Positions 1-64,000 of a stretch of 64,000 nucleotides of DNA are shown here, piece by piece; positions within the stretch are counted from its first letter, which is position 1, and every line of letters starts with the position of its first letter. A model generated the notes under the pieces. The model saw only the letters and a program-made list of their open reading frames with translations. It did no database searches and was not told the origin of the DNA. The position numbers and the translations under genes were made by a program. The stretch is taken from assembly GCA_046563655.1 (NCBI GenBank), contig CM102286.1:14074001-14138000 (forward strand), in the 5' to 3' direction. This DNA comes from Yuukianura sp. NJ FZ-2021 (taxonomy: Eukaryota).

Positions 1-890
1 GCCGATAAATAGGGTATGAAATAATATTTAAATTTTTTTTAAATTTAACCTGCTCTAGTTGTGCTTGGAGCAACCAGTTGTGCTTGTTCTGAAAAATCGG
101 GGACATTCGGCTGCCTTAATCGATGATACGTGCGATGATGTAAACTGGAAATTCGTTTCCGTTTTGGTATTGGTCCATTTTCAATCAAACTCAAAACGTC
201 AGTGTCTTCGTACTTTCTTCTTCTCGGATTACTCATACTGTTCAATTAATTACTAAATTTTAACTCTAATTAACAAATTTGCTAATAATTGAATTTGTAT
301 TGAAGGAAACAGGACAAATACTATTCAATTTAAAAAAAAAATCTTTCTGAGAAATTCTGCAACACAATATTTTCTGGCCCAAATCCAATTCGACTCGGAA
401 TTCATCGGTTTTGTTTTCAACCTTGTACTACCCGGAATACTAAAAACCGGGTATCGCAAGTTATGCTGAAGGTTTTGTTCAATGTATTGAAATTTTTACT
501 TTTGTGTTAATTGACCATGAGCAATAACCACGAGCTGGTCAATTTAAAAGTAAAATGAGCCGCATGCTAATTCCAAAATTTCGATAATTGAGTAACAATA
601 ATTGTTACTCAGCAATTTTCAGCAATTATTACTGAAATTGTGAACTTGAACTTAATTCTTTCAAACTCTAAATATTGCTAAAGACGCAACATTCTGACAA
701 TTTGCACCTCAAAATTTGAAATTCCAAGTAAAATTGAAACTAAACTTAACCGGTGAGTTAACTGTTAGCAATTGGACACTTTGCAAAGAAGTTTTTTAAA
801 AATCTGCCTGTTCCAACGTAGAAGTCAACTCGACAATAATTGTGTTTTTTTTTAAACTAAATTTTGTCAACGCGCTGACGCAGCGTCAAC

Positions 891-2405
891 ATGGGTGACA
901 GTGACACTACAAAGCTTATTAAAAATTGTCAGAAGATTCCTTCAGTAGGTTTTTCAAAACCAACAAAGTTTTTGAAATAAAATATTTTTGAAATCGAAAT
1001 TTTTTGAAAAGAAAATTTTTTTTAGGAATCTGAGTCTGACTCCTCATCAGACACGTCGCCAGACGACACTTCAGTTCCCTTTCGTCCTCGGCGTACCGAT
1101 CGCATCATGTCCGTAGAAAACACGACTTTAACTGAAATCATAACAATTTATGAAAAATTGAAAAAAGGGCGGGAAAACCGTGTTCTAATGAAATCCAAAC
1201 TGGAATTTCCCGCTCACCGCAACAAATGTGACATGACCGGTACGGTTTTTGTAGACGACGGTACAACTGCAAGTGAAACGATTCCGATGGTACCGACTTT
1301 CAATGCCGGACCAGAAAAAAGTGTCATTTCGATTCTGGATTTTAACAAATTCAAAAATTTCCGGCACACCAAGTACTTGTACTACTCTCAAAAAGTTGGA
1401 CTTTTACAGTGTGACTTTATTGAAAACCTTGGACAAAGTTTTGCTGAATTGCTCAAAGGAAAAAATTATTGGCTCAACATTTACGATCCCGACGAAGAGG
1501 ATTTTTCTATTTTATTTAACAGTTATGGCGTTCATGATTTGACGATCAATGACATTCGAGAAGGCTACACTGAAGAAAAATTAGAAGTATTTGAACATTA
1601 TACTTTTGTATCTATGCGTCTAATGTCCGAAAACAAAAACAATAACGACACAGACAAAAGTGGCCAAAAAGATGACGATGACGTAGATTTTAATATCTTA
1701 TTGTTCAAACATTTTGTTATAACAATACACGAAAAACATTGGCCAAGTATCAACGATATTCTGGGCTTTTTGAATCTGATTACACATAATGCGCATGCGC
1801 CATTATCACCCGACTGGGTTTTCTTTTCAATTTTTATTGAAATGAATCAAGATGCAAAGTACATTATGAATTTAATTGAACCTAAAATTGATGAAATTAG
1901 ACTCGGTAACAAATCGGTTGAAGTCATGAAAAGGAATTTTGACCTCGAATTGGAAGTTTACGGTATTTCGAGATTTATTAAACCCAAAATGAAAATTTTG
2001 AGACAACTGAAACAAAAGTGTGAAAAACGGTGTAATCCTAGTGTACTGAGACTACTGGGTGAAATACTGGAGGATTTGGGAGAACAATTGTATGACCTTA
2101 AACAATTTAATGTCATTTTAGAGAGGTCACAAGACACTTTTTTGACTTTGATTGCTTCAGATCATTCCAGACAAGCTTGTGATGATAATAGAATTATGAA
2201 AAGAATTTCAGAACTTGCTTTGTTTTTTATTCCGTTTAACCTCATTGCACTTTTTATGGGGACGAATGTTGAAATTCCATTTCAAAATTCACATTATGAT
2301 TCGGAAATTTACTTTTTTGGGCTTATTTTGATCAGTACAGTGCTGGGGGCGATGTTATTCTATTTACGTCGATTTATATTTTCATATTCAAAAGATATTG
2401 CATAA
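891..2405 (+). CDS. CorA/Alr1-Mnr2-like Mg2+ transporter, copy 1 (exons 891-944, 1026-2405)
   Basis: WLNIYDP...HDLTINDIREGYTEEKLEVFEHYTF and FVITIH match the fungal-type CorA soluble domain. Two C-terminal hydrophobic helices carry FMGTNVEIPF at the GMN position. A short ATG exon at 891 splices in phase 0 (GT 945, AG 1025) into the long ORF. Confidence 0.85.
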
Positions 2406-2849
2406 CTTACTGTGAATTTAAGCAGTTGTGCAGTAGGTATTTCGTATTGAGTGGGTTTAATTAATTGTAATTATATAAAAGCTTATTACAATTATATGTA
2501 ATTCTAATTACATAGATTTTAATTAAAAGTAATTGTAATTACATCTGACGACTTACAAGTTACAACTTTGCAGGTAGTGTGCGAATGAATTAAAAACCTA
2601 AGAACAAAAATTTTAAGATTTTTTTTTTTGCAATTTTCTGTTTTCATTTGTTACGTGGTAAAATTTAAAATTTGTGTTAAATTTTAAGTTAAAAGTGCTA
2701 TAAAAACTTAAACATATGCCATCTTTAAGTTTTTATACGTTGTTTTATCCTTGTGTGATGATTCATGTGTTTTTTTTTTTTGTTTTTTGAAAATTAATTT
2801 TTCATGGTACAAATTTGGTTTTGGCGGGAAAATTTAAATTTTGGCAGCT

Positions 2850-4395
2850 TTAGTTGTTGAAGCTATGTGCATCCTCCATGTCATCATCCAAAATTTCGTT
2901 TAAAGACGTTTGATTCAACATGTTCGTATCCGACCGAATGAATTTAGGAGTTCGTACGGTGTAGAATCCGCAAGTACCGACGACTTGGAGCAGTTCCGTT
3001 TTGTATCCCGGTAGAACTACAAATGTCAACGTGTGAATAGTTTCTTCGGATCGGACCTCTACGGATTTTTTCGTCCAGGAACCAAAGTTGGCCATAAGTA
3101 ATTTTCCGAGTGATGCCGAATCGTATCCAAGTTTGTCATAAGCTTCTGTGTCGCCTTTGGCCGCCAAATCCGAACGTCCAAGTCCAACTTTCTTTTGATA
3201 AGTGCATGTCAGCGGTGTGACGCCTTCGGTATTGTCACATTCCTTGACAACGTCCCAAGTTTCTTCCGGTGTACAGTTTTTAGCGGGATTCGGCACGTCA
3301 CAACATACCATGTCAACATTGTTCAAGCCAGTGTCATCCCCTGAAAAATTTCCAAGGTCACGATAAGCATGGTTGGCAAAAATATGTGCCAAAAAAACCA
3401 AAATATTGACAAAAAATTTTCTCTTTTTTTAAATCGCCCATATATACACTAATTTACAGCGCTGCCAAAAATATTTATTGAAAACCAGCGAAATATTTAA
3501 ATAAATGCAATATTCATTGTAAACGCTTGAAATATTTACTAACTTAACATTAAGGATATCGGAAAATAAATCAATATTTAGCAACAAAAAGACCTAAAGT
3601 ATTTTTTTTTGTTAACATTACAGGAACGGAAACTATATATTTTTGGTAAGTCAGCTAATTTAAAATTAAGGGCATGGGCAAATAAATAAATATTTAGCAA
3701 TGAAAATCCCCCAAATGTTTTGTTATTTATGTTACGAGCATGGAGACTAAATATGTTTGACATCCCTGTCCGCATAAACTTCATGCAAAATTTAAAATTT
3801 GGCAGAAAAACTTACGCTTCCCGCGGTATGGTTCCACTTGCGTCCGGAATCCACAGACGGCTTGTCGTTCTAGACAGTGTTGCGCAGAAGTCCAAGTTCC
3901 CTCAGTCGTTCCGTAACCTTCGACACTCACTCGCTTCTCGGAACAAAACAAATTCAAATTGTTTGCTGCCGTGTCATCCCGAGTATTCTTTCCAAAGATC
4001 CAACTGAAGAAGTTTGCGCCCTTTGACCTCTCTGACCTCAACTGAAATCCAGTCACAAAAGTGTGTTCTGGACAGAACAATACGGTTCCCCAACTGCCAT
4101 ATCCTCCTTCTTCTGATATAATGACACTCGCATTGTAGTGGTTCACTGGTTTCCCAATGGGAGAACAATGGAGTCGGATTGCATTCAAGGCAGTGTTGTC
4201 CGTGTATCCGAAGATACCCGGTTTTCGGATCGGCTCCACTTTGAGTTGCATGCCGTTGACATACTGGCCAGGGGGGCAGTGGACCAGTTGACCCCAGTGA
4301 CCCCATGTTGTCACACGCGGAGAGTGGATGACATAGTTACTCCCTCCAACAGCCACCAACAGGGTCACAGCAATTGTCAAACAAGATAACGTCAT
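2850..4395 (-). CDS. Secreted VMO-I (beta-prism I) domain protein with C-terminal beta-rich extension (exons 4395-3816, 3340-2850)
   Basis: Signal peptide MTLSCLTIAVTLLVAVGG. Three VMO-I repeats: WGHWG..CPPG..DNTALNAIRLHC; YGSWG..CP..DDTAANNLNLFC; GTWT..C..DDTGLNNVDMVCC. A phase-1 GT-AG intron 3815-3341 joins the two ORFs in frame. Confidence 0.85.
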
Positions 4396-5326
4396 TTTGA
4401 TTACAAATTTTGAAAAACTAAAAAAAAATTTCAAAAAGTTGTTTTTGTGAACTAAAGTTAGACATGAACCGTGTTGTGTACCATTAAAAACTAAACTGCT
4501 GTAGTTATGTTTTGTGTTGCTAGAAAGTTGTTTAGTTTTCACACAGATTAGCTTACACAGAAGTTAAACTAAAGAAAGTGAGATAAAAAGTTCAAATTGA
4601 CCTTTGACCTCACTTTGAGCCATTTCGATAACGCAAGAACCTAACACTTCCTTCTTCTCAATGTCACTTTATCATTTCCATGTCTAACTACGTCTAAAAC
4701 TTTAAACAACATCTATTAAAAAGTACATTTGAACAGTTGAATTTATTGCGTCACATTTTAAACTAGTCACAATTTTTTCAGGGTGACTCAAATTCCAATT
4801 CTTTTCAAACGAATTAAAAACAAGGATCGAATATCACAAAAGTTTTGACTGAAAAAAATTCTTATGTCAAAAAACTGTTTCAATTTGTGGAGTTACGACT
4901 ATGAGTCATAAAAAATCTTCACTTCCAGCAGTTTCTTCTGCTGATTTAAAAAATTTTCTCATACATTTGAAAAAATGACTTTTAAAAGAACAGCAAGTTC
5001 TATGTAACTTACATGTCTGAACGAGCCTCTTAGAAATTTTTGAAAACATAATTTCAAAATTCTGTTTTAAATTTTGAAAAGATTTGAAGATTGGCATAAA
5101 CTTCTGCGTTTTAGTACTTACGTTAGCTTCTGTAAAATGTGTGAAGTTATGAATTTCAATTGGAAGCAATTTGTATGGAAAATGAAAGGATTTGAGAACT
5201 TTGCTTAATTGGGCCTAAATTTCACACCTCTAATTATGAAAAGTGGGAAATTCCAGATTTTAACTCACAGAGATCGACTGATTTTTCAAATCACTTTATT
5301 TCATCAGTGCGATTTTAGAAACCAAA

Positions 5327-7244
5327 ATGGCTGCTCGCCGCCGAGGAGTTTTGGAGCAGGTAAGAAAAATTTGGATTCTTGAATTTTTGAAAAATCGAAA
5401 AAATATCTGTAAACGTTCATTCAAAATATGGATTTTGTATTTTTTTTAATTTGTGTGATGATGACGTTTTCAAGCCCGTTCGGTTCAACTTGAGTGAACA
5501 TGACGATCACGGCGAGGAGGTCATTGACCTCAGACCAAGGTCAGCCGAACCCACGCGCCGACGCAGATTAATGTCCGTTGAAAACACAACTTTAACTGAA
5601 GTTATAACAATTTACGAAAAGTTGAAAAAAGGGCGGGACAATCGCGGTGCACATCACGTGCCATTTGACATGACTTCGCGCCGAGTCAGATTCAGCACTT
5701 CCGGTGCAAATGGACCAATCCCGGTCATCCCAATTTTTAACATTCCAGCCGAAAAACAAGGCATTTCACTTCTGGATTTCAATCGATACCAAAATTTCCA
5801 TCCTAGTAAATATTTGTACTTTTCTGAAAAAACGAATCTCCTTCAGTCGAAATATTTGAATACACTTTCTCCCGTATATTCGAACCTGCTTACAGACAAG
5901 AATTACTGGTAAGGGAAAACTAGTAAATTCGAAAATTTTGAAAAAAAAAACTTCGAAAATATTTTTGAAAATCTTTAGGCTAAATATTTTCGACCCTGAC
6001 GAAGACGACTACTCACTGCTTTTTCACAGTTTTGGAGTTCACGATTTAACAATTAACGACATCCGGGAAGGAAATACTGAAGAAAAATTAGAAGCTTTTG
6101 AGCATTACACTTTCCTATCTCTGCGTCTAATTCGCGAAAATATGAAAGAACAAAAACGAAATGAAGATGTGGATTTTAATATTCTGCTTTTCAAAGACTT
6201 TGTTATCACGATCCACGAAAAAAATTGGCCCAGTATCACCGACATTCTTGGATTTCTGAACCTCTTAACCGCAAATTCAAAAACGGCGCTCTCCCCTGAT
6301 TGGATTTTGTTTTCAATTTTTATTGAAATGAACCAAGATGCCAAGTACATCATGAGTTTCATCGAACCCGAAATTAATAAAATCCGAATCGGAAGTAAAT
6401 CGGTTGACATCATGCGCCGAAATTTCGAAATGGAGTTACAAGTTTACTCGATTTCAAGATTTATCAAACCCAAAACAAGAATTTTGCGTCAATTGGGTGT
6501 CAAATGTGCTAAAAGAATTAGTCCAAGTGTGGCAAAACTTTTGGGTGACATTTTGACAGAATTGAACGAACAAGCAAAGGATATTACACAATTTAAACAC
6601 ATTTTGGAACGATCACAAGACACATTTTTGGCTATTATTACTTCTGACCAAGCACGAGAGTCAAATGAGGTCAACATGGTTGTGAAGAGGATCAGTGAAA
6701 TTGCTTTGGTACTTTTGCCAATTCAAATTATAGGTAAACATTTTTCGAAATTTTGACAAAAAATTTCATGATTTTCGAAGATTTCAATTTGAGTTTGTTC
6801 GAACTGGAGGCGAAGCCCCAGCAAACTTTGCGCTGCAAACTTACTTTGTTTTTAAAAAGGAATATTTTTTTTTGGATTAGTTTTGAATTCTTTTTTTGTT
6901 TTATTTTTTCTTCATATAATTCAAATTATGGGTAAAGATTTATTGAAAATTTTATGACAAAAAAAAACTCATTTTTCTAAACACCGTAAGTTTGCTGGAG
7001 AGGCGAAGCTCCAGCAAAATTTGCGCAGCAAACTTGTTTTTACCTTATTTCTGTTTTAACTTTTGGATTTTTTAATTTTTAATTTTTTTTTTTGTGCATA
7101 GGTGGCTTTATGGGCACGAATGTTCAAATTCCATTTCAAAATTCGGTTTACCCGGACACTATTGTTTTTTGGATCATGTGTCTCCTCAGTACTTTGGTTG
7201 GGTTGACCGTATTTCTTTTTCGGAAATATATTCTGTCTTACTAA
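5327..7244 (+). CDS. CorA/Alr1-Mnr2-like Mg2+ transporter, copy 2 (exons 5327-5359, 5475-5908, 5979-6733, 7102-7244)
   Basis: Clear paralogue of 891-2405 (shared MSVENTTLTE.ITIYEKLKKGR, FIEMNQDAKYIM, ILERSQDTFL). All three GT-AG introns keep the frame. The last exon reads GGFMGTNVQIPFQ...RKYILSY*. Confidence 0.85.
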
Positions 7245-7338
7245 AAATAAAAATTATTCCATTAAAAACTTTGTGTTTAACCAAATTTTTTAGATCTGAC
7301 TGAGTAGTCAAAATGATGTCCTAGTTTCTAATTTTCCG

Positions 7339-8554
7339 CTACTTTACTTTTTTAACGTCAGTTTCAGTATCTGTGAACGTCGTTCCGTCGTCGTCATTGA
7401 CGCTTCTGTCATAAATTCCTGGATGGGCACGTGATATATGCCTCTTGAGGTTGTAGCACGACCGAGGAGTTATTCTCAGTATTGTCTGGACTCCTACTTC
7501 GTCACAGTGTTTACACAGCGCTGCATTCTTGTCGCCTTCGTCCACTAAGAAATGCTTCCAAATAGGATTGCAACTCCGGCCACCTCCTTCTGGATCGTAG
7601 ATATTCGTAAAGACTTTCTTTTCTAAACCAATAGTTTCTGCAGGAGAAAACGAAAGATTATGAGAAAGTTAAACCACAAATTAATAGTTAATCAAAGTTT
7701 TTGTGAGGCTAACTCGAAACGCCAGGTTCATCTTTGTTGTGATCTGAATCTCCAGGGTTGGACTCAACTTCAACTGAGTTCTCCTTTTCCTGTTTGATCC
7801 GTTTAGTATGTGGTGTCAATCGCTTCATGGGCTTAAGCTTAAACATCGGTTTGGTCTTCTTATCAACCAAAGTTTCTTTATCCTCGTGGCTACTGCCATC
7901 ATCTTCTTCTTGGTCGGTTCCAATTCCGTCGCCGACATTCACGGCTGGAAATACAGTTTAGACATGGTTATAGTCCAGCGAATAACTTTGTAAGTAGATT
8001 AGTACTAATGGTATGCTTTGAATTCATCAGAGATTGTTGCTCTCGTTACATGTTCGCATTCGCTTTGTTCTTTGCTGTTTGGCTCTATTTCGTCTGGCCT
8101 TGGAAGTGGAAGTCCGCTCTACTTTTAGGAGATCGTCGAATTCGAAATCCGGATCGCCTAATGCTTCCACGTCAGCACCGGCTTCAGCATTTCCAACATC
8201 AACTCCATCAGAAAATTGAAGTGTGAAGCCTTGAGAAGCCAAGTTGCCAATGTCCTTCCAATGAAACAACACGCTTTGATACAGTGTTCGTTCGCGATTC
8301 AGTAGCTCCTGCTGGACTTGAAATTGGTCTGAAAACAAAATCCAAGTTACTAATATCATTTAACTATTATTAGTATTAATTTGTATTGTAATATTACGTA
8401 ATTTATATCAAAATTCACCATTTCTATTATTGAGAATCTGTTCCACGATTGCCATCTTCATGTTCATTTCATCCTGGAATAATTTCAGTTGCTTCTCCAG
8501 CCGTTTGAATTCGTTCCCAATGTCGCCGACATCCAACTTCTCCGCACGAGTCAT
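7339..8554 (-). CDS. Coiled-coil + single BED zinc-finger protein (about 4 exons)
   Basis: N-terminal exon MTRAEKLDVGDIGNEFKRLEKQLKLFQDEMNMKMAIVEQILNNRN. Last exon NPIWKHF...ALCKHC...NLKRHISRAH fits the BED consensus. Internal exon boundaries are approximate. Confidence 0.7.
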
Positions 8555-9118
8555 CTATCAAAACGTAGAGTTAGAATAATCAATTGGTCAATTAAAAAAG
8601 TATTTCGTTAATTTTAATTATTTCGTTAGTCACTGTATTTACAACTCAACCATTCGTCAATTAGTATCGTTACCTTTAAGTCGTCAGATGAAAACGATAC
8701 GTACAGCTGATCTGGAAGTGAGGCTATTTAGATTGTTAATCGCAGCAAAGGTTGAGGATTAGTAAGGTAGTAGTTAATTTAATTGAAAACAGAGAAGAAA
8801 CAAAGTTTACTTGCCATTCAACGGTCGCACTAAAATCCCGTTCCCGCCCACATTTCCAACGCCCATTCTGAGTTTGGCTTTCAAAAAAAGTATTCGCTCT
8901 TCATTGCTTAATTTAGAATTTAATTATGAACGAATAATTAATTAATGATTAATATACACAAATTAAGTTTAACTGTCGCAATTTACACAAATACTACATT
9001 CCGAAAAGTTACAACGTTTCTGACTAGACTTTTTGAGTTATAAACCCAAATTGAATTAAAATCTAATCTGATAGAAGCGGGAATTGTCAAAAACGCATAA
9101 ACGTTTCGTTAAAACAAT

Positions 9119-11441
9119 TTAAATTGGAAACGGAAGAATCTGATCTGGTTCTGGATGTTGTTGCTGATCAATGTGCCTGTTCCGCTTATGTTCAAAGAGA
9201 CTGGATATGTACTTTGCATTGCTCTGAGGATGAATCTGTTCACATCAGGAAAGAAAAAAGTTAGGGGTAATGGCAGCACATATGATTTGAATTATTACTT
9301 GTATCGGGTTATCCAAAATCTGTTACCTTAAGATGTCTCGCGAAGTTGTGACTGCCACGCCCTCTAATTCCTTTGTTGTTTGGTTTTTTAGATGAACATT
9401 CTTTACAGCGCATGACCACGTCTGGAGTGCCACAAGTTTTCTTGCCAGTGAAGTCCACAAAGTCAAAGAATGGTTCGAGAAATTGCATCCATCCGGGCAG
9501 TTTCTCCTCGGCATCCCTTCGCTTCGTTTTTCTATTTGCATTTATAATAGATCTTGGAAGGTCTACCGTATCAGTGGTGTTTACATCCAACTCTGAGACC
9601 AAACGATCTTTGACATCATGCTGGTCGTCATCAGTTTCACGAGATTCCTTCAAAATGGAAATGGTTTTAGCAAGTGTTACCAATTGGAATTAGTTACTGT
9701 AAATGTTCTACTAGAAGCGCGCTAATAATTATTTTTCGAGTTTTGCTCCGCGCTACGATGTAGAAACAAACTTTCTGTCGGTTTTATTTCAAAACTAATT
9801 TAAATTGTGGTAAATCAATCTAACATAACAATCTTCCAGTCATCGTTTCCACTCTTTATTAATATCAGATTCTTCAATCGAACTCTCCAATTATGCAATA
9901 TCCTTCGAATTTTCACAATCTGACTGAACGATGACTTCTTTCATTTCGGACGACATAAGTCGTCGACGCCTCCCACTTAAACGCTTTTTGACAGATGATT
10001 CAACTTGAACTCCAGACTCTGATTTTGTCGCAGCAACTAAAATCGGTAGAAAAGTATAAGGACAGTTTCAGAACTTCTAACTTATTCGTCAAATCTTACC
10101 AATTTTGTCTTTTTGTTGGAGCCAACTAAATACTTGTTTACGGTGGACACCAAAGTGAGCTGCTGTTCCATCGACTGTATGATTAGATGCGTACTCGATT
10201 ACTTTTAACTTAAAGCAAAGGTCAAACGATCTCCTCGATTTTCCGGTTTCTAAGCAGCACTGGTTACGATTTGAGTAGGTGGGCAGTAGCGGAACCGGAA
10301 AAGGGCAAAGAGTAAGATTTTTGTTTTCAAAATTATTCGCGTTTATCTCTCATTTTGCCTAGCCGGAATGCGCTTTGATTAGGATGCCGCTGCTATTAGG
10401 AATCGCGTTTTAATAGAACATTTACGGTAAGTTCAATTACCTTGGTTGTTTGGTCTACTCCACCGGGTTCATCTCCCGGCTCATGGTCGTCAGGACTGTC
10501 GTCTTGCTGCGGAAAACTTATATCTGGAATGTGTTTTTTAAGATGGCGGTATAAATTCCAAGTTCCGCCGCGTCGAGTTTTCAAAATGTGCTGAGTTCCC
10601 TCGTCTTCACAAAGTTTACACATGGCAGACATTCCATTTTCCTCTCGAAGATAGTACTTCCAGATAGGATTATTACTTTTCTCGCCTTTTTTGACACTTC
10701 CCGTGGTATAAAAGTTCACATAAACTTGCTTTTCTAACCCTCTCGAATCTGGAAGATACAAATACAATACACCACTCATCATGAGACATCGAATTAAGCC
10801 AAATCAAAAAGTTAAAGAAATTACCGTAGTCACTGCATGAAATATCCTCTTGATCCTCATTTTCAGAAGTATCGAGATCTTCTTGTTCCTCATTCAATGG
10901 GTCCCCATCTTCAGGGTCCTGTTCAACTGAAAGTTTTCAATGATAAAACGTAAACCCTTCGCCTTCAACATAAAGAAATGGTGGAGTTTGGAGTATGAAT
11001 TTACTTCGTTGCCGTTTTGATTGTAGTCGTTTGGAACGTTCCCTTCTCGCCTTAGATGATGACGGTCGTTTCTTAGACACTCCCACGCCCACCAATGGAT
11101 TCACTTTTAGATCTTCACTGCCTGTTTGTGCAAAATGCAGCGATATTCCATTTGCAGCCATGTCTTCAATGTTTTTCCAATGAACCAACACTGTTTGGTA
11201 GAGGGAATGCTCTCGTTCAAGTAAATCCTTCTGGATCTGGAACTGTTCTACAAAAACAAGAAGCTTCGATAAAAATAAAAGCATAACACGTCAAAATTCA
11301 TTTTGTTTTCCAGTTACCATTTCTGTTGTTTAGAACTTGTTCAACAATGCTCATTTTCATGTTCACTTCTGCCCTAAATGTCTGAAGTGTCTTCTCCAAT
11401 TTCAGCATTTTCGCAGTCAATTCCTCGTCGGTTGAACACAT
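9119..11441 (-). CDS. Coiled-coil + two BED zinc-finger protein, paralogue of 7339-8554 (multi-exon)
   Basis: The first two exons align with the neighbour (NMKMSIVEQVLNNRN; QFQIQKDLLEREHSLYQTVLVHWK). BED1 is NPIWKYY..CKLC..NLYRHLKKH; BED2 is CKEC..NFARHLK spliced to IHPQ. No transposase catalytic domain seen. Confidence 0.7.
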
Positions 11442-11795
11442 TCTAATCAACGTCTGATCTTTGTTAATTAAATAAATGTCAACTTACAATTAAGTGTACG
11501 GTCGTACAATGCTCTGCTCTGCTGGTAACCTATAAATAAGTTTTATATCTTTCACTTGGTTTGCTTTAGAAGTTTCTTCATAACTCTCACTCCCCCGCAT
11601 CTCCGATGGGCAATTGTCGACGATTTTTATCACGATTACTGTAATCGTTGTTAGATACAGTTGAACCCAGAAACGTTCGAAAACGTTTTTTGCGATACCA
11701 TCAATAAAACTGTATTATTTACATTGTCGCATTAATAAACATGTTTATATGCTTATAATCAAGAAATAAAATAATTAATTTTAAGTCCAAAGATT

Positions 11796-14735
11796 TTATG
11801 TTGACAGTTTAGTCAAATCTAAACCGGTTAATTCAATTGTGTTTCTTAGTTTTTTGGTGGCGGGATTTCCAGAAAATGGCTGCGATTCAAAATCCACCCA
11901 CTCTAGTAAGCGAGTTTGTCCAAACACTTTTCGCCACAAGTTCAAAAATGGAGTGCTGAGTAGACTTGAGTTGACTTTTGTTGGTTTCCGTTTCTGCACA
12001 GCCGCAATCACTGCACTGAAAATCAATCCAAGGAAGAATGTCGACAGGACTCCAAGGGCTGGTTGCCACAAGTACGAAATTGACCAGAGTTTGAGCAGAA
12101 ACGGATCTTGCTCATGCGCAGCCTTCCAGTCGCCCAGTGTCCTTGGTTCGTCGAGATACTGCGGAGAGTCTGACGCGAGGCTGCCATTGGTCAGCAGACA
12201 TGAGGCGGTGCTCAACGTCAGTTTTTCGTTTTGCAGGTGACCGGCCCGGCCAGCAAAAATTTTGCCAACGCCAACAAATCCTGATAGGAGCACGGAAATG
12301 ATTAGGGCAAGAAGGATTCCCTATTAAAATAAGTTAATTAATTAATTAATACATTAATTAATCAACATTTGGATGAATTTCGGGACAATTAATTGGCATT
12401 ACCAGCTCATTTGTCCAGGGAAAAAACATGCCGAGGCAAAACGCCGCACATATTGGTCCCAGTAAAGCTCCATGTAAAACGGTCGTAAACTTTCAAAACA
12501 AAGTTTCAAAATTGTTTCAAAATTTTCGTTTTCAGTACTTTTTTGAAATGTTGCTTACTGGTGTGATTGGTACAGTTGTGTTCACTTCGGCAATGATAAA
12601 CACAAGTGCAAACGCCACAAGTCCGCTAACTGTTGAAACTGCTTTGGAAATTACCGCCAGTTTTTCTTCAGACAAGTTCGGTCTACGATGTTTCACAAAA
12701 TCTTCTGTAACTATTGCTGCTAGTGAATTTAAAGCACTTGACACAGAGCTAAGCAACAATTAAAAAAAAACGTTTTTTTAAGAAAAAGTTTCACCATGAT
12801 TTTTTTTGAAAATTTTAAATTCTATTTCTGTAACCTCAAACTTCCACAGGTCAGTCCAGCCACAAGGAGTCCCGGAATTCCCGGATACTTTCTGAGCACT
12901 TCAATTGCAAAGAGCGGCAAAAGTTGATCTGGGGACTTGATCATCTAAAAATTTTAGAAAATCAAAATTTAAGGTTAAGGTCAAAGGTCAAATTTTCCTG
13001 ACCTTGGATCCAATGGGGTCACAGTCATGGTACTTGGCATACAGCATCAGTCCAATCCAACCGCAAAGGGAAATGATCAGCATCAGACCAACCATGTTGA
13101 TGATAAGGCAACTTTAAAAAAAAGTTTTAGAAAAAAAATACACATTTTTTGAAAATTTTTTAAATTTTGGTGCCAAATTCTTACATCCTGGATTGGCGTA
13201 GGGTGGGAACGGCATTGTAACGCTGAATCTGCGCCTGCGTCGCAGCAAAAGACGGCAACCAATTGAACAGGTTACCAATCAGGGCTGTCCAAAATGTATG
13301 ACGCGTGCGTACGTCAGTATCCAAACTGTTCAAGCAAAAATTCTAAAGTCAAATGCCCGCAAAATTTAAATTTTTGAAAAATTTGATTTTACTTTAAAAA
13401 TTGTATCCGTTCTGTTTCGACTGCCTTGCCCCAGACATATGAAAAACTGCCGACTTCGGACATGCCCGCTACAATAATTGCCCCCAAGGACATAAACATC
13501 ACGACGGCTTGCAGTGCGTCTAAAACAAAGCAATTTTTTAAACTTTTCAAACAGATGAAGTGTGTTTGTTTTAAACAAACATTTTGAAGTTTTCATGTCA
13601 AGGACGTTGATTTAGATAAAACAAAAACTTCTTACCAGTCCAAAGTACAGCTTTGAGCCCACCCTAAAGTGAAGACAACAAAAACTATTTACATTATAAA
13701 CACAAAAGTTGTTTATAAAAAACGAATTTGAAAACATTTTTGTCGCTAATAAAAAGTTTCTGTTTATAATAAGCATGTTTACATATGACATTTCTTACCA
13801 GTGACGAATAAGCGATGCAAACAAGAAAAATGGCGGCGCAGGATGCCAACGTATTTATACCGGCAACTACAAAAAAATGAAGATTTTTTAATGTTCCGGG
13901 CAATAAAATTTCGAGAAAAATTTTTTACATACCTTGATCCAACGCTAAACTCGGAGCATACACAGTAACTGGCATGTACAAACACTTGAAAAGCAGCAAA
14001 TTACAATTAATTAGTTATAGATTAATTAGTTTAACTAAATATTAACCAAATTAGTTTCAATTGACATACGAGATGCAAAATTGCAAAAACGGAAAGCAGC
14101 AGGCGAACTCTTCTGCTGAACCTCCACTCAAAGTACTGCATAGAAAAATTTTTTTCAAAAAGTTTTAAAAAAATTTTTGTTTTTGAAATAATAACTTTTT
14201 TCTAGTTTACCTCATATGCAGATGTCAATTGCAAACGGAAAAACACTGGGACGAGTATGTACATGAGTATAAGTGTCATCGGTATGAAGGAAACGATTAT
14301 CAACAAGTACTGTGTTCCGTAAAAATATACCTCCAACTGTTCAAAATTTTTGAAAATTTGAAATTTTTAAAAAAAGTCGCAACTAAATTTTGCCATGCCT
14401 AATTTGGAAATTCTTTATACCGGATTTCCTAGAAGGGTGATGGCCGATACAAAACTGTAAAAAAAATTAAACCATTTAAAGGGCTAACTTTGTGTTTCAG
14501 AAAAAAATTCAATATTTACTTTTCTTTCATTTGACAGTTTTTACCTGCAGAGAAGTGACATTGTCACTGGCAAAATTGACATTTGGCGTCCAGCCATCAA
14601 AAACTCTTCGTTCGTCCTATTTTTGGCGCCAAAAAATCCATAGAAAATTCCAATTCCGAGGGACGCGAGTAGCACAAGCACAAACACAACGTACTCCGAC
14701 CAATGAAAATGGATTTCCGGTTTCACGAAATCCAT
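11796..14735 (-). CDS. SLC5 sodium:solute symporter (SMCT/SMVT-like), multi-exon
   Basis: EEFLMAGRQMSILPVTMSLLC, FVSAITLLGNP, GGLKAVLWT, TQAQIQRY, DQLLPLF, LPGLLVAG-like and SSVSSALNSLAA motifs lie across GT-AG-bounded exons. Confidence 0.9.
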
Positions 14736-15779
14736 ATCTGCTTATTTTCAAAAACTCAAAAAACCACCAATCCCAATCCACTGAAAACTGTTTTTCCAAA
14801 AATTTGCCCTTTTTTAAATAAAATTTGAAAACAAGATGAACGGGAGAGCGTGTACCACCGTTCTGCAGAACTCGTTCCGTTCAACTACTTTTGTATGTCA
14901 GAATCTTTGTCTAAGAATAAGCACTTTGACTGTTGAGTAAGTTCAAAAGATCAAGTCAAAATTTGATCTGTTAGGCTGTTAAATTTTTTCATCATTCAAA
15001 TACACATGTGCTTTGTATGTTTGATGGAACGCCGCAAAAACTTAGACGTGCTTGATAATACAGAAACAGACCACGAATTCGCTTCCGAGAGCTTCACATT
15101 AAGCAGTAGAACGAATCTATAGAATTTTTTATAGATAACAAGCAGTCATATTTTCAATTAAACCGGGAAATTTTGAAAAATTTGGTTTTTTTTAATAGAA
15201 AGGCTTAAGCATCAGCGACACTAACGCAAAGTAAAGATGATTATGGTATAACACAAAGTTTTAACCAAAGTTTCAATATAAAGTGTATAATAAGAAGGAG
15301 CAAATGGGAACTATTGTGTCTGTGACATTTCAAGGTCAACAAGTTTGAATCCACAAAAAATCCAGAATGGATTATGGAGTGAAATATGTCCGAGTTTGGA
15401 TTTAACATTAAGATTTGTTCATTAGTATAAACTTTTCATGATCAGTGACGAAAGCAAATTTTAAAAAAAATTATAGTAAACTAAACTTCAAAAATTTGAG
15501 CGAGAATTTTTTTAAATGTCGTTTTTTAAAAAGTTTTTTTTTTTTTACAACACTTGTCAACATCTTTACAATGACAACATGGACAAATTTTTCAAGTCAT
15601 CATGAATGATCGGTTTGTTGGTGCAGAGATAATCCTGAAAATAAACAGCAAAAATTAACATTGTAGAAAAGCGTTTACACAAAGTTTTTGGTTAATCAAA
15701 AAAATAACTTCCTCTGATTTTGAAATTTTAGCTAATTTTCAAAATCTTCGAGTAAAAATGAATAGGAAAATAACCTACT

Positions 15780-16164
15780 TCAAAGTATATTGTCTAGAGC
15801 CGATTGTAAAATACGGATTTTCCGGTAAAGGTCTTCAAACTCGGCACAAAGTCTCCCATACTCTGCCATGTCATTTTGAAGATGTTTGATATTTGCCCTG
15901 CCGTAAATTCCTTCCGCAATCAACATTTGGTATTGGATGAATCCCTTAAGGTTTGCAGCACCCTTCTTCTTCGTTCTCTTTGAAACCTAAAATTTCGGAA
16001 ATGTGCAAACATGGTGGGAATAGTAAACTTCTCAGCATTTGAAAAGTGTTGTCAATGTATCGAAATAATACAGCACTTACAACTTCCTTCATTTTTTCCA
16101 CTTTATCAGCAGGCAGTAATTCCAGTGCAACAGTTGCTCTTCAAAGTGCGTCGAATGCTGACAT
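15780..16164 (-). pseudogene. Small helical orphan-family gene with premature stop (exons 16164-16081, 15986-15780)
   Basis: Translates MSAFDAL*RATVALELLPADKVEKMKEV / VSKRTKKKGAANLKGFIQ...KIRILQSALDNIL*. It aligns end to end with 21297-21675, with TGA at 16143-16141 where the paralogue has Arg. Confidence 0.7.
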
Positions 16165-16904
16165 TTTATACATGTATTAATACTCTTTTCAAGAAAATGA
16201 TCAAGGATTGTTCGAATGAAGAGAAAAACTTCTGACTGAAATTTAAAACTAAGAAAATTTATGATCATATATAAACCAATATTACTATAAGATTTAATGA
16301 AATGCAAGTGAAATTCAAGGTTTTCATTAGAAAAAGAGTTAGAACTGATTCAAAATCATGCAAAAACTTACTTGCAGTTTACTTCAATTTTAAGAAACGC
16401 TGTCTATGTTCCATGAAACTGGCATACAACATGCAAACTCTTTTATGGAAATGCAGAGAGAAACTAAATTTTTACAAGTGAGTTTCACATAGAAATAAAC
16501 CTTTGAAAGCGAAGTTTGAAACCATGGATAAAAATAACCCGCCTGCGGCATTGCATAACAATGGATGAAATTTAGAATTTCAAATAAACGGTTTCCAAAA
16601 AAAGTAAGGGTTTTCAGTCCCTTGGGGGAATGCTCGCCCTCACGCTAAAGCGGAAGTGTTTAGGATTTAGCACTCCATAGAAAAATGGCCCAAAAAGAAA
16701 CTCAAAAGAGAATGTCGGAGAAAGAAAAAATGCAGTAAACTCTAAAATTTTATCTGAAACTTTTTTTTGTGAGAATGGGATTTGAGAGATGTACTTGATG
16801 CGGACAGAGGATGCTGTGTTTAACCCCTCTGGGTACAAAAATGTGATGGAATTGAAGACCCGCTCCTCAATCCTTGCTTTAAGTTCTTTTATTTTTGTTC
16901 ATTA

Positions 16905-17565
16905 CTACTTATATAGCGAAAGCTATTTAATAAAAGTATTTATGTCTGTATGTCCAGACCAATTATCTCGGAAACTACTGGACCGACTTCATCCGGGTTT
17001 TCACCAATGGACATGTCATGCCGGCGACCAGATCAGGTTTATCTTTTCTCCCGGGTCTGTGACCTTTTACCGGGTGAAAGGTCAAGGCCATTCACCTTTT
17101 CAATATAAAACCGTGAAAATGACCCTAAGTTGGCCCTCTCATTGAGGGGAGCCATTGGTATATGCGTTGGTATATGAACCATGGGTCTCTGACCCCTCGG
17201 AGGGGGTCAAAACTGGGATCAAAGGTCAACATCTTGACTTACCTGCAGTGCGCATGGGCAAGGCAAACTTTCTACCCCGCCCATGCATACGCCACGCAGG
17301 TTCACCTGGCAAGGTAAGGGTGCATGCAACCCTAGGGGACCCAATCCCCATGGGGGGGGGGCTAAATAGTTGCAGGAACCCACCCCTACTCCCCCAAGAG
17401 CGGGGGGGGCGGAAAAGTGGGGAACTCACCCCTACTCCCTTATTGTAGGAAAAAGGGCGGGGAGTGTGAGGGAAGAGTGGGTGAACATCCCTACACTTCC
17501 CACCAGGGGGAAAGCTACCTTTTTCCTTGAGCTATTTCATTACATGCGGTTTACAACCGGATTAT
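16905..17565 (+). mobile_element. Non-autonomous DINE-1/Helentron-like (HINE) element
   Basis: 5' short inverted repeat ATAGC-GAAA-GCTAT, then TGTCTGTATGTC and TATCTCGGAAACTACTGGACCG. The interior is GC-rich. The 3' end repeats GCTATTT.AT.A.A and is followed by the hairpin CGGTT-TAC-AACCG, with T-rich flanks. Confidence 0.6.
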
Positions 17566-18168
17566 TTTGCAGAGACTTTCAAAATGCGTTCAAAAATTAT
17601 TTCTCATTATTTGAATTCGGTTCTTCGCGTGAGGTTGAATTGAGGACTCCGACGTCATATACGAGAAATGAGGGTAAGTAAAGATGAATTAACTGATGTT
17701 AACTCCGTTCGGTGACATCAATTTACTATTTTAACTTTAACCTACGTCATGGTTGACTTTTCAAAGAAAACTAAGTCATTTCATGGAAGGAGGACTGTAT
17801 TCTTTATCTAACTCCGTTGCAGTCGCCTCCCCATAACTGAAAGTTTTCATGAGAAAAAGTATTGCTGCAGAAAGATTTCTTGTTTTTTGAACAATTCCAC
17901 AAGTTTACGTTTTACGAGTGAAATATTACAATGGGGTTGTACAGGATACTTCAATTTTCTAGGTTAGACAGATACGTTTTAACTGTTTGGTAAAAGTAAT
18001 TATTATAAAGTAATTTGGATCATAATTATTCAGCTCGAATTTAACTAAAAGCATGCATTTTTGGAAAGAAAAACTTGAATTTCGATGCATGAATACCCGA
18101 AAACACGCAGTGGAACTTTTTTCGGAATCAGGGCGGGTTTTACTCTTGTTAAATGAACATTTGCTAAG

Positions 18169-18533
18169 ATGGTACATTTTATTCCTCCTTAGGAATTGGT
18201 TGGAGCACGAGAGAAACGAAACGTGAAAACGCGTCTGCGCAGATCATTTGCAATCGCATGTAATATCGTCCTCAATTTAATTGGCGAATTGGGGGATACC
18301 CAGAAAATGATGTATAGTGCCGATGACGATGCTCGAGCTGGAGCTGAGGAGATCCATCAAGCAAAATCCAAAAAATTCAATGCTGCTTTACATGATTTGG
18401 CAATATTGGAAACAATTTTAAAAAGAGTATCAGGTAATTTATTTTCTTCTTCTAGTATTTATCCATGTATTTTCCAAAAGTTGTTCTAAAAAAATTTTTT
18501 TACTCATTTTTAGCCATCCACTTCAGCGATTAA
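18169..18533 (+). CDS. Possible small helical orphan protein (ATG | 18193-18432 | 18514-18533)
   Basis: An exon-like open stretch ELVGAREKRNVK...LAILETILKRVS is bounded by AG and GT sites that are phase-compatible. No recognisable motif. Confidence 0.3.
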
Positions 18534-18759
18534 CGTTTCATCACGGAAGGATCCGCAAGAATTTGCATTGCAAATGCCACCAGGAATAATGTTCAAATTA
18601 GTAAAGCTAGTAATTAAATTGCTTGGTGACAAAAACACTAAATTGTCTGAATATTAAAAAAGTAGATTTTGAAATGGATTTTCTCTTTGTTTTTTTTTTT
18701 TTGCAAAAGCTTTTTTTTTTCAATTTGGAATTTACAACTCAATAACGTTCAACAAAAGA

Positions 18760-19483
18760 ATTTCAGCAAATGCCGCTGGAGAAAAGAAGTTGAGTTCCTT
18801 CACAGACGTTTTGTTAACTTAGAATGTAAAATTTTGAAGAATCAAAGCTACTACCATCTTGATTTCATAGAGAGCAAACAGAGTTGTAGTCCTGCACCCC
18901 ACGTACTGACTGTACTGACCATAATACTCTCCGCCCCTTTTTCATTAAGCTCCGCCTGTTTCAAAAATCGGTTTGGATTGTACTCTTCCGGTTTTTGAAA
19001 AATTTCGAAAGCAAAGCCACTGAGCATGAGCATTGGAGAGCACATTGCAACGGCATCTGCGTCTCCAACATGGTAGTCTCCCAGAGTGACATCTTTGTGT
19101 TGCGGTTTGCGGCAAAGTGGGAAGATGTGCGGTGCTCTCCGAGCACTTTCCATCACACAAGCGTTCATCAGCGCTGAATTCAAAATTGCCCGTGTATCAT
19201 TTTGCCCCAAATGGTCCTCACAATCTTCTCGGAGTTTGGTTCAGTATTCGGAATAACATGAAGATCTGTCAGAGTATGCGCAAGACCCAATGAGGAATTT
19301 TCTGAGCTGATGTAAAGTAAAGTAATAAGCCACGCCTTCGTTTGTTAGCCCTTGACCTGTGACCTCGTCAACATGATCTGCATCAGTTCGGATGATAATC
19401 GAGTCCCGCTTATTCGGATCTTCCCGGTACTTTTCAATTACTGGTGGACAGTAGTTTAGTGTTGCGCGCCGCAATGGGAGCCA
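18760..19483 (-). pseudogene. 3' half of a cytochrome P450 paralogue (copy of about 27295-28040), decayed
   Basis: Long near-identical stretch to the intact P450 (GQNDTRAILNSALMNACVMESARRAPHIFPLCRK...). Both ends carry indels and stops, and the heme-ligand region is disrupted (WGAGLQLCLL). Confidence 0.9.
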
Positions 19484-20132
19484 GTGGGAACGGCATTACA
19501 ACGTTGAATCTGCGCCTGCGTCGCCGCAAAAAACGGCAACCAATTGAATAGGTTACAAATTAAGGCTGTCCGAAATGTATGACGCGTGCGTATGTCAGTA
19601 TCCAAACTAAAACATTTCGAACAGAAGTTATCACAAAGGAAAAGATTGAAGGAAAAGATTATCAACAAGTACTGCGTTCCGTAAAAATATACCTCCAATC
19701 GAAATTTTTTTAAAAGTATAAAAAATTTTGAAGTCTCAAATAAATTAATTTTAAATTCTTAATGTGGAAGTTTTTTTGTACCGGATTTCCTAGCAGGGTG
19801 ATGGCCGATACAAAACTGCAAAACACGTTTTTCATAATTCTCAAAAACTTTGCATTCATTTTCTTAAAAATGATTTTCAAAATCTACTTTTTCAAAATTT
19901 GACAGTTTTCACCTGCAGAGAAGTGACATTGTGACTGGTAAAATTGACATTTGGCGTCCAGCCATCAGAAACTCCTCATTCGTTCTATTTTTGCCGCCAA
20001 AAAATCCATAGAAAATTCCAATTCCGAGGGACGCAAGAAGCACAAGCACAAACACAACGTACTCAGATCAATGAAAATTGATTTCCCGTTTTAAAAATTC
20101 CATTTCTCATTATTTTCAAAAACCACTAACCC
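19484..20132 (-). pseudogene. 5' fragment of SLC5 symporter paralogue with internal deletion
   Basis: 19484-19607 matches exon 13203-13326. 19650-20130 matches exons and introns at 14288-14772. The intervening exons (about 13330-14285) are missing. Confidence 0.9.
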
Positions 20133-20945
20133 TGGTCTTGTCGAATACTTCGGAGATATTAGGAAGATTCCGGATTCCGAACTTGAAAGTGCCATTGTCA
20201 TACCACCTTGGTCTCTTCGGCATTCCACAGGTAGACGTGAAACAAAAAAATATAAGATTTGATGCTAAAAACTAAAATTTTGATTTTTCAAAAGTTCGTC
20301 AAAAGATTTTTGAAAGATTTTGAAAATTATGTTGTTGTTGTTGTTAGCTTACATTGGCCTTCACAAGATCTGTGAACCGCTGACCCCTGGTCAGACACTT
20401 TATCAGCTGCTGCTGGAGCTGTTGGGCAAGTAGTTGGGCAGTATGCGAAGGCACTTGGACTTCGTGTGGTTGGATCAGCTGGAGATGACAACAAAATCCA
20501 GTATCTCAAGGAACTTGGATTCGATGCTGTTTTTAACTACAGGAAACACGACGACTTCAACGCCATCTTGAAAGAAACTTGCCCTAATGGCATTGACATT
20601 TACATTGAAAATGTTGGCGGGAAAATGCTGGATGCTGTTCTGAACAACGCCAACAGCAATGCCCGTATTGCCGTGTTCGGAATGATTTCACAGGTATTAC
20701 GACAAGAAAATCTTTCTGTGGAATTTCAAAAAAGAATTTATTTTTTGAATGGTACAATCGCATGGGGAACCCTGAAGGAAACTATTCCATTTTTCATTTG
20801 CTTAAAAGTATCAAAATGGAAGGATTTCTTGCCACTGATCATATTGACAAGTATGGCGCCAAGTGTGTCAAAGTTTTTACAAAACTTTTCGAACAAGGAA
20901 AGTTGAAGTACAAAGAAAACATTAACGATTTGAAATCGTTCTTAT
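20133..20945 (+). pseudogene. Fragment of NADP-dependent alkenal/prostaglandin reductase (PTGR1-like, MDR family)
   Basis: PLSYHLGLFGIP, AYIGL, SAAAGAVGQVVGQYAK..GLRVVGSAG, FDAVFNY, PNGIDIY.ENVGG..LDAVL, RIAVFGMISQ, MEGFL. It lacks both termini and has a frameshift near 20400. Confidence 0.8.
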
Positions 20946-21296
20946 GTGTAATTAACAATTTGAACAAAGGTTTTTTAGAAAAAAAAACATCGAAAACATT
21001 ATAGTGAACTTAGGTAACGATTAATACGGTTTTAACACTGTTTTAACACAAACCACGAATGTATCAAAAAATATTTGATATTGCTAACATTTGATAGAAT
21101 AGACGACGATGTTGAATTGTAACAGTCTAGTGATTGACTTGTCTGCGAATCCTGAAAATAACACGCCAAAATCACTGTTATGGAAAGTGTCTAGACAAAG
21201 TTTTTGCTTAATAAAAAAAATTAATGTTCTCGAGTTTGGATTTTTTGGAAAATTTTCAAAATTTTCGGGTAAAAATGAATAGGAAAATAACCTACC

Positions 21297-21675
21297 TCAC
21301 ATTACATTGTCGAGGGCAGTTTGTAAAGCCCGGATATTCTTCTCTTGTTTATCGAACTCGTCAAGTAGTCTGTAATGTTCCGGCATTTCATTGTCCATGT
21401 GTTTGACGTTTACCTGGCGGTAGATTTCAAGCGCATCTTTTCGTTTGTTTTGAATGACACCTCGTACTTTTGCTGCTCCTTTCTCCTTCTTTCCCGTTGA
21501 CATCTACAAAGTCGGAAAATTGAAAACATGCCAGGAATAGTTTTCTCAACATTTGAAGAGTTACCAATGTATTGAATAATTCAGCACTTACGAGATGCAT
21601 GATCTCCTCCACTTTGTCCGCAGGACGGTATTCCAGTGCTAGAATGGCTCTACGTAGTGCTTCCAGACGGTCCAT
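21297..21675 (-). CDS. Small (about 96 aa) helical orphan-family protein, apparently intact (exons 21675-21592, 21503-21297)
   Basis: MDRLEALRRAILALEYRPADKVEEIMHL | MSTGKKEKGAAKVRGVIQ...NIRALQTALDNVM*. GTAAGT donor and TAG acceptor are in phase 0, and the exon structure is conserved with 15780-16164. Confidence 0.65.
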
Positions 21676-22207
21676 TTTGTATCGATCGACAAATACTCTT
21701 GTAAAACAAAATGGGGATTGTGCCAGCGAAAAAATATTTCAACAGTCAGGAGCGACAGAAAACTTGTGTGACTGAAGTTTTAAACTAGTAGGAAAATTCC
21801 TGGTTATATCTAAACCAATATATCCATAAAATCTAATGAAATGCAAGTCAAAGTCAAGGCTTTGATTAGAAATAGGGCTCGAACTGATCCAAGATCATAC
21901 AGAACTTACCTTCTTCTTCAATGCAGTTCTGCCTAACTAACAATAGTACGCTACTGTAGTGCAACCTAACATCAATTTAATGAGACGCTTGGTTCCATAA
22001 AACTTGCATACAGAGTCCATACTATCTTATGGAAATACAGACTGGAAAATAAATTTTTTAACATTTTTGCGCACTTTCTGCCCTAGGTTCAAACTTTGCT
22101 CCGCTCAAAAATGTTCCAAATTTATTCAAATTCCAAATTCAGTTTCCAAATTTTGATTTTTTTAAAGGTGGTAGGTACCAGAGGATTGTAATATGTAAGT
22201 TTGCCAC

Positions 22208-25200
22208 CTAATGTTGAATGAGTGAAAAGAGCGTTTGGTCAGTTGGTGGCAAATGGCTAACTTTGGCTACCGCTTCATCCCGAACTCGAACTCCCCAGGC
22301 TTTGAACATCGGTGTCAAATTTTCTCCAGCCGCCAATGAAAATTGGACCAACCAAGTATCTACTTTGTCTTGTTCAGAACTTGGTTTTGGCTCCAAAGTT
22401 TGATAATTTTTGAAAACTTTTTTGTAAGTGTCCCATCCATACTTGGCTTTCAGTTGATAGTAAAATAGCAGCCCCAACCATGGGTCATCCCCCAATCTTC
22501 ATAGTTCGGCCCCTTCTTAGCACTCGCTTCAATCCTACTGCGCACGACACTCGGTTCAAATCTATCTGGGCGTGCCTGGGCAGGCGTCATTCCGATCAGT
22601 TCTTCATAGACATACAAAGCAAACATGTTGTTTGTAACTTCCGTGACAACTGAGTATGTCCAAGTACTGACTTGATGGTTGTGTCCAATTTCATGGTAGA
22701 AGCCCCACCCATCTTCACTTCTCAGTTTAGCAACTGACAGCGCAGTCGCAACAGATTTGTCTGTAAGAATCATGATTGGATAGCCAGAGTGCATGTAACC
22801 AGCCGAAATTTGAACGTCTGCGCAGAGCCGTTCTGGGTATGGTCGGTTTCTTGGAATTGCCGCCAAATCTGCTTGGGCATCCATCACTTGATCCCAATAC
22901 TCCATAAGTTCAATTGGATTTTCCAATTCAGCCAATCGCGAGCCAGGGAGAGTCAAAATTAGTTTTTTCGTCTCAAGTTCCCCCCAGGGGCAAAGAGTTC
23001 CGTAATTTCTAATTTGGCGCCACTCATGTAACGTTGTTTTGCCCAACACAAAATATGGGGCCAAAATGGCTCCTGAAATGGTGAGGTCAACGACCTCTAG
23101 ATCTTTAGCGGTATCGGTTTGATGCAAGTAGATCAACCCACCAAAGGCATTGCGTATTTGAAGTTCCGTGCCACCGGTACGCAAATCCTTCCGAACAAGA
23201 ATTACCGGACACCGTTGCCACTCCGATTTTTTGGAAATGTCGTCCCGGTGAGTGCCAATTTGAATTGCAAATTTTTTGTGAGGAGCGTGGGAAAATTTAA
23301 CGGTAATTTCTTCGCCTGGTGGAGCATACAAACCGGTAGAGTACCACTGATCAGTTGTCGTTTCAATTCGAACCGAGTGACCTTGAACTCTGACTGCTCC
23401 TGATGAGGGGAGTCCAGGGAAGTAGCAGGCTGCTGGATGACAGTGACATGCGTTGTCCTTACTTCCTGGAGCGTCCTCTGCATTGTAAACATAGTTAACC
23501 ATCATTTTGATTTTGAATTTTTCCAAAGTATCAGTAATTGCATGGTGCTCCGAAGGAATGCTCTCTTTAAGCCCCGCCTCTTCCAATTCAAATTTCAACT
23601 TGGCGGGAAAGCTTCCTGGGCCGGTATTGGCCAACGAGTCGGCAGCCAGACTAAGTACTGCTGAGATTTGAGCGAGCCGGTCTTCTGGAAGTTGGATTTT
23701 GTTGGTCAGGTGCCATAGTAACAATTCCCAGCATGTGCTGGCGTTCATGTCTCTCAAGTCTTCGGAACGGGCAGTGTAGCCAACTTTGTCGGATTCAATC
23801 GGCTTCGGTTCGTAGCCTCCGTTCCAAGCAACTCCAGTTTCTTGCAATAACTAAAAAAAGAACACGAAAAAATTACATTTAAATTTAAATGTTGGCGGTA
23901 GGGGTGTATATCCGTCACGGATTTTTAGAAATCCGGATTTTGACGGATTTTTATTAAAAAATATGAATTTAAATCCGGATTTCAGAATACATAGGATTTT
24001 ACATAAGTGATTTTTTTTAGCTTCTCAAAATTATAATCAACGTGTTTTAAGCTCCAAGTACCAAAAAAAGTTGATAACGAATCTCAGGAGTTTCTTTTTT
24101 GTTTAACTTTTAATTGATTTAAACTAAATTTTCCGGTTTTCGTTATCAATTTTCAAATTGCCTATACCCGAGAATGGAGCAAAAAATCCGTCAAATCCGG
24201 ATTCAATTTTTTTGAAATCCGAATATAGGAGAATCCGAATCTGGCAAAAATCCGGAACACAAATCCGGTTTTATATCCGTAACATCTATCCGGATTTATA
24301 CTCGGGACAAAAATCCGGATTTACCCCTAGTTTGCGAGTGAAAACTGAAAATTAGGAGAAAAGAGAATTTTTAAAATTTTACCAAATTGCCGCAGAAATC
24401 TGTCTTCAAATTCGTTTTTTGTGCCCAAGCAGTTGCAGAAATGACGAGACCGCCGCCATTGATGATAAACTGTCGCAAGAGCTTGATGTGCGCAGAATCC
24501 GAAAGTGCATTGACATCCGTCACAACCAAAGTGTCAATGTCACTTAACTTGTCAGTGACTTGTCCAGAATTTTGAAAATATTCAAAATGGAAGTTTCCCT
24601 CGTTTTGACTCAGCCAATCCTTGATCCAATATTTTTCCAAAATTCCAACTCGTAGTTTTTCCCCGCCATTTCTCTTCCCGCCTGTCCAGTGTACACAGTT
24701 CGTCAACAATCGGGAAGTAGTTGGCAGTGTTGGATTGGTGAAGCAAGTATGACCGAAGGCCGTGATTCGTCCATTTCCGAACCGGGTAGCTCCGCCCACC
24801 GCTTGTCTCTCCGTGCCATGTTGTCCCGGGAGAATTACAAAAGCATCAGGGCCGTAAACACTCATCATGCCCACAGTGCCGGACTTTTCAACACCACCTT
24901 CTAGGCCTTTGAGTAACTCTTTCATGTCGTCGTCATGGTACCGGACGGCCCTGTTTTCCGAAATGGCCACGACTAACGGATGGCCCAAGGGCAGATATCT
25001 TTTGGCCAGAAAGTAACTGGCCTTAAGTTGGGCCTCCAGGGCTGAGTCGATCACGTGACCTCCGTTGTTGACCAATAGATTCCAAGCTTTCCCGCCATTA
25101 ATGTTTTCAAGCATATCGTGATCGGGCATCCACTTGTCGGAGTTGATCGGCGTCACTCCGTAGTCTCCAGTCCAGCCGAATCCAGCGTCATGGCAAATCT

Positions 25201-25825
25201 GTGTTACAAAAATTCTAAAAATGTCAAAGAATAAAATTTTTTTTCTTCAAAAACTTACCAAATTCGGTCCAAATGTCAAAATATTTTCCTTGTTCGGCCA
25301 TCCCGTTCCAGCAACGACCAAGCCACCACCCCTCTTAATAAAGTACTTCAAAGCATCTGCCACCCCTTGCGTCACTAGATGTACGTCGCCAACAATGACT
25401 GCGTCGAATCCATTTAAAGTTTTTCCGTCCTGAAGCGACGTGGCGTCAATTTCGCTAATTTTGAAAACCGTATCCGGTGCCCAGTTTTTCAAAGTTTGGT
25501 GGAATCCAACAATTCCAACCGATAAAGCGTTTGGAGCCTTTCCACTTCCAGCACTCGTCCAAAGAACGCAGTTGCGCAGAAGTTGATTCTGAAGACCCGA
25601 TTTAGGACGCGTATAAGTGTCATGTCCAAATCCAACGACACGCCCTTCACCAAAGTACGCTGCAGCCCCAATCGCTTGACGTGACCCGTCTTGAGCAAAT
25701 TTTCCCGCCAAAATTGGAAATGCCCGGGGGCTAAATACGGTCATAGGCCCAGGGGCTCCATCGAGGTCAACTCCAGCAGGTAAACTCGCAAACAATGTGT
25801 CAAAAGCGGCCTGTTGCAGAGACAT
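22208..25825 (-). CDS. Peptidase M60 / TCAF(FAM115)-like zinc metallopeptidase (exons 25825-25259, 25198-24383, 23850-22208) with a 1-nt frameshift near 22490
   Basis: WYSTGLYAPPGE, FGGLIY, PWGELE, ER..ADVQISAGYMHSGYPIM, WGFYHEIGHNHQ and EVTNN motifs. Two repeated N-terminal modules (RQAIGAAAYFGEGRVVGFGH / RQAVGGATRFGNGRITAFGH). Introns are phase 0. Confidence 0.85.
23901..24327. mobile_element. MITE-like element in intron 2 of the M60 gene
   Basis: TA-flanked imperfect terminal inverted repeats (GGGGTGTATATCCG ... CGGATTTACCCC), with many ATCCG/CGGAT subterminal motifs in opposite orientation at the two ends. A related single end sits at about 26010-26075. Confidence 0.6.
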
Positions 25826-26582
25826 TTTTGTAGAGGTCAAAAGGTCACGGTTTTACAAAACCAAAAGAAAAAACTGTACAATGTTATAAAAGTTGGGAAT
25901 TTTATAAGTCTGCAGCCAGGAAATGGTTAGGTTTATGATTAAGGTTTGATTATGGAATTAATTGATGTTAATTGGTTGGTGGTTCAATTAAAGTCGGTTT
26001 GGTTACCACTAGGGGTCGAAATTCGGATTTTGACTTCGGATTCAAATCCGAATTTTTGACGAATCCGAATAATTCGTACCACCAAGGACGTTTGACCAAT
26101 TGGATTCTCTGCGGTTTTTGCACTCAAAATGTTGTGGCATAAACTAGAATTAACTAACATTGATTAATGAATTTTGGATCATCAGACCACCTTGTTTTTT
26201 TTCTTCAAAAAATGAGCTTGAACATTTATAAATACTTCAGAAAACTTGAATGCTGCATCACAAAGCTATAATTGTCCATCTCCTGAAACGTTTAACTTTG
26301 GTTAAAAGTTGAGCCTTATTTTCCAAACATTTTTTTTTCATGTTCTAAATTTAGTCCGATGTCATGCAGTGTTTTACCCCTTTGGGTACAATATGCTACT
26401 CAATCCTTGAAATCTGTACTTTTGAACCATCGTTTACAAAACTTTCAAAAGATTACCCAAAAAAGTATTTTTCGTTGTTTCAATTCGGTACTTGAGTTAA
26501 ATTGTTTACATTCGAAGTAAGCAGTCACTTTTGTTTCGAGAAAAAAGGAATTGTCAAGATTTGAACAAAGGTGCAGCTTTAA

Positions 26583-26858
26583 ATGAATTTGGTACGTTTT
26601 CTTTTTTAGTCTTCTTTAAAGTATATTTTTTAAAGTAATTTTTGATAGTTTTCACCGGAGGACGTTGTGAAGAAGTGGAGAGTTGAAGATATAGAGAAAC
26701 TAATCGATGGCCTAGTGGAAGCTGGGAATAAAATGTGCCTGCAAGCGGAAGCAGTGTATGACGAAGAAGATGATGCGTTCGGTGAACTACTATACAATGA
26801 CTCTGAGCGACTCAAAATGCAAATTATAGCATTGCTTGTAGCACTGGAAAAAATTTGA
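26583..26858 (+). CDS. Possible divergent member of the small helical orphan family (main exon 26649-26858)
   Basis: A 210-nt phase-0 terminal exon ends IIALLVALEKI*. Its size, phase and end pattern match the other family exons, but similarity is otherwise weak. Confidence 0.4.
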
Positions 26859-27256
26859 ATTGAATTTTGGCTATTCGGATCCGTTAAAAACAAATTTACC
26901 AACTCAAATTGTGAAAAAAAAAAAATCTCTCCCTGTTCCCAATTACTATTCAATTATACTCAATTTTTTCTAAAATTTGTCAAATTTTGAATAAATTTTG
27001 CTATTTTGAGCCCCATTTTTTAGTACACTAATCTACGCGCTAAAACATTTTTAGCATCTCCTCAGTGGCTTGTAGGTTTTACCAATGTTTATAATTATTT
27101 ATTCACAACATAAAACTTAACTTTTCTTGAGTAGTAAAGCATTCAACAACAATATTGGCTTAGAATGGAATTAACATTTAAATCGAATTGAAGCTAAAAT
27201 TAAAAGTAAAACTTAAAAAAAAGCATGCAAAACATTTTCTAACCAGCATTTAAATT

Positions 27257-28849
27257 TTACGAAACAACTTTCACCAAAGTTTCAACTTCACGTTCAGCAA
27301 ATGCCGCTGGAGAAAAAAAGTTGAGTTCTTTCACAGACGTTTTGTTGACTTCAAATGTAAAATTTTGAAGAATCAAAGCCACCGCCATTTTGATTTCATA
27401 AAGAGCAAACATTTTCCCCGGACAAAGGTGTAGACCTGCACCCCAAGTCACAACGTTGTATTGGCCATAAGACTCTCCGCCCCCTTCTGCACTAAGCTCC
27501 GCCTTTTTCAAAAATCGATTTGGATTGTACTCTTCCGGTTTTTGAAAAATTTCGAAAGCAAAGCCACTGAGCATGAGCATTGGAGAGCACATAGCAACGG
27601 CATCTGCGTCTCCAACATGGTAGTCTCCCAGAGTGACATCTTTGTGTTGCGGTTTGCGGCAAAGTGGGAAGATGTGCGGTGCTCTCCGAGCACTTTCCAT
27701 TACACAAGCGTTCATCAGCGCTGAATTCAAAATTGCCCGCGTATCATTTTGCCCCAAATGGTCCTCGCATTCTTCACGCAGTTTGGTCCAGTATTCAGAA
27801 TAACATGCAAGATCTGTCAGAGTATGGGCAAGACCCAGTGAAGAATTTTCAGAACTAACGTAAAGTAGAGTCATGAGGAGAGCTGCCACGCCTTCGTTTG
27901 TTAGGCCTTGACCTGTGACCTCGTCAACATGATCCACAGCAGTTCGGATGATAAGCGAATCACGCTTATTTTGATCTTCCCGGTACTTTTCAATTTCGGG
28001 TTCAAAGTAGTTTAGCATCGTGCGCCGCAATGGGGCTAGCCATGGGTAGGTGATTGTACGCAGAACGCTTTTCGGTAAAAAGTAAGTTCCAATGATCATG
28101 TTGTTAATCAAATCAGAAAATTTTCGTAATGTTACGAAAATTTCATCCGTGAGTTCAAAACCTAAAAAACAGCGAGCGCTCGTGTTGGCAATAAAATTGA
28201 ACATTTCTTTGCGCAAGTCAATTTGGAGTGGAGATTTTTCACAAGCAGTTTTGAGTCGCTCTACCATTCGTTCCGCTTCAGATCGAATTTTTGGAACAAA
28301 TTCATCAAATTTGACGGCAATTGACTTCCGTACTAAACATGTTGTGAGTGTAACAGGATTCGGATTGGGGTAGGCAAAGCCATCGTCAAAGAAAAGATTC
28401 GACAGGATTTCGTTGAGTGACAAAGTTTCTTCAGTGGATTTAAAAAATTCGGGACTCAAATTTCTGTCACAGACGACAACAATTATTTGTCGAAACACTT
28501 TGATTTTAAAAACTTTTCCATATTTGGCGGCACAGGAACTTATGAATCCGAGTGGATCTTTTCCAAATGCAAGTCCATGTCCAACAATTGGCCAACATCC
28601 GGGCACCATTTCCACACGCTTTTTACCATTGACGAGATGGCTACGTCGTTGGCCACTCTTTTTGTGTAAGAAGTGGACTGTCAAAATTGCTCCCAAGACA
28701 CAAGTGAATAGCAACCACCCTACGGCCCACCTTATTTAAAAAGAAAAAAATTATCAAAATTTCAAAAACTAAAAAAAAACGGCATGAATTAGTCTCATTT
28801 TTCAAAGTTTTACAAAAGAAAAGAAAGTTTTAACATTTTCTCACATCAT
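27257..28849 (-). CDS. Cytochrome P450, CYP51-clan-like (micro-exon 28849-28845, exon 28730-27257)
   Basis: N-terminal membrane anchor, WPIVGHGLAFGKDP, KYGKVFKI, ExxR (ESAR), PNRF and heme motif WGAGLHLCPGKMFA. The I-helix is atypical (LYVSSENS). ATGAT|GTGAG...AG|G restores MMWAVGWLLF. Confidence 0.9.
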
Positions 28850-29813
28850 TTGTTAGCGTTGTTTTCTCTGAATTCAGGGTTGATTTTCTTCAGATTCAGT
28901 GAAATTGTGAGTTTTCGACGTTTATTTTTCTTTAAAATTTTTTGTTTATAAAATTTCAAAATGCGACTTGATCTCTCTTGAGGCGTTTGGCGACTGAATT
29001 CAATGCAGCGTAACAGCCAGAACTTAATCGTATTAAATCAGTCACTTTTGAAGCTTATAGGCTGAATCAAGAGGCGGGGCTAAAATTTCGTTTGGAAAAA
29101 GTGGATCTGAAATTGAACTTTCCTTGATCCTTCGCATGTACATAAAAAACCCACGATATTAAAACAAAACACAGCGCAATTTGAGTGCACACGAATAGTA
29201 CATATAGTCAGGGTGAACATAATTGCTACTTTGTCATGTCATGCGCATGGGTGAACTGGTTTAGTATTTGGTTGAATCGAAATCAAAAACAGGGTTTGAA
29301 AGCACCCGGGCATGATTTTCTCCATTTGAAATTAAAATAGAACGAAATTATTTGAGTTTGTTCAAAATTTCAGCGTTCCCCATCCTCCCAACCTCTAAAA
29401 AAAGCAAAGTAGTTACGCAGCCCTGTTTTTCTTGAAAGTTATTTTGCACTTTTGAACTAACCAAACCACAGGTCATCAGCTACTGTTGATGTATACTGAG
29501 CGATTGAGTACATGTGTACTTGGAAGGACAAACGCAAATTATGAACTGTACACATGTATGTGTTTTAGGTGTTAAAGTAGGCGTGAAAAGTGACGCCTAC
29601 GTTGTTTTAAAGTGTTGACAAAACATACAGGCATGTCCTCATTCCAGTTCATTTGCACCAAGTGCTCATGCACTACCCAAGATTTCCTAGTGCATGAGAA
29701 CTTTTATCCAGAACGAGTAAATTTTGAAACGAGGTCAATGAATCCACTTCAAAATTTTCAGGTTGAATGAAACAGCGCATTTTTTTTGTTAGTTCAAAAT
29801 TGTTGATTGTTGT

Positions 29814-30720
29814 TTATTTTGAAAAATAGTTGAGATGATTTGGAAGTTGTTGACTTTGGATCAGTTTCTTGTGGTCATCGGGTGGAGCTGATCCAAAAAA
29901 CCAGCGTTTGTCGTGTCTTGTCAGAACAGGAGCCATGATTGGTTCTGGAATGTCAGGAGATGATGCTGGACCAGCATTGGCCAGCATCTTGTTGTCGTTT
30001 TTAGTAGAACACTTTACAAAAAACTTCCAGAAGTTGCAGTTTCCCGCCAAAAACTGCTTAAGTCTACTTTTTCTCGATTTTTCTGGAATTGGCACAGAAT
30101 TGAAAACTTCTTAAAAGAGTGGAATATTTCATGTACGGAAGCTTTTGCAGTATGCTCTGTCTTTTTGACAGGAAATTTTTGGCGCCATTTTTAAATTTAA
30201 ATTTACCTCTCCTGTTTTCTGCTGGATCCAAAACGTCAGAAAAGTAAGAGGCGTTGCCCATTTGTTGCAAATCGGCTGTCCCACGGTAAGAGCAAACGTT
30301 TTCTGCGGAATTGATTCTCCCGCCGCTTGGTTTTTTGAATTGCACGACAGACATGGATGTAACTGGCGGTTGATTTTCAAAAATTAGCGCCAAATCGACG
30401 TCCAATTCAGACGTAATGTCTACAGGGTCACTGACGTGGCTTGACACAGTGGTCACTTGCTGTTCCACCGATTTGTCACGACGTGGTAGAAGTTTGGGAT
30501 GGACGTAGAAGATCATTTGGCGAGTATTTCTCGGTGTCAGGTCAATGACCTCTTCCTGACAAAGGTCAATCAAAAAGTGACTCTCGGTTTGTGGTGGTGA
30601 AGTTGAGGTCAATGACCTTGCAGTCGAACTATGACATTCCCCCAGGAGTCGATTCAAGTATTGGTGATGGTGATCTTGACTATTGTTGGCATTCGCTTCA
30701 TCGCCCCGAACTACATCCAT
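29814..30720 (-). CDS. Unknown protein, probably multi-exon or decayed
   Basis: A 218-codon ORF starting at a real ATG plus an adjacent GC-richer open segment (29814-30010). Ser/Thr-rich with no recognisable domain; the 3' structure is unresolved. Confidence 0.35.
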
Positions 30721-31471
30721 TACAAAGTTCGATTACCGAATTTCTAGCGCCTCTCTTTGGAATTTAGTATAACTGTTTTTTTTTTGGCATTTGTTCATAA
30801 AATATAACGAAAAATTACATTGAACTCTGCATAAAAAAAACAAACTATGTATGACTTTAGTGTACGCCATGGCAAACTGTTCGTGTTCATGTGCCCATGG
30901 ATTCTTTTACACACGACCATGCTACATTTTGTTACATGCGACCATGACCATGTTACGTGCTACATTTTGCTTGGTTTCAAAAAGTTTCGTCTTTGTATTT
31001 TTTTTTGAAAAAGGATTATTTGAAATTTCATTATACTAATCACGCCTTAGGCGTCGAATTCAAGTTGACCTAAATCCTGTAGAAAAGCTATTTTGAGTAA
31101 GTATGGTTGAAATTTCTGAGCTTTACGAATTCAGTTTAGTTATTTGGTTTTGAACGTTATTCCTATATTTATTTGACTTATAAATATATATAAATTATAT
31201 AAATTATATATAACAAATAGGTGAGATGATATTTTAATTTAATTTAGTTTTGCAGTTCACTGTAACATGAACATTTTAAACGTTTTCCAAATTCAAAACA
31301 GTGAACTCTAGGAAAGTTGTTTTTTTTTTAATTCGACAGAAACGTTGGAAATAAAACTGTCCTTTTTGCTACGTTAATTTTGATGTTTTTTAGTTGGCTA
31401 GAAATATTCTTCGTATTGCAATGTAATTATATGTAATATACATTTTAATAATAATATCTAATAACTTAAAT

Positions 31472-31920
31472 AATTTCGGGTTCAAAGTTAGTTAAGCATC
31501 GTGCGCCGCAAAGGGGCTTGCCAAGGGTAGGTGATTGTGGTTTTCATCCGGTTCATTTCATCCGGATGAGTTCAAAACCTAAGAAACAGCGAGCGCTTGG
31601 CATTAAAAGTGAGCATTTCTTTGCGCAAGTCAATTTGGAGTGGAGATTTTTCACAAGCCGTTTTGAGTCGCTCTACCATTCGTTTCGCTGCAGATCGATT
31701 TTTGGAACAAATTCATCAAATTTGACGGCAATTGACTGGCGTACTAAGACGGTTGTGAGTGTAACGGGATTTGGATTGGGGTAGGCAAATCCATCGTCAA
31801 AGAAAAGATTCGACAGGATTTCGTTGAGTGACAAAGTTTCGTCGGTGGATTTAAAAAATTCTGGACTCAAATTAGTCACATACGACCACAATTACTTGTC
31901 GAAATACTTTGATTTTAAAC
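31472..31920 (-). pseudogene. 5'-half fragment of the cytochrome P450 (copy of about 27992-28510), frameshifted
   Basis: NLSPEFFKSTDETLSLNEILSNLFFDDGFAYPNPNPVTLTT is nearly identical to the intact gene. There are several indels and an internal deletion of roughly 80 bp. Confidence 0.9.
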
Positions 31921-33574
31921 AATTTGATTTGACTTTGATTTCTATATTTGGACTACGACTTTTCTCGGCAAGTCAGAGGTCACCGGGTCTTTCGGCACTT
32001 TTCACTACTTTCGTAAACCCGGGTTCTAACGGGTTTATTAAGAGTGAGTTGAAACCGCAAGAGCTTTTAGATTTTCAAAAGCAAAAATGACATTTTCAAT
32101 TAACATAAATCCTCTTTGCACAATTTGAAACAGACTTCCACATTGCCAAATACGCCACAATTTTTTCGATTTTCAACTACACCGACGTGCTATGGTTCTA
32201 GGTTTTGAAAACTCAGCCAGAACTGTCCCAGAAGAGTCCTTTTTAGGGTAAGTAAGTATTCCCAAAATTTTGGGTATGTAGAAAAGAGGGTTGAAAAATG
32301 TGGGAAAATGAGGGAACTCATACTTTCTAAAGTCCAAAATAGACTTCGTTTGTCTGTAAACGTGAAATCTAACGTTTCTAAAGCTAAGTTTTAAATTCAA
32401 TAGACAATATTTATCATTAGTTTATTTTTTTCTACTTCAAGAAGACTTCAGTTATTTAGCAGAGAAATGAAGGTAAAATTGTATTTTTAGCACGTGCGAC
32501 TCGGATTGTTTGATTTTTTTCCATGATACCTTATGTACGCTTGACCATGAAAAAATATTTTTTTATTGCTACGATCTCAAAAACTAAATTAAAAAAAAAT
32601 GTTTAAACTTTTTTTCTGTGCTCCATTTGGATGAAAATCTAAATTACTTAGATCTGCAATCAGATTTGGCGGTTTTTGTCAAACAACCACAACAAAAAAA
32701 CAAACGAAAATCCGCGTCACATGATGAAAGTAAAATTTTTCCAGTAAATTAAGTGAGCCGCTCGAGAACTGAATAACTTATTTAGTTTTCAAAATTCCCT
32801 CAAAATTTTATTTAGAAAAATGCCTTAACGCTTGCGAGTACCCTGAAAACGGGTAGTTTCTGCTAACCTAAAATATTTGATCTTGTGTTTTTATAGATAG
32901 AATTTCAATATTTTAGTTCTATGAAAAAAATGTCAATTTGGTTCAGGGGGTGGCAAAAATGCCTTAGCGACCAAAACCGATTCTCGAGTTGTTTACAATT
33001 TCACTCGCAATTACGTCACTCCGAGTTAAAATACAGGTTCATCCAAGTTTTTAAGCTATTTTTATGTTTGCGGCGAAAGTTTTGAGACTAAAAATCATGA
33101 AAATGTTGAACAGCACTGTAAATGAGTGAACTCGAAGTCAAAGAAATCCCATAGCAACTCAGTTTTGAAAAAACAATTTTAAGCGACCGTACCTATAAGT
33201 ATCCTATTTACCATGAATTTGGTTCAACTTTTTTTCGTACTGAATACTGAATTTTCAGTTTTCAAATTAAATACTTGTAACGTTAATTTTATCCTAATCG
33301 AGCACACTTTAATCGTTTCCTTAGCAACCGGTGGGTGGACTAGAACAACGAAACTTAGAACGAACGAGACTTGTCGAGGCTGGAAGAAGAATGGATGAAA
33401 TCATGATCAAGTTATATGGAGAAGTGTCTCGACTCCTGGTCACTTGAAATTTCCGAAAATTTTGTGCCAAAAAACTGTTGATCCGTTTTTTTTTCCTGGA
33501 AGATCCTGCAACATTTAAAAGAAGATTAGAACCAAATTAACCTTTAAACTCATCCTAAGAATTTCAGCCAATTT

Positions 33575-33700
33575 GACATTTTGATTTTTTCACTTTTTGA
33601 CCTTTTCAATTTGTGATCTTTTTATAGTTGGACCATTTCACTTTTGACGTTTTCATGTTTGCTCTTTTCACTCTTGACAAAATTTTTTTGACCAAATTAC
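33575..33700. repeat. Degenerate ~15-bp minisatellite (TTTGACnTTTTCAnT-like)
   Basis: About eight imperfect TTGAC/TTTTCA units in tandem. Confidence 0.5.
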
Positions 33701-34799
33701 CTGCTACGGCTAAAGTTGACCCCGGAATTCGGTTAAATCGGTGTAACTCCGCCAAAATCAATATATTTCCGCAGAAAAACGGATCAAAAATTTGACACCA
33801 AATTTTCGGAAACTTGACACTGTGTCACGAAGACTTTTGCTGCAGACAAAACGCGAGCTCAAGAGATCCATCGAGAGAAAATTGATGCATTAAGGAATGC
33901 ATTCGACGATGGTTATATGCTCCACGACTTATTAATAGCTTTGGATGGATTAATTTATTCTTAGCATTTCTTTATTAGTTTACTGTTCAAAACTAACGTT
34001 GGTTGCTAACGGTGCTGATTGCAGGGGGCTGGTTATTTAATCAGTTTAAATACATAAATTTTCAAATTTTCAAATTTTGGAACAATAGAGAGTAATTGCA
34101 AACTCAAATATAGAGCGAAATATAGAATATAAATATAGATTCTATATTCATATTCTATATTTTGAAATATGGAACACCTACACTTATTGCACTCTTGTGA
34201 ACATAAATATGGGAATAAGTGTTTACTAAGAGATGGAGGGAATTTTAAATCTGGATCCCGAGTAAGTCTACATTCGGATATGTTTCAATTAAAGTTGCTG
34301 GTGTGAAGTAGGCACTCAAGTTATAATCGTTTTAAAAATGCCTAATTCAAAACTACTGAAAGCCTTTCTCCCCGATTTAATTACTTTTGAAGATCTGATC
34401 CTTTATTCCCTTATTTAGTTGGAGAGAAAAGTGTAGCTTTTCGAATTGAGAAACGTGATGGATTTGGAAAAAAGTTGTATATTTATTTTTCAAATAAAAA
34501 TTTGTATTTATAAAATTCAAAAATTTTAAACAATTCTGATTCACCCTAACACCTTCCACACAATCTTCATACTAAAATTTAAATTTTAACTAAAAAAAAT
34601 TAATATTTTTGGAAAAAGAAAAAATATACCATAAATGATATATTTTTGTGAATTTGATTCCCTCTTATGTTTTGGAACTTTTTTTTTAGAACATAGCGAT
34701 GCGTTTCAAATAGAATTACCGAATCAGTTGATACCGCAAATTTGCGGTATGGAACTAAAACGGAAATAAAATGATGTTAATTTACGAGCAATAAGTTAG

Positions 34800-37190
34800 A
34801 AACAACCTTGTTTAACTCGAAATTTTGTTTCAATGAACTAAAACAATTTTCAAAAAATCTGAGCAATTAAAAATATAGTTAAAGAGAAAATAATTGATCC
34901 AAATCTTTTCCTGGTGGAAGGGTTCCCAGGATTGAGGCGGAGTTCCCTCTCTGAATTGCAATGCTAATATTTTGAAGCAGAAAAGTAGTGGCTCTGTGTT
35001 CTCCAGTGGGTTCTGCAATTCGTTGACCAATTGACTTGATGAGTTGTAGACCCTCAGCTCCAAAGACGCCCGTAGTTTCTACTGCAACGATTGAAACGAT
35101 GAATTGATGATGAAGGTCGTCGTAGAGTCTGTGTTTCTGAGTTTCAGCCAAGGAGGCAGGGTAACCACTGGTACAAGAAGAGTTGGTAATGTAGGAGTTC
35201 GCAAACGTGTCTCGACATGTTACATCCCAAACCAAACATCGTCCAGTTTTCCATGGGATCAAAGTGATTCCGTCTGGTCGTTTCCCATCGGAGCGAGAAC
35301 ATCCTGGTGGTTCCTTCAAGCAGGGAATACCGGCTGAATGGAGAGCTCGAACAATAAGGTCATTGATTGAATCATGTCTCGAGTGTCTTCCTGCGCTTTT
35401 GATACAACTCAGTCCGTGAAGACCGTTACCATCGACAGGGGCGCCACAGCGACATCGGTGAGGTAAACAAATTTCGCAACCAAGCCGTAGAGAACAGGAA
35501 ATCCTAAAACAATCGTTAGACAAAAGTGTACCAAGTTGAGAAGACGGCAACACCTTCAGCCAATCACCGGAGTGAGGGGCAACAGCAGCAATTAGTCGTG
35601 CTTTGTCAGTCAAAGTAGTGGAATTCTCGAGTAATGTCTTGTAAGTTTCGGTTGACACCAATTTCTCCCAATCTTTTTGTATCTTGCAATTAACTGGAAA
35701 CTGGAAGCCATTATTGGACCATTGCAAAGTTGCTGAATCAGTAGATGCATCGAATGGAGAGAGGTGAAGTGGCAGGAATGTGTTGATCAGGTCAGCACAA
35801 CTGTAGATTGAAGCCAAAAACGAGAAAGTAGCACAATCTGTAGCATGCCGGATTCCAAGGCCACCTTCGTCCACAGGTAGGGAAGTTTGAGTCCATGCAG
35901 AGTCTGTTAAGTTGATGTTCAGAATTTTTTCGATGACTTCCCGAAGAGCTGCATCATAAGCTTTCAACAGATCTTCTTCCAGAAAAGATGGTGCGCAGCG
36001 CAGGAAATATGACAGTCTTGGAGTCGATATTGAGGCTCTTAGTAAGAAGAATGCCACGTGAGAGGGTAGGGCTAAGAGCTTAGACGAAAGTTTTTCAAAA
36101 TCATCTGTCTTGACTTTCAAAATACGTCGACCAGACGCCTTGTATAGTGGGGCCCCAAGAAGTTCAGCATCTGATTCATCACATATGTGGATTTCTGGAG
36201 CGAAGGAAAGAAAAGAGTCCGCAATGACTTGAGATTCCGTTGGATCAGCGCCTAAGATGATGATCTCGCACTTTTCCATGTTGATCTGAAGTCCAAAAGA
36301 AGCTGCATTGTTGACGAGCTGCTTGAGATGATTGAGGATTACTTCAGGAGTATCTGCAATGGTTCCATCATCAAGATACCAAACATTGAGTTCTGAGTTG
36401 ATTGAAGTGGCAAGAGGGTGAATTGTGAGAGCAAAGAGGGCTGGACCAAGTGCATCACCCTGTTGAACACCGAGACTTGACTTGATTATGGATGATCCGT
36501 AGAATAAATTGGACTCTGCAGAATAGGCTTGATAGATGTAGTTGTAGAACTCTGGAAGGACCAGCTTTGCAGAATGTAGCATGTGATCTCTTCTGATGAG
36601 ATTGAAAGCATTCTTGAAGTCAATTTTCAGCATGACCTTGCTGGCTGAGTGTAAGGAATTGACATAGATTCTTGCGGCGTGGGCTGTAGCTTCTGCTCCA
36701 TTTTTGACTCCAACACCGTTTTGTACTGGGCTCAAGTATGGAACAATGTTTTTCATGGATCTTGATAGTACAAGCTTTGATGTCAGACGTCGCCAAGTTA
36801 ACCCAATTGCGATAGGACGAATTCTCCCATTCTTTTTCTGAAGAGCAATCAATGAGGCGCCGTAGAAAATTGGACGGACGAGATCGGGAATGGCGTTGTT
36901 GATGATAAGATTTGAGAGATTTGTAATGGAAGAAAGCAGTTTCTGACCAGAATCTCCAGTGACCTTTGAAGTAAGTTCTTTCAAAACTTGGGGACGTAGG
37001 CAGTCGAGACCACCAGCTGAACCATTCGGAAAGGAAGAGATTGATTTCAGTACTTCATGTTCGTCGAAAATAACTTCAATTGGTTGGGGAGGATCTGGAA
37101 GACTGATTGGAGTTGGATGAGGAGGATGAAGTTTGTGAAGGGCGTCTAATGTCGATGAATCTTGATAGGCAATTGAATCGTCTGAGATGT
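34800..37190 (-). mobile_element. 5'-truncated non-LTR retrotransposon, CRE-like (RT + CCHC + restriction-like endonuclease); ORF 37185-34879
   Basis: Intronless ORF with RPIAIG, KIDFKNAFN, GVQQGDALGP and WYLDDG (RT), C.C...HGLSC...RH (zinc knuckle) and KRPDG...LVWDVT (PD-(D/E)xK endonuclease). The frame stays open upstream of the TTG call (SAGGLDCLRPQ) but has no ATG before a stop at about 37203. Confidence 0.9.
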
Positions 37191-37292
37191 TAATTTCATT
37201 TTACCTAAACAAATATACCACAAATGGTATATTTTTCATATATACCACAAGTGGTATATTTCTTTGAAGATTTAGTAAAAAAATTTAAAAAA

Positions 37293-38260
37293 ACAAGGTA
37301 GGGCAATGCTCAAGGGTTGAGCATAGGTCTTCTGGAGGTGGTTGACAATTGATGCGACTTTAAACCGGTTTGCCTTAAAACTGTAGAATAAATGAGAGAG
37401 CGTTTTCATGGAATTGATGCACCAAAACGTCGCTCAGTATTTTCAGTGTGGATGTGAAGTGCTACTTTGTGCATGAGCTGCGCCAAATTTGGGTTGGCAA
37501 TTCTACCATTAAATTGCACCAAAATCATGTTCCAGTTTTGAGGCCCAAAATAGTGCACTGAATTGATGTTCTTAATTTGTTGAGCAAGATGCACATAATG
37601 TATGGCTGGTGTTGCCATGGCAATGTACTATAAGCGAAACGAGCGTAAACCAAACGGCATCAAAATAGTGATATCGAAATTGAGATTTGTGCATGATGAA
37701 CAAATTTGAACGCTGAGCAGGATGGGTTGAATATGCCTTCTTGTAAATCGAAATCGGTTCATGAAGATGCACAGTGTGTTAAATTAAGTGCTTAAGGTAT
37801 TCAGCCGAAAACCGCGTTTATAATCAGAATTAAAATAATTTATTGCAAAGGCAAATTTGAACTCTGCCAAACTCTTTTTACATATTACGAATTTAAGCCG
37901 ATACTTCCACCTTCTAAATAGGCTTAATTTAACAACGTAATTAGACTAACTGTCAGAAAATGACCAGATCAAAACACCGTTGTTTATAAATACTTTAAGT
38001 GCAATCGAAACCAAAACAGTTTTGCGGAGGCACGATACTGCGGGTACGTAAAGTAGCCGCACAATTCTGCATTGTTAATATAGCAGTTTGAGTGGAATGT
38101 AGACATAATGAAAACACTTGAGCGATACAGGACACCCCGTCAATAATGTGGGTAATGTTTCAGTGCAAAGGGTACTAAAAAACGTTACGGACGGACAGAC
38201 AAAGTCGTATCAATAGTCTTCTTCAGCATGTCGTAGACATGCGTCTCCAGAAGACTAAAA
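37293..38260 (-). mobile_element. DINE-1/Helentron-like non-autonomous element, copy A
   Basis: Reverse-complement homologue of 38812-39795, with subterminal inverted repeat TCTTCTGGAG/CTCCAGAAGA, CTGT/CCGT microsatellite and 3' hairpin GCTCAA-CCC-TTGAGC. Confidence 0.75.
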
Positions 38261-38811
38261 TACATACCGGCATATAGCCCTTTTTCTAATTAAGTCACCA
38301 GTTTCTTTGTGGAGTCTTTTTGGCGTTACTTTACGTGAAGCGGTTGGTCCGATATCCAAAGGGTCAAGCCCAATTTATGTAGTTTGAGAATTGAGAGCTT
38401 CGTTGACCTCGGTCTCGGTAGAAATAATTAATGGTAGCACTAACGTAATTATTTTTGTAAATTGATCGATTAATTGAACTGTAATTGACATCAAAATCAA
38501 AACAAAGGTTCAAATGAAACGCAATAGTTGCATCAGAAAAGTTGATTAGCGCTGTTTTCCGTCTCAACTTCCCCGAGCAAAGAATTTTTCTCCTATATTC
38601 TGTATTTCATATTTGAAATACAGAACTTTTCTATATTTCTCATAATCGCAAAATATAGAATATGGAGCGTTCCATATTCTATATCTATATTCTATATTCT
38701 ATATTTTCTATAAAGTGAGTTGCTGAGGTATAGTGAGAAACGGCTTGAGCGGTTTTTTTGAGTGTGATAAAAGACTAGACTAAAAAATTTAGTTTTGTTT
38801 TGTTGTTGACT

Positions 38812-39795
38812 TTTTTAGTCTTCTGGAGACGCACGTCTACGACGTGCTGAAGAAGACTATTGATACGACTTTGTCTGTCTGTCTGTCCGTCCGTCACACT
38901 TTTTAGAACCCTTTCCACTGAAACATAAGCCCCATCGCAGTCGGGGGGTTATGTGTGGCTCAAGAGTTTTCAGTAGGTCTACATTGTACTCAAATTCTAG
39001 AATTAACAGCGTCGAAGTGAGCGGCCACGTTACGCAGACGCAGTATAGTCGTTTCCCGAAAACGTTTTGGTTTCGATTACACTCAAAATATATTTAAACA
39101 ACGAAGTTTTGACCCTGTCATTTTCTGACAGTATGTTTAGTTACGTTGTTAATTTAATACTTAACTAGAGGGTAGAAAATTTGGCTTAAACTCATAACAT
39201 GGAAACAGTGCTTGGCAGGGTTAAAATTTGCCTTTGCAAAATTTTTTTACAATTTTGATTATAAACAAGCGATTTTCGACTCAATAAGTTATGCACTTAA
39301 TTTAACACACTGTGCATTTTCATGAACCGATTTGGATTTGAAAGAAGGGGTATTCGACCCATTCTCCTCAGCGTTCAATTTTGTGCATCATGCACAAAGC
39401 TCAATTCGATATCATTATTTTGATGCCGTTTGGTTTACGCTCTTTTCGCTAAGAGTACATTGCCTTATCAACACCGATAATACATTATGTGCATCTTGCT
39501 CAAAAATTAAGAACATCAATTTAGTGCAAATATTTTGGGGCTCAAAACTGAAACATAATTTTATTGCAATTAAATGATAGAATTGCCAACCCAATTCTGG
39601 TGCAACTCATGCACGAAATAGTACCTCACACCACCCGCACTGAAAAGTTTGAGCGATGTTTTGGTGCATCAGTTACATGAAAACGGTTTCTCAGTTCTTC
39701 TACAGTTTTGAGGCAGGCCGCTTTAAGTCGCATCAATGGTCAACTCCCTCCAGAAGACCTATGCTCAACCCTTGAGCATCGCCCTACCTTGTTTC
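38812..39795 (+). mobile_element. DINE-1/Helentron-like non-autonomous element, copy B
   Basis: Starts TTTTTAGTCTTCTGGAG with an internal palindrome, then (CTGT)n(CCGT)n. Ends CTCCAGAAGACC followed by the hairpin GCTCAACCCTTGAGC and a T-rich end. Confidence 0.75.
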
Positions 39796-40137
39796 AATTT
39801 CTTTCTCTGCCTGTTGTGTTGCGTAGGGTTTTCGCCGCCGGTTTTGTCTGTTAATTAAAAAAAAGCACCAATTCCGAGTGAGTACTGTTAATTAACTAAA
39901 TTGAATCTTTCACTTGGATAATCAACGCTTATATTCAAGTTTCGAAATCATTAAGAGTGCATACTGACGGTAAGTACAAGATCTTATTTAAAACTAAGCG
40001 TTTGATATGAAAAACAGCTGAGAGCCAAGAAAGGGAAGACTTAAATTTTAACACTAAATTGAAGGCTCTCCAAACACCGAAATCGGGAGGATTTTTAGTG
40101 GGACGTTGGACAGTTTACTTGTAACAGTGAAGTAATC

Positions 40138-44839
<4,702 letters not shown>

Positions 44840-45701
44840 AAATTCTGACCAATTTTGTCTCTCTGATTTCAATATTTGTTTTACCCTACTACTAGAACCT
44901 TGTGGTACTATTTACTCAATTTTTCAACTTTTGCTTTCAAAGGTTTGTTTGTAAGTTAGATCCATCTCTAGAAACTTCTAGTTTTTTGTCTACATTTCCG
45001 TATGGATGTTGTAAGTTTACTGAAGGAAAGCGTCTGATAAAACTGTAATGAAGTAAATGTAAATAAAGTAAACTGCAAGGTAACTTCTATAACTGCTCTA
45101 TTTCTAATTAAATTATGTATAGAATGTACAATGCTTTATGTATGACTTGACTTATGACTTAAATGCTCAAATTGATGCAATTCTTGTTTAAAACTTTTAT
45201 GTGAAATATGACCTGTCTTCATGTTATAGTCATAAAAGTGCTCCCTGCTGCATACGATCTTATCAGAATTTAAATCATTCCTGGACACAACACCAAAGTT
45301 TCAAAACATGAATTGAAATGTTTCTATATTTGGACTTTGTAAATTCTGGATTTCCTCTTTCTTCGTTTTTCATTTCAGCGTATTTTCAGTTACAATTGAC
45401 TCGACTGCCCTTATTTGTCATTCAACTCCTTTCCAGGTTAAGTTAACTGGAGAGCAAAAGTTATCCAATTCCGCTGAATCACTTTTCTTTGCCTTTCGTG
45501 TTCGTAAAGTATTAGTGTTACGTTTGAAAACGTTAGTTGTTTCAAAACGTGTTCCCATTTTGTATTCCGTTCTCCTGCAAACACTGCCAACATCACCATC
45601 AAAATGGCCCAAAGGTTAAAAACATCTCTTCTTCGGTTGACGCAAGGGACCGTAACCGCTAACAGAGTCGATCGCCTTGTCGGGGACGTGGTATGCACTA
45701 C

Positions 45702-46662
45702 TTTTTTTTTCGACAGGAAATCAGGATTTACTTACTAAAAATCCAATTTCTATTTGTGTCTTTCCGGTGCGTTTTTTAGATACTGTTTAAAACACGTTTT
45801 ATCGCTTCCGAATGCTTAACGACTGTTTTCTAAACTTTTTTTTTTGAAATTCTGCTGAGATTGCGTACTTAAATTCCATTTTTTGTTGGTGTGACACAAC
45901 TAATCACGGCGCTTGTCTAATCCTGTTCTGAATTCATGAGAACCAAAGTCACCCATTCATTCGATTACGTTAGGCGCATGTGTTTGCATAATTTTTTTCA
46001 GTTTTTAGATCAACATCCGCAGAACAATTTGAACCCGGAAGATTTTTCCAAAATTTCGACTTCTTCCGTGACATAAATTTTGTCTTTTATTCAGACAGGT
46101 TGGATGGATGGAACGGATTTAATCTGTGTCTATAAAAGGAGACGGAACGACAATAAAATTTTGAAACTTGCTAAAAAAAAAAGAAGTACCAACTTTCGAA
46201 AATGGAAGTTTTGGAGCCCGTTTTTGTGCCAAAAAAGTGCAGAGAAAAAATAGAAAACCTTGACTTCTCGGATCCTTCCGATTTTCTTTTTGCCAGAATG
46301 CGCATAATCGTTGTAATAACAGCAAAAAATTGGAAGATGAAGTTTAACAGGGCGTCAATTGGAAAAAAGATTTTTTTTATAGACTATGAATTGCTTGGTT
46401 AGCGTCACAGTCATCTTTAAATCATGACCGATATGATTCCAAAGTAACGGATCAAAGAATGACTAATCCTCAGACCAATTTTGCTTGTTCTGCTAAACTT
46501 TTAGTCTTTTGTCTTGCATTTTAACATTAGTATTTGCAACTCTAAGATCCGCTTACATTTTTACATTACATAAGACACATCTTCTTTTGCATTTGAACTT
46601 ATTTGCTCTCGTTATCTTCTGGATTAACTTGGATCTTCTGCTACACAGCTTCCCTCGTATCT
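45702..46662 (+). repeat. Non-coding direct repeat, copy 1 (copy 2 at about 50683-52250)
   Basis: Long runs are nearly identical between 45702-46310 and 50683-51315, and between 46385-46662 and 51980-52250. Confidence 0.9.
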
Positions 46663-46812
46663 TCTTCCAAAAATAATGAGTTTTTGTTAAGTTTTCGGAT
46701 TCGTTTTGTTAGAAAATGAACCTGGTCTCATAATTTTTATTCTAGTTTTTGATAGATTTTAATCGCGCAAACTACTGACTGACTCATCAGTTGAATTTTT
46801 CGAATTCTGTAG

Positions 46813-47022
46813 GGTTCCGCGGACCGAGATACCAAGGAAAGGGCGAAAGCCCAAGTACGGGGTATTGTTCAGCAACATAACCGTGATGCTGAAGGGCTGG
46901 TCCACAATGCCTCTACTGAGCATTTAAACAATAATATGGTGGAATTTGAGCGCCTGAACACCGAAGCCCAAACACTTCTACGCAACATTCGTGCTGTACA
47001 CGATGCCCTTCAAGCCATGTAA
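46813..47022 (+). CDS. Terminal exon of small helical orphan-family gene (not in ORF track; first exon not found)
   Basis: After TGTAG the frame reads GSADRDTKERAKAQVRGIVQQHNRDAEGLVHNASTEHLNNNMVEFERLNTEAQTLLRNIRAVHDALQAM*, which aligns without gaps to exon 21503-21297. Confidence 0.6.
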   Translation, partial: GSADRDTKERAKAQVRGIVQQHNRDAEGLVHNASTEHLNNNMVEFERLNTEAQTLLRNIRAVHDALQAM

Positions 47023-47971
47023 AACTAGTTCTAGTTTTCTCTAATAATTTTTTTTACACTACAGTTTAGTACTCAACAGGTCGAAATTCATCTAAAAATT
47101 ATTGTTTGTTTTTGAAAATTTAGTCTCTTGTGTTATCCGTTTCTAATTGTTTTTTTAATTCGGCCTCTGATGGCTTACGAAACCTTTGAGTTTTTATTGA
47201 TTTTCTGAAAATATTTCTGTTTATAAGAGCTTCTGCGGTTGCTCTAAACAGTTATGAATTTGACTTGTGAATACTAAAGTAGAGCTGAACTTTTCTCCAT
47301 TTTTTTTTTCGAATTTGAGGTTAAAAGTAAAGAAATGTTTCACATTTTTTGAAAGTGTGACGTTATTCTATGGTTTTTGACCTTCGAACTTTTTCGAAAG
47401 ATAACCTGTCATGTGATGATTTTTTTTCGCAAAGGCAGGAAATTGATAAATTTTCGTTTTCGGGATCCCACTTTGTTTCTTTCTCCGCACAGAAAGTAAC
47501 TTGAACTTTCTCCCGTTCTTTTTTTCTTTGCTTCTGAGTAAAGCTCGGCACTTTGTGTGTTGGAGGAACGGGATCGGAGAAAAAATGCCGAACTGTGCTT
47601 TTCAGCTGGTCTCCTCTCGTGTCTCGTCCTCTCGTCTGAATGTTAGACGTTGACCTTTGGACCTCCAGTCTTTTCCTGATTAAATTATTATCCAGCTCCA
47701 TTCGGAAATAAATACGACATATCCGTGTTTCGGCCTCACTTCGTCATTGTCACTGTAGCCAGATCAGTGAAACCATTTCACGTAAGAAATCTAAAACAAA
47801 TCTATACCTAATTAATTAGCACGTTTTGAAGCATAAACTTGACCTAATTTTTGATCTTTTGGAATGTCAACTGCTTAGGTCAAAGGTGAAGGTTTCTCAG
47901 CTACAGGAGGATTTGGCCAGTAAGCTGTCCAAGGGCAGAAGTTGGAAATCGGGGAGGGATCAGATGCGAAC

Positions 47972-48280
47972 ATGGTGTTAGGACCTACACTTCGGAAGTT
48001 CTTACCCTATATCAACTTTGTAGTGGCCACAGCAGCCCTTAGCTTTCAAGTCTGCGTCCTGTACCCTTGGCACAAACAACTGGACGAGGACTTTGGAATA
48101 CTGCGAGACGAGCAGAATGAGAAACTGGAGCAGTATCATCGTCTGAAGTTGAAACGACTGGAAGAGATTGAATCTAACATAAGATCACTTGCTAAACAAC
48201 AAGTCATGCTGGAAATGAATCAACTCACGGCTCTTGGAAAGCCTCTACCTGCTCGTAGCCTAACTTACGATAGTACTTAA
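47972..48280 (+). CDS. Small single-TM + coiled-coil protein (NFVVATAALSFQV.VLYPWH family), copy 1
   Basis: The ATG is conserved with copy 2. A hydrophobic helix is followed by LYPWHKQLDEDF and a heptad tail. Differences from copy 2 largely preserve the protein. Confidence 0.75.
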   Translation: MVLGPTLRKFLPYINFVVATAALSFQVCVLYPWHKQLDEDFGILRDEQNEKLEQYHRLKLKRLEEIESNIRSLAKQQVMLEMNQLTALGKPLPARSLTYDST

Positions 48281-49039
48281 AAATGTACATCCATTATGTC
48301 CAATTTAGGTTGTGAATGTTAGGTTTCCATGTACAAGTACAATCCAACATCGCCTAACAATAGTTAATTTTTTTTTTATACACTGCAGGCAGGTAGTGCC
48401 TTCTTTCTTATGTTACTCATTTACTCTGTACTCAACAGTTTGAAATTGAGTTAAAATTATTGTTTATTCCTGAAAGCCTACCGTCTTGTGTTCAATTTTG
48501 TTTCTGTCTGCAAATTTTTTGAATACTGATGGTTACTTAACTGAGTTTTACAGATTTTCTGAAAATATCATTATTATACCGGTTTGTAAAAACTCAGTTC
48601 CTCCAAAATGTTATGAATTAGAGTAAGGGGGGACATTTACAGCTTAATGTGAGGAATTTTACATATTAAAAAATTACAAAAATTCGGGCTATGTCTATTA
48701 TATACCAAGGTTACTATAGCAACCATTTGTACAAATGGCGTAAGAGGTTATGTCATAACTCCGATTTTCAAAAAATAACAACAAAAACAACTTTTGTACG
48801 AATTTTGTACGAATTTTGTTGATTTTCACAATAATCTTTTAAATTTCACGTTGCTGAGTCATATTCTTGATTTCGAATTTCTACCGCAACGGAGCCGGGT
48901 CAGATGTGTGGTTCAAAAAATTTGAAAATTTGAAAACAGGAGTTTTGACATAACCTTATAAGAAGAAATCAACAAAATTTAGAGTTGAACAAGCTTGATT
49001 ATATACAGTCGTGACCTCGATTTTCTTATAGAAAAAAAC

Positions 49040-49190
49040 CGTCGCGTCCAATGTCTAGTGCATAAAATGGTGACATCCAATTTCTAGTGCAGAAAATTGT
49101 GCCGTCCAATTTTTAGTGCGGTAAATCGTGGTGTCGAATTGCTAAAGCAAAAAATCGTGATAGCCAATTCCTAATGCTAAATATCGTACG
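49040..49190. repeat. Degenerate ~30-bp tandem repeat (CCAATTTCTAGTGC core), about 5 units
   Basis: CCAATnTnTAGTGC recurs at about 49048, 49076, 49106, 49136 and 49165; probably part of a TE remnant. Confidence 0.55.
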
Positions 49191-49950
49191 AAAAAAAACG
49201 AACCAATTTCTCCAAATAAATTACCACGGAACCAGTTGCTCAATCTGCCCTTCGCAGCAATTGAGTTTTTGGCAATTCATTTGGAGCAATGGCACAGAAT
49301 AATCAGTATCAGGAAATTGGACGTCAGGAAATTCTACATTTTGGTAATTCCGAAAGTGGGGATATTCCTACAATTTATTCACCAAATCTCCCCCCATAGT
49401 AAAGAACTGTCAACCGTGAAGGTTTTTTTTTGTCGACAAAGGCGGGAAATTCATAATTTGTTCTTGTTCGGTTTGACTCGATGCTGCTGACGCTGCTTTC
49501 TCCGAATAGGAATAGAAATTACTCGAACTTTCCCGTTTTTTCTTTCTTTCCTTCTCAGCTCTCAGCTGTGTGTTGTCTGAATTTTTGGAGTTGACCTTTG
49601 ATCGACCTCCACCTCAACACACACACTCTTGTCCTGATTAAATTATTCAGATCGATTTAGTTCCCTAATAGCCGCGACTTATTCATGTTTCTTCCTAATA
49701 ACGTTGTCATTGTCAAAGTAGCCAGCATAGTAGCAGCATTTCTGGTAAGAATTCTAAAGAAATGTATTACTATAGTTATCACGTGATGAAGCAATGATTT
49801 ACGTAGTCTAACTTTTACAGATGTGAGGTCCTTACGAAGATCAACGTCACTGAGAGTTGGGTCGGTAAATCTATCTACTTAAGTTCCGGATTAAGACATT
49901 CGGCACAAGTCATACTGACCTTGGACATCAGGGAGTCATCGAATGTGAAG

Positions 49951-50238
49951 ATGGTGATGGGGCAAACATTTCGGAGGTTCTTGCCCTATGTCAACTTTGT
50001 AGTGGCCACAGCAGCCCTTAGTTTTCAAATCTGCGTCCTATACCCTTGGCACAAACAACTGGACGAGGACTTTGGAGTACTGCGCGGAGAGCAGAACGAA
50101 AAACTGGAGCAGTATCATCGGATGAAGTTGAAACGACTGGAAGAGATTGAATGCAACATAACGTCTCTTGCGAAGCAACAAGTCAAGCTGGAGTTGAATC
50201 AACTCACGACTCCAGGAAGTAATCAAGCTGCTCAGTAA
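49951..50238 (+). CDS. Small single-TM + coiled-coil protein, copy 2
   Basis: MVMGQTFRRFLPYVNFVVATAALSFQICVLYPWHKQLDEDF...; paralogue of 47972-48280 with homologous upstream and downstream flanks. Confidence 0.75.
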   Translation: MVMGQTFRRFLPYVNFVVATAALSFQICVLYPWHKQLDEDFGVLRGEQNEKLEQYHRMKLKRLEEIECNITSLAKQQVKLELNQLTTPGSNQAAQ

Positions 50239-50682
50239 ACCTATCCTAGTACTCAAAAACGTACATCCATGTCCAATTTAGGTGCTAAATGTTAGGTTAA
50301 CAAAATGTGAGCATGTATAACCCAGCATAACCTAATCCGGACCTAACAAAAAGGACTCATTATACCTAATTCACTGTCTCCTTGCTCTCACCAATCGTCT
50401 TAAATTTAAAAACTTTAGATCTTTTTAGTTGGAAGAAAATTATAAACTTTTGTGTTCAGTGAAATAGCTAAAGCTACTCCTACACAAAATAAATCGCAGC
50501 TGATTATAAGTAATTCGCAGCTTATTAAGTCTAACTTATTAATACTAATTAACTAACTCTAACTTTTTGATTTTGATTAAGGTTAGGTACTTTTTTAAAC
50601 GTTTTTTTAAGTTTGTTATAACGAGCACTGTGTTTCCCATATGTTAAGAATTAGTTTTTTGAAAGACGTTTTTATGATCTTA

Positions 50683-52250
50683 TTTTTTTTCGACAGGAAG
50701 ACTTAAGATTTACTTACTAAAAATCCAATTTCTATTTGTGTCTTTCCGGTCCGTTTTTTAGACAGTGTTTAAAACACGTTTTATCGCTTCCGAATGCTTA
50801 ACGACTGTTTTCTAAATTTTTTTTTTGAAGTTCTGCTGAGATTGTGTACTTAAATTCCATTTTTTGTTGGTGTGACACAACTAATCACGGCGCTTGTCTA
50901 ATCCTGTTCTGAATTCATGAGAACCAAAGGCACCCATTCATTCGATTACGTTAGACGCATGTGTGTACCTAATTTTTTTCAGTTTTTAGATCAACATCCG
51001 CAGAACAATTTGAACCCGGAAGATTTTTTCAAAATTTCGACTTCTTCCGTGACATAAATTTTGTCTTTTATACAGACAGGTTGGATGGATGGAACGGATT
51101 TAATCTGTTTCTATAAAAGGAGACGGAACGACAATAAAATTTTGAAACTGTCCAAAAAAAAAAAAAAAGTGCCAACTTTCGAAAATGGAAGTTTTGGAGC
51201 CCGTTTTTCTGGAAGAGAAACCTAATCTAATTTTGTGCCAAAAAAGTGCAGAGAAAAAATAGAAAACCTTGACTTCCCGGATCTTTCCGAAATTTTTTTT
51301 GCCAAAATGCGCATCACCATTGTGCTAAAAAAAACTATAGAAGCAGGAAGTTAGACAGAGCGACAATTGCAAGAAAAAAAAATCTTGTGAATTCGCATTT
51401 CGCAAAAAACGGAAAACAGAAAATATTTGGAATTTTTTCAATTTGTTGAAAACTGTTCGGTTTTGTTCAAAAATTGGCAACCTTTATTAAGCAATTTTCA
51501 TTCCACAGCGAACGCCGCACACTCGATTCATTCAAAACGTGTGTGTCGGAATTTTAAAAAATTCTCAAATGAACCGAAGCTATGAACTCAAAAACAAATC
51601 CTAATCTTGCCAAAATATTTGTAAATGATTTTTTTTCATCTCAAAACTAATTTTTGTTTGAATTTGGGTCACAGAAAAAAAAACTTTCTGCTAAAAACTA
51701 AAGCTCTTGTTTTATCAAATCCTTGAGTGAATTGTATCAGAAACTCCTGTTTTGAAAAAAAAAGTACTTAAAAAGCTCACTTTTTTGAAAAAGTGAAACC
51801 AATTCGTCCATACCGTGTGGACTTATCAACAGATAATTTGAAAACCCACTTTTTAAGTGGTTTCCACTTAAGAAAAAGTATTTGTAAACAAAGATTCTTT
51901 TTTTTATAGGCTTTTCCCGCAAAAGTTTTTATAGTCTGTTTTTCTCCAAAGAATTCTTTGGACATTTTTTATAGTCTTATATGAATTGCTTGGTCAGCGT
52001 CACAGTCATCTTCATGACCGATATGATTCCAAGTAACGGATCAAAGAATGACTAATCCTCAGATAATTTTGCTTCTTCTGAACTTTTAGTCTTTTTAGTC
52101 TTGCACTTTAACATTAGTATTTGCAACTGTACGATACAGTTACATTTTTACATTACACAAGACACATCTTCTTTAGCATTTGAACTTATTTGCTCTCGTC
52201 ATCTTCTGGATTACTTGGATCTTCTGCTACACAGCTTCCCTCGTATCGTC
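50683..52250 (+). repeat. Non-coding direct repeat, copy 2, interrupted by about 0.65 kb of unrelated sequence (about 51320-51975)
   Basis: Matches 45702-46662 in two collinear blocks. Confidence 0.85.
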
Positions 52251-53483
52251 ACCAACTCCAAACTGTTTTCTGCAGAGAAGAAGATCAGTCTCCACCCTTT
52301 CCTGTTTCTAGATGATCAGAATTTCAGAATTCAAAGTTGTAGGGAGAAGATTCCATCTGAAGATCCAACTATTTATCTGTAAACAACCTCTATTAATCAC
52401 GACATACTGTTTCTCCAAGGCCTTTTCAATTAATTCCTTCACTTTTTACCAAAAACAAGCTATGAGACTAAAAGTTAGCCTAGTTGAGTAAAAACTTATG
52501 TTAGAGTTAGTGTGGCAGAAAGTTATCTCATGTGAACAAAATTTTATGAAAAAGGACATTTTTCATGCACATTTTCATCAAGTTGTAAAAAGTGCGACTA
52601 AAAAGTTGAACTTGGAAGACAAAAAGTGAGAACACACAGAAAAGTGAAAGTGATTATACTGGATGCTGCATGGACCAAAATTTTTTATTATACTGTGAAG
52701 ATCACAAGCTGCAAACATCTTTAGTTTCAATTTTGTTAGGGTGAAGTGAGCACTAGGTTAGGTTTTGGTTAGAGTGAAGTTGTTAACTTATTACAGAGTT
52801 TTTGTGGGGTTGATGGACCAGGACCAAGACAAAGATTCTGGAAGAAGCACATCTCATTCAAGAAGATTCAAAAAGACGCGGGGAGTTTTACATTTGGTGA
52901 GCCATATGCCACTAATCACACAGTCTCCGCTGTTTTCTCTGACGCTATTAATAGACTTTTGGACCATCTTCAACTAACGGAAACTTTTTTTTGAATTTTT
53001 GGTTCCTCCTACTCTGAAATTTCCTAGAACTACTTTTTCCAAAACGCAGATTTGAACATTGAAATGTGTAGAGGGGAGACTTTGAAAAGAGAAGATTGGA
53101 GAACGTGTGGCTCATTTCCTGTCATCATTCACTTTGGAACCAAGTTTTTTCAAAATTCAAAAAAGTTAAAGTGAGTAACAGTGATAGACAAAGTGGAAGA
53201 CAAATATTGTTATTGCTTCACTCCGGATATTATTTTTTGCAGTTCAAACTTTTGAAAAAAGTGTTCAAATTAATCAGCGGCCTCGGGAAGTCAAAAGTTT
53301 TAGAACAGCTTGCCAGATTTGAAATGTAGTTGAACCAAGGAGGACGTGCAAGTTTCAGTAAAAGTTCTGGAAATTTTGAAAAGTGAAAGTGATTCGAAAA
53401 AAAAGTTTTTGAAATTTGAAGTGACAGCAGCTATGGACACTTACTAAAATTGCGGAAATAGTAGAAAAAAGTGGAACAAAACA

Positions 53484-56400
53484 ATGGCAAAAATCAAAGT
53501 TGCTCTGCGAGTGCGTCCTCGATCAACCAGGTAAAAACAGAAATTTTGCATTTGAAATTTTGAAATTCAAAATTTTTGAGTTTCTGAATCTTGGATATGC
53601 AACTTTTGCTTGATTCTTTAGGGAAACGGTAGCGAGGTATCCAGTGGTGGTTGGGATCGATGAAAATTCGGCATTCATTACAGATATAAAAGTGAAATTC
53701 TAGATGAAATTCAAAATTTTGAAATTTTGGAGTTTTGATGTGATTGATGATTTTGTTGAAATTTTGCGTCCACTAGGTTCCAGAACGTCCGTCTGCTGAC
53801 AGTCGTCAACGTTTTCGTCAGTTTGACTTTGACCATGCGTTTTGGCTGTCAGATGAAGGTGATGATGGCGCATGTCAAGAAGAAGTTTATGAAGAAATGG
53901 GTACTTCACTTGAAGAATCCATTCTGGAAGGTTATAACGCATGTCTCCTAGCCTATGGTGAGTCATATGACATCCTAAATTGGTCAAAAACTAACTTAAT
54001 TAACTCAAACGTCAAGAAATTAACTTAAGTAAGGTCATTTTAATCTCAAATTATTTATTTCAAAGGTCAAAGTTCCACCGGAAAAACCCATACCATGTTG
54101 GGCACAAAAGTATGTCAATGCATTCTCAAACATTTGAAAAATATTTTTGATTTTCTCGCCTTTTACTCTAAAAATTACGACTAATTTTGCAGGATGACCC
54201 TGGACTGATACTGTGAGTAAAGCTGAAGCTTCCTTTGAATTTTTTTGAAAATTGTATATGATTTTTTTTTCTTGAATTTTTTCTAAATTTTGATTTGAAT
54301 TTTAGACGGTTGTGTCAAGGTCTCTGGGAAAAGTTTTCTAGTCGCTGTTCCACTGCTGACAAAAGTTTTCAGATGGAAGTAAGTTTCATGGAGATTTACC
54401 GTGAGAAAGTGCGGGATCTTCTGGCTCCGTCTGAAAAGCCACTGAAACTCCGGGAACATCCGCAATTAGGACCACATGTCCAAGGTACTAAAGTTTTTTA
54501 CTTTCCCTATTTTTGCACTTTTGCAAAGTTGACCTTGACCTTTGACCTTTTTTTTTTGTGTTGTCTAGGACTGAAACGGATAGAAATCAATGAGGGGCTG
54601 AGTATCCTTGATTTACTGTGGGAAGGGGAAAAGAGACGAGCAACTGGCGCCACTGGATCCAATCGACACAGCAGTCGATCCCACGCTATTTGGACAATTT
54701 ATTTGACTTCAACGCGCAGAAGCACGGACGGCTCCGAACTCATTACCAAAAATCAAGTTCACTTGGTCGATTTAGCTGGAAGGTAAGCCACACAGAACAC
54801 AAAAACACAACAATAAGCAAGCGAAAACAGTCGAAAACAAAATGAGCGAAAACGGTGAAAACTGAGAGAAAGTGAGCGAAAGGATCAAAAACTGTAACAA
54901 AGTGAGCAAAAAACAAAGGATCAAAAACTGCGAGAAAGTGAGGGAAAGGATCAAAACGGGAAAAAAATGAACAAAAAAAAACAAAAACTGAGAGAAAGTG
55001 ACGAAATTTGTCGACAACGCAAAAAAATTGAAGAAAACGTGAGGAAAACTGAAAAAAAATTGGGTTCAAATCATAATTGGGATCTTGACACTGAACTGAC
55101 TAAATCACTGATAAGAATCAGATTTCTGCCTAATTCTGTGTTTTAGTGAGCGTGCTGATTTGGCTACGACGAAACACCTTTTAGCAGAAGGAAAAGATAT
55201 CAACCGATCTCTCGTGTCTCTTGGGAATGTCATTTCTGCACTAGGTAACAACGTATATAAAGCTTTGTACAAAATTTAAACTGGGTCAATTCGTAATTGG
55301 GGCAGAGTGAGACTTTCCGGAAAAAAACAAATTCAAAAAAGTAATTAGCCTGCCTAAATTCAAAATTTCAATTTCAGCGGAACGGGCTCAATACATTCCC
55401 TACAGAGACTCAACCTTGACATGGTTTTTGAAGGATTCGCTTGGAGGAAACGCTACAACGGCCATCATTATCAGTAATTACTTGAATTACTTTAATTGAA
55501 TTACTTAATTACTTGTAATTACTTAATTTGTGTTTGTATTGTTGTAGCGGCTTCTCCAGCTAGTTCCTGTCACGCACAAACACTAAACAGTTTTAGATTT
55601 GCCCAGAGAGCCAGATTGGTTGAAAATCAGCCCAAGATCAATGTCACCAAGTATGAAGGAAGGCCGCTGAAATTCAAACGAAACGAAAACAGAAATGGCG
55701 GGCTTTTCTCCGGAATGTCAACATTTGATCTTAAGAAAGATATTTCAAGACTTGCCAGCATGATACGATCAGCACAAGCTGTAAGTAAGAAACATATGTG
55801 AACTAAACTGCGTTTTTAGACAAGGTCACTTTTTTTTTCAAAATTTTCAAGTCACCGGGACGACTATAAAAAGAATAGTTTGTTTTTCAAAATTTTCAGT
55901 TTGTTTTTGGAAGTTGGCGGAAAAAGTTTTCTTTTTATTCAAGTACACTTTTGTTCAAATTAGAACAATGGTTCAATTTAGTACAGTTTTTAATTAAGTT
56001 TAGTCAAAAATTTTGACTTTTTCCTGCCATTTTGATGTATACTCTTTGGAATCCCGATAGAGATTGGCTTAGACGACTTCGAGTAATCTAAAAAACAAGT
56101 TTTTTTTTTTTAAAAAAAAAAGTTTTTTGAAAACTGTTTTTTGAATTTTTTTTAGAATGGCGGAATCTTACGTAGTCTGACACCTTCGAACGGCTGGAAT
56201 CGCTTGATTGCAGCGATTGAAAATTGGAGCCATTTGGACATCATTCAGCAGCATCAAAGTACTTCAATGGAAACGCTTACGAATACTTCCACTTCCGTGG
56301 CTGATGGCCAAGTCCAAGTAAATTTTTCAAAAATTTCAAAATTTTGAACAAAATTTTTTGATTTTTTGAAAATTTTTTGATTGGGCAGGTCGATTTCAAG

Positions 56401-58671
56401 TCTGACGCTTCCAATGAAAGTTCAGATTCGACTCCACGATTTACTAAAAAACGAGACAAAAGTCAAGACGTTTTCATTCCTCTTTCAAATTCATTCAAAT
56501 GTCTAAGTTGGCGCCAACAAGAAATTCAACAAATTCCGACCACTACCGGAAGTTCGACGACTTCCGAAGACGAAGCTTTCGTTTCAGTACCGACGACACC
56601 TACGGTACAACCCAAAATCAATCACCTCAAGTACATGGTTCCAGTATATTTCCCGGTAACAAGAAATGTCGACTCAGAAGGCCGGATTTCCGAAAAAATT
56701 CACGGAACAATCGAAAAGTTACATGAACCGACACGGGTCGTACCGACCGAAGTTTCAAACCGGTTTCAAAGTTCGCCTTTGATTCGAGACAAATATCCAA
56801 CTCTAGTCAATCCCCAACCGATTCCGAATTCTCCCAAAATGGAATCTTGTTCGCCGCTAGACGGGGCAATTTGGGACGAAAATTTGAATTATGTCAAATC
56901 CGTTCAGGTCAAAGGTCAAGAATCTCTTTTTTCATTTAACATTCCAAATGTCTCCGAATTTTCATCAGTCGCACATCACCCCGTCCGAGTTTACCAAAGT
57001 ACGGATGAAGATGAAGAACCGGCGAGTTGTGCACCGACGCCGCCAAAATTTCGACGCGCACGACTCCACTTTTCTTGTGACCCGGTGACCTTTGACCTCG
57101 ACCAAGAACAAAACGATACCGGAATTGGAAATTCTTACACCAATTCGACAATTTCATCTTCGTCGTACGAATCCCTCCAAGTTCTGAGTTCGCCCAAAAA
57201 AGTTTTGCCGGTAAAAACGGTTTCACGTGCCGACTTCAATTTTGGCGAAATTGAAGAAAAGTTGGACAGTTTGCAATGCGACTGCGCTCATCAATTGGCG
57301 TCGGTTTCGTGTCTGGAAAGTTCGGAAGAAGTCGGAGACGTTCGGCGTTTCAGCCGAAACTCCTCAAGTTCGCCGGAACTGATGAAACCGGTTTCACGGT
57401 TTCATAAATTCTTTGGTCAGGAATTGACGGAGCTTGAAACGATTGGAAAGCAACTCAAAAGTTTGAAACAAAAGACTGAAAAATACAACAAACTGAAACC
57501 CTATTTGGTTAAAATTGAGCAACTGACTACAATTGACCACTCTTGTGCTGATCCAGAACTGGACGCTGAAATTGAACAATGTTCTGGATGGAACGTGGGA
57601 ATTGAATTCCAGAAAGTCCAGACAGAACTTACAGCGATCAACAAAATTCTCCAGCGTGGATCATCTTCACCCAAATTGCAAAGTGAAAGTTCTTTGTCCA
57701 ATCCGGAATCTTCTGGATCCGTGTCGCTCGACAGTCATCGGAGCAGCAACGGCTCATTTTCAAACAACGACGACGTTTTCCCGCTCCCGCGAAATCAAAA
57801 TCCATCAAAATCAGCTTCAGTGCCCTTAATGACCTCGACTCCTAAAGGTCATGACCTGACATCCAAAGGTCATGGCCTGACATCCCCTCCTGCGCATGTC
57901 CCGTCCACATTTTGGTCAGATTTTTACAAAAGGATGGGCCCCAATGGCGAGGGAGATCGGAAAATGTTCAACGTTGCCTTGGAAACGGATCTCGAATTTC
58001 AGGAAGAACTAAGGCAGCATCAGCGTCGTCGCTGGCGACCATTTCTGCCCAAGACGCATAACTACCTGTGTCACCAAAATGGTTACACTGGTGGTTACGC
58101 TGGTGGTTACCCTGGAGCAGCCAACAGTAACCATCCAAGTTCCTGTAACCACTTGAGACCACCGAGACCACAATCTGCTTATACTGCCCAGTACCAAGTA
58201 CGCCGCCAGCATTTTCCGACGCATGTGCACAGCCAGTACAGAAAACAGCATGTTCGATCTCTCTCTTCCGAAGGAAGTTCGTCTGTCCACGATGGATCAC
58301 AGTCTGACCAGTATTGCTCTCATCCTCAAGGTCATCTTCATGGCTCCAATGACTTCTGCTCTTGCCATGTAACTTCAAAAAAGTTCAAAAAATTTCGAAA
58401 TTTTGCTGTTTTTTAGTTTTTGAATTTTTGGGTTTGAAATTTTCAGGATTCATTGGATTCATATGGTGGTGGTGTATACTGGGACTCCAGTTTTGACAAC
58501 GACTACTCCCCATACTGTGCATACCAAAACGGCACCAACAGAGTGACGCATGACCATAACGGTCATTCTACAACGCATGCGCATGTCCATGACGCATATC
58601 GAACCACTCCCAAAGTCAACAATCACAGAAACATTGGTTATACAAACTACAGTCAGTTTGGTAAATACTAA
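53484..58671 (+). CDS. N-terminal motor kinesin (kinesin-3-like) with long low-complexity tail, multi-exon
   Basis: [36 protein letters not shown] (P-loop), [73 protein letters not shown] and FRFAQRA. Tail exon about 56389-58368, last exon ending 58671. Confidence 0.9.
54830..55050. repeat. ~28-bp A-rich minisatellite in kinesin intron
   Basis: Recurrent AAAACTGAGAGAAAGTGAGCGAAAGGATC-like units. Confidence 0.6.
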
Positions 58672-59197
58672 AAAAGACTAAAAAGTGCTATAAAGGACTA
58701 AAAACATTATGAGTTACAAAATTTAACAAACTACAACTAAAATAAAACCAAATACTATGTAAAATCTGAATTAAAATTGTATTAAATTAAGTTACCATTT
58801 TCTATATTTTTGATTTTGGGCATGAAATTTTATGTTTAGTGTTGAGTTAGTTTGAATAAGGAAATTTCTAGAATTATTGAATTATTGTGTGGTTTAGTCA
58901 AGTGTGTCATAAAAGTACTAAAAAGTGACTCAAAGTCATTTAAGTTGCGAAATGTACCGCAAAACCCCGAAAGCGTCACTAAAAGTGCATAACGTAGGTG
59001 TTAAAAATTTGTAACTTAAGGAAAAATGTAACTAATGCTAATCATTATTTAGCTTGTCAACTTAAATTTAAGTCACGTACGAAATAAAATCTAGTCGACG
59101 TTTGCTTTAAGCACTCAACTCCTCTGACAAAAGTTTCCATTTTTTTCAAAAAGTTTCGTTTTCAAAATTTTTGAATTTGAACATCGAAAATTTCATC

Positions 59198-59908
59198 ATG
59201 GTCCAAGATTACCGCAGATACACTTTTCCATTTGTATCTCATTCGGCTTCTTTTGTAGAAGATTTGGGTGATCAGTTTTGGATTTTTGAAAATGACGAAG
59301 GAACGGAAGAAACGAAAAAAAGAGAAAGTCGTTTCAAGGGAGTAAAGCTGCGTCGTCGGCTTGAAAGGGCTAATGGTAAGACAAAATTGAAAAAGTAGTT
59401 AAAATTTTCAAAATTTTATCAAAAGAATTTTAAAAATAGTTTTTTGACGTAATGTTGTAGATGAGCCAAGAGCATCAGGACAACACGAAGATGAGCAATC
59501 ATATGGCGAGTATGTAACAAGAAGAAAGAAACGTTGTCGACCATGCCAAAAACTACAAAAATTTAAAACGGACAGAATGGATCCAGGTAATGACGTCAGT
59601 AAATGTATTTTTAAAAAATAGTATTTAAGTAAAGTTCAAAATTTTTAAAAAGATGTATTTTTACAGTTATCAAGACTGTTCAGAGTTACATTGAAGATAA
59701 AGCTACAAATTGCTCTGAAAATATTCGGGTAATGCGAGATGTCATCAAATCTGAAGAATTTAAGGAAATCCGCACAAATTTTTCACAAGGACGTTATGAA
59801 TTTGATGCAAGTCAACGCTACAGCAAGTTTCCTGTCGTTCAACGTCTGCGTAACGCTGCCTCAGATACAGCATATTTATTCAAAGTCCGAAAAGCACAGT
59901 GGTTCTGA
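59198..59908 (+). CDS. Unknown protein (exons 59198-59375, 59461-59586, 59667-59908)
   Basis: Three exons joined by phase-1 GT-AG introns give one open frame MVQDYRRYTFPF...FKVRKAQWF*. No recognisable domain. Confidence 0.55.
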
Positions 59909-60245
59909 TCAAACTTAACAAAGCTTATGTCACAACAAATATTGAACTTTTTAATTTCTAAACTCAAACTTTTTGCAATTTCTGGAATTAAAACCATTTT
60001 ACATGTTACACAAAACTTTTTGCAGGAAATACCTAATTTTGTAACATTTGTAGCCACTTTAATTCTAAAGAAACCTTAAATAAAATGGCAACAAAGGTAG
60101 CCGCGTAGTGTAGCCATCCGGCGCAGTAGTGTAGCCACTTTGCGACTACATTGAATAGCTACAATGATGGTCATTCAACTTTACCCCAACCACATTTTGA
60201 GCCGTTGTTTTTAGAAAAAGTGGGAAAAATCTAAAAAGTTAACAA

Positions 60246-63200
60246 ACACCCTCACACCTTCCAACTTTCTACAGAAGGATTTTTGGAAAAAGTCAGGATT
60301 AGGCTAACAAATTCACTACATTGCATTTTGCTTTTTTACGGAAATTTAAAAAATCGCAAAGTATTGATTTTTAAAAACACCATCACACCTTCTAACTTTC
60401 TACAGAAGGAATTTTTGGAAAATGTCAGGATTAAGTTAAAAATTCACTACATTGCATTTTGCTTTTTTACGGAAATTTAAAAAATCGCAAAGTATTGATT
60501 TTTAAAAACACCATCACACCTTCTAACTTTCTACAGAAGGAATTTTTGGAAAATGTCAGGATTAGGTTAAAAATTCACTACAGTGCATTTTCCTTTTTTA
60601 TGGAAATTTAAAAAATTCCAAATTATTGATTTTTAAAAACTCCATCACACCTTCCAACTTTCTACAGAAGGATTTTTGGAAAAAGTCAGGATTAGGCTAA
60701 CAAATTCACTACATTGCATTTTGCTTTTTTACGGAAATTTAAAAAATCGCAAAGTATTGATTTTTAAAAACACCATCACACCTTCTAACTTTCTACAGAA
60801 GGAATTTTTGGAAAATGTCAGGATTAAGTTAAAAATTCACTACATTGCATTTTCCTTTTTTACGGAAATTTAAAAAATCGCAAAGTATTGATTTTTAAAA
60901 ACACCATCACACCTTCTAACTTTCTACAGAAGGATTTTTGGAAAAAGTCGGGATTAGGGTAACAAATTCACTACAGTGCATTTTCCTTTTTTATGGAAAT
61001 TTAAAAAATCCCAAAGTACTGATTTTTAAAAACACCATCACACCTTCTAACTTTCTACAGAAGGAATTTTTGGAAAATGTCAGGATTAGGTTAAAAATTC
61101 ACTACAGTGCATTTTCCTTTTTTATGGAAATTTAAAAAATTCCAAATTATTGATTTTTAAAAACTCCATCACGCCTTCTAACTTTCTACAGAAGGATTTT
61201 TGGAAAAAGTCAGGATTAGGGTAACAAATTCACTACAGTGCATTTTCCTTTTTTATGGAAATTTAAAAAATCCCAAAGTATTGATTTTTAAAAACACCAT
61301 CACACCTTCTAACTTTCTACAGAAGGATTTTTGGAAAAAGTCAGGATTAGGCTAACAAATTCACTACAGTGCATTTTCCTTTTTTATGGAAATTTAAAAA
61401 ATCCCAAAGTATTGATTTTTAAAATCTCCATCACACCTTCTAACTTTCTGCAGAAGGATTTTTGGAAAAAGTCAGGATTAGGGTAACAAATTCACTACAG
61501 TGCATTTTCCTTTTTTATGGAAACTTAAAAAATCCCAAAGTATTGATTTTTAAAAACACCATCACACCTTCTAACTTTCTACAGAAGGAATTTTTGGAAA
61601 ATGTCAGGATTAGGTTAAAAATTCACTACAGTGCATTTTCCTTTTTTATGGAAATTTAAAAAATTCCAAATTATTGATTTTTAAAAACTCCATCACACCT
61701 TCCAACTTTCTACAGAAGGATTTTTGGAAAAAGTCAGGATTAGGCTAACAAATTCACTACATTGCATTTTGCTTTTTTACGGAAATTTAAAAAATCGCAA
61801 AGTATTGATTTTTAAAAACACCATCACACCTTCTAACTTTCTACAGAAGGAATTTTTGGAAAATGTCAGGATTAAGTTAAAAATTCACTACATTGCATTT
61901 TCCTTTTTTACGGAAATTTAAAAAATCGCAAAGTATTGATTTTTAAAAACACCATCACACCTTCTAACTTTCTACAGAAGGAATTTTTGGAAAATGTCAG
62001 GATTAGGTTAAAAATTCACTACAGTGCATTTTCCTTTTTTATGGAAATTTAAAAAATTCCAAATTATTGATTTTTAAAAACTCCATCACACCTTCTAACT
62101 TTCTACAGAAGGATTTTTGGAAAAAGTCAGGATTAGGGTAACAAATTCACTACATTGCATTTTGCTTTTTTATGGAAATTTAAAAAATCCCAAAGTATTG
62201 ATTTTTAAAAACATCATCACACCTTCTAACTTTCTACAGAAGGATTTTTGGAAAAAGTCAGGATTAGGGTAACAAATTCACTACAGTGCATTTTCCTTTT
62301 TTACGGAAATTTAAAAAATTCCAAAGTATTGATTTTTAAAAACACCATCACACCTTCTAACTTTCTACAGAAGGGTTTTTGGAAAAAGTCAGGATTAGGC
62401 TAACAAATTCACTACAGTGCATTTTCCTTTTTTATGGAAATTTAAAAAATTCCAAAGTATTGATTTTTAAAAACACCATCACACCTTCTAACTTTCTACA
62501 GAAGGGTTTTTGGAAAAAGTCAGGATTAGGGTAACAAATTCACTACAGTGCATTTTCCTTTTTTATGGAAATTTAAAAAATCCCCAAAGTACTGATTTTT
62601 AAAAACACCATCACACCTTCTAACTTTCTACAGAAGGAATTTTTGGAAAATGTCAGGATTAGGTTAAAAATTCACTACAGTGCATTTTCCTTTTTTATGG
62701 AAATTTAAAAAATTCCAAATTATTGATTTTTAAAAACTCCATCACACCTTCTAACTTTCTACAGAAGGATTTTTGGAAAAAGTCAGGATTAGGCTAACAA
62801 ATTCACTACTGTGCATTTTCCTTTTTTATGGAAATTTAAAAAATTCCAAAGTATTGATTTTTAAAAACACCATCACACCTTCTAACTTTCTACAGAAGGA
62901 TTTTTGGAAAAAGTCGGGATTAGGGTAACAAATTCACTACAGTGCATTTTCCTTTTTTATGGAAATTTAAAAAATCCCAAAGTACTGATTTTTAAAAACA
63001 CCATCACACCTTCTAACTTTCTACAGAAGGAATTTTTGGAAAATGTCAGGATTAGGTTAAAAATTCACTACAGTGCATTTTCCTTTTTTATGGAAATTTA
63101 AAAAATTCCAAATTATTGATTTTTAAAAACTCCATCACGCCTTCTAACTTTCTACAGAAGGATTTTTGGAAAAAGTCAGGATTAGGGTAACAAATTCACT

Positions 63201-63856
63201 ACAGTGCATTTTCCTTTTTTATGGAAATTTAAAAAATCCCAAAGTATTGATTTTTAAAAACACCATCACACCTTCTAACTTTCTACAGAAGGATTTTTGG
63301 AAAAAGTCAGGATTAGGCTAACAAATTCACTACAGTGCATTTTCCTTTTTTATGGAAATTTAAAAAATCCCAAAGTATTGATTTTTAAAATCTCCATCAC
63401 ACCTTCTAACTTTCTGCAGAAGGATTTTTGGAAAAAGTCAGGATTAGGGTAACAAATTCACTACAGTGCATTTTCCTTTTTTATGGAAACTTAAAAAATC
63501 CCAAAGTATTGATTTTTAAAAACACCATCACACCTTCTAACTTTCTACAGAAGGATTTTTGGAAAAAGTCAGGATTAGGCTAACAAATTCACTACAGTGC
63601 ATTTTCCTTTTTTATGGAAATTTAAAAAATCCCAAAGTATTGATTTTTAAAAACACCATCACACCTTCTAACTTTCTACAGAAGGATTTTTGGAAAAAGT
63701 CAGGATTAGGGTAACAAATTCACTACAGTGCATTTTCCTTTTTTACGGAAATTTAAAAAATCGCAAAGTATTGATTTTTAAAAACACCATCACACCTTCT
63801 AACTTTCTACAGAAGGATTTTTGGAAAAAGTCAGGATTAGGCTAACAAATTCACTA
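60246..63856. repeat. 131-bp tandem satellite, about 27.5 copies
   Basis: Unit CACCATCACACCTTCTAACTTTCTACAGAAGGA...GATTTTTAAAAA recurs every 131 bp (ORF-track offsets 393=3x131, 1441=11x131). Confidence 0.97.
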
Positions 63857-64000
63857 AACTGCTTTTTTGCTAAATTTTCCTTTTTTTTATAGAGACTTAA
63901 TGTTTATGAACAGATTTTATTTCAACAATTTCTAACCTAACTTGTAAAAGCGTTTTACAATAAATTAGAAAAAAATTGAAATTGTTTAAACTTATTCAAG

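Follow-up and report, generated by a model that had tools for sequence, protein, structure and literature searches.

The window, a 64,000-nucleotide stretch of contig CM102286.1 from the springtail Yuukianura sp. NJ FZ-2021, carries two intact, intron-bearing genes for CorA-type channels. In our preferred reading, to which we assign a probability of about 0.68, this tandem pair derives from a stem or unsampled early microsporidian lineage, the filter motif changed once from GMN to GTN, and the products are probable Mg2+ channels in which GTN has a small effect. The proteins of gene 1 (477 aa) and gene 2 (454 aa) are 55% identical (262 of the 477 aligned columns). All introns are of the GT..AG type and no internal stop was found; the first exons, both short, are predictions that draw on splice consensus and on comparable sites in the metagenome locus L002 (table 1). 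Both proteins contain FMGTNV.IPFQ, within LIALFMGTNVEIPFQ around G430-T431-N432 in gene 1 and IIGGFMGTNVQIPFQ around G412-T413-N414 in gene 2, and both GTN triplets align to G312-M313-N314 of the Thermotoga CorA. A contig from run X1, possibly the source sample and thus not independent, spans positions 4046-7400 with 0 differing letters. The threonine is also encoded in independent metagenome orthologs, L002 (ACG), L005 (ACA), and a pseudogene in L004 (ACG). These data confirm two claims of the preliminary description, that diverged paralogs share GTN and that the triplet is unlikely to be an error. C-to-U editing of ACG to AUG is ruled out, as L005 encodes its threonine as ACA.

Table 1. Features of the two CorA genes, in window coordinates
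Feature	Position	Strand	Remarks
Gene 1 exon 1 (predicted); N-terminus acidic and rich in Ser, probably no presequence	891..944	+	ATG; GT donor at 945; exon 2 in frame
Gene 1 exon 2: CorA cytosolic domain, stalk helix, TM1, GTN loop, TM2, stop	1026..2405	+	Pfam CorA, AlphaFold, Foldseek
Gene 1 filter motif G430 T431 N432	2259..2267	+	Codons GGG ACG AAT
Gene 2 exon 1 (predicted)	5327..5359	+	Similar short first exon downstream of the gene 1 ortholog in L002
Gene 2 exon 2	5475..5908	+	Followed by a phase-2 intron common to L004, L005
Gene 2 exon 3: cytosolic domain, stalk, most of TM1	5979..6733	+	Followed by a phase-1 intron common to L004, L005, L011, L012
Gene 2 exon 4: TM1 end, GTN loop, TM2, stop	7102..7244	+	
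Gene 2 filter motif G412 T413 N414	7113..7121	+	Codons GGC ACG AAT; run X1 contig without differences

Both proteins match the Pfam CorA family PF01544 (E values of 5e-32 for gene 1 and 1e-21 for gene 2; bit scores of 111.8 and 77.9, with the curated cut-off at 27). The AlphaFold model, computed for gene 1 alone (pLDDT 75, helices 311-385 and 401-431), shows the CorA/2-TM-GxN architecture: an alpha/beta cytosolic domain, a long stalk helix leading into TM1, a short loop, and TM2. Its best Foldseek match is Thermotoga maritima CorA (TmCorA; PDB 3JCF, 8TMB), with an E value of 1e-12 and TM scores of 0.50 (query) and 0.63 (target). At 16-17% identity to TmCorA, the proteins keep the same fold and the Asp89, Asp253-type, Pro303, Gly312, and Asn314 positions. 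At the M1 site, position 89 is Asp in both proteins and position 253 is Glu or Asp. The differences are Met313 to Thr in both, Gly309Leu (Leu427) and Thr305Asn (Asn423) near the motif of gene 1, and Met291Val and Thr305Gln in gene 2. At the end of TM1, G and N of the G-x-N motif are in register in both genes; x is Thr, outside the Met, Val, or Ile to which a review confines this residue (PMC9276622). A 23-sequence profile searched against 27 PDB sequences (E<=10) matched CorA, CmaX, and ZntB chains; the match to TmCorA (5e-23) is far stronger than those to ZntB (0.049) and CmaX (2.5e-5), so that the sequence shows no affinity to ZntB. No Mrs2 chain was matched among 11 or 27 PDB sequences, nor among the Foldseek rows listed. 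An Atlas search again returned CorA; its first cluster is largely microsporidian. Each protein has 8 D/E in its first 40 residues, by a simple count on the predicted first exons.

The proposal that these are CorAs of the Alr1/Mnr2 type, not Mrs2, in an animal is supported. We infer that they work in an Alr1/Mnr2-like manner, though by descent they belong to the microsporidian branch. The identity of gene 1 to 21 microsporidian-like rows has a median of 39% (29-43), against 22% (18-28) for 118 other rows, and in a phylogeny with fungal, microsporidian, and prokaryotic CorAs the window proteins fall in one clade with the microsporidian ones. In the IQ-TREE analysis (C20, 28 rows), a springtail-like clade including the Folsomia candida "MNR2" is supported at 98/95 and its grouping with Microsporidia at 100/100; the Microsporidia are monophyletic and sister to it (94/86, with 97/89 as the other IQ-TREE value). 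FastTree nests the springtail clade inside Microsporidia at 0.86, where IQ-TREE places it as sister. Rooted with prokaryotes, the pair of clades is nested among the other eukaryotic rows on a shared stem of 1.58. A springtail plus fungi sister group is rejected by the AU test (p=2.6e-43). The groups compared in the AU tests were defined once a first tree had been inspected. The earlier suggestion of a fungus or fungal relative as donor therefore stands for the relative, specifically Microsporidia, and falls for a true fungus. Four named fungal CorAs took the place of yeast Alr1/Alr2/Mnr2 in these trees, which contained no Mrs2 rows. One of the 20 springtail-like and seven of the 21 microsporidian-like rows are named, and 12 of the 14 loci come from a single metagenome assembly. 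No row from Rozella, Mitosporidium, or a metchnikovellid was identified among the sequences used, and protein searches returned no named Orchesella homolog, though the collection contains Orchesella proteins.

As the springtails are sister to the sampled Microsporidia and not nested in them, no sampled lineage is the donor, and the direction of transfer is inferred. The best reading of these trees is an old transfer from a stem microsporidian to springtails, which is older than this species and common to F. candida. An ancestral springtail would have taken up the CorA gene from a stem or unsampled early long-branch microsporidian lineage, and the gene would then have gained introns and duplicated. 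In this springtail sub-lineage, one base change most likely turned the methionine into threonine ahead of the tandem duplication, and purifying selection has kept it.

The distribution of the motif is consistent with this history. GTN occurs in none of the 21 microsporidian-like rows, all of which read GMN, and in 4 of the 20 springtail-like rows; the donor clade thus lacks it, and the triplet is common to the two paralogs and has been preserved, as the preliminary description noted. Both F. candida copies retain GMN, and GTN is the derived state. One close ortholog of window gene 2, in L004, reads GMN; gene 1 of that locus is a pseudogene. AU tests reject the four GTN proteins as a clade without L004 (p=4e-4) and the grouping of window gene 2 with L005 (p=0.008), which places the GMN of L004 inside the GTN clade. 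A recent duplication within this species, with the window genes as one clade, is also rejected (p=1e-6). By parsimony, one gain and one reversal take two steps and independent gains three. GTN was thus most likely gained a single time, ahead of the tandem duplication, outlived synonymous divergence that has reached saturation, and was lost again by one reversal in L004. Among orthologs, pS is 0.81-0.87 (saturated) against a pN of 0.12-0.19, and 18 of the 22 gene 1 variants listed are synonymous. The four GTN genes are identical at only 4 of 40 fourfold sites, yet the threonine is retained, as ACG or ACA. Because 182 of 355 columns are invariant across these four genes, its retention indicates constraint and not special importance. 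The two window copies are synonymously identical at 132 of 248 sites, against 108.6 expected (z 3.3), and at 10 of 14 near the motif; the same test gives z 2.3 for the orthologous pair of gene 2 and L005. As gene conversion may have occurred between the window copies, we did not treat their two threonine codons as independent.

GTN is rare but not unique. It is found in 24 otherwise canonical prokaryotic CorAs across many phyla. These YGTNF..MPEL proteins (L015-L049) have the same triplet as the window genes and form an unrelated branch, the outgroup of the rooted tree, so that the prokaryotic and springtail motifs are convergent. Because of this recurrence, the GTN triplet is by itself a modest finding. 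Our literature search found no characterized prokaryotic GTN CorA. A pattern scan of second CorA copies in prokaryotic genomes identified GMN in G001, G004, G018, and G020, GTN in G023, and GQN in G005, and detected no motif in the further copies L075 and L077-L081.

CorA channels are pentamers. By analogy with CorA structures, the window proteins would form pentamers in the plasma membrane or an endomembrane. A hydrated divalent cation, with Mg2+ the likeliest, would be bound by rings of Asn side chains and Gly carbonyls, both intact, and would then travel through the TM1 pore. Cytosolic Mg2+ would probably close the channel by acting at the Asp89/Asp253-type site, which is retained. According to one study, the ion contacts of CorA are the Gly carbonyl and the Asn, and Met strengthens the interior of the loop (PMC3629940). 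Threonine replaces this loop-packing side chain, which does not touch the ion, and should change packing, stability, or conductance more than the choice of ion. As the ion-contacting residues are unchanged, a shifted metal selectivity of the GTN channels, as first proposed, is only a possibility; the 24 prokaryotic GTN CorAs and the GMN of L004 gene 2 also weaken the idea. A change with perhaps more weight than GTN is the leucine of gene 1 at the position of Gly309, which lines the pore. It is present in gene 1 and L002, whereas the residue is glycine in 20 of the 21 microsporidian-like rows and in 106 of the 118 others. Alanine at 312-314 or 309 of TmCorA left no measurable current (PMC12933068), so changes in the filter or vestibule may cost function.

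The same origin could have yielded a specialized pair, in which GTN together with Leu309 and Asn305 of gene 1 shifts selectivity (e.g., to Zn, Mn, Co, or Cd), or in which gene 1 conducts poorly and has to join gene 2 in a heteropentamer in order to function. We consider this unlikely, although several observations fit it. The leucine of gene 1 and L002 lines the pore vestibule at the very position where G309A abolished the current of TmCorA, threonine lies outside the range of the review cited above, the genes are still adjacent despite saturated divergence, and the locus with a gene 1 pseudogene is the one with a GMN gene 2. Moreover, all 23 checked prokaryotic genomes with a GTN CorA also have MgtE (18) or a further CorA match (5). 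However, MgtE is common regardless (9 of 14 control genomes), L008 combines Leu309 with GMN, and L004 is one event whose gene 2 is perhaps under relaxed selection (branch of 0.15 against 0.067 for L005). GMN CorAs and ZntB alike carried Mg, Co, Ni, and Zn in liposomes (PMC6972854). A bolder version, in our view distinctly improbable, is a domesticated channel of an extinct or unsampled parasite, whose pair in this sub-lineage is an obligate two-subunit channel with GTN and a Leu-narrowed vestibule preferring ions other than Mg2+ (e.g., soil heavy metals), and in which loss of gene 1 let gene 2 return to GMN.

The transfer could also have followed another route, from an early hexapod host to Microsporidia or from a third, unsampled fast-evolving eukaryote to both. 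Two sister clades, each monophyletic, leave the direction unfixed, and host-to-microsporidia transfers are described in two papers (PMC4313915, PMC3337132). Yet the family is the usual fungal-type CorA and is spread over the named microsporidian genera, Nematocida among them, and no other named animal has it in the protein searches made. A gene of microsporidian ancestry would be expected to sit on a long stem. We regard these other routes as very unlikely and retain the microsporidian donor.

The two genes are genuine nuclear springtail genes with the marks of a domesticated transfer: host-type introns, linkage to host genes, purifying selection, and presence in several species. The four GT-AG introns of the pair occupy positions common to several springtail-like loci, the tandem order is kept in L002 and L004, a VMO1 gene lies between the copies, and contig depth across them is similar to that of the flanking DNA. 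The ISWI gene of the window best matches Folsomia (68% over HSPs), followed by two Orchesella sequences. The closest named relatives being intracellular arthropod parasites, contamination by a microsporidian or an artifact of sequencing or assembly might be suspected; the F. candida homologs, however, reside on scaffolds of 2.4 and 7.1 Mb, and the two microsporidian-like contigs seen, L009 and L010, are gene-dense (flanks 66-74% coding) and intronless over the match, whereas four intronless springtail-like loci have no coding sequence in flanks of 471-1199 bases. This explanation is largely refuted and its probability is close to nil. Equally remote are two further histories, in which an old opisthokont Alr1/Mnr2 gene was passed down vertically and disappeared from other animals, or in which a duplicate of Mrs2 diverged. 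No tree row was identified as a non-animal holozoan and attraction between two long-branched groups is conceivable, but springtails placed outside all other eukaryotic rows are rejected (AU p=8e-6, prokaryotic root, C20 mixture model), the identities of 39% and 22% point to Microsporidia, the PDB searches matched no Mrs2 chain, and the predicted N-termini are acidic by the count given above.

The microsporidian CorA-like transporters (Astathelohania, Hamiltosporidium, Vairimorpha, Spraguea, Vavraia, and Nematocida) share with the window proteins an EIITIY.K.KKGR-type N-terminal helix and the DFNILLF.DF and ERSQD blocks, and share Gln at the Thr305 position with gene 2. Fungal Alr1/Alr2/Mnr2-type CorAs belong to the same eukaryotic non-mitochondrial branch, with a G.NV.VP loop rather than MPEL, and are merely 18-29% identical. 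The F. candida "manganese resistance protein MNR2" (XP_035715209.1, our P0022; second paralog P0307), named by automatic database annotation, belongs to the clade of the window genes; it has Glu at the Ile296 position of TmCorA, as do the window genes and none of the microsporidian rows. Both F. candida proteins are about 46% identical to gene 1.

In the freely available literature, we found no report of GTN in place of GMN for CorA or Mrs2 and no account of a microsporidian donor to an animal. The main text of the F. candida genome paper mentions neither CorA, magnesium, nor microsporidia, and the supplement parts examined contain nothing relevant; the F. candida gene could already stand in full supplementary lists of transferred genes. 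The examined part of supplement file 2 for O. cincta has no CorA transporter row. An oomycete-derived springtail alternative oxidase is likewise presented, in a preprint (bioRxiv 10.64898/2026.06.01.729305), as an old eukaryote-to-springtail transfer with patchy retention; its donor and function differ, and it comes with physiological data. Animals normally carry only the mitochondrial Mrs2, and springtails appear to be an exception that arose by gene transfer, with a CorA outside mitochondria. A microsporidian donor is also out of the ordinary, since the transfers described run from host to Microsporidia. The clade offers a natural series for the middle GxN residue, with GTN in the window genes, L002, and L005, a GMN revertant in L004, and the ancestral GMN in F. 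candida, which is testable in existing yeast and Salmonella magnesium-uptake mutants.

The two CorA genes, placed head to tail, lie among animal genes rich in introns (see table), and we read the host as a springtail. Among the best 40 of 120 ISWI proteins, the highest HSP identity to the ISWI of the window is that of Folsomia candida (68%), followed by two Orchesella species; three rows exceed F. candida in summed bits, via repeated or extra HSPs. Contigs of the sequencing run X1, which may be the source sample of the window, span 800–3490 (depth 50) and 4046–7400 (depth 41), similar to the flanks, and the second shows zero differences from the window. A metagenome scan yielded 14 loci carrying related CorA genes, 12 of them from a single assembly. 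Locus L002 carries a gene-1 orthologue and then the beginning of a gene-2 copy. Locus L004 carries an intact gene 2 downstream of a decayed gene 1 (L004:29–784) with 72–81% DNA identity to L002, frameshifts, stops, and a large deletion; a carboxylesterase-like gene adjoins. According to spliced models from a purpose-made aligner, in which some sites may be off, an intron ahead of the filter loop is common to gene 2 and loci L004, L005, L011, and L012 (five of ten intron-bearing models), and further intron positions are common to L002 and L013, and to gene 2, L004, and L005. F. candida has two homologues, annotated MNR2, on 2.4 and 7.1 Mb scaffolds. The animal gene context, the flank-like depth, the introns common to several loci, and these megabase scaffolds make contamination very unlikely as the source of the CorA genes. 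The VMO1 gene separating them is absent from this place in L002 and L004, and its C-terminal extension of about 150 aa had no match in Pfam and Atlas searches. Its intron holds a high-copy repeat (~3460–3770) with a summed X1 contig depth above 3000 versus about 50 in the flanks.

Features of the window and their coordinates
Feature	Position	Strand	Remarks
CorA gene 1	exons 891-944, 1026-2405	+	477 aa; first exon predicted
VMO1 gene, between the CorA genes	~4395-3816, 3340-2850	-	two exons; Pfam VOMI E 2e-39
CorA gene 2	exons 5327-5359, 5475-5908, 5979-6733, 7102-7244	+	454 aa; first exon predicted
Two related units	~7300-8600, ~10400-11300	-	BED-zinc-finger-like exon by eye in each
Similar short ORF in each BED-like unit	8027-8359, 10937-11284		
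Two partial P450 copies	18851-19240 (-), ~31785-32090		near P450
M60/enhancin-like peptidase ORF and two long ORFs ahead of it	22450-25852	-	long exons
Intronless cytochrome P450	27257-28735	-	Pfam E 1.5e-44
Non-LTR reverse transcriptase ORF	34879-37200	-	ordinary host context
ISWI	40422-44791	+	ordinary host context
Two near-identical small ORFs	47924-48280, 49807-50238	+	one hydrophobic segment, coiled-coil-like tail
Kinesin	54262-58416	+	ordinary host context

All introns of both genes are GT..AG, and internal stops are absent. The two proteins have 262 of 477 columns in common and both end TM1 with FMGTNV.IPFQ, the Thr being encoded by ACG in each (2262 and 7116). The preliminary description had judged an error unlikely for this motif, shared by two diverged paralogues, and the motif is confirmed as real. 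Both pass the Pfam CorA cut-off, and their GTN is in alignment register with G312-M313-N314 of Thermotoga maritima CorA (TmCorA). An AlphaFold model of gene 1, started at an internal Met (1107; pLDDT 75), has the CorA layout: a single helix of 75 residues combines the stalk with TM1, and another forms TM2. TmCorA ranks first in Foldseek. By profile, fold, and G-x-N, both are CorA superfamily members that fail the GMN signature. Affinity to Mrs2 was looked for among PDB sequences: no Mrs2 chain matched the window proteins by sequence or profile, and the trees included no Mrs2 row. Identity as Mrs2 or ZntB was rejected, as was membership in the true-fungal Alr1/Mnr2 branch. The channels probably work like fungal Alr1 and Mnr2.

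A search of 1.84 billion representatives returned 22 proteins at E ≤ 1e-30, and the named close relatives are all from F. candida or Microsporidia. After removal of 10 rows with coverage <60% and 18 duplicates or fragments, and addition of the spliced locus models, the tree set comprised 159 rows. Tree position divided these into three groups: 20 springtail-like rows, one of them named; 21 microsporidian-like rows, seven of them named; and 118 others, of which six were looked up and four proved to be named, all fungi. Gene 1 shows median identities to the three groups of 58%, 39%, and 22%, respectively. In an IQ-TREE analysis of 28 rows (C20 mixture), the springtail-like clade (98/95) is sister to Microsporidia (94/86), jointly 100/100. 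When rooted with six prokaryotic CorAs, the pair falls within the other eukaryotic rows, beside Paraphysoderma, and its stem measures 1.58 changes per site. The AU test rejected both a vertical history in which all other eukaryotic rows group to the exclusion of springtails (p = 8e-6) and a springtail–fungi sister group (p = 2.6e-43; three of five fungal rows named), for groups named after the first tree was inspected and with long branches involved. Of the origin first proposed, in a fungus or a fungal relative, the relative is thus retained and the true fungus abandoned. The sister position of the springtail clade in these trees points to a donor from an early microsporidian lineage that is either stem or unsampled. 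We infer transfer from Microsporidia to springtail, since this family is the usual one in both fungi and Microsporidia, and our searches found it in no other named animal. As no named Orchesella homologue of the springtail-like clade turned up in our searches, the gene may be patchy among springtails or younger than their root. Table S7 of PMC4987106 gives Orchesella cincta two MgtA-like P-type ATPases with best matches in Rhizophagus; given also the missing Orchesella CorA, Mg transporters may have been acquired by springtails on more than one occasion.

That springtails acquired genes in old transfers is already well known: 809 transferred genes are reported for F. candida (PMC5490193), and the springtail AOX is described as oomycete-derived (bioRxiv 10.64898/2026.06.01.729305). 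The MNR2 label of the F. candida homologue is likewise already there, assigned automatically. PMC9276622 gives metazoa only Mrs2, and the x of GxN as Met, Val, or Ile. In the literature searched, no paper turned up on springtail members of this CorA family, GTN CorAs, or Microsporidia as gene donors to animals; subscription papers and supplements may contain one. The main interest lies in the apparent microsporidian-branch origin of a presumably non-mitochondrial CorA in an animal.

The middle GxN residue is Met in 15 springtail-like rows, Thr in four, and a gap in one. It is Met in all 21 microsporidian-like rows, so that GTN, which might have been common in the donor clade, does not occur there. 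Among the other 118 rows, 113 have Met, two Ala, one Val, and one Ser, and one has a gap. Filter variants of other eukaryotes (P0155, P0159, P0171, P0100) comprise a small GAN/GSN clade and one GVN protein. L004 groups with the four Thr proteins in a clade with 100/100 support, arranged as (gene 1, L002), (gene 2, (L004, L005)). L004 has GMN in gene 2, and its neighboring pseudogene keeps the ACG Thr codon. One gain of GTN before the duplication and one reversal would require the fewest steps. Orthologues are synonymously saturated (pS 0.81–0.87 vs. pN 0.12–0.19), no more than 4 fourfold sites out of 40 agree across all four GTN genes, and L005 has changed the Thr codon to ACA. This argues, from codon comparison, that the Thr is constrained and is not an editing site, and agrees with the earlier view of a shared and retained change. 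Constraint does not single out the Thr, since 182 of 355 columns are as invariant across the four genes. A mild surplus of synonymous identity between gene 1 and gene 2 (z 3.3) makes some gene conversion between the window copies possible.

GTN is not unique to the window genes. In 185,579 prokaryotic species genomes, a strict GTN pattern gave 35 matches. Profile comparison identified 24 of these as CorA, spread over many phyla; the number is a lower bound because a second GTN CorA of one complete genome escaped the pattern. MgtE is encoded by 18 of the 23 GTN-CorA genomes searched, and the remaining five have a further CorA match; with MgtE in 9 of 14 control genomes, this association is weak. 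One complete bacterial genome (G023), whose two CorA genes (L057, L073) are both GTN and which has three MgtE genes, is a convenient test case. GTN is a real, derived, and constrained change, recurrent in nature, of unproven effect.

Structures of CorA show Gly carbonyls and Asn side chains holding partly hydrated Mg2+, and the Met of GMN strengthens the hydrophobic loop interior (PMC3629940). Both genes retain the ion-contacting Gly and Asn, together with Pro303, Asp89, and an acidic residue at the Asp253 position; Asp89 and Asp253 form the M1 regulatory pair (PMC12933068). The Met291 position is Met in gene 1 and Val in gene 2. In liposomes, GMN CorAs and ZntB are alike in moving Mg, Co, Ni, and Zn (PMC6972854). 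Given the intact ion contacts, the kept M1 site, and this similar transport, the proteins would form a pentameric channel outside mitochondria, carrying Mg2+ and regulated by it, and the Thr would act on loop packing more than on ion choice. Against a harmless change count the loss of current in TmCorA with alanine at 312–314 or 309 (PMC12933068) and a review stating that Mg transport is abolished by any one substitution within the motif (PMC4613352).

At the pore-lining Gly309 position of the vestibule, not mentioned in the preliminary description, gene 1 and L002 have Leu, where 106 of 118 outside rows have Gly and the remainder mostly Ser or Ala; at Thr305 both have Asn. These residues, with the gene-1 pseudogene and GMN gene 2 of L004, raise the possibility that the product of gene 1 modulates a heteropentamer as one of its subunits. 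Precedents for such heteromers are Alr1/Alr2 and Mrs2/Lpe10 of yeast. The Ile296 position is Glu in all 20 springtail-like rows, and Glu is not among its five commonest residues in the other two groups.

Elsewhere in the window, the intronless P450, which we take to have a microbial or CYP51-like look, is a possible further transfer. The M60/enhancin-like peptidase gene is possibly bacterial-derived, and one long ORF ahead of it has weak ThuA/GH42M matches. The two small ORFs presumably resemble a small fungal-type protein.

Follow-up and report, generated by a model that had tools for sequence, protein, structure and literature searches.

P450s of the kind described here have named members in giant viruses, and the viral members, together with the one from the springtail Folsomia candida, are annotated as "putative lanosterol 14-alpha demethylase". 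The Acanthamoeba polyphaga mimivirus protein (P0072, 709 aa) is one that we take to be L808, or CYP5253A1, and the family as a whole is presumably CYP5253. Most members consist of a P450 fused to an AlkB-like 2OG-Fe(II) oxygenase, although the oxygenase domain is not universal, as seen in the P450-only form of Fadolivirus (P0046, 479 aa). A scan of IMG/VR returned only two family loci. At viral locus L002, on a 1.02-Mb contig, the fusion gene adjoins an ERG4/ERG24 sterol reductase (1.5e-83); at a second viral locus, L001, no sterol reductase was found within 4 kb. From the animal side, the available text of a 2024 study of springtail cuticle chemistry (PMC11321324) reports CYP51A1 matches in Folsomia, Orchesella, and Allacma at 25–33.5% identity, as well as cholesterol in yeast-fed springtails, and reads springtails as sterol makers, unlike insects. 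P450 genes have also been described as mobile among such animals: according to the available passages of PMC12051294 and PMC11665903, which relate the work of Feyereisen, Urban and Nelson (2023), "alien" P450s were passed among springtails, mites, and the fungus gnat Bradysia, with springtails (17), mites (10), and fungi (1) as the sources of 28 such genes. Our literature search found no link between a springtail P450 and mimiviruses and no paper dealing with a Dinothrombium P450, although the relationship of the Folsomia and Dinothrombium proteins to viral ones may already have been published.

The stretch of DNA analysed here (the window, 64,000 nt) carries at 27257-28849, on the minus strand, an intact P450 with a predicted membrane anchor, about 493 aa long, as judged from the reading of the open reading frame and a profile match. 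The parts of this gene are as follows.

28845..28849, minus strand: coding end of exon 1 (ATGAT), which supplies the start codon, from sequence reading
28731..28844, minus strand: predicted spliceosomal intron of 114 nt (GTGAG, pyrimidine tract, AATAAG), GC 0.20
27257..28730, minus strand: exon 2, with the entire P450 body in one exon; stop codon TAA at 27257-27259
27098..27103, minus strand: putative AATAAA poly(A) signal, 156 nt past the stop codon

The first-pass annotation had reported an intact P450 at these positions, and this reading holds: the stop-to-stop frame (27257..28735, minus strand) runs for 492 codons with zero internal stops, and its product matches the Pfam p450 profile with an E value of 1.5e-44 across profile positions 5-452 of 462. 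Within this frame, the first in-frame ATG is Met43, with none earlier. A lone intron behind a 5-nt coding micro-exon had also been proposed. The predicted intron borders (ATGAT/GTGAG and a pyrimidine-rich AATAAG/G) are matched at the identical codon position in a relative (locus L003, 75–77% amino acid identity to the window P450), where an intron of 100 nt lies between GAT/GTAAGT and TTGAAG/G. In the window, the final two bases of exon 1 and the first G of exon 2 form another ATG. The upstream context in L003 reads ..CGAT/GTAAGT, and an ATG arises there only when the two exons are joined; exon 1 of the window gene may accordingly contribute either 5 or only 2 coding nt.

The surroundings of the gene are those of an animal chromosome, with arthropod genes, a retrotransposon, and two decayed P450 copies in the same stretch. 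The best named matches of the ISWI exon are hexapods at 88–94% (Folsomia 91%, Orchesella 88–89%), in agreement with the arthropod-like genome suggested at first pass, and the host is an arthropod, probably a springtail. The accompanying description of the host genes as intron-dense applies to ISWI and kinesin, which are present as short exons, but not to the CorA and M60-like neighbours, whose frames stay open for 459 and 466 codons. The best matches of the M60-like neighbour were bacteria and vertebrate TCAF, at 35–44%. The decayed copies, located by tblastn and blastn, are the following.

18762..19483, minus strand: decayed partial copy A, residues 232-481, 88% nucleotide identity
31472..31925, minus strand: decayed partial copy B, residues 74-242, 90–92% nucleotide identity

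In copy A, a stop interrupts the frame, the frame changes within the haem loop, and the I-helix is scrambled, and copy B has frame changes, stops, and an internal deletion; they lie 8 kb and 3 kb from the intact gene, respectively. A and B, which have 43 nt of gene sequence in common and unequal identities (88% vs 90–92%), would fit an origin as halves of a single copy split by the segment with the intact gene, but this idea was set aside, as no breakpoint evidence for it was found.

Composition and codon usage also fit the host. The coding sequence has a GC3 of 0.389, compared to 0.39–0.44 for the ISWI and kinesin exons, and the overall GC of the two viral loci is 0.27 and 0.36. Over 488 codons shared with L003, pN was 0.157 and pS 0.818, given as raw proportions because synonymous sites are saturated and a dN/dS ratio is not computable; identity at codon positions 1, 2, and 3 was 0.775, 0.881, and 0.426. 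These values indicate that the window gene and L003 are under strong purifying selection. The first-pass annotation had suggested a domesticated enzyme acquired horizontally, and domestication is supported by the intron shared with L003, the excess of pS over pN, the host-like GC3, and the putative poly(A) signal, while the direction of transfer is one that we infer. Contamination of the assembly, or a recent and undomesticated giant-virus insertion, might be considered on the ground that the nearest named relatives were counted as viral, but this explanation is exceedingly improbable: no other viral-type gene was found among the 19 large ORFs scanned in the window, the spliceosomal-type intron is common to L003, the GC3 is host-like, the two decayed copies sit close by amid arthropod genes, and the protein is conserved despite saturation at synonymous sites.

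We then consider the relatives of the protein. A sequence search gave 108 matches at E ≤ 0.001, all with Pfam p450 and most also with PF13532, and an index-free search gave 85 proteins at E ≤ 1e-30. Named viral matches shared 38–42% identity with the window P450, depending on member and method (Acanthamoeba polyphaga mimivirus 39%, Fadolivirus 40%, Cotonvirus 39%, Moumouvirus 38–40%, Hyperionvirus 40%, Harvfovirus 39%), a range that straddles the nomenclature rule for P450s, by which members of the same family share at least 40% identity. Folsomia candida (50%) and the mite Dinothrombium (42%) were the only named arthropods among the matches, and all other named matches were from viruses, a fungus (Calcarisporiella), or one protist transcriptome. 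The presence of the family in a fungus and a protist means that the donor need not be a virus, and the label "mostly viral" rests on the named members of the family, which are a minority, and on the sizes of contigs. The closest relatives of the window protein are not among the clan 2, 3, 4, or mitochondrial P450s, and no nesting within any of these arthropod clans was seen. The proposed resemblance to giant-virus P450s is thus borne out by the viral matches, and by a branch separating the family from true CYP51 with 100% SH-aLRT support.

The motifs on which these comparisons rest are as follows.

28649..28732, minus strand: N-terminal hydrophobic helix, residues 2-29 (WAVGWLLFTCVLGAILTVHFLHKK...), a helix in the model, with a hydrophobic run followed by basic residues
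27839..27868, minus strand: I-helix motif LLYVSSENSS, residues 290-299 of the window protein (P0001), from the alignment with CYP51
27686..27697, minus strand: K-helix ExxR, here ESAR, residues 347-350; E347 and R350 are invariant in the aligned family
27404..27451, minus strand: haem-binding loop VTWGAGLHLCPGKMFA, residues 429-444, from motif reading and alignment

The N-terminal helix is taken as a putative ER membrane anchor. In the haem loop, the core is TWGAGLHLCPGK, with Cys438 (codon at 27422-27424) as the thiolate ligand; all 23 of the family members aligned share H436, C438, P439, and G440, as well as Y292, S294, E296, and N297 in the I-helix. The motif opens with W, where most P450s have F. 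Both this W and the non-canonical I-helix, which had been pointed out at first pass as features of this gene, are indeed present, but they characterise the whole giant-virus-type family and are not local to the window (motif table of 158 rows): the family motifs LLYVSSENT/S-LG and TWG.G.H.CPGK both occur in the window P450. No AlkB-like tail follows, as searches across the window gave no match to the C-terminal domains of Folsomia, Acanthamoeba polyphaga mimivirus, or Dinothrombium (best E 1.3).

The likeness to the CYP51 clan noted earlier is also real. CYP51s are the best solved-structure matches by sequence (8e-34, vs about 1e-9 for CYP3A4 and CYP1A2, enzymes of clans 2 and 3), and an AlphaFold2 model of the window P450 (mean pLDDT 88.3, pTM 0.87) has CYP51s as its best fold matches (TMq 0.70–0.78, 17–22% identity). 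The P450 fold, haem-thiolate Cys loop, and ExxR expected of a CYP51 are all present, and the N-terminal region from GHGLAFGKDPLGF to KYGKVF aligns residue for residue with Leishmania CYP51. Together with the CYP51A1 matches and the cholesterol of yeast-fed springtails in the available text of PMC11321324, this could suggest a genuine CYP51 that completes a springtail sterol pathway. That reading is nevertheless highly improbable in light of the residues that define CYP51. The I-helix signature AGQHTS is missing, with VSSENS at the aligned positions (the 11 rows serving as CYP51 outgroup have (A/G)GQHTS or GGMHNS), so that Glu296-Asn297 occupy the His-Thr positions of CYP51, and the B'-helix/B'-C loop signature VPVFGKGVVYD is missing as well: the window has LFFDDGFAYPNPNP where CYP51 rows have P.FG.GV.YD, and its aligned B' region reads FFDDGFAYPNP. 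True CYP51s (AGQHTS) enter the index-free search only at about 1e-22 and weaker. Identity to CYP51 is 17–22% for solved structures in fold alignments and 24–29% for CYP51-type representatives by sequence, short of the 40% rule, and the window P450 falls outside the CYP51 clade, on the far side of the fully supported branch.

Replacement of the conserved I-helix Thr by Asn297 raises another alternative, namely haem-thiolate chemistry without any activation of O2, in which peroxides or hydroperoxides are rearranged. An I-helix Asn is used by CYP74 and CYP8A, and allene oxide synthase and prostacyclin synthase lack the I-helix Thr. The invariance of Asn297 across all 23 aligned members, the appearance of prostaglandin I2 synthase among the solved-structure sequence matches (1.9e-11), and the fact that such chemistry would suit viruses without a P450 reductase are all consistent with this idea. 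We consider it very unlikely, as Glu296 keeps the usual acid position, both fold and sequence are nearer to CYP51 than to prostacyclin synthase, and no gene for a lipoxygenase or a comparable partner was found in the window. An invariant Glu-Asn pair at the positions that usually hold acid-Thr suggests altered proton delivery or oxygen chemistry.

Phylogenetic analyses place the window gene within the giant-virus-type family, and how its deeper branches are arranged bears on where the gene came from. In a quick tree under LG+C20 PMSF, the window protein and P0002 paired with 100% SH-aLRT and joined the pair of Folsomia and P0004 with 96%; a FastTree of 134 rows united the window pair with the Folsomia group at 0.987. 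With intermediate lineages included, the arthropod rows nested inside the family under LG+C20 PMSF, although the family backbone is weak, with 19 of 49 inner branches below 80% SH-aLRT. A 30-row LG+F+G4 tree instead set the window pair next to the CYP51 outgroup and grouped all other members, including Folsomia, at 96.8/76, so that the choice of model affects where the root falls and, with it, the likely donor. This placement joins the two longest branches, as would be expected from long-branch attraction. When the five arthropod-side rows were constrained together, the likelihood was 8.0 log units better than that of the free quick tree (p-AU 0.625), and the AU test did not reject a single clade of springtail-type and mite sequences.

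Some of these results could also accommodate the reverse history, in which the family would be an ancient lineage within the CYP51 clan, of eukaryotic or animal origin, persisting in a few soil arthropods, fungi, and protists; giant viruses would have taken it from hosts of this kind, and the window gene would have been inherited vertically. Eukaryotic members do exist (Folsomia, Dinothrombium, Calcarisporiella, and the protist transcriptome), the 30-row tree sets the window pair nearest to the outgroup, the five arthropod-side rows fit well together, and the backbone is weak. Even so, vertical descent appears unlikely. The gene body is intronless while its ISWI and kinesin neighbours sit in short exons, just two named arthropods occur among the matches, and the arthropod rows nest within the family once a site-heterogeneous model and intermediates are used, with the contrary 30-row placement following the pattern of long-branch attraction. 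Moreover, to our knowledge, the CYP51 clan is absent from published arthropod P450 sets.

Taken together, the window P450 is likely a functional, host-adapted member of the mimivirus family of "putative lanosterol 14-alpha demethylases", belonging neither to the true CYP51s nor to the standard P450s of arthropods, and the gene was most likely taken over from outside the host lineage. We hypothesize that an intronless copy passed into a lineage of soil micro-arthropods, in all likelihood springtails, from a mimivirus-group giant virus or, alternatively, from an unknown organism carrying the same P450 family. The ancestral two-domain form would have been kept in Folsomia, while in the window lineage the oxygenase tail of a paralogue may have disappeared and its start codon may have come to be interrupted by a short intron. 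The gene would then have taken on the base composition of the host, duplicated locally, and been retained by selection. Mechanistically, the N-terminal helix would anchor the protein in the ER membrane, Cys438 would bind the haem, and electrons would come from the host P450 reductase. Both the resemblance to the CYP51 fold and the sterol reductase encoded next to a viral homologue point to a sterol or a similar polycyclic or isoprenoid lipid as the substrate. Since the signatures of CYP51 in the B' region and the I-helix have been replaced, 14-alpha demethylation is probably not the reaction catalysed.

A broader scenario, which is possible but doubtful as a whole, is that soil micro-arthropods took a P450 with its AlkB-like dioxygenase from giant viruses, and that at least one springtail lineage trimmed it to a stand-alone, ER-anchored P450 for remodelling sterols or cuticular isoprenoids (e.g., converting dietary fungal sterols to cholesterol) through a Glu-Asn oxygen chemistry unlike that of any characterised sterol P450; in that case, the springtail "CYP51" cited in support of de novo sterol synthesis would have a viral source and another role. 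From the annotation of the Folsomia member, the springtail "CYP51A1" entries in the available text of PMC11321324, which names the accessions ODM89791.1, CAG7726578.1, and OXA62685.1, can be inferred to belong to the giant-virus-type family, and if they do, the CYP51 step of the sterol-synthesis argument made there needs re-examination. The window gene itself should not be annotated as an ordinary sterol demethylase CYP51. Transfer from giant viruses to animals with long-term use is seldom documented for metabolic enzymes, and here a traceable series is available, from the fused form in viruses and Folsomia to the tail-less, intron-bearing form in the window with decayed copies beside it. An animal copy amenable to knock-down could also offer a practical way of learning what the viral enzymes do.

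Compared with known systems, the window gene would share with the "alien" P450s horizontal movement among soil micro-arthropods, and differs from them in that its family has viral members, whereas the available passages of PMC12051294 and PMC11665903 do not mention a viral source. CYP51 (Leishmania infantum 3l4d, human 3ld6, and Methylococcus 6mcw) provides the best solved match by both sequence and fold, and is alike just past the anchor (GH..FGKDPLGF...KYG.F), but the two diverge in the I-helix (VSSENS for AGQHTS) and in the lost B'/B'-C signature, and they form separate clades. The closest named protein is that of Folsomia candida (P0003, 730 aa; 50% identity), which lies on a 10.8-Mb chromosome-scale contig and retains the fusion of P450 and 2OG-oxygenase, whereas the window lineage has no such tail and, unlike Folsomia, a long stem branch (0.72 changes per site). 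Finally, the mimivirus-type P450s share 38–42% identity with the window protein over about 90–98% of its length, along with the I-helix LLYVSSENT/S, ESAR, the haem loop TWG.G.H.CPGK, and an N-terminal hydrophobic anchor. They mostly continue into a C-terminal AlkB-like 2OG-Fe(II) oxygenase, while the window gene stops after the P450 domain, has no sterol-reductase neighbour, and, unlike its viral counterparts, combines a predicted intron and a host-like composition with a place on an animal chromosome.

The open frame of the P450 gene runs stop to stop over 492 codons on the minus strand (28735 to 27257), and its product matches the Pfam p450 profile over nearly its full length (profile positions 5-452 of 462, 1.5e-44). 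Every core P450 element is present, including an ExxR motif (ESAR, residues 347-350), a PERF-like motif (NPNRF), and a haem loop, TWGAGLHLCPGK, that contains Cys438. In the AlphaFold2 model (mean pLDDT 88.3, pTM 0.87), residues 2-29 form a hydrophobic N-terminal helix that resembles a membrane anchor, and the intact haem-thiolate protein has a fold like that of CYP51. An AATAAA occurs 156 nt 3' of the stop codon. The first in-frame ATG of the frame is Met43. Upstream of the frame lies ATGAT/GTGAG (slashes mark junctions), followed by 114 nt at 20% GC, a pyrimidine run, and AATAAG/G; predicted splicing here gives a protein beginning M-M-W-A-V-G-W, the start that the first-pass annotation had proposed from an intron behind a coding micro-exon. 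Exon 1 of the window gene may contribute 5 coding nt, or as few as 2.

Comparative support for this intron came from L003, a 2318-bp metagenome contig that encodes a close relative (457 aa; 77% identity, 75-77% across comparisons). The L003 frame also begins directly after stop codons and lacks an ATG, and its intron (GAT/GTAAGT, 100 nt, TTGAAG/G) falls at the identical codon position. The start-codon-splitting intron thus appears to be common to two diverged genomes, since the L003 junction sits at the same codon and its start codon (AT/G) forms solely across it. Over 488 aligned codons, the two coding sequences differ by 0.157 per non-synonymous site and 0.818 per synonymous site (saturated), with identities of 0.775, 0.881, and 0.426 at codon positions 1, 2, and 3, a pattern indicative of long-term purifying selection. 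The composition of the coding sequence (GC 0.43, GC3 0.389) is in line with the GC3 of the neighboring ISWI (0.44) and kinesin (0.39) exons and unlike the overall GC of two giant-virus loci (0.27 and 0.36).

Searches placed the protein in a family of giant-virus P450s. An index-free search of 1.84 billion representatives returned 85 proteins at E<=1e-30, while recognisable CYP51s appeared only at ~1e-22 and below. The named viral relatives, which bear out the suggested giant-virus kinship, include Acanthamoeba polyphaga mimivirus (whose enzyme we take to be CYP5253), two moumouviruses, Cotonvirus, Fadolivirus, Hyperionvirus, and Harvfovirus; the non-viral ones are the velvet mite Dinothrombium tinctorium, the fungus Calcarisporiella, one protist transcriptome, and the springtail Folsomia candida, whose 730-aa "putative lanosterol 14-alpha demethylase" (50% identity) is encoded on a 10.8-Mb contig. 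The non-canonical I-helix and the W of the haem motif, both pointed out earlier, are indeed present but are hallmarks of the whole family rather than peculiarities of the window gene, as the motif LLYVSSENT/S-LG runs through nearly all of it and Y292, S294, E296, N297, H436, C438, P439, and G440 are invariant in a 23-member alignment. Many of the close relatives (650-780 aa) combine Pfam p450 with an AlkB-type 2OG-Fe(II) oxygenase (PF13532), and Fadolivirus carries one fused form and one of 479 aa. This oxygenase tail is present in the homologues of Folsomia, Dinothrombium, and the giant-virus locus L002, whereas the window and L003 genes end directly after the P450 domain. No match to the C-terminal domain of the mimivirus, Folsomia, or Dinothrombium protein turned up in the window (best E 1.3); the window gene lacks the tail, with no detached version of it close by.

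In a FastTree phylogeny built from 134 full-length P450 domains, with 11 CYP51s as the root, the window protein and its relative P0002 joined Folsomia and its partner P0004 at 0.987, deep within the viral family, with Dinothrombium elsewhere. A quick IQ-TREE search (52 rows, LG+C20+F+G4 with PMSF) split the viral family from CYP51 with 100% SH-aLRT support and supported the window pair at 100%, the Folsomia pair at 98%, and all four at 96%; the family backbone is a bush, as 19 of its 49 inner branches fell below 80%. In a 30-row tree (LG+F+G4) that left out intermediate lineages, the window pair adjoined the long CYP51 branch and all others, including Folsomia, grouped at 96.8/76; a 96.7/77 split set the outgroup and the window and Folsomia pairs apart from the rest. 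We interpret the position beside CYP51 as long-branch attraction, these two branches being the longest, and the trees show that the root of the family depends on the model. An AU test with the window pair, the Folsomia pair, and Dinothrombium constrained to one clade gave a tree 8.0 log-likelihood units above the free quick tree (p-AU 0.625), so a single arthropod clade is not rejected. The gene may have been acquired once and then spread through soil arthropods, or taken up twice from similar donors.

Across the window, we scanned 19 large open frames. Among them were one exon each of a zinc-dehydrogenase, an ISWI, and a kinesin gene, along with an M60-like peptidase, a reverse transcriptase, a VOMI gene, and two genes of the CorA type; we saw no content typical of a viral island. 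Among named sequences, the ISWI exon best matches those of hexapods (88-94% identity), such as Folsomia candida (91%) and Orchesella (88-89%). Features discussed here are as follows.

1026-2405 and 5391-6756, plus strand: tandem pair of CorA-type magnesium-transporter genes (Pfam CorA 5.7e-32 and 1.1e-21)
9309-9689, 10396-10803, 8027-8359, and 10937-11290, minus strand: open frames in similar pairs, resembling a duplicated unit
18762-19483, minus strand: decayed P450 copy, residues 232-481, 88% nucleotide identity
22450-25852, minus strand: large gene for an M60-like (enhancin/TCAF-type) peptidase; exons very long
31472-31925, minus strand: decayed P450 copy, residues 74-242, 90-92% identity
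34879-37200, minus strand: 773-codon frame encoding an RVT_1 reverse-transcriptase domain (1.7e-18), 3 kb beyond the second decayed copy

The first decayed copy is interrupted by an in-frame stop, changes frame within the haem loop, and carries a scrambled I-helix; the second has frame changes, stops, and one deletion. With two such copies nearby, the P450 gene was duplicated in place, which contamination cannot account for. The copies flank the intact gene, one a C-terminal half and the other an N-terminal or middle part. They lie collinearly in one orientation and share just 43 nt of the gene, an arrangement resembling a single older copy split by a ~12-kb segment holding the intact gene. 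The earlier description of host genes here as intron-dense was right only in part: the open frames of the CorA and M60-like neighbors span 459 and 466 codons. The M60-like gene best matches bacterial M60 peptidases and vertebrate TCAF at just 35-44% identity; the 120 matches listed included no named arthropod, and the gene may be another foreign or fast-evolving one. The 773-codon frame is probably a non-LTR retrotransposon. Of the paired frames, one weakly matches a BED zinc finger (3.7e-4) and two have "...LYQ.VL.HWK.I..." in common; they are possibly a transposon-derived gene pair.

Overall, the first-pass observation was real and its interpretation largely right: the gene is best described as an animal gene that is kept by selection, bears an intron, lacks the oxygenase tail, and adds a new member to a known giant-virus P450 family. 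Transfer from virus to arthropod would be the more economical direction, because the family is widespread within the mimivirus group, viruses and Folsomia have the fused architecture in common, the gene body lacks introns, and the arthropods known to carry it belong to two soil lineages. A scan of IMG/VR yielded only two loci, and a fungus and a protist also carry the family. Two papers describe 28 "alien" P450s in a fungus gnat, with springtails, mites, and a fungus as the reported sources (PMC12051294, PMC11665903), so horizontal P450 movement among soil arthropods is an accepted theme. A literature search, with key arthropod P450 reviews outside its coverage, found no springtail or mite P450 tied to giant viruses. 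A 2024 springtail cuticle paper lists "CYP51A1" BLAST matches in Folsomia, Orchesella, and Allacma (25-33.5% identity) and uses these and others to argue that springtails can synthesise sterols; its accessible portion makes no mention of a viral affinity (PMC11321324).

Mechanistically, the enzyme would be located in the ER, receive electrons from a host reductase, and act on a sterol-like or isoprenoid lipid, the substrate class being suggested by the fused homologue that adjoins a sterol reductase in L002, a 1.02-Mb giant-virus contig.

L002 3929-6112, plus strand: P450-oxygenase fusion
L002 6449-7786, minus strand: ERG4/ERG24 sterol reductase (1.5e-83), tail to tail with the fusion gene

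No sterol reductase occurs within 4 kb of the homologue in the GVMAG locus L001, which has FNIP-repeat genes at this place, or in the window. The CYP51-clan likeness proposed at first holds by both sequence and fold: the best matches among solved structures are all CYP51s (Leishmania 8e-34, trypanosomes ~1e-30, human ~1e-24, against only ~1e-9 for CYP3A4 and CYP1A2), and Foldseek ranks CYP51s first (TMq 0.70-0.78, identity only 17-22%). Assignment as a CYP51 is rejected, as the I-helix AGQHTS of CYP51 is replaced by VSSENS and the B'/B'-C signature VPVFGKGVVYD by FFDDGFAYPNP. With both signatures gone, 14-alpha demethylation is an unlikely reaction, and the invariant Asn297 may point to a change in how protons are delivered or to chemistry on a substrate that is already oxidised. 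Glu296-Asn297 occupy the positions of His-Thr in CYP51 and of acid-Thr in most P450s.
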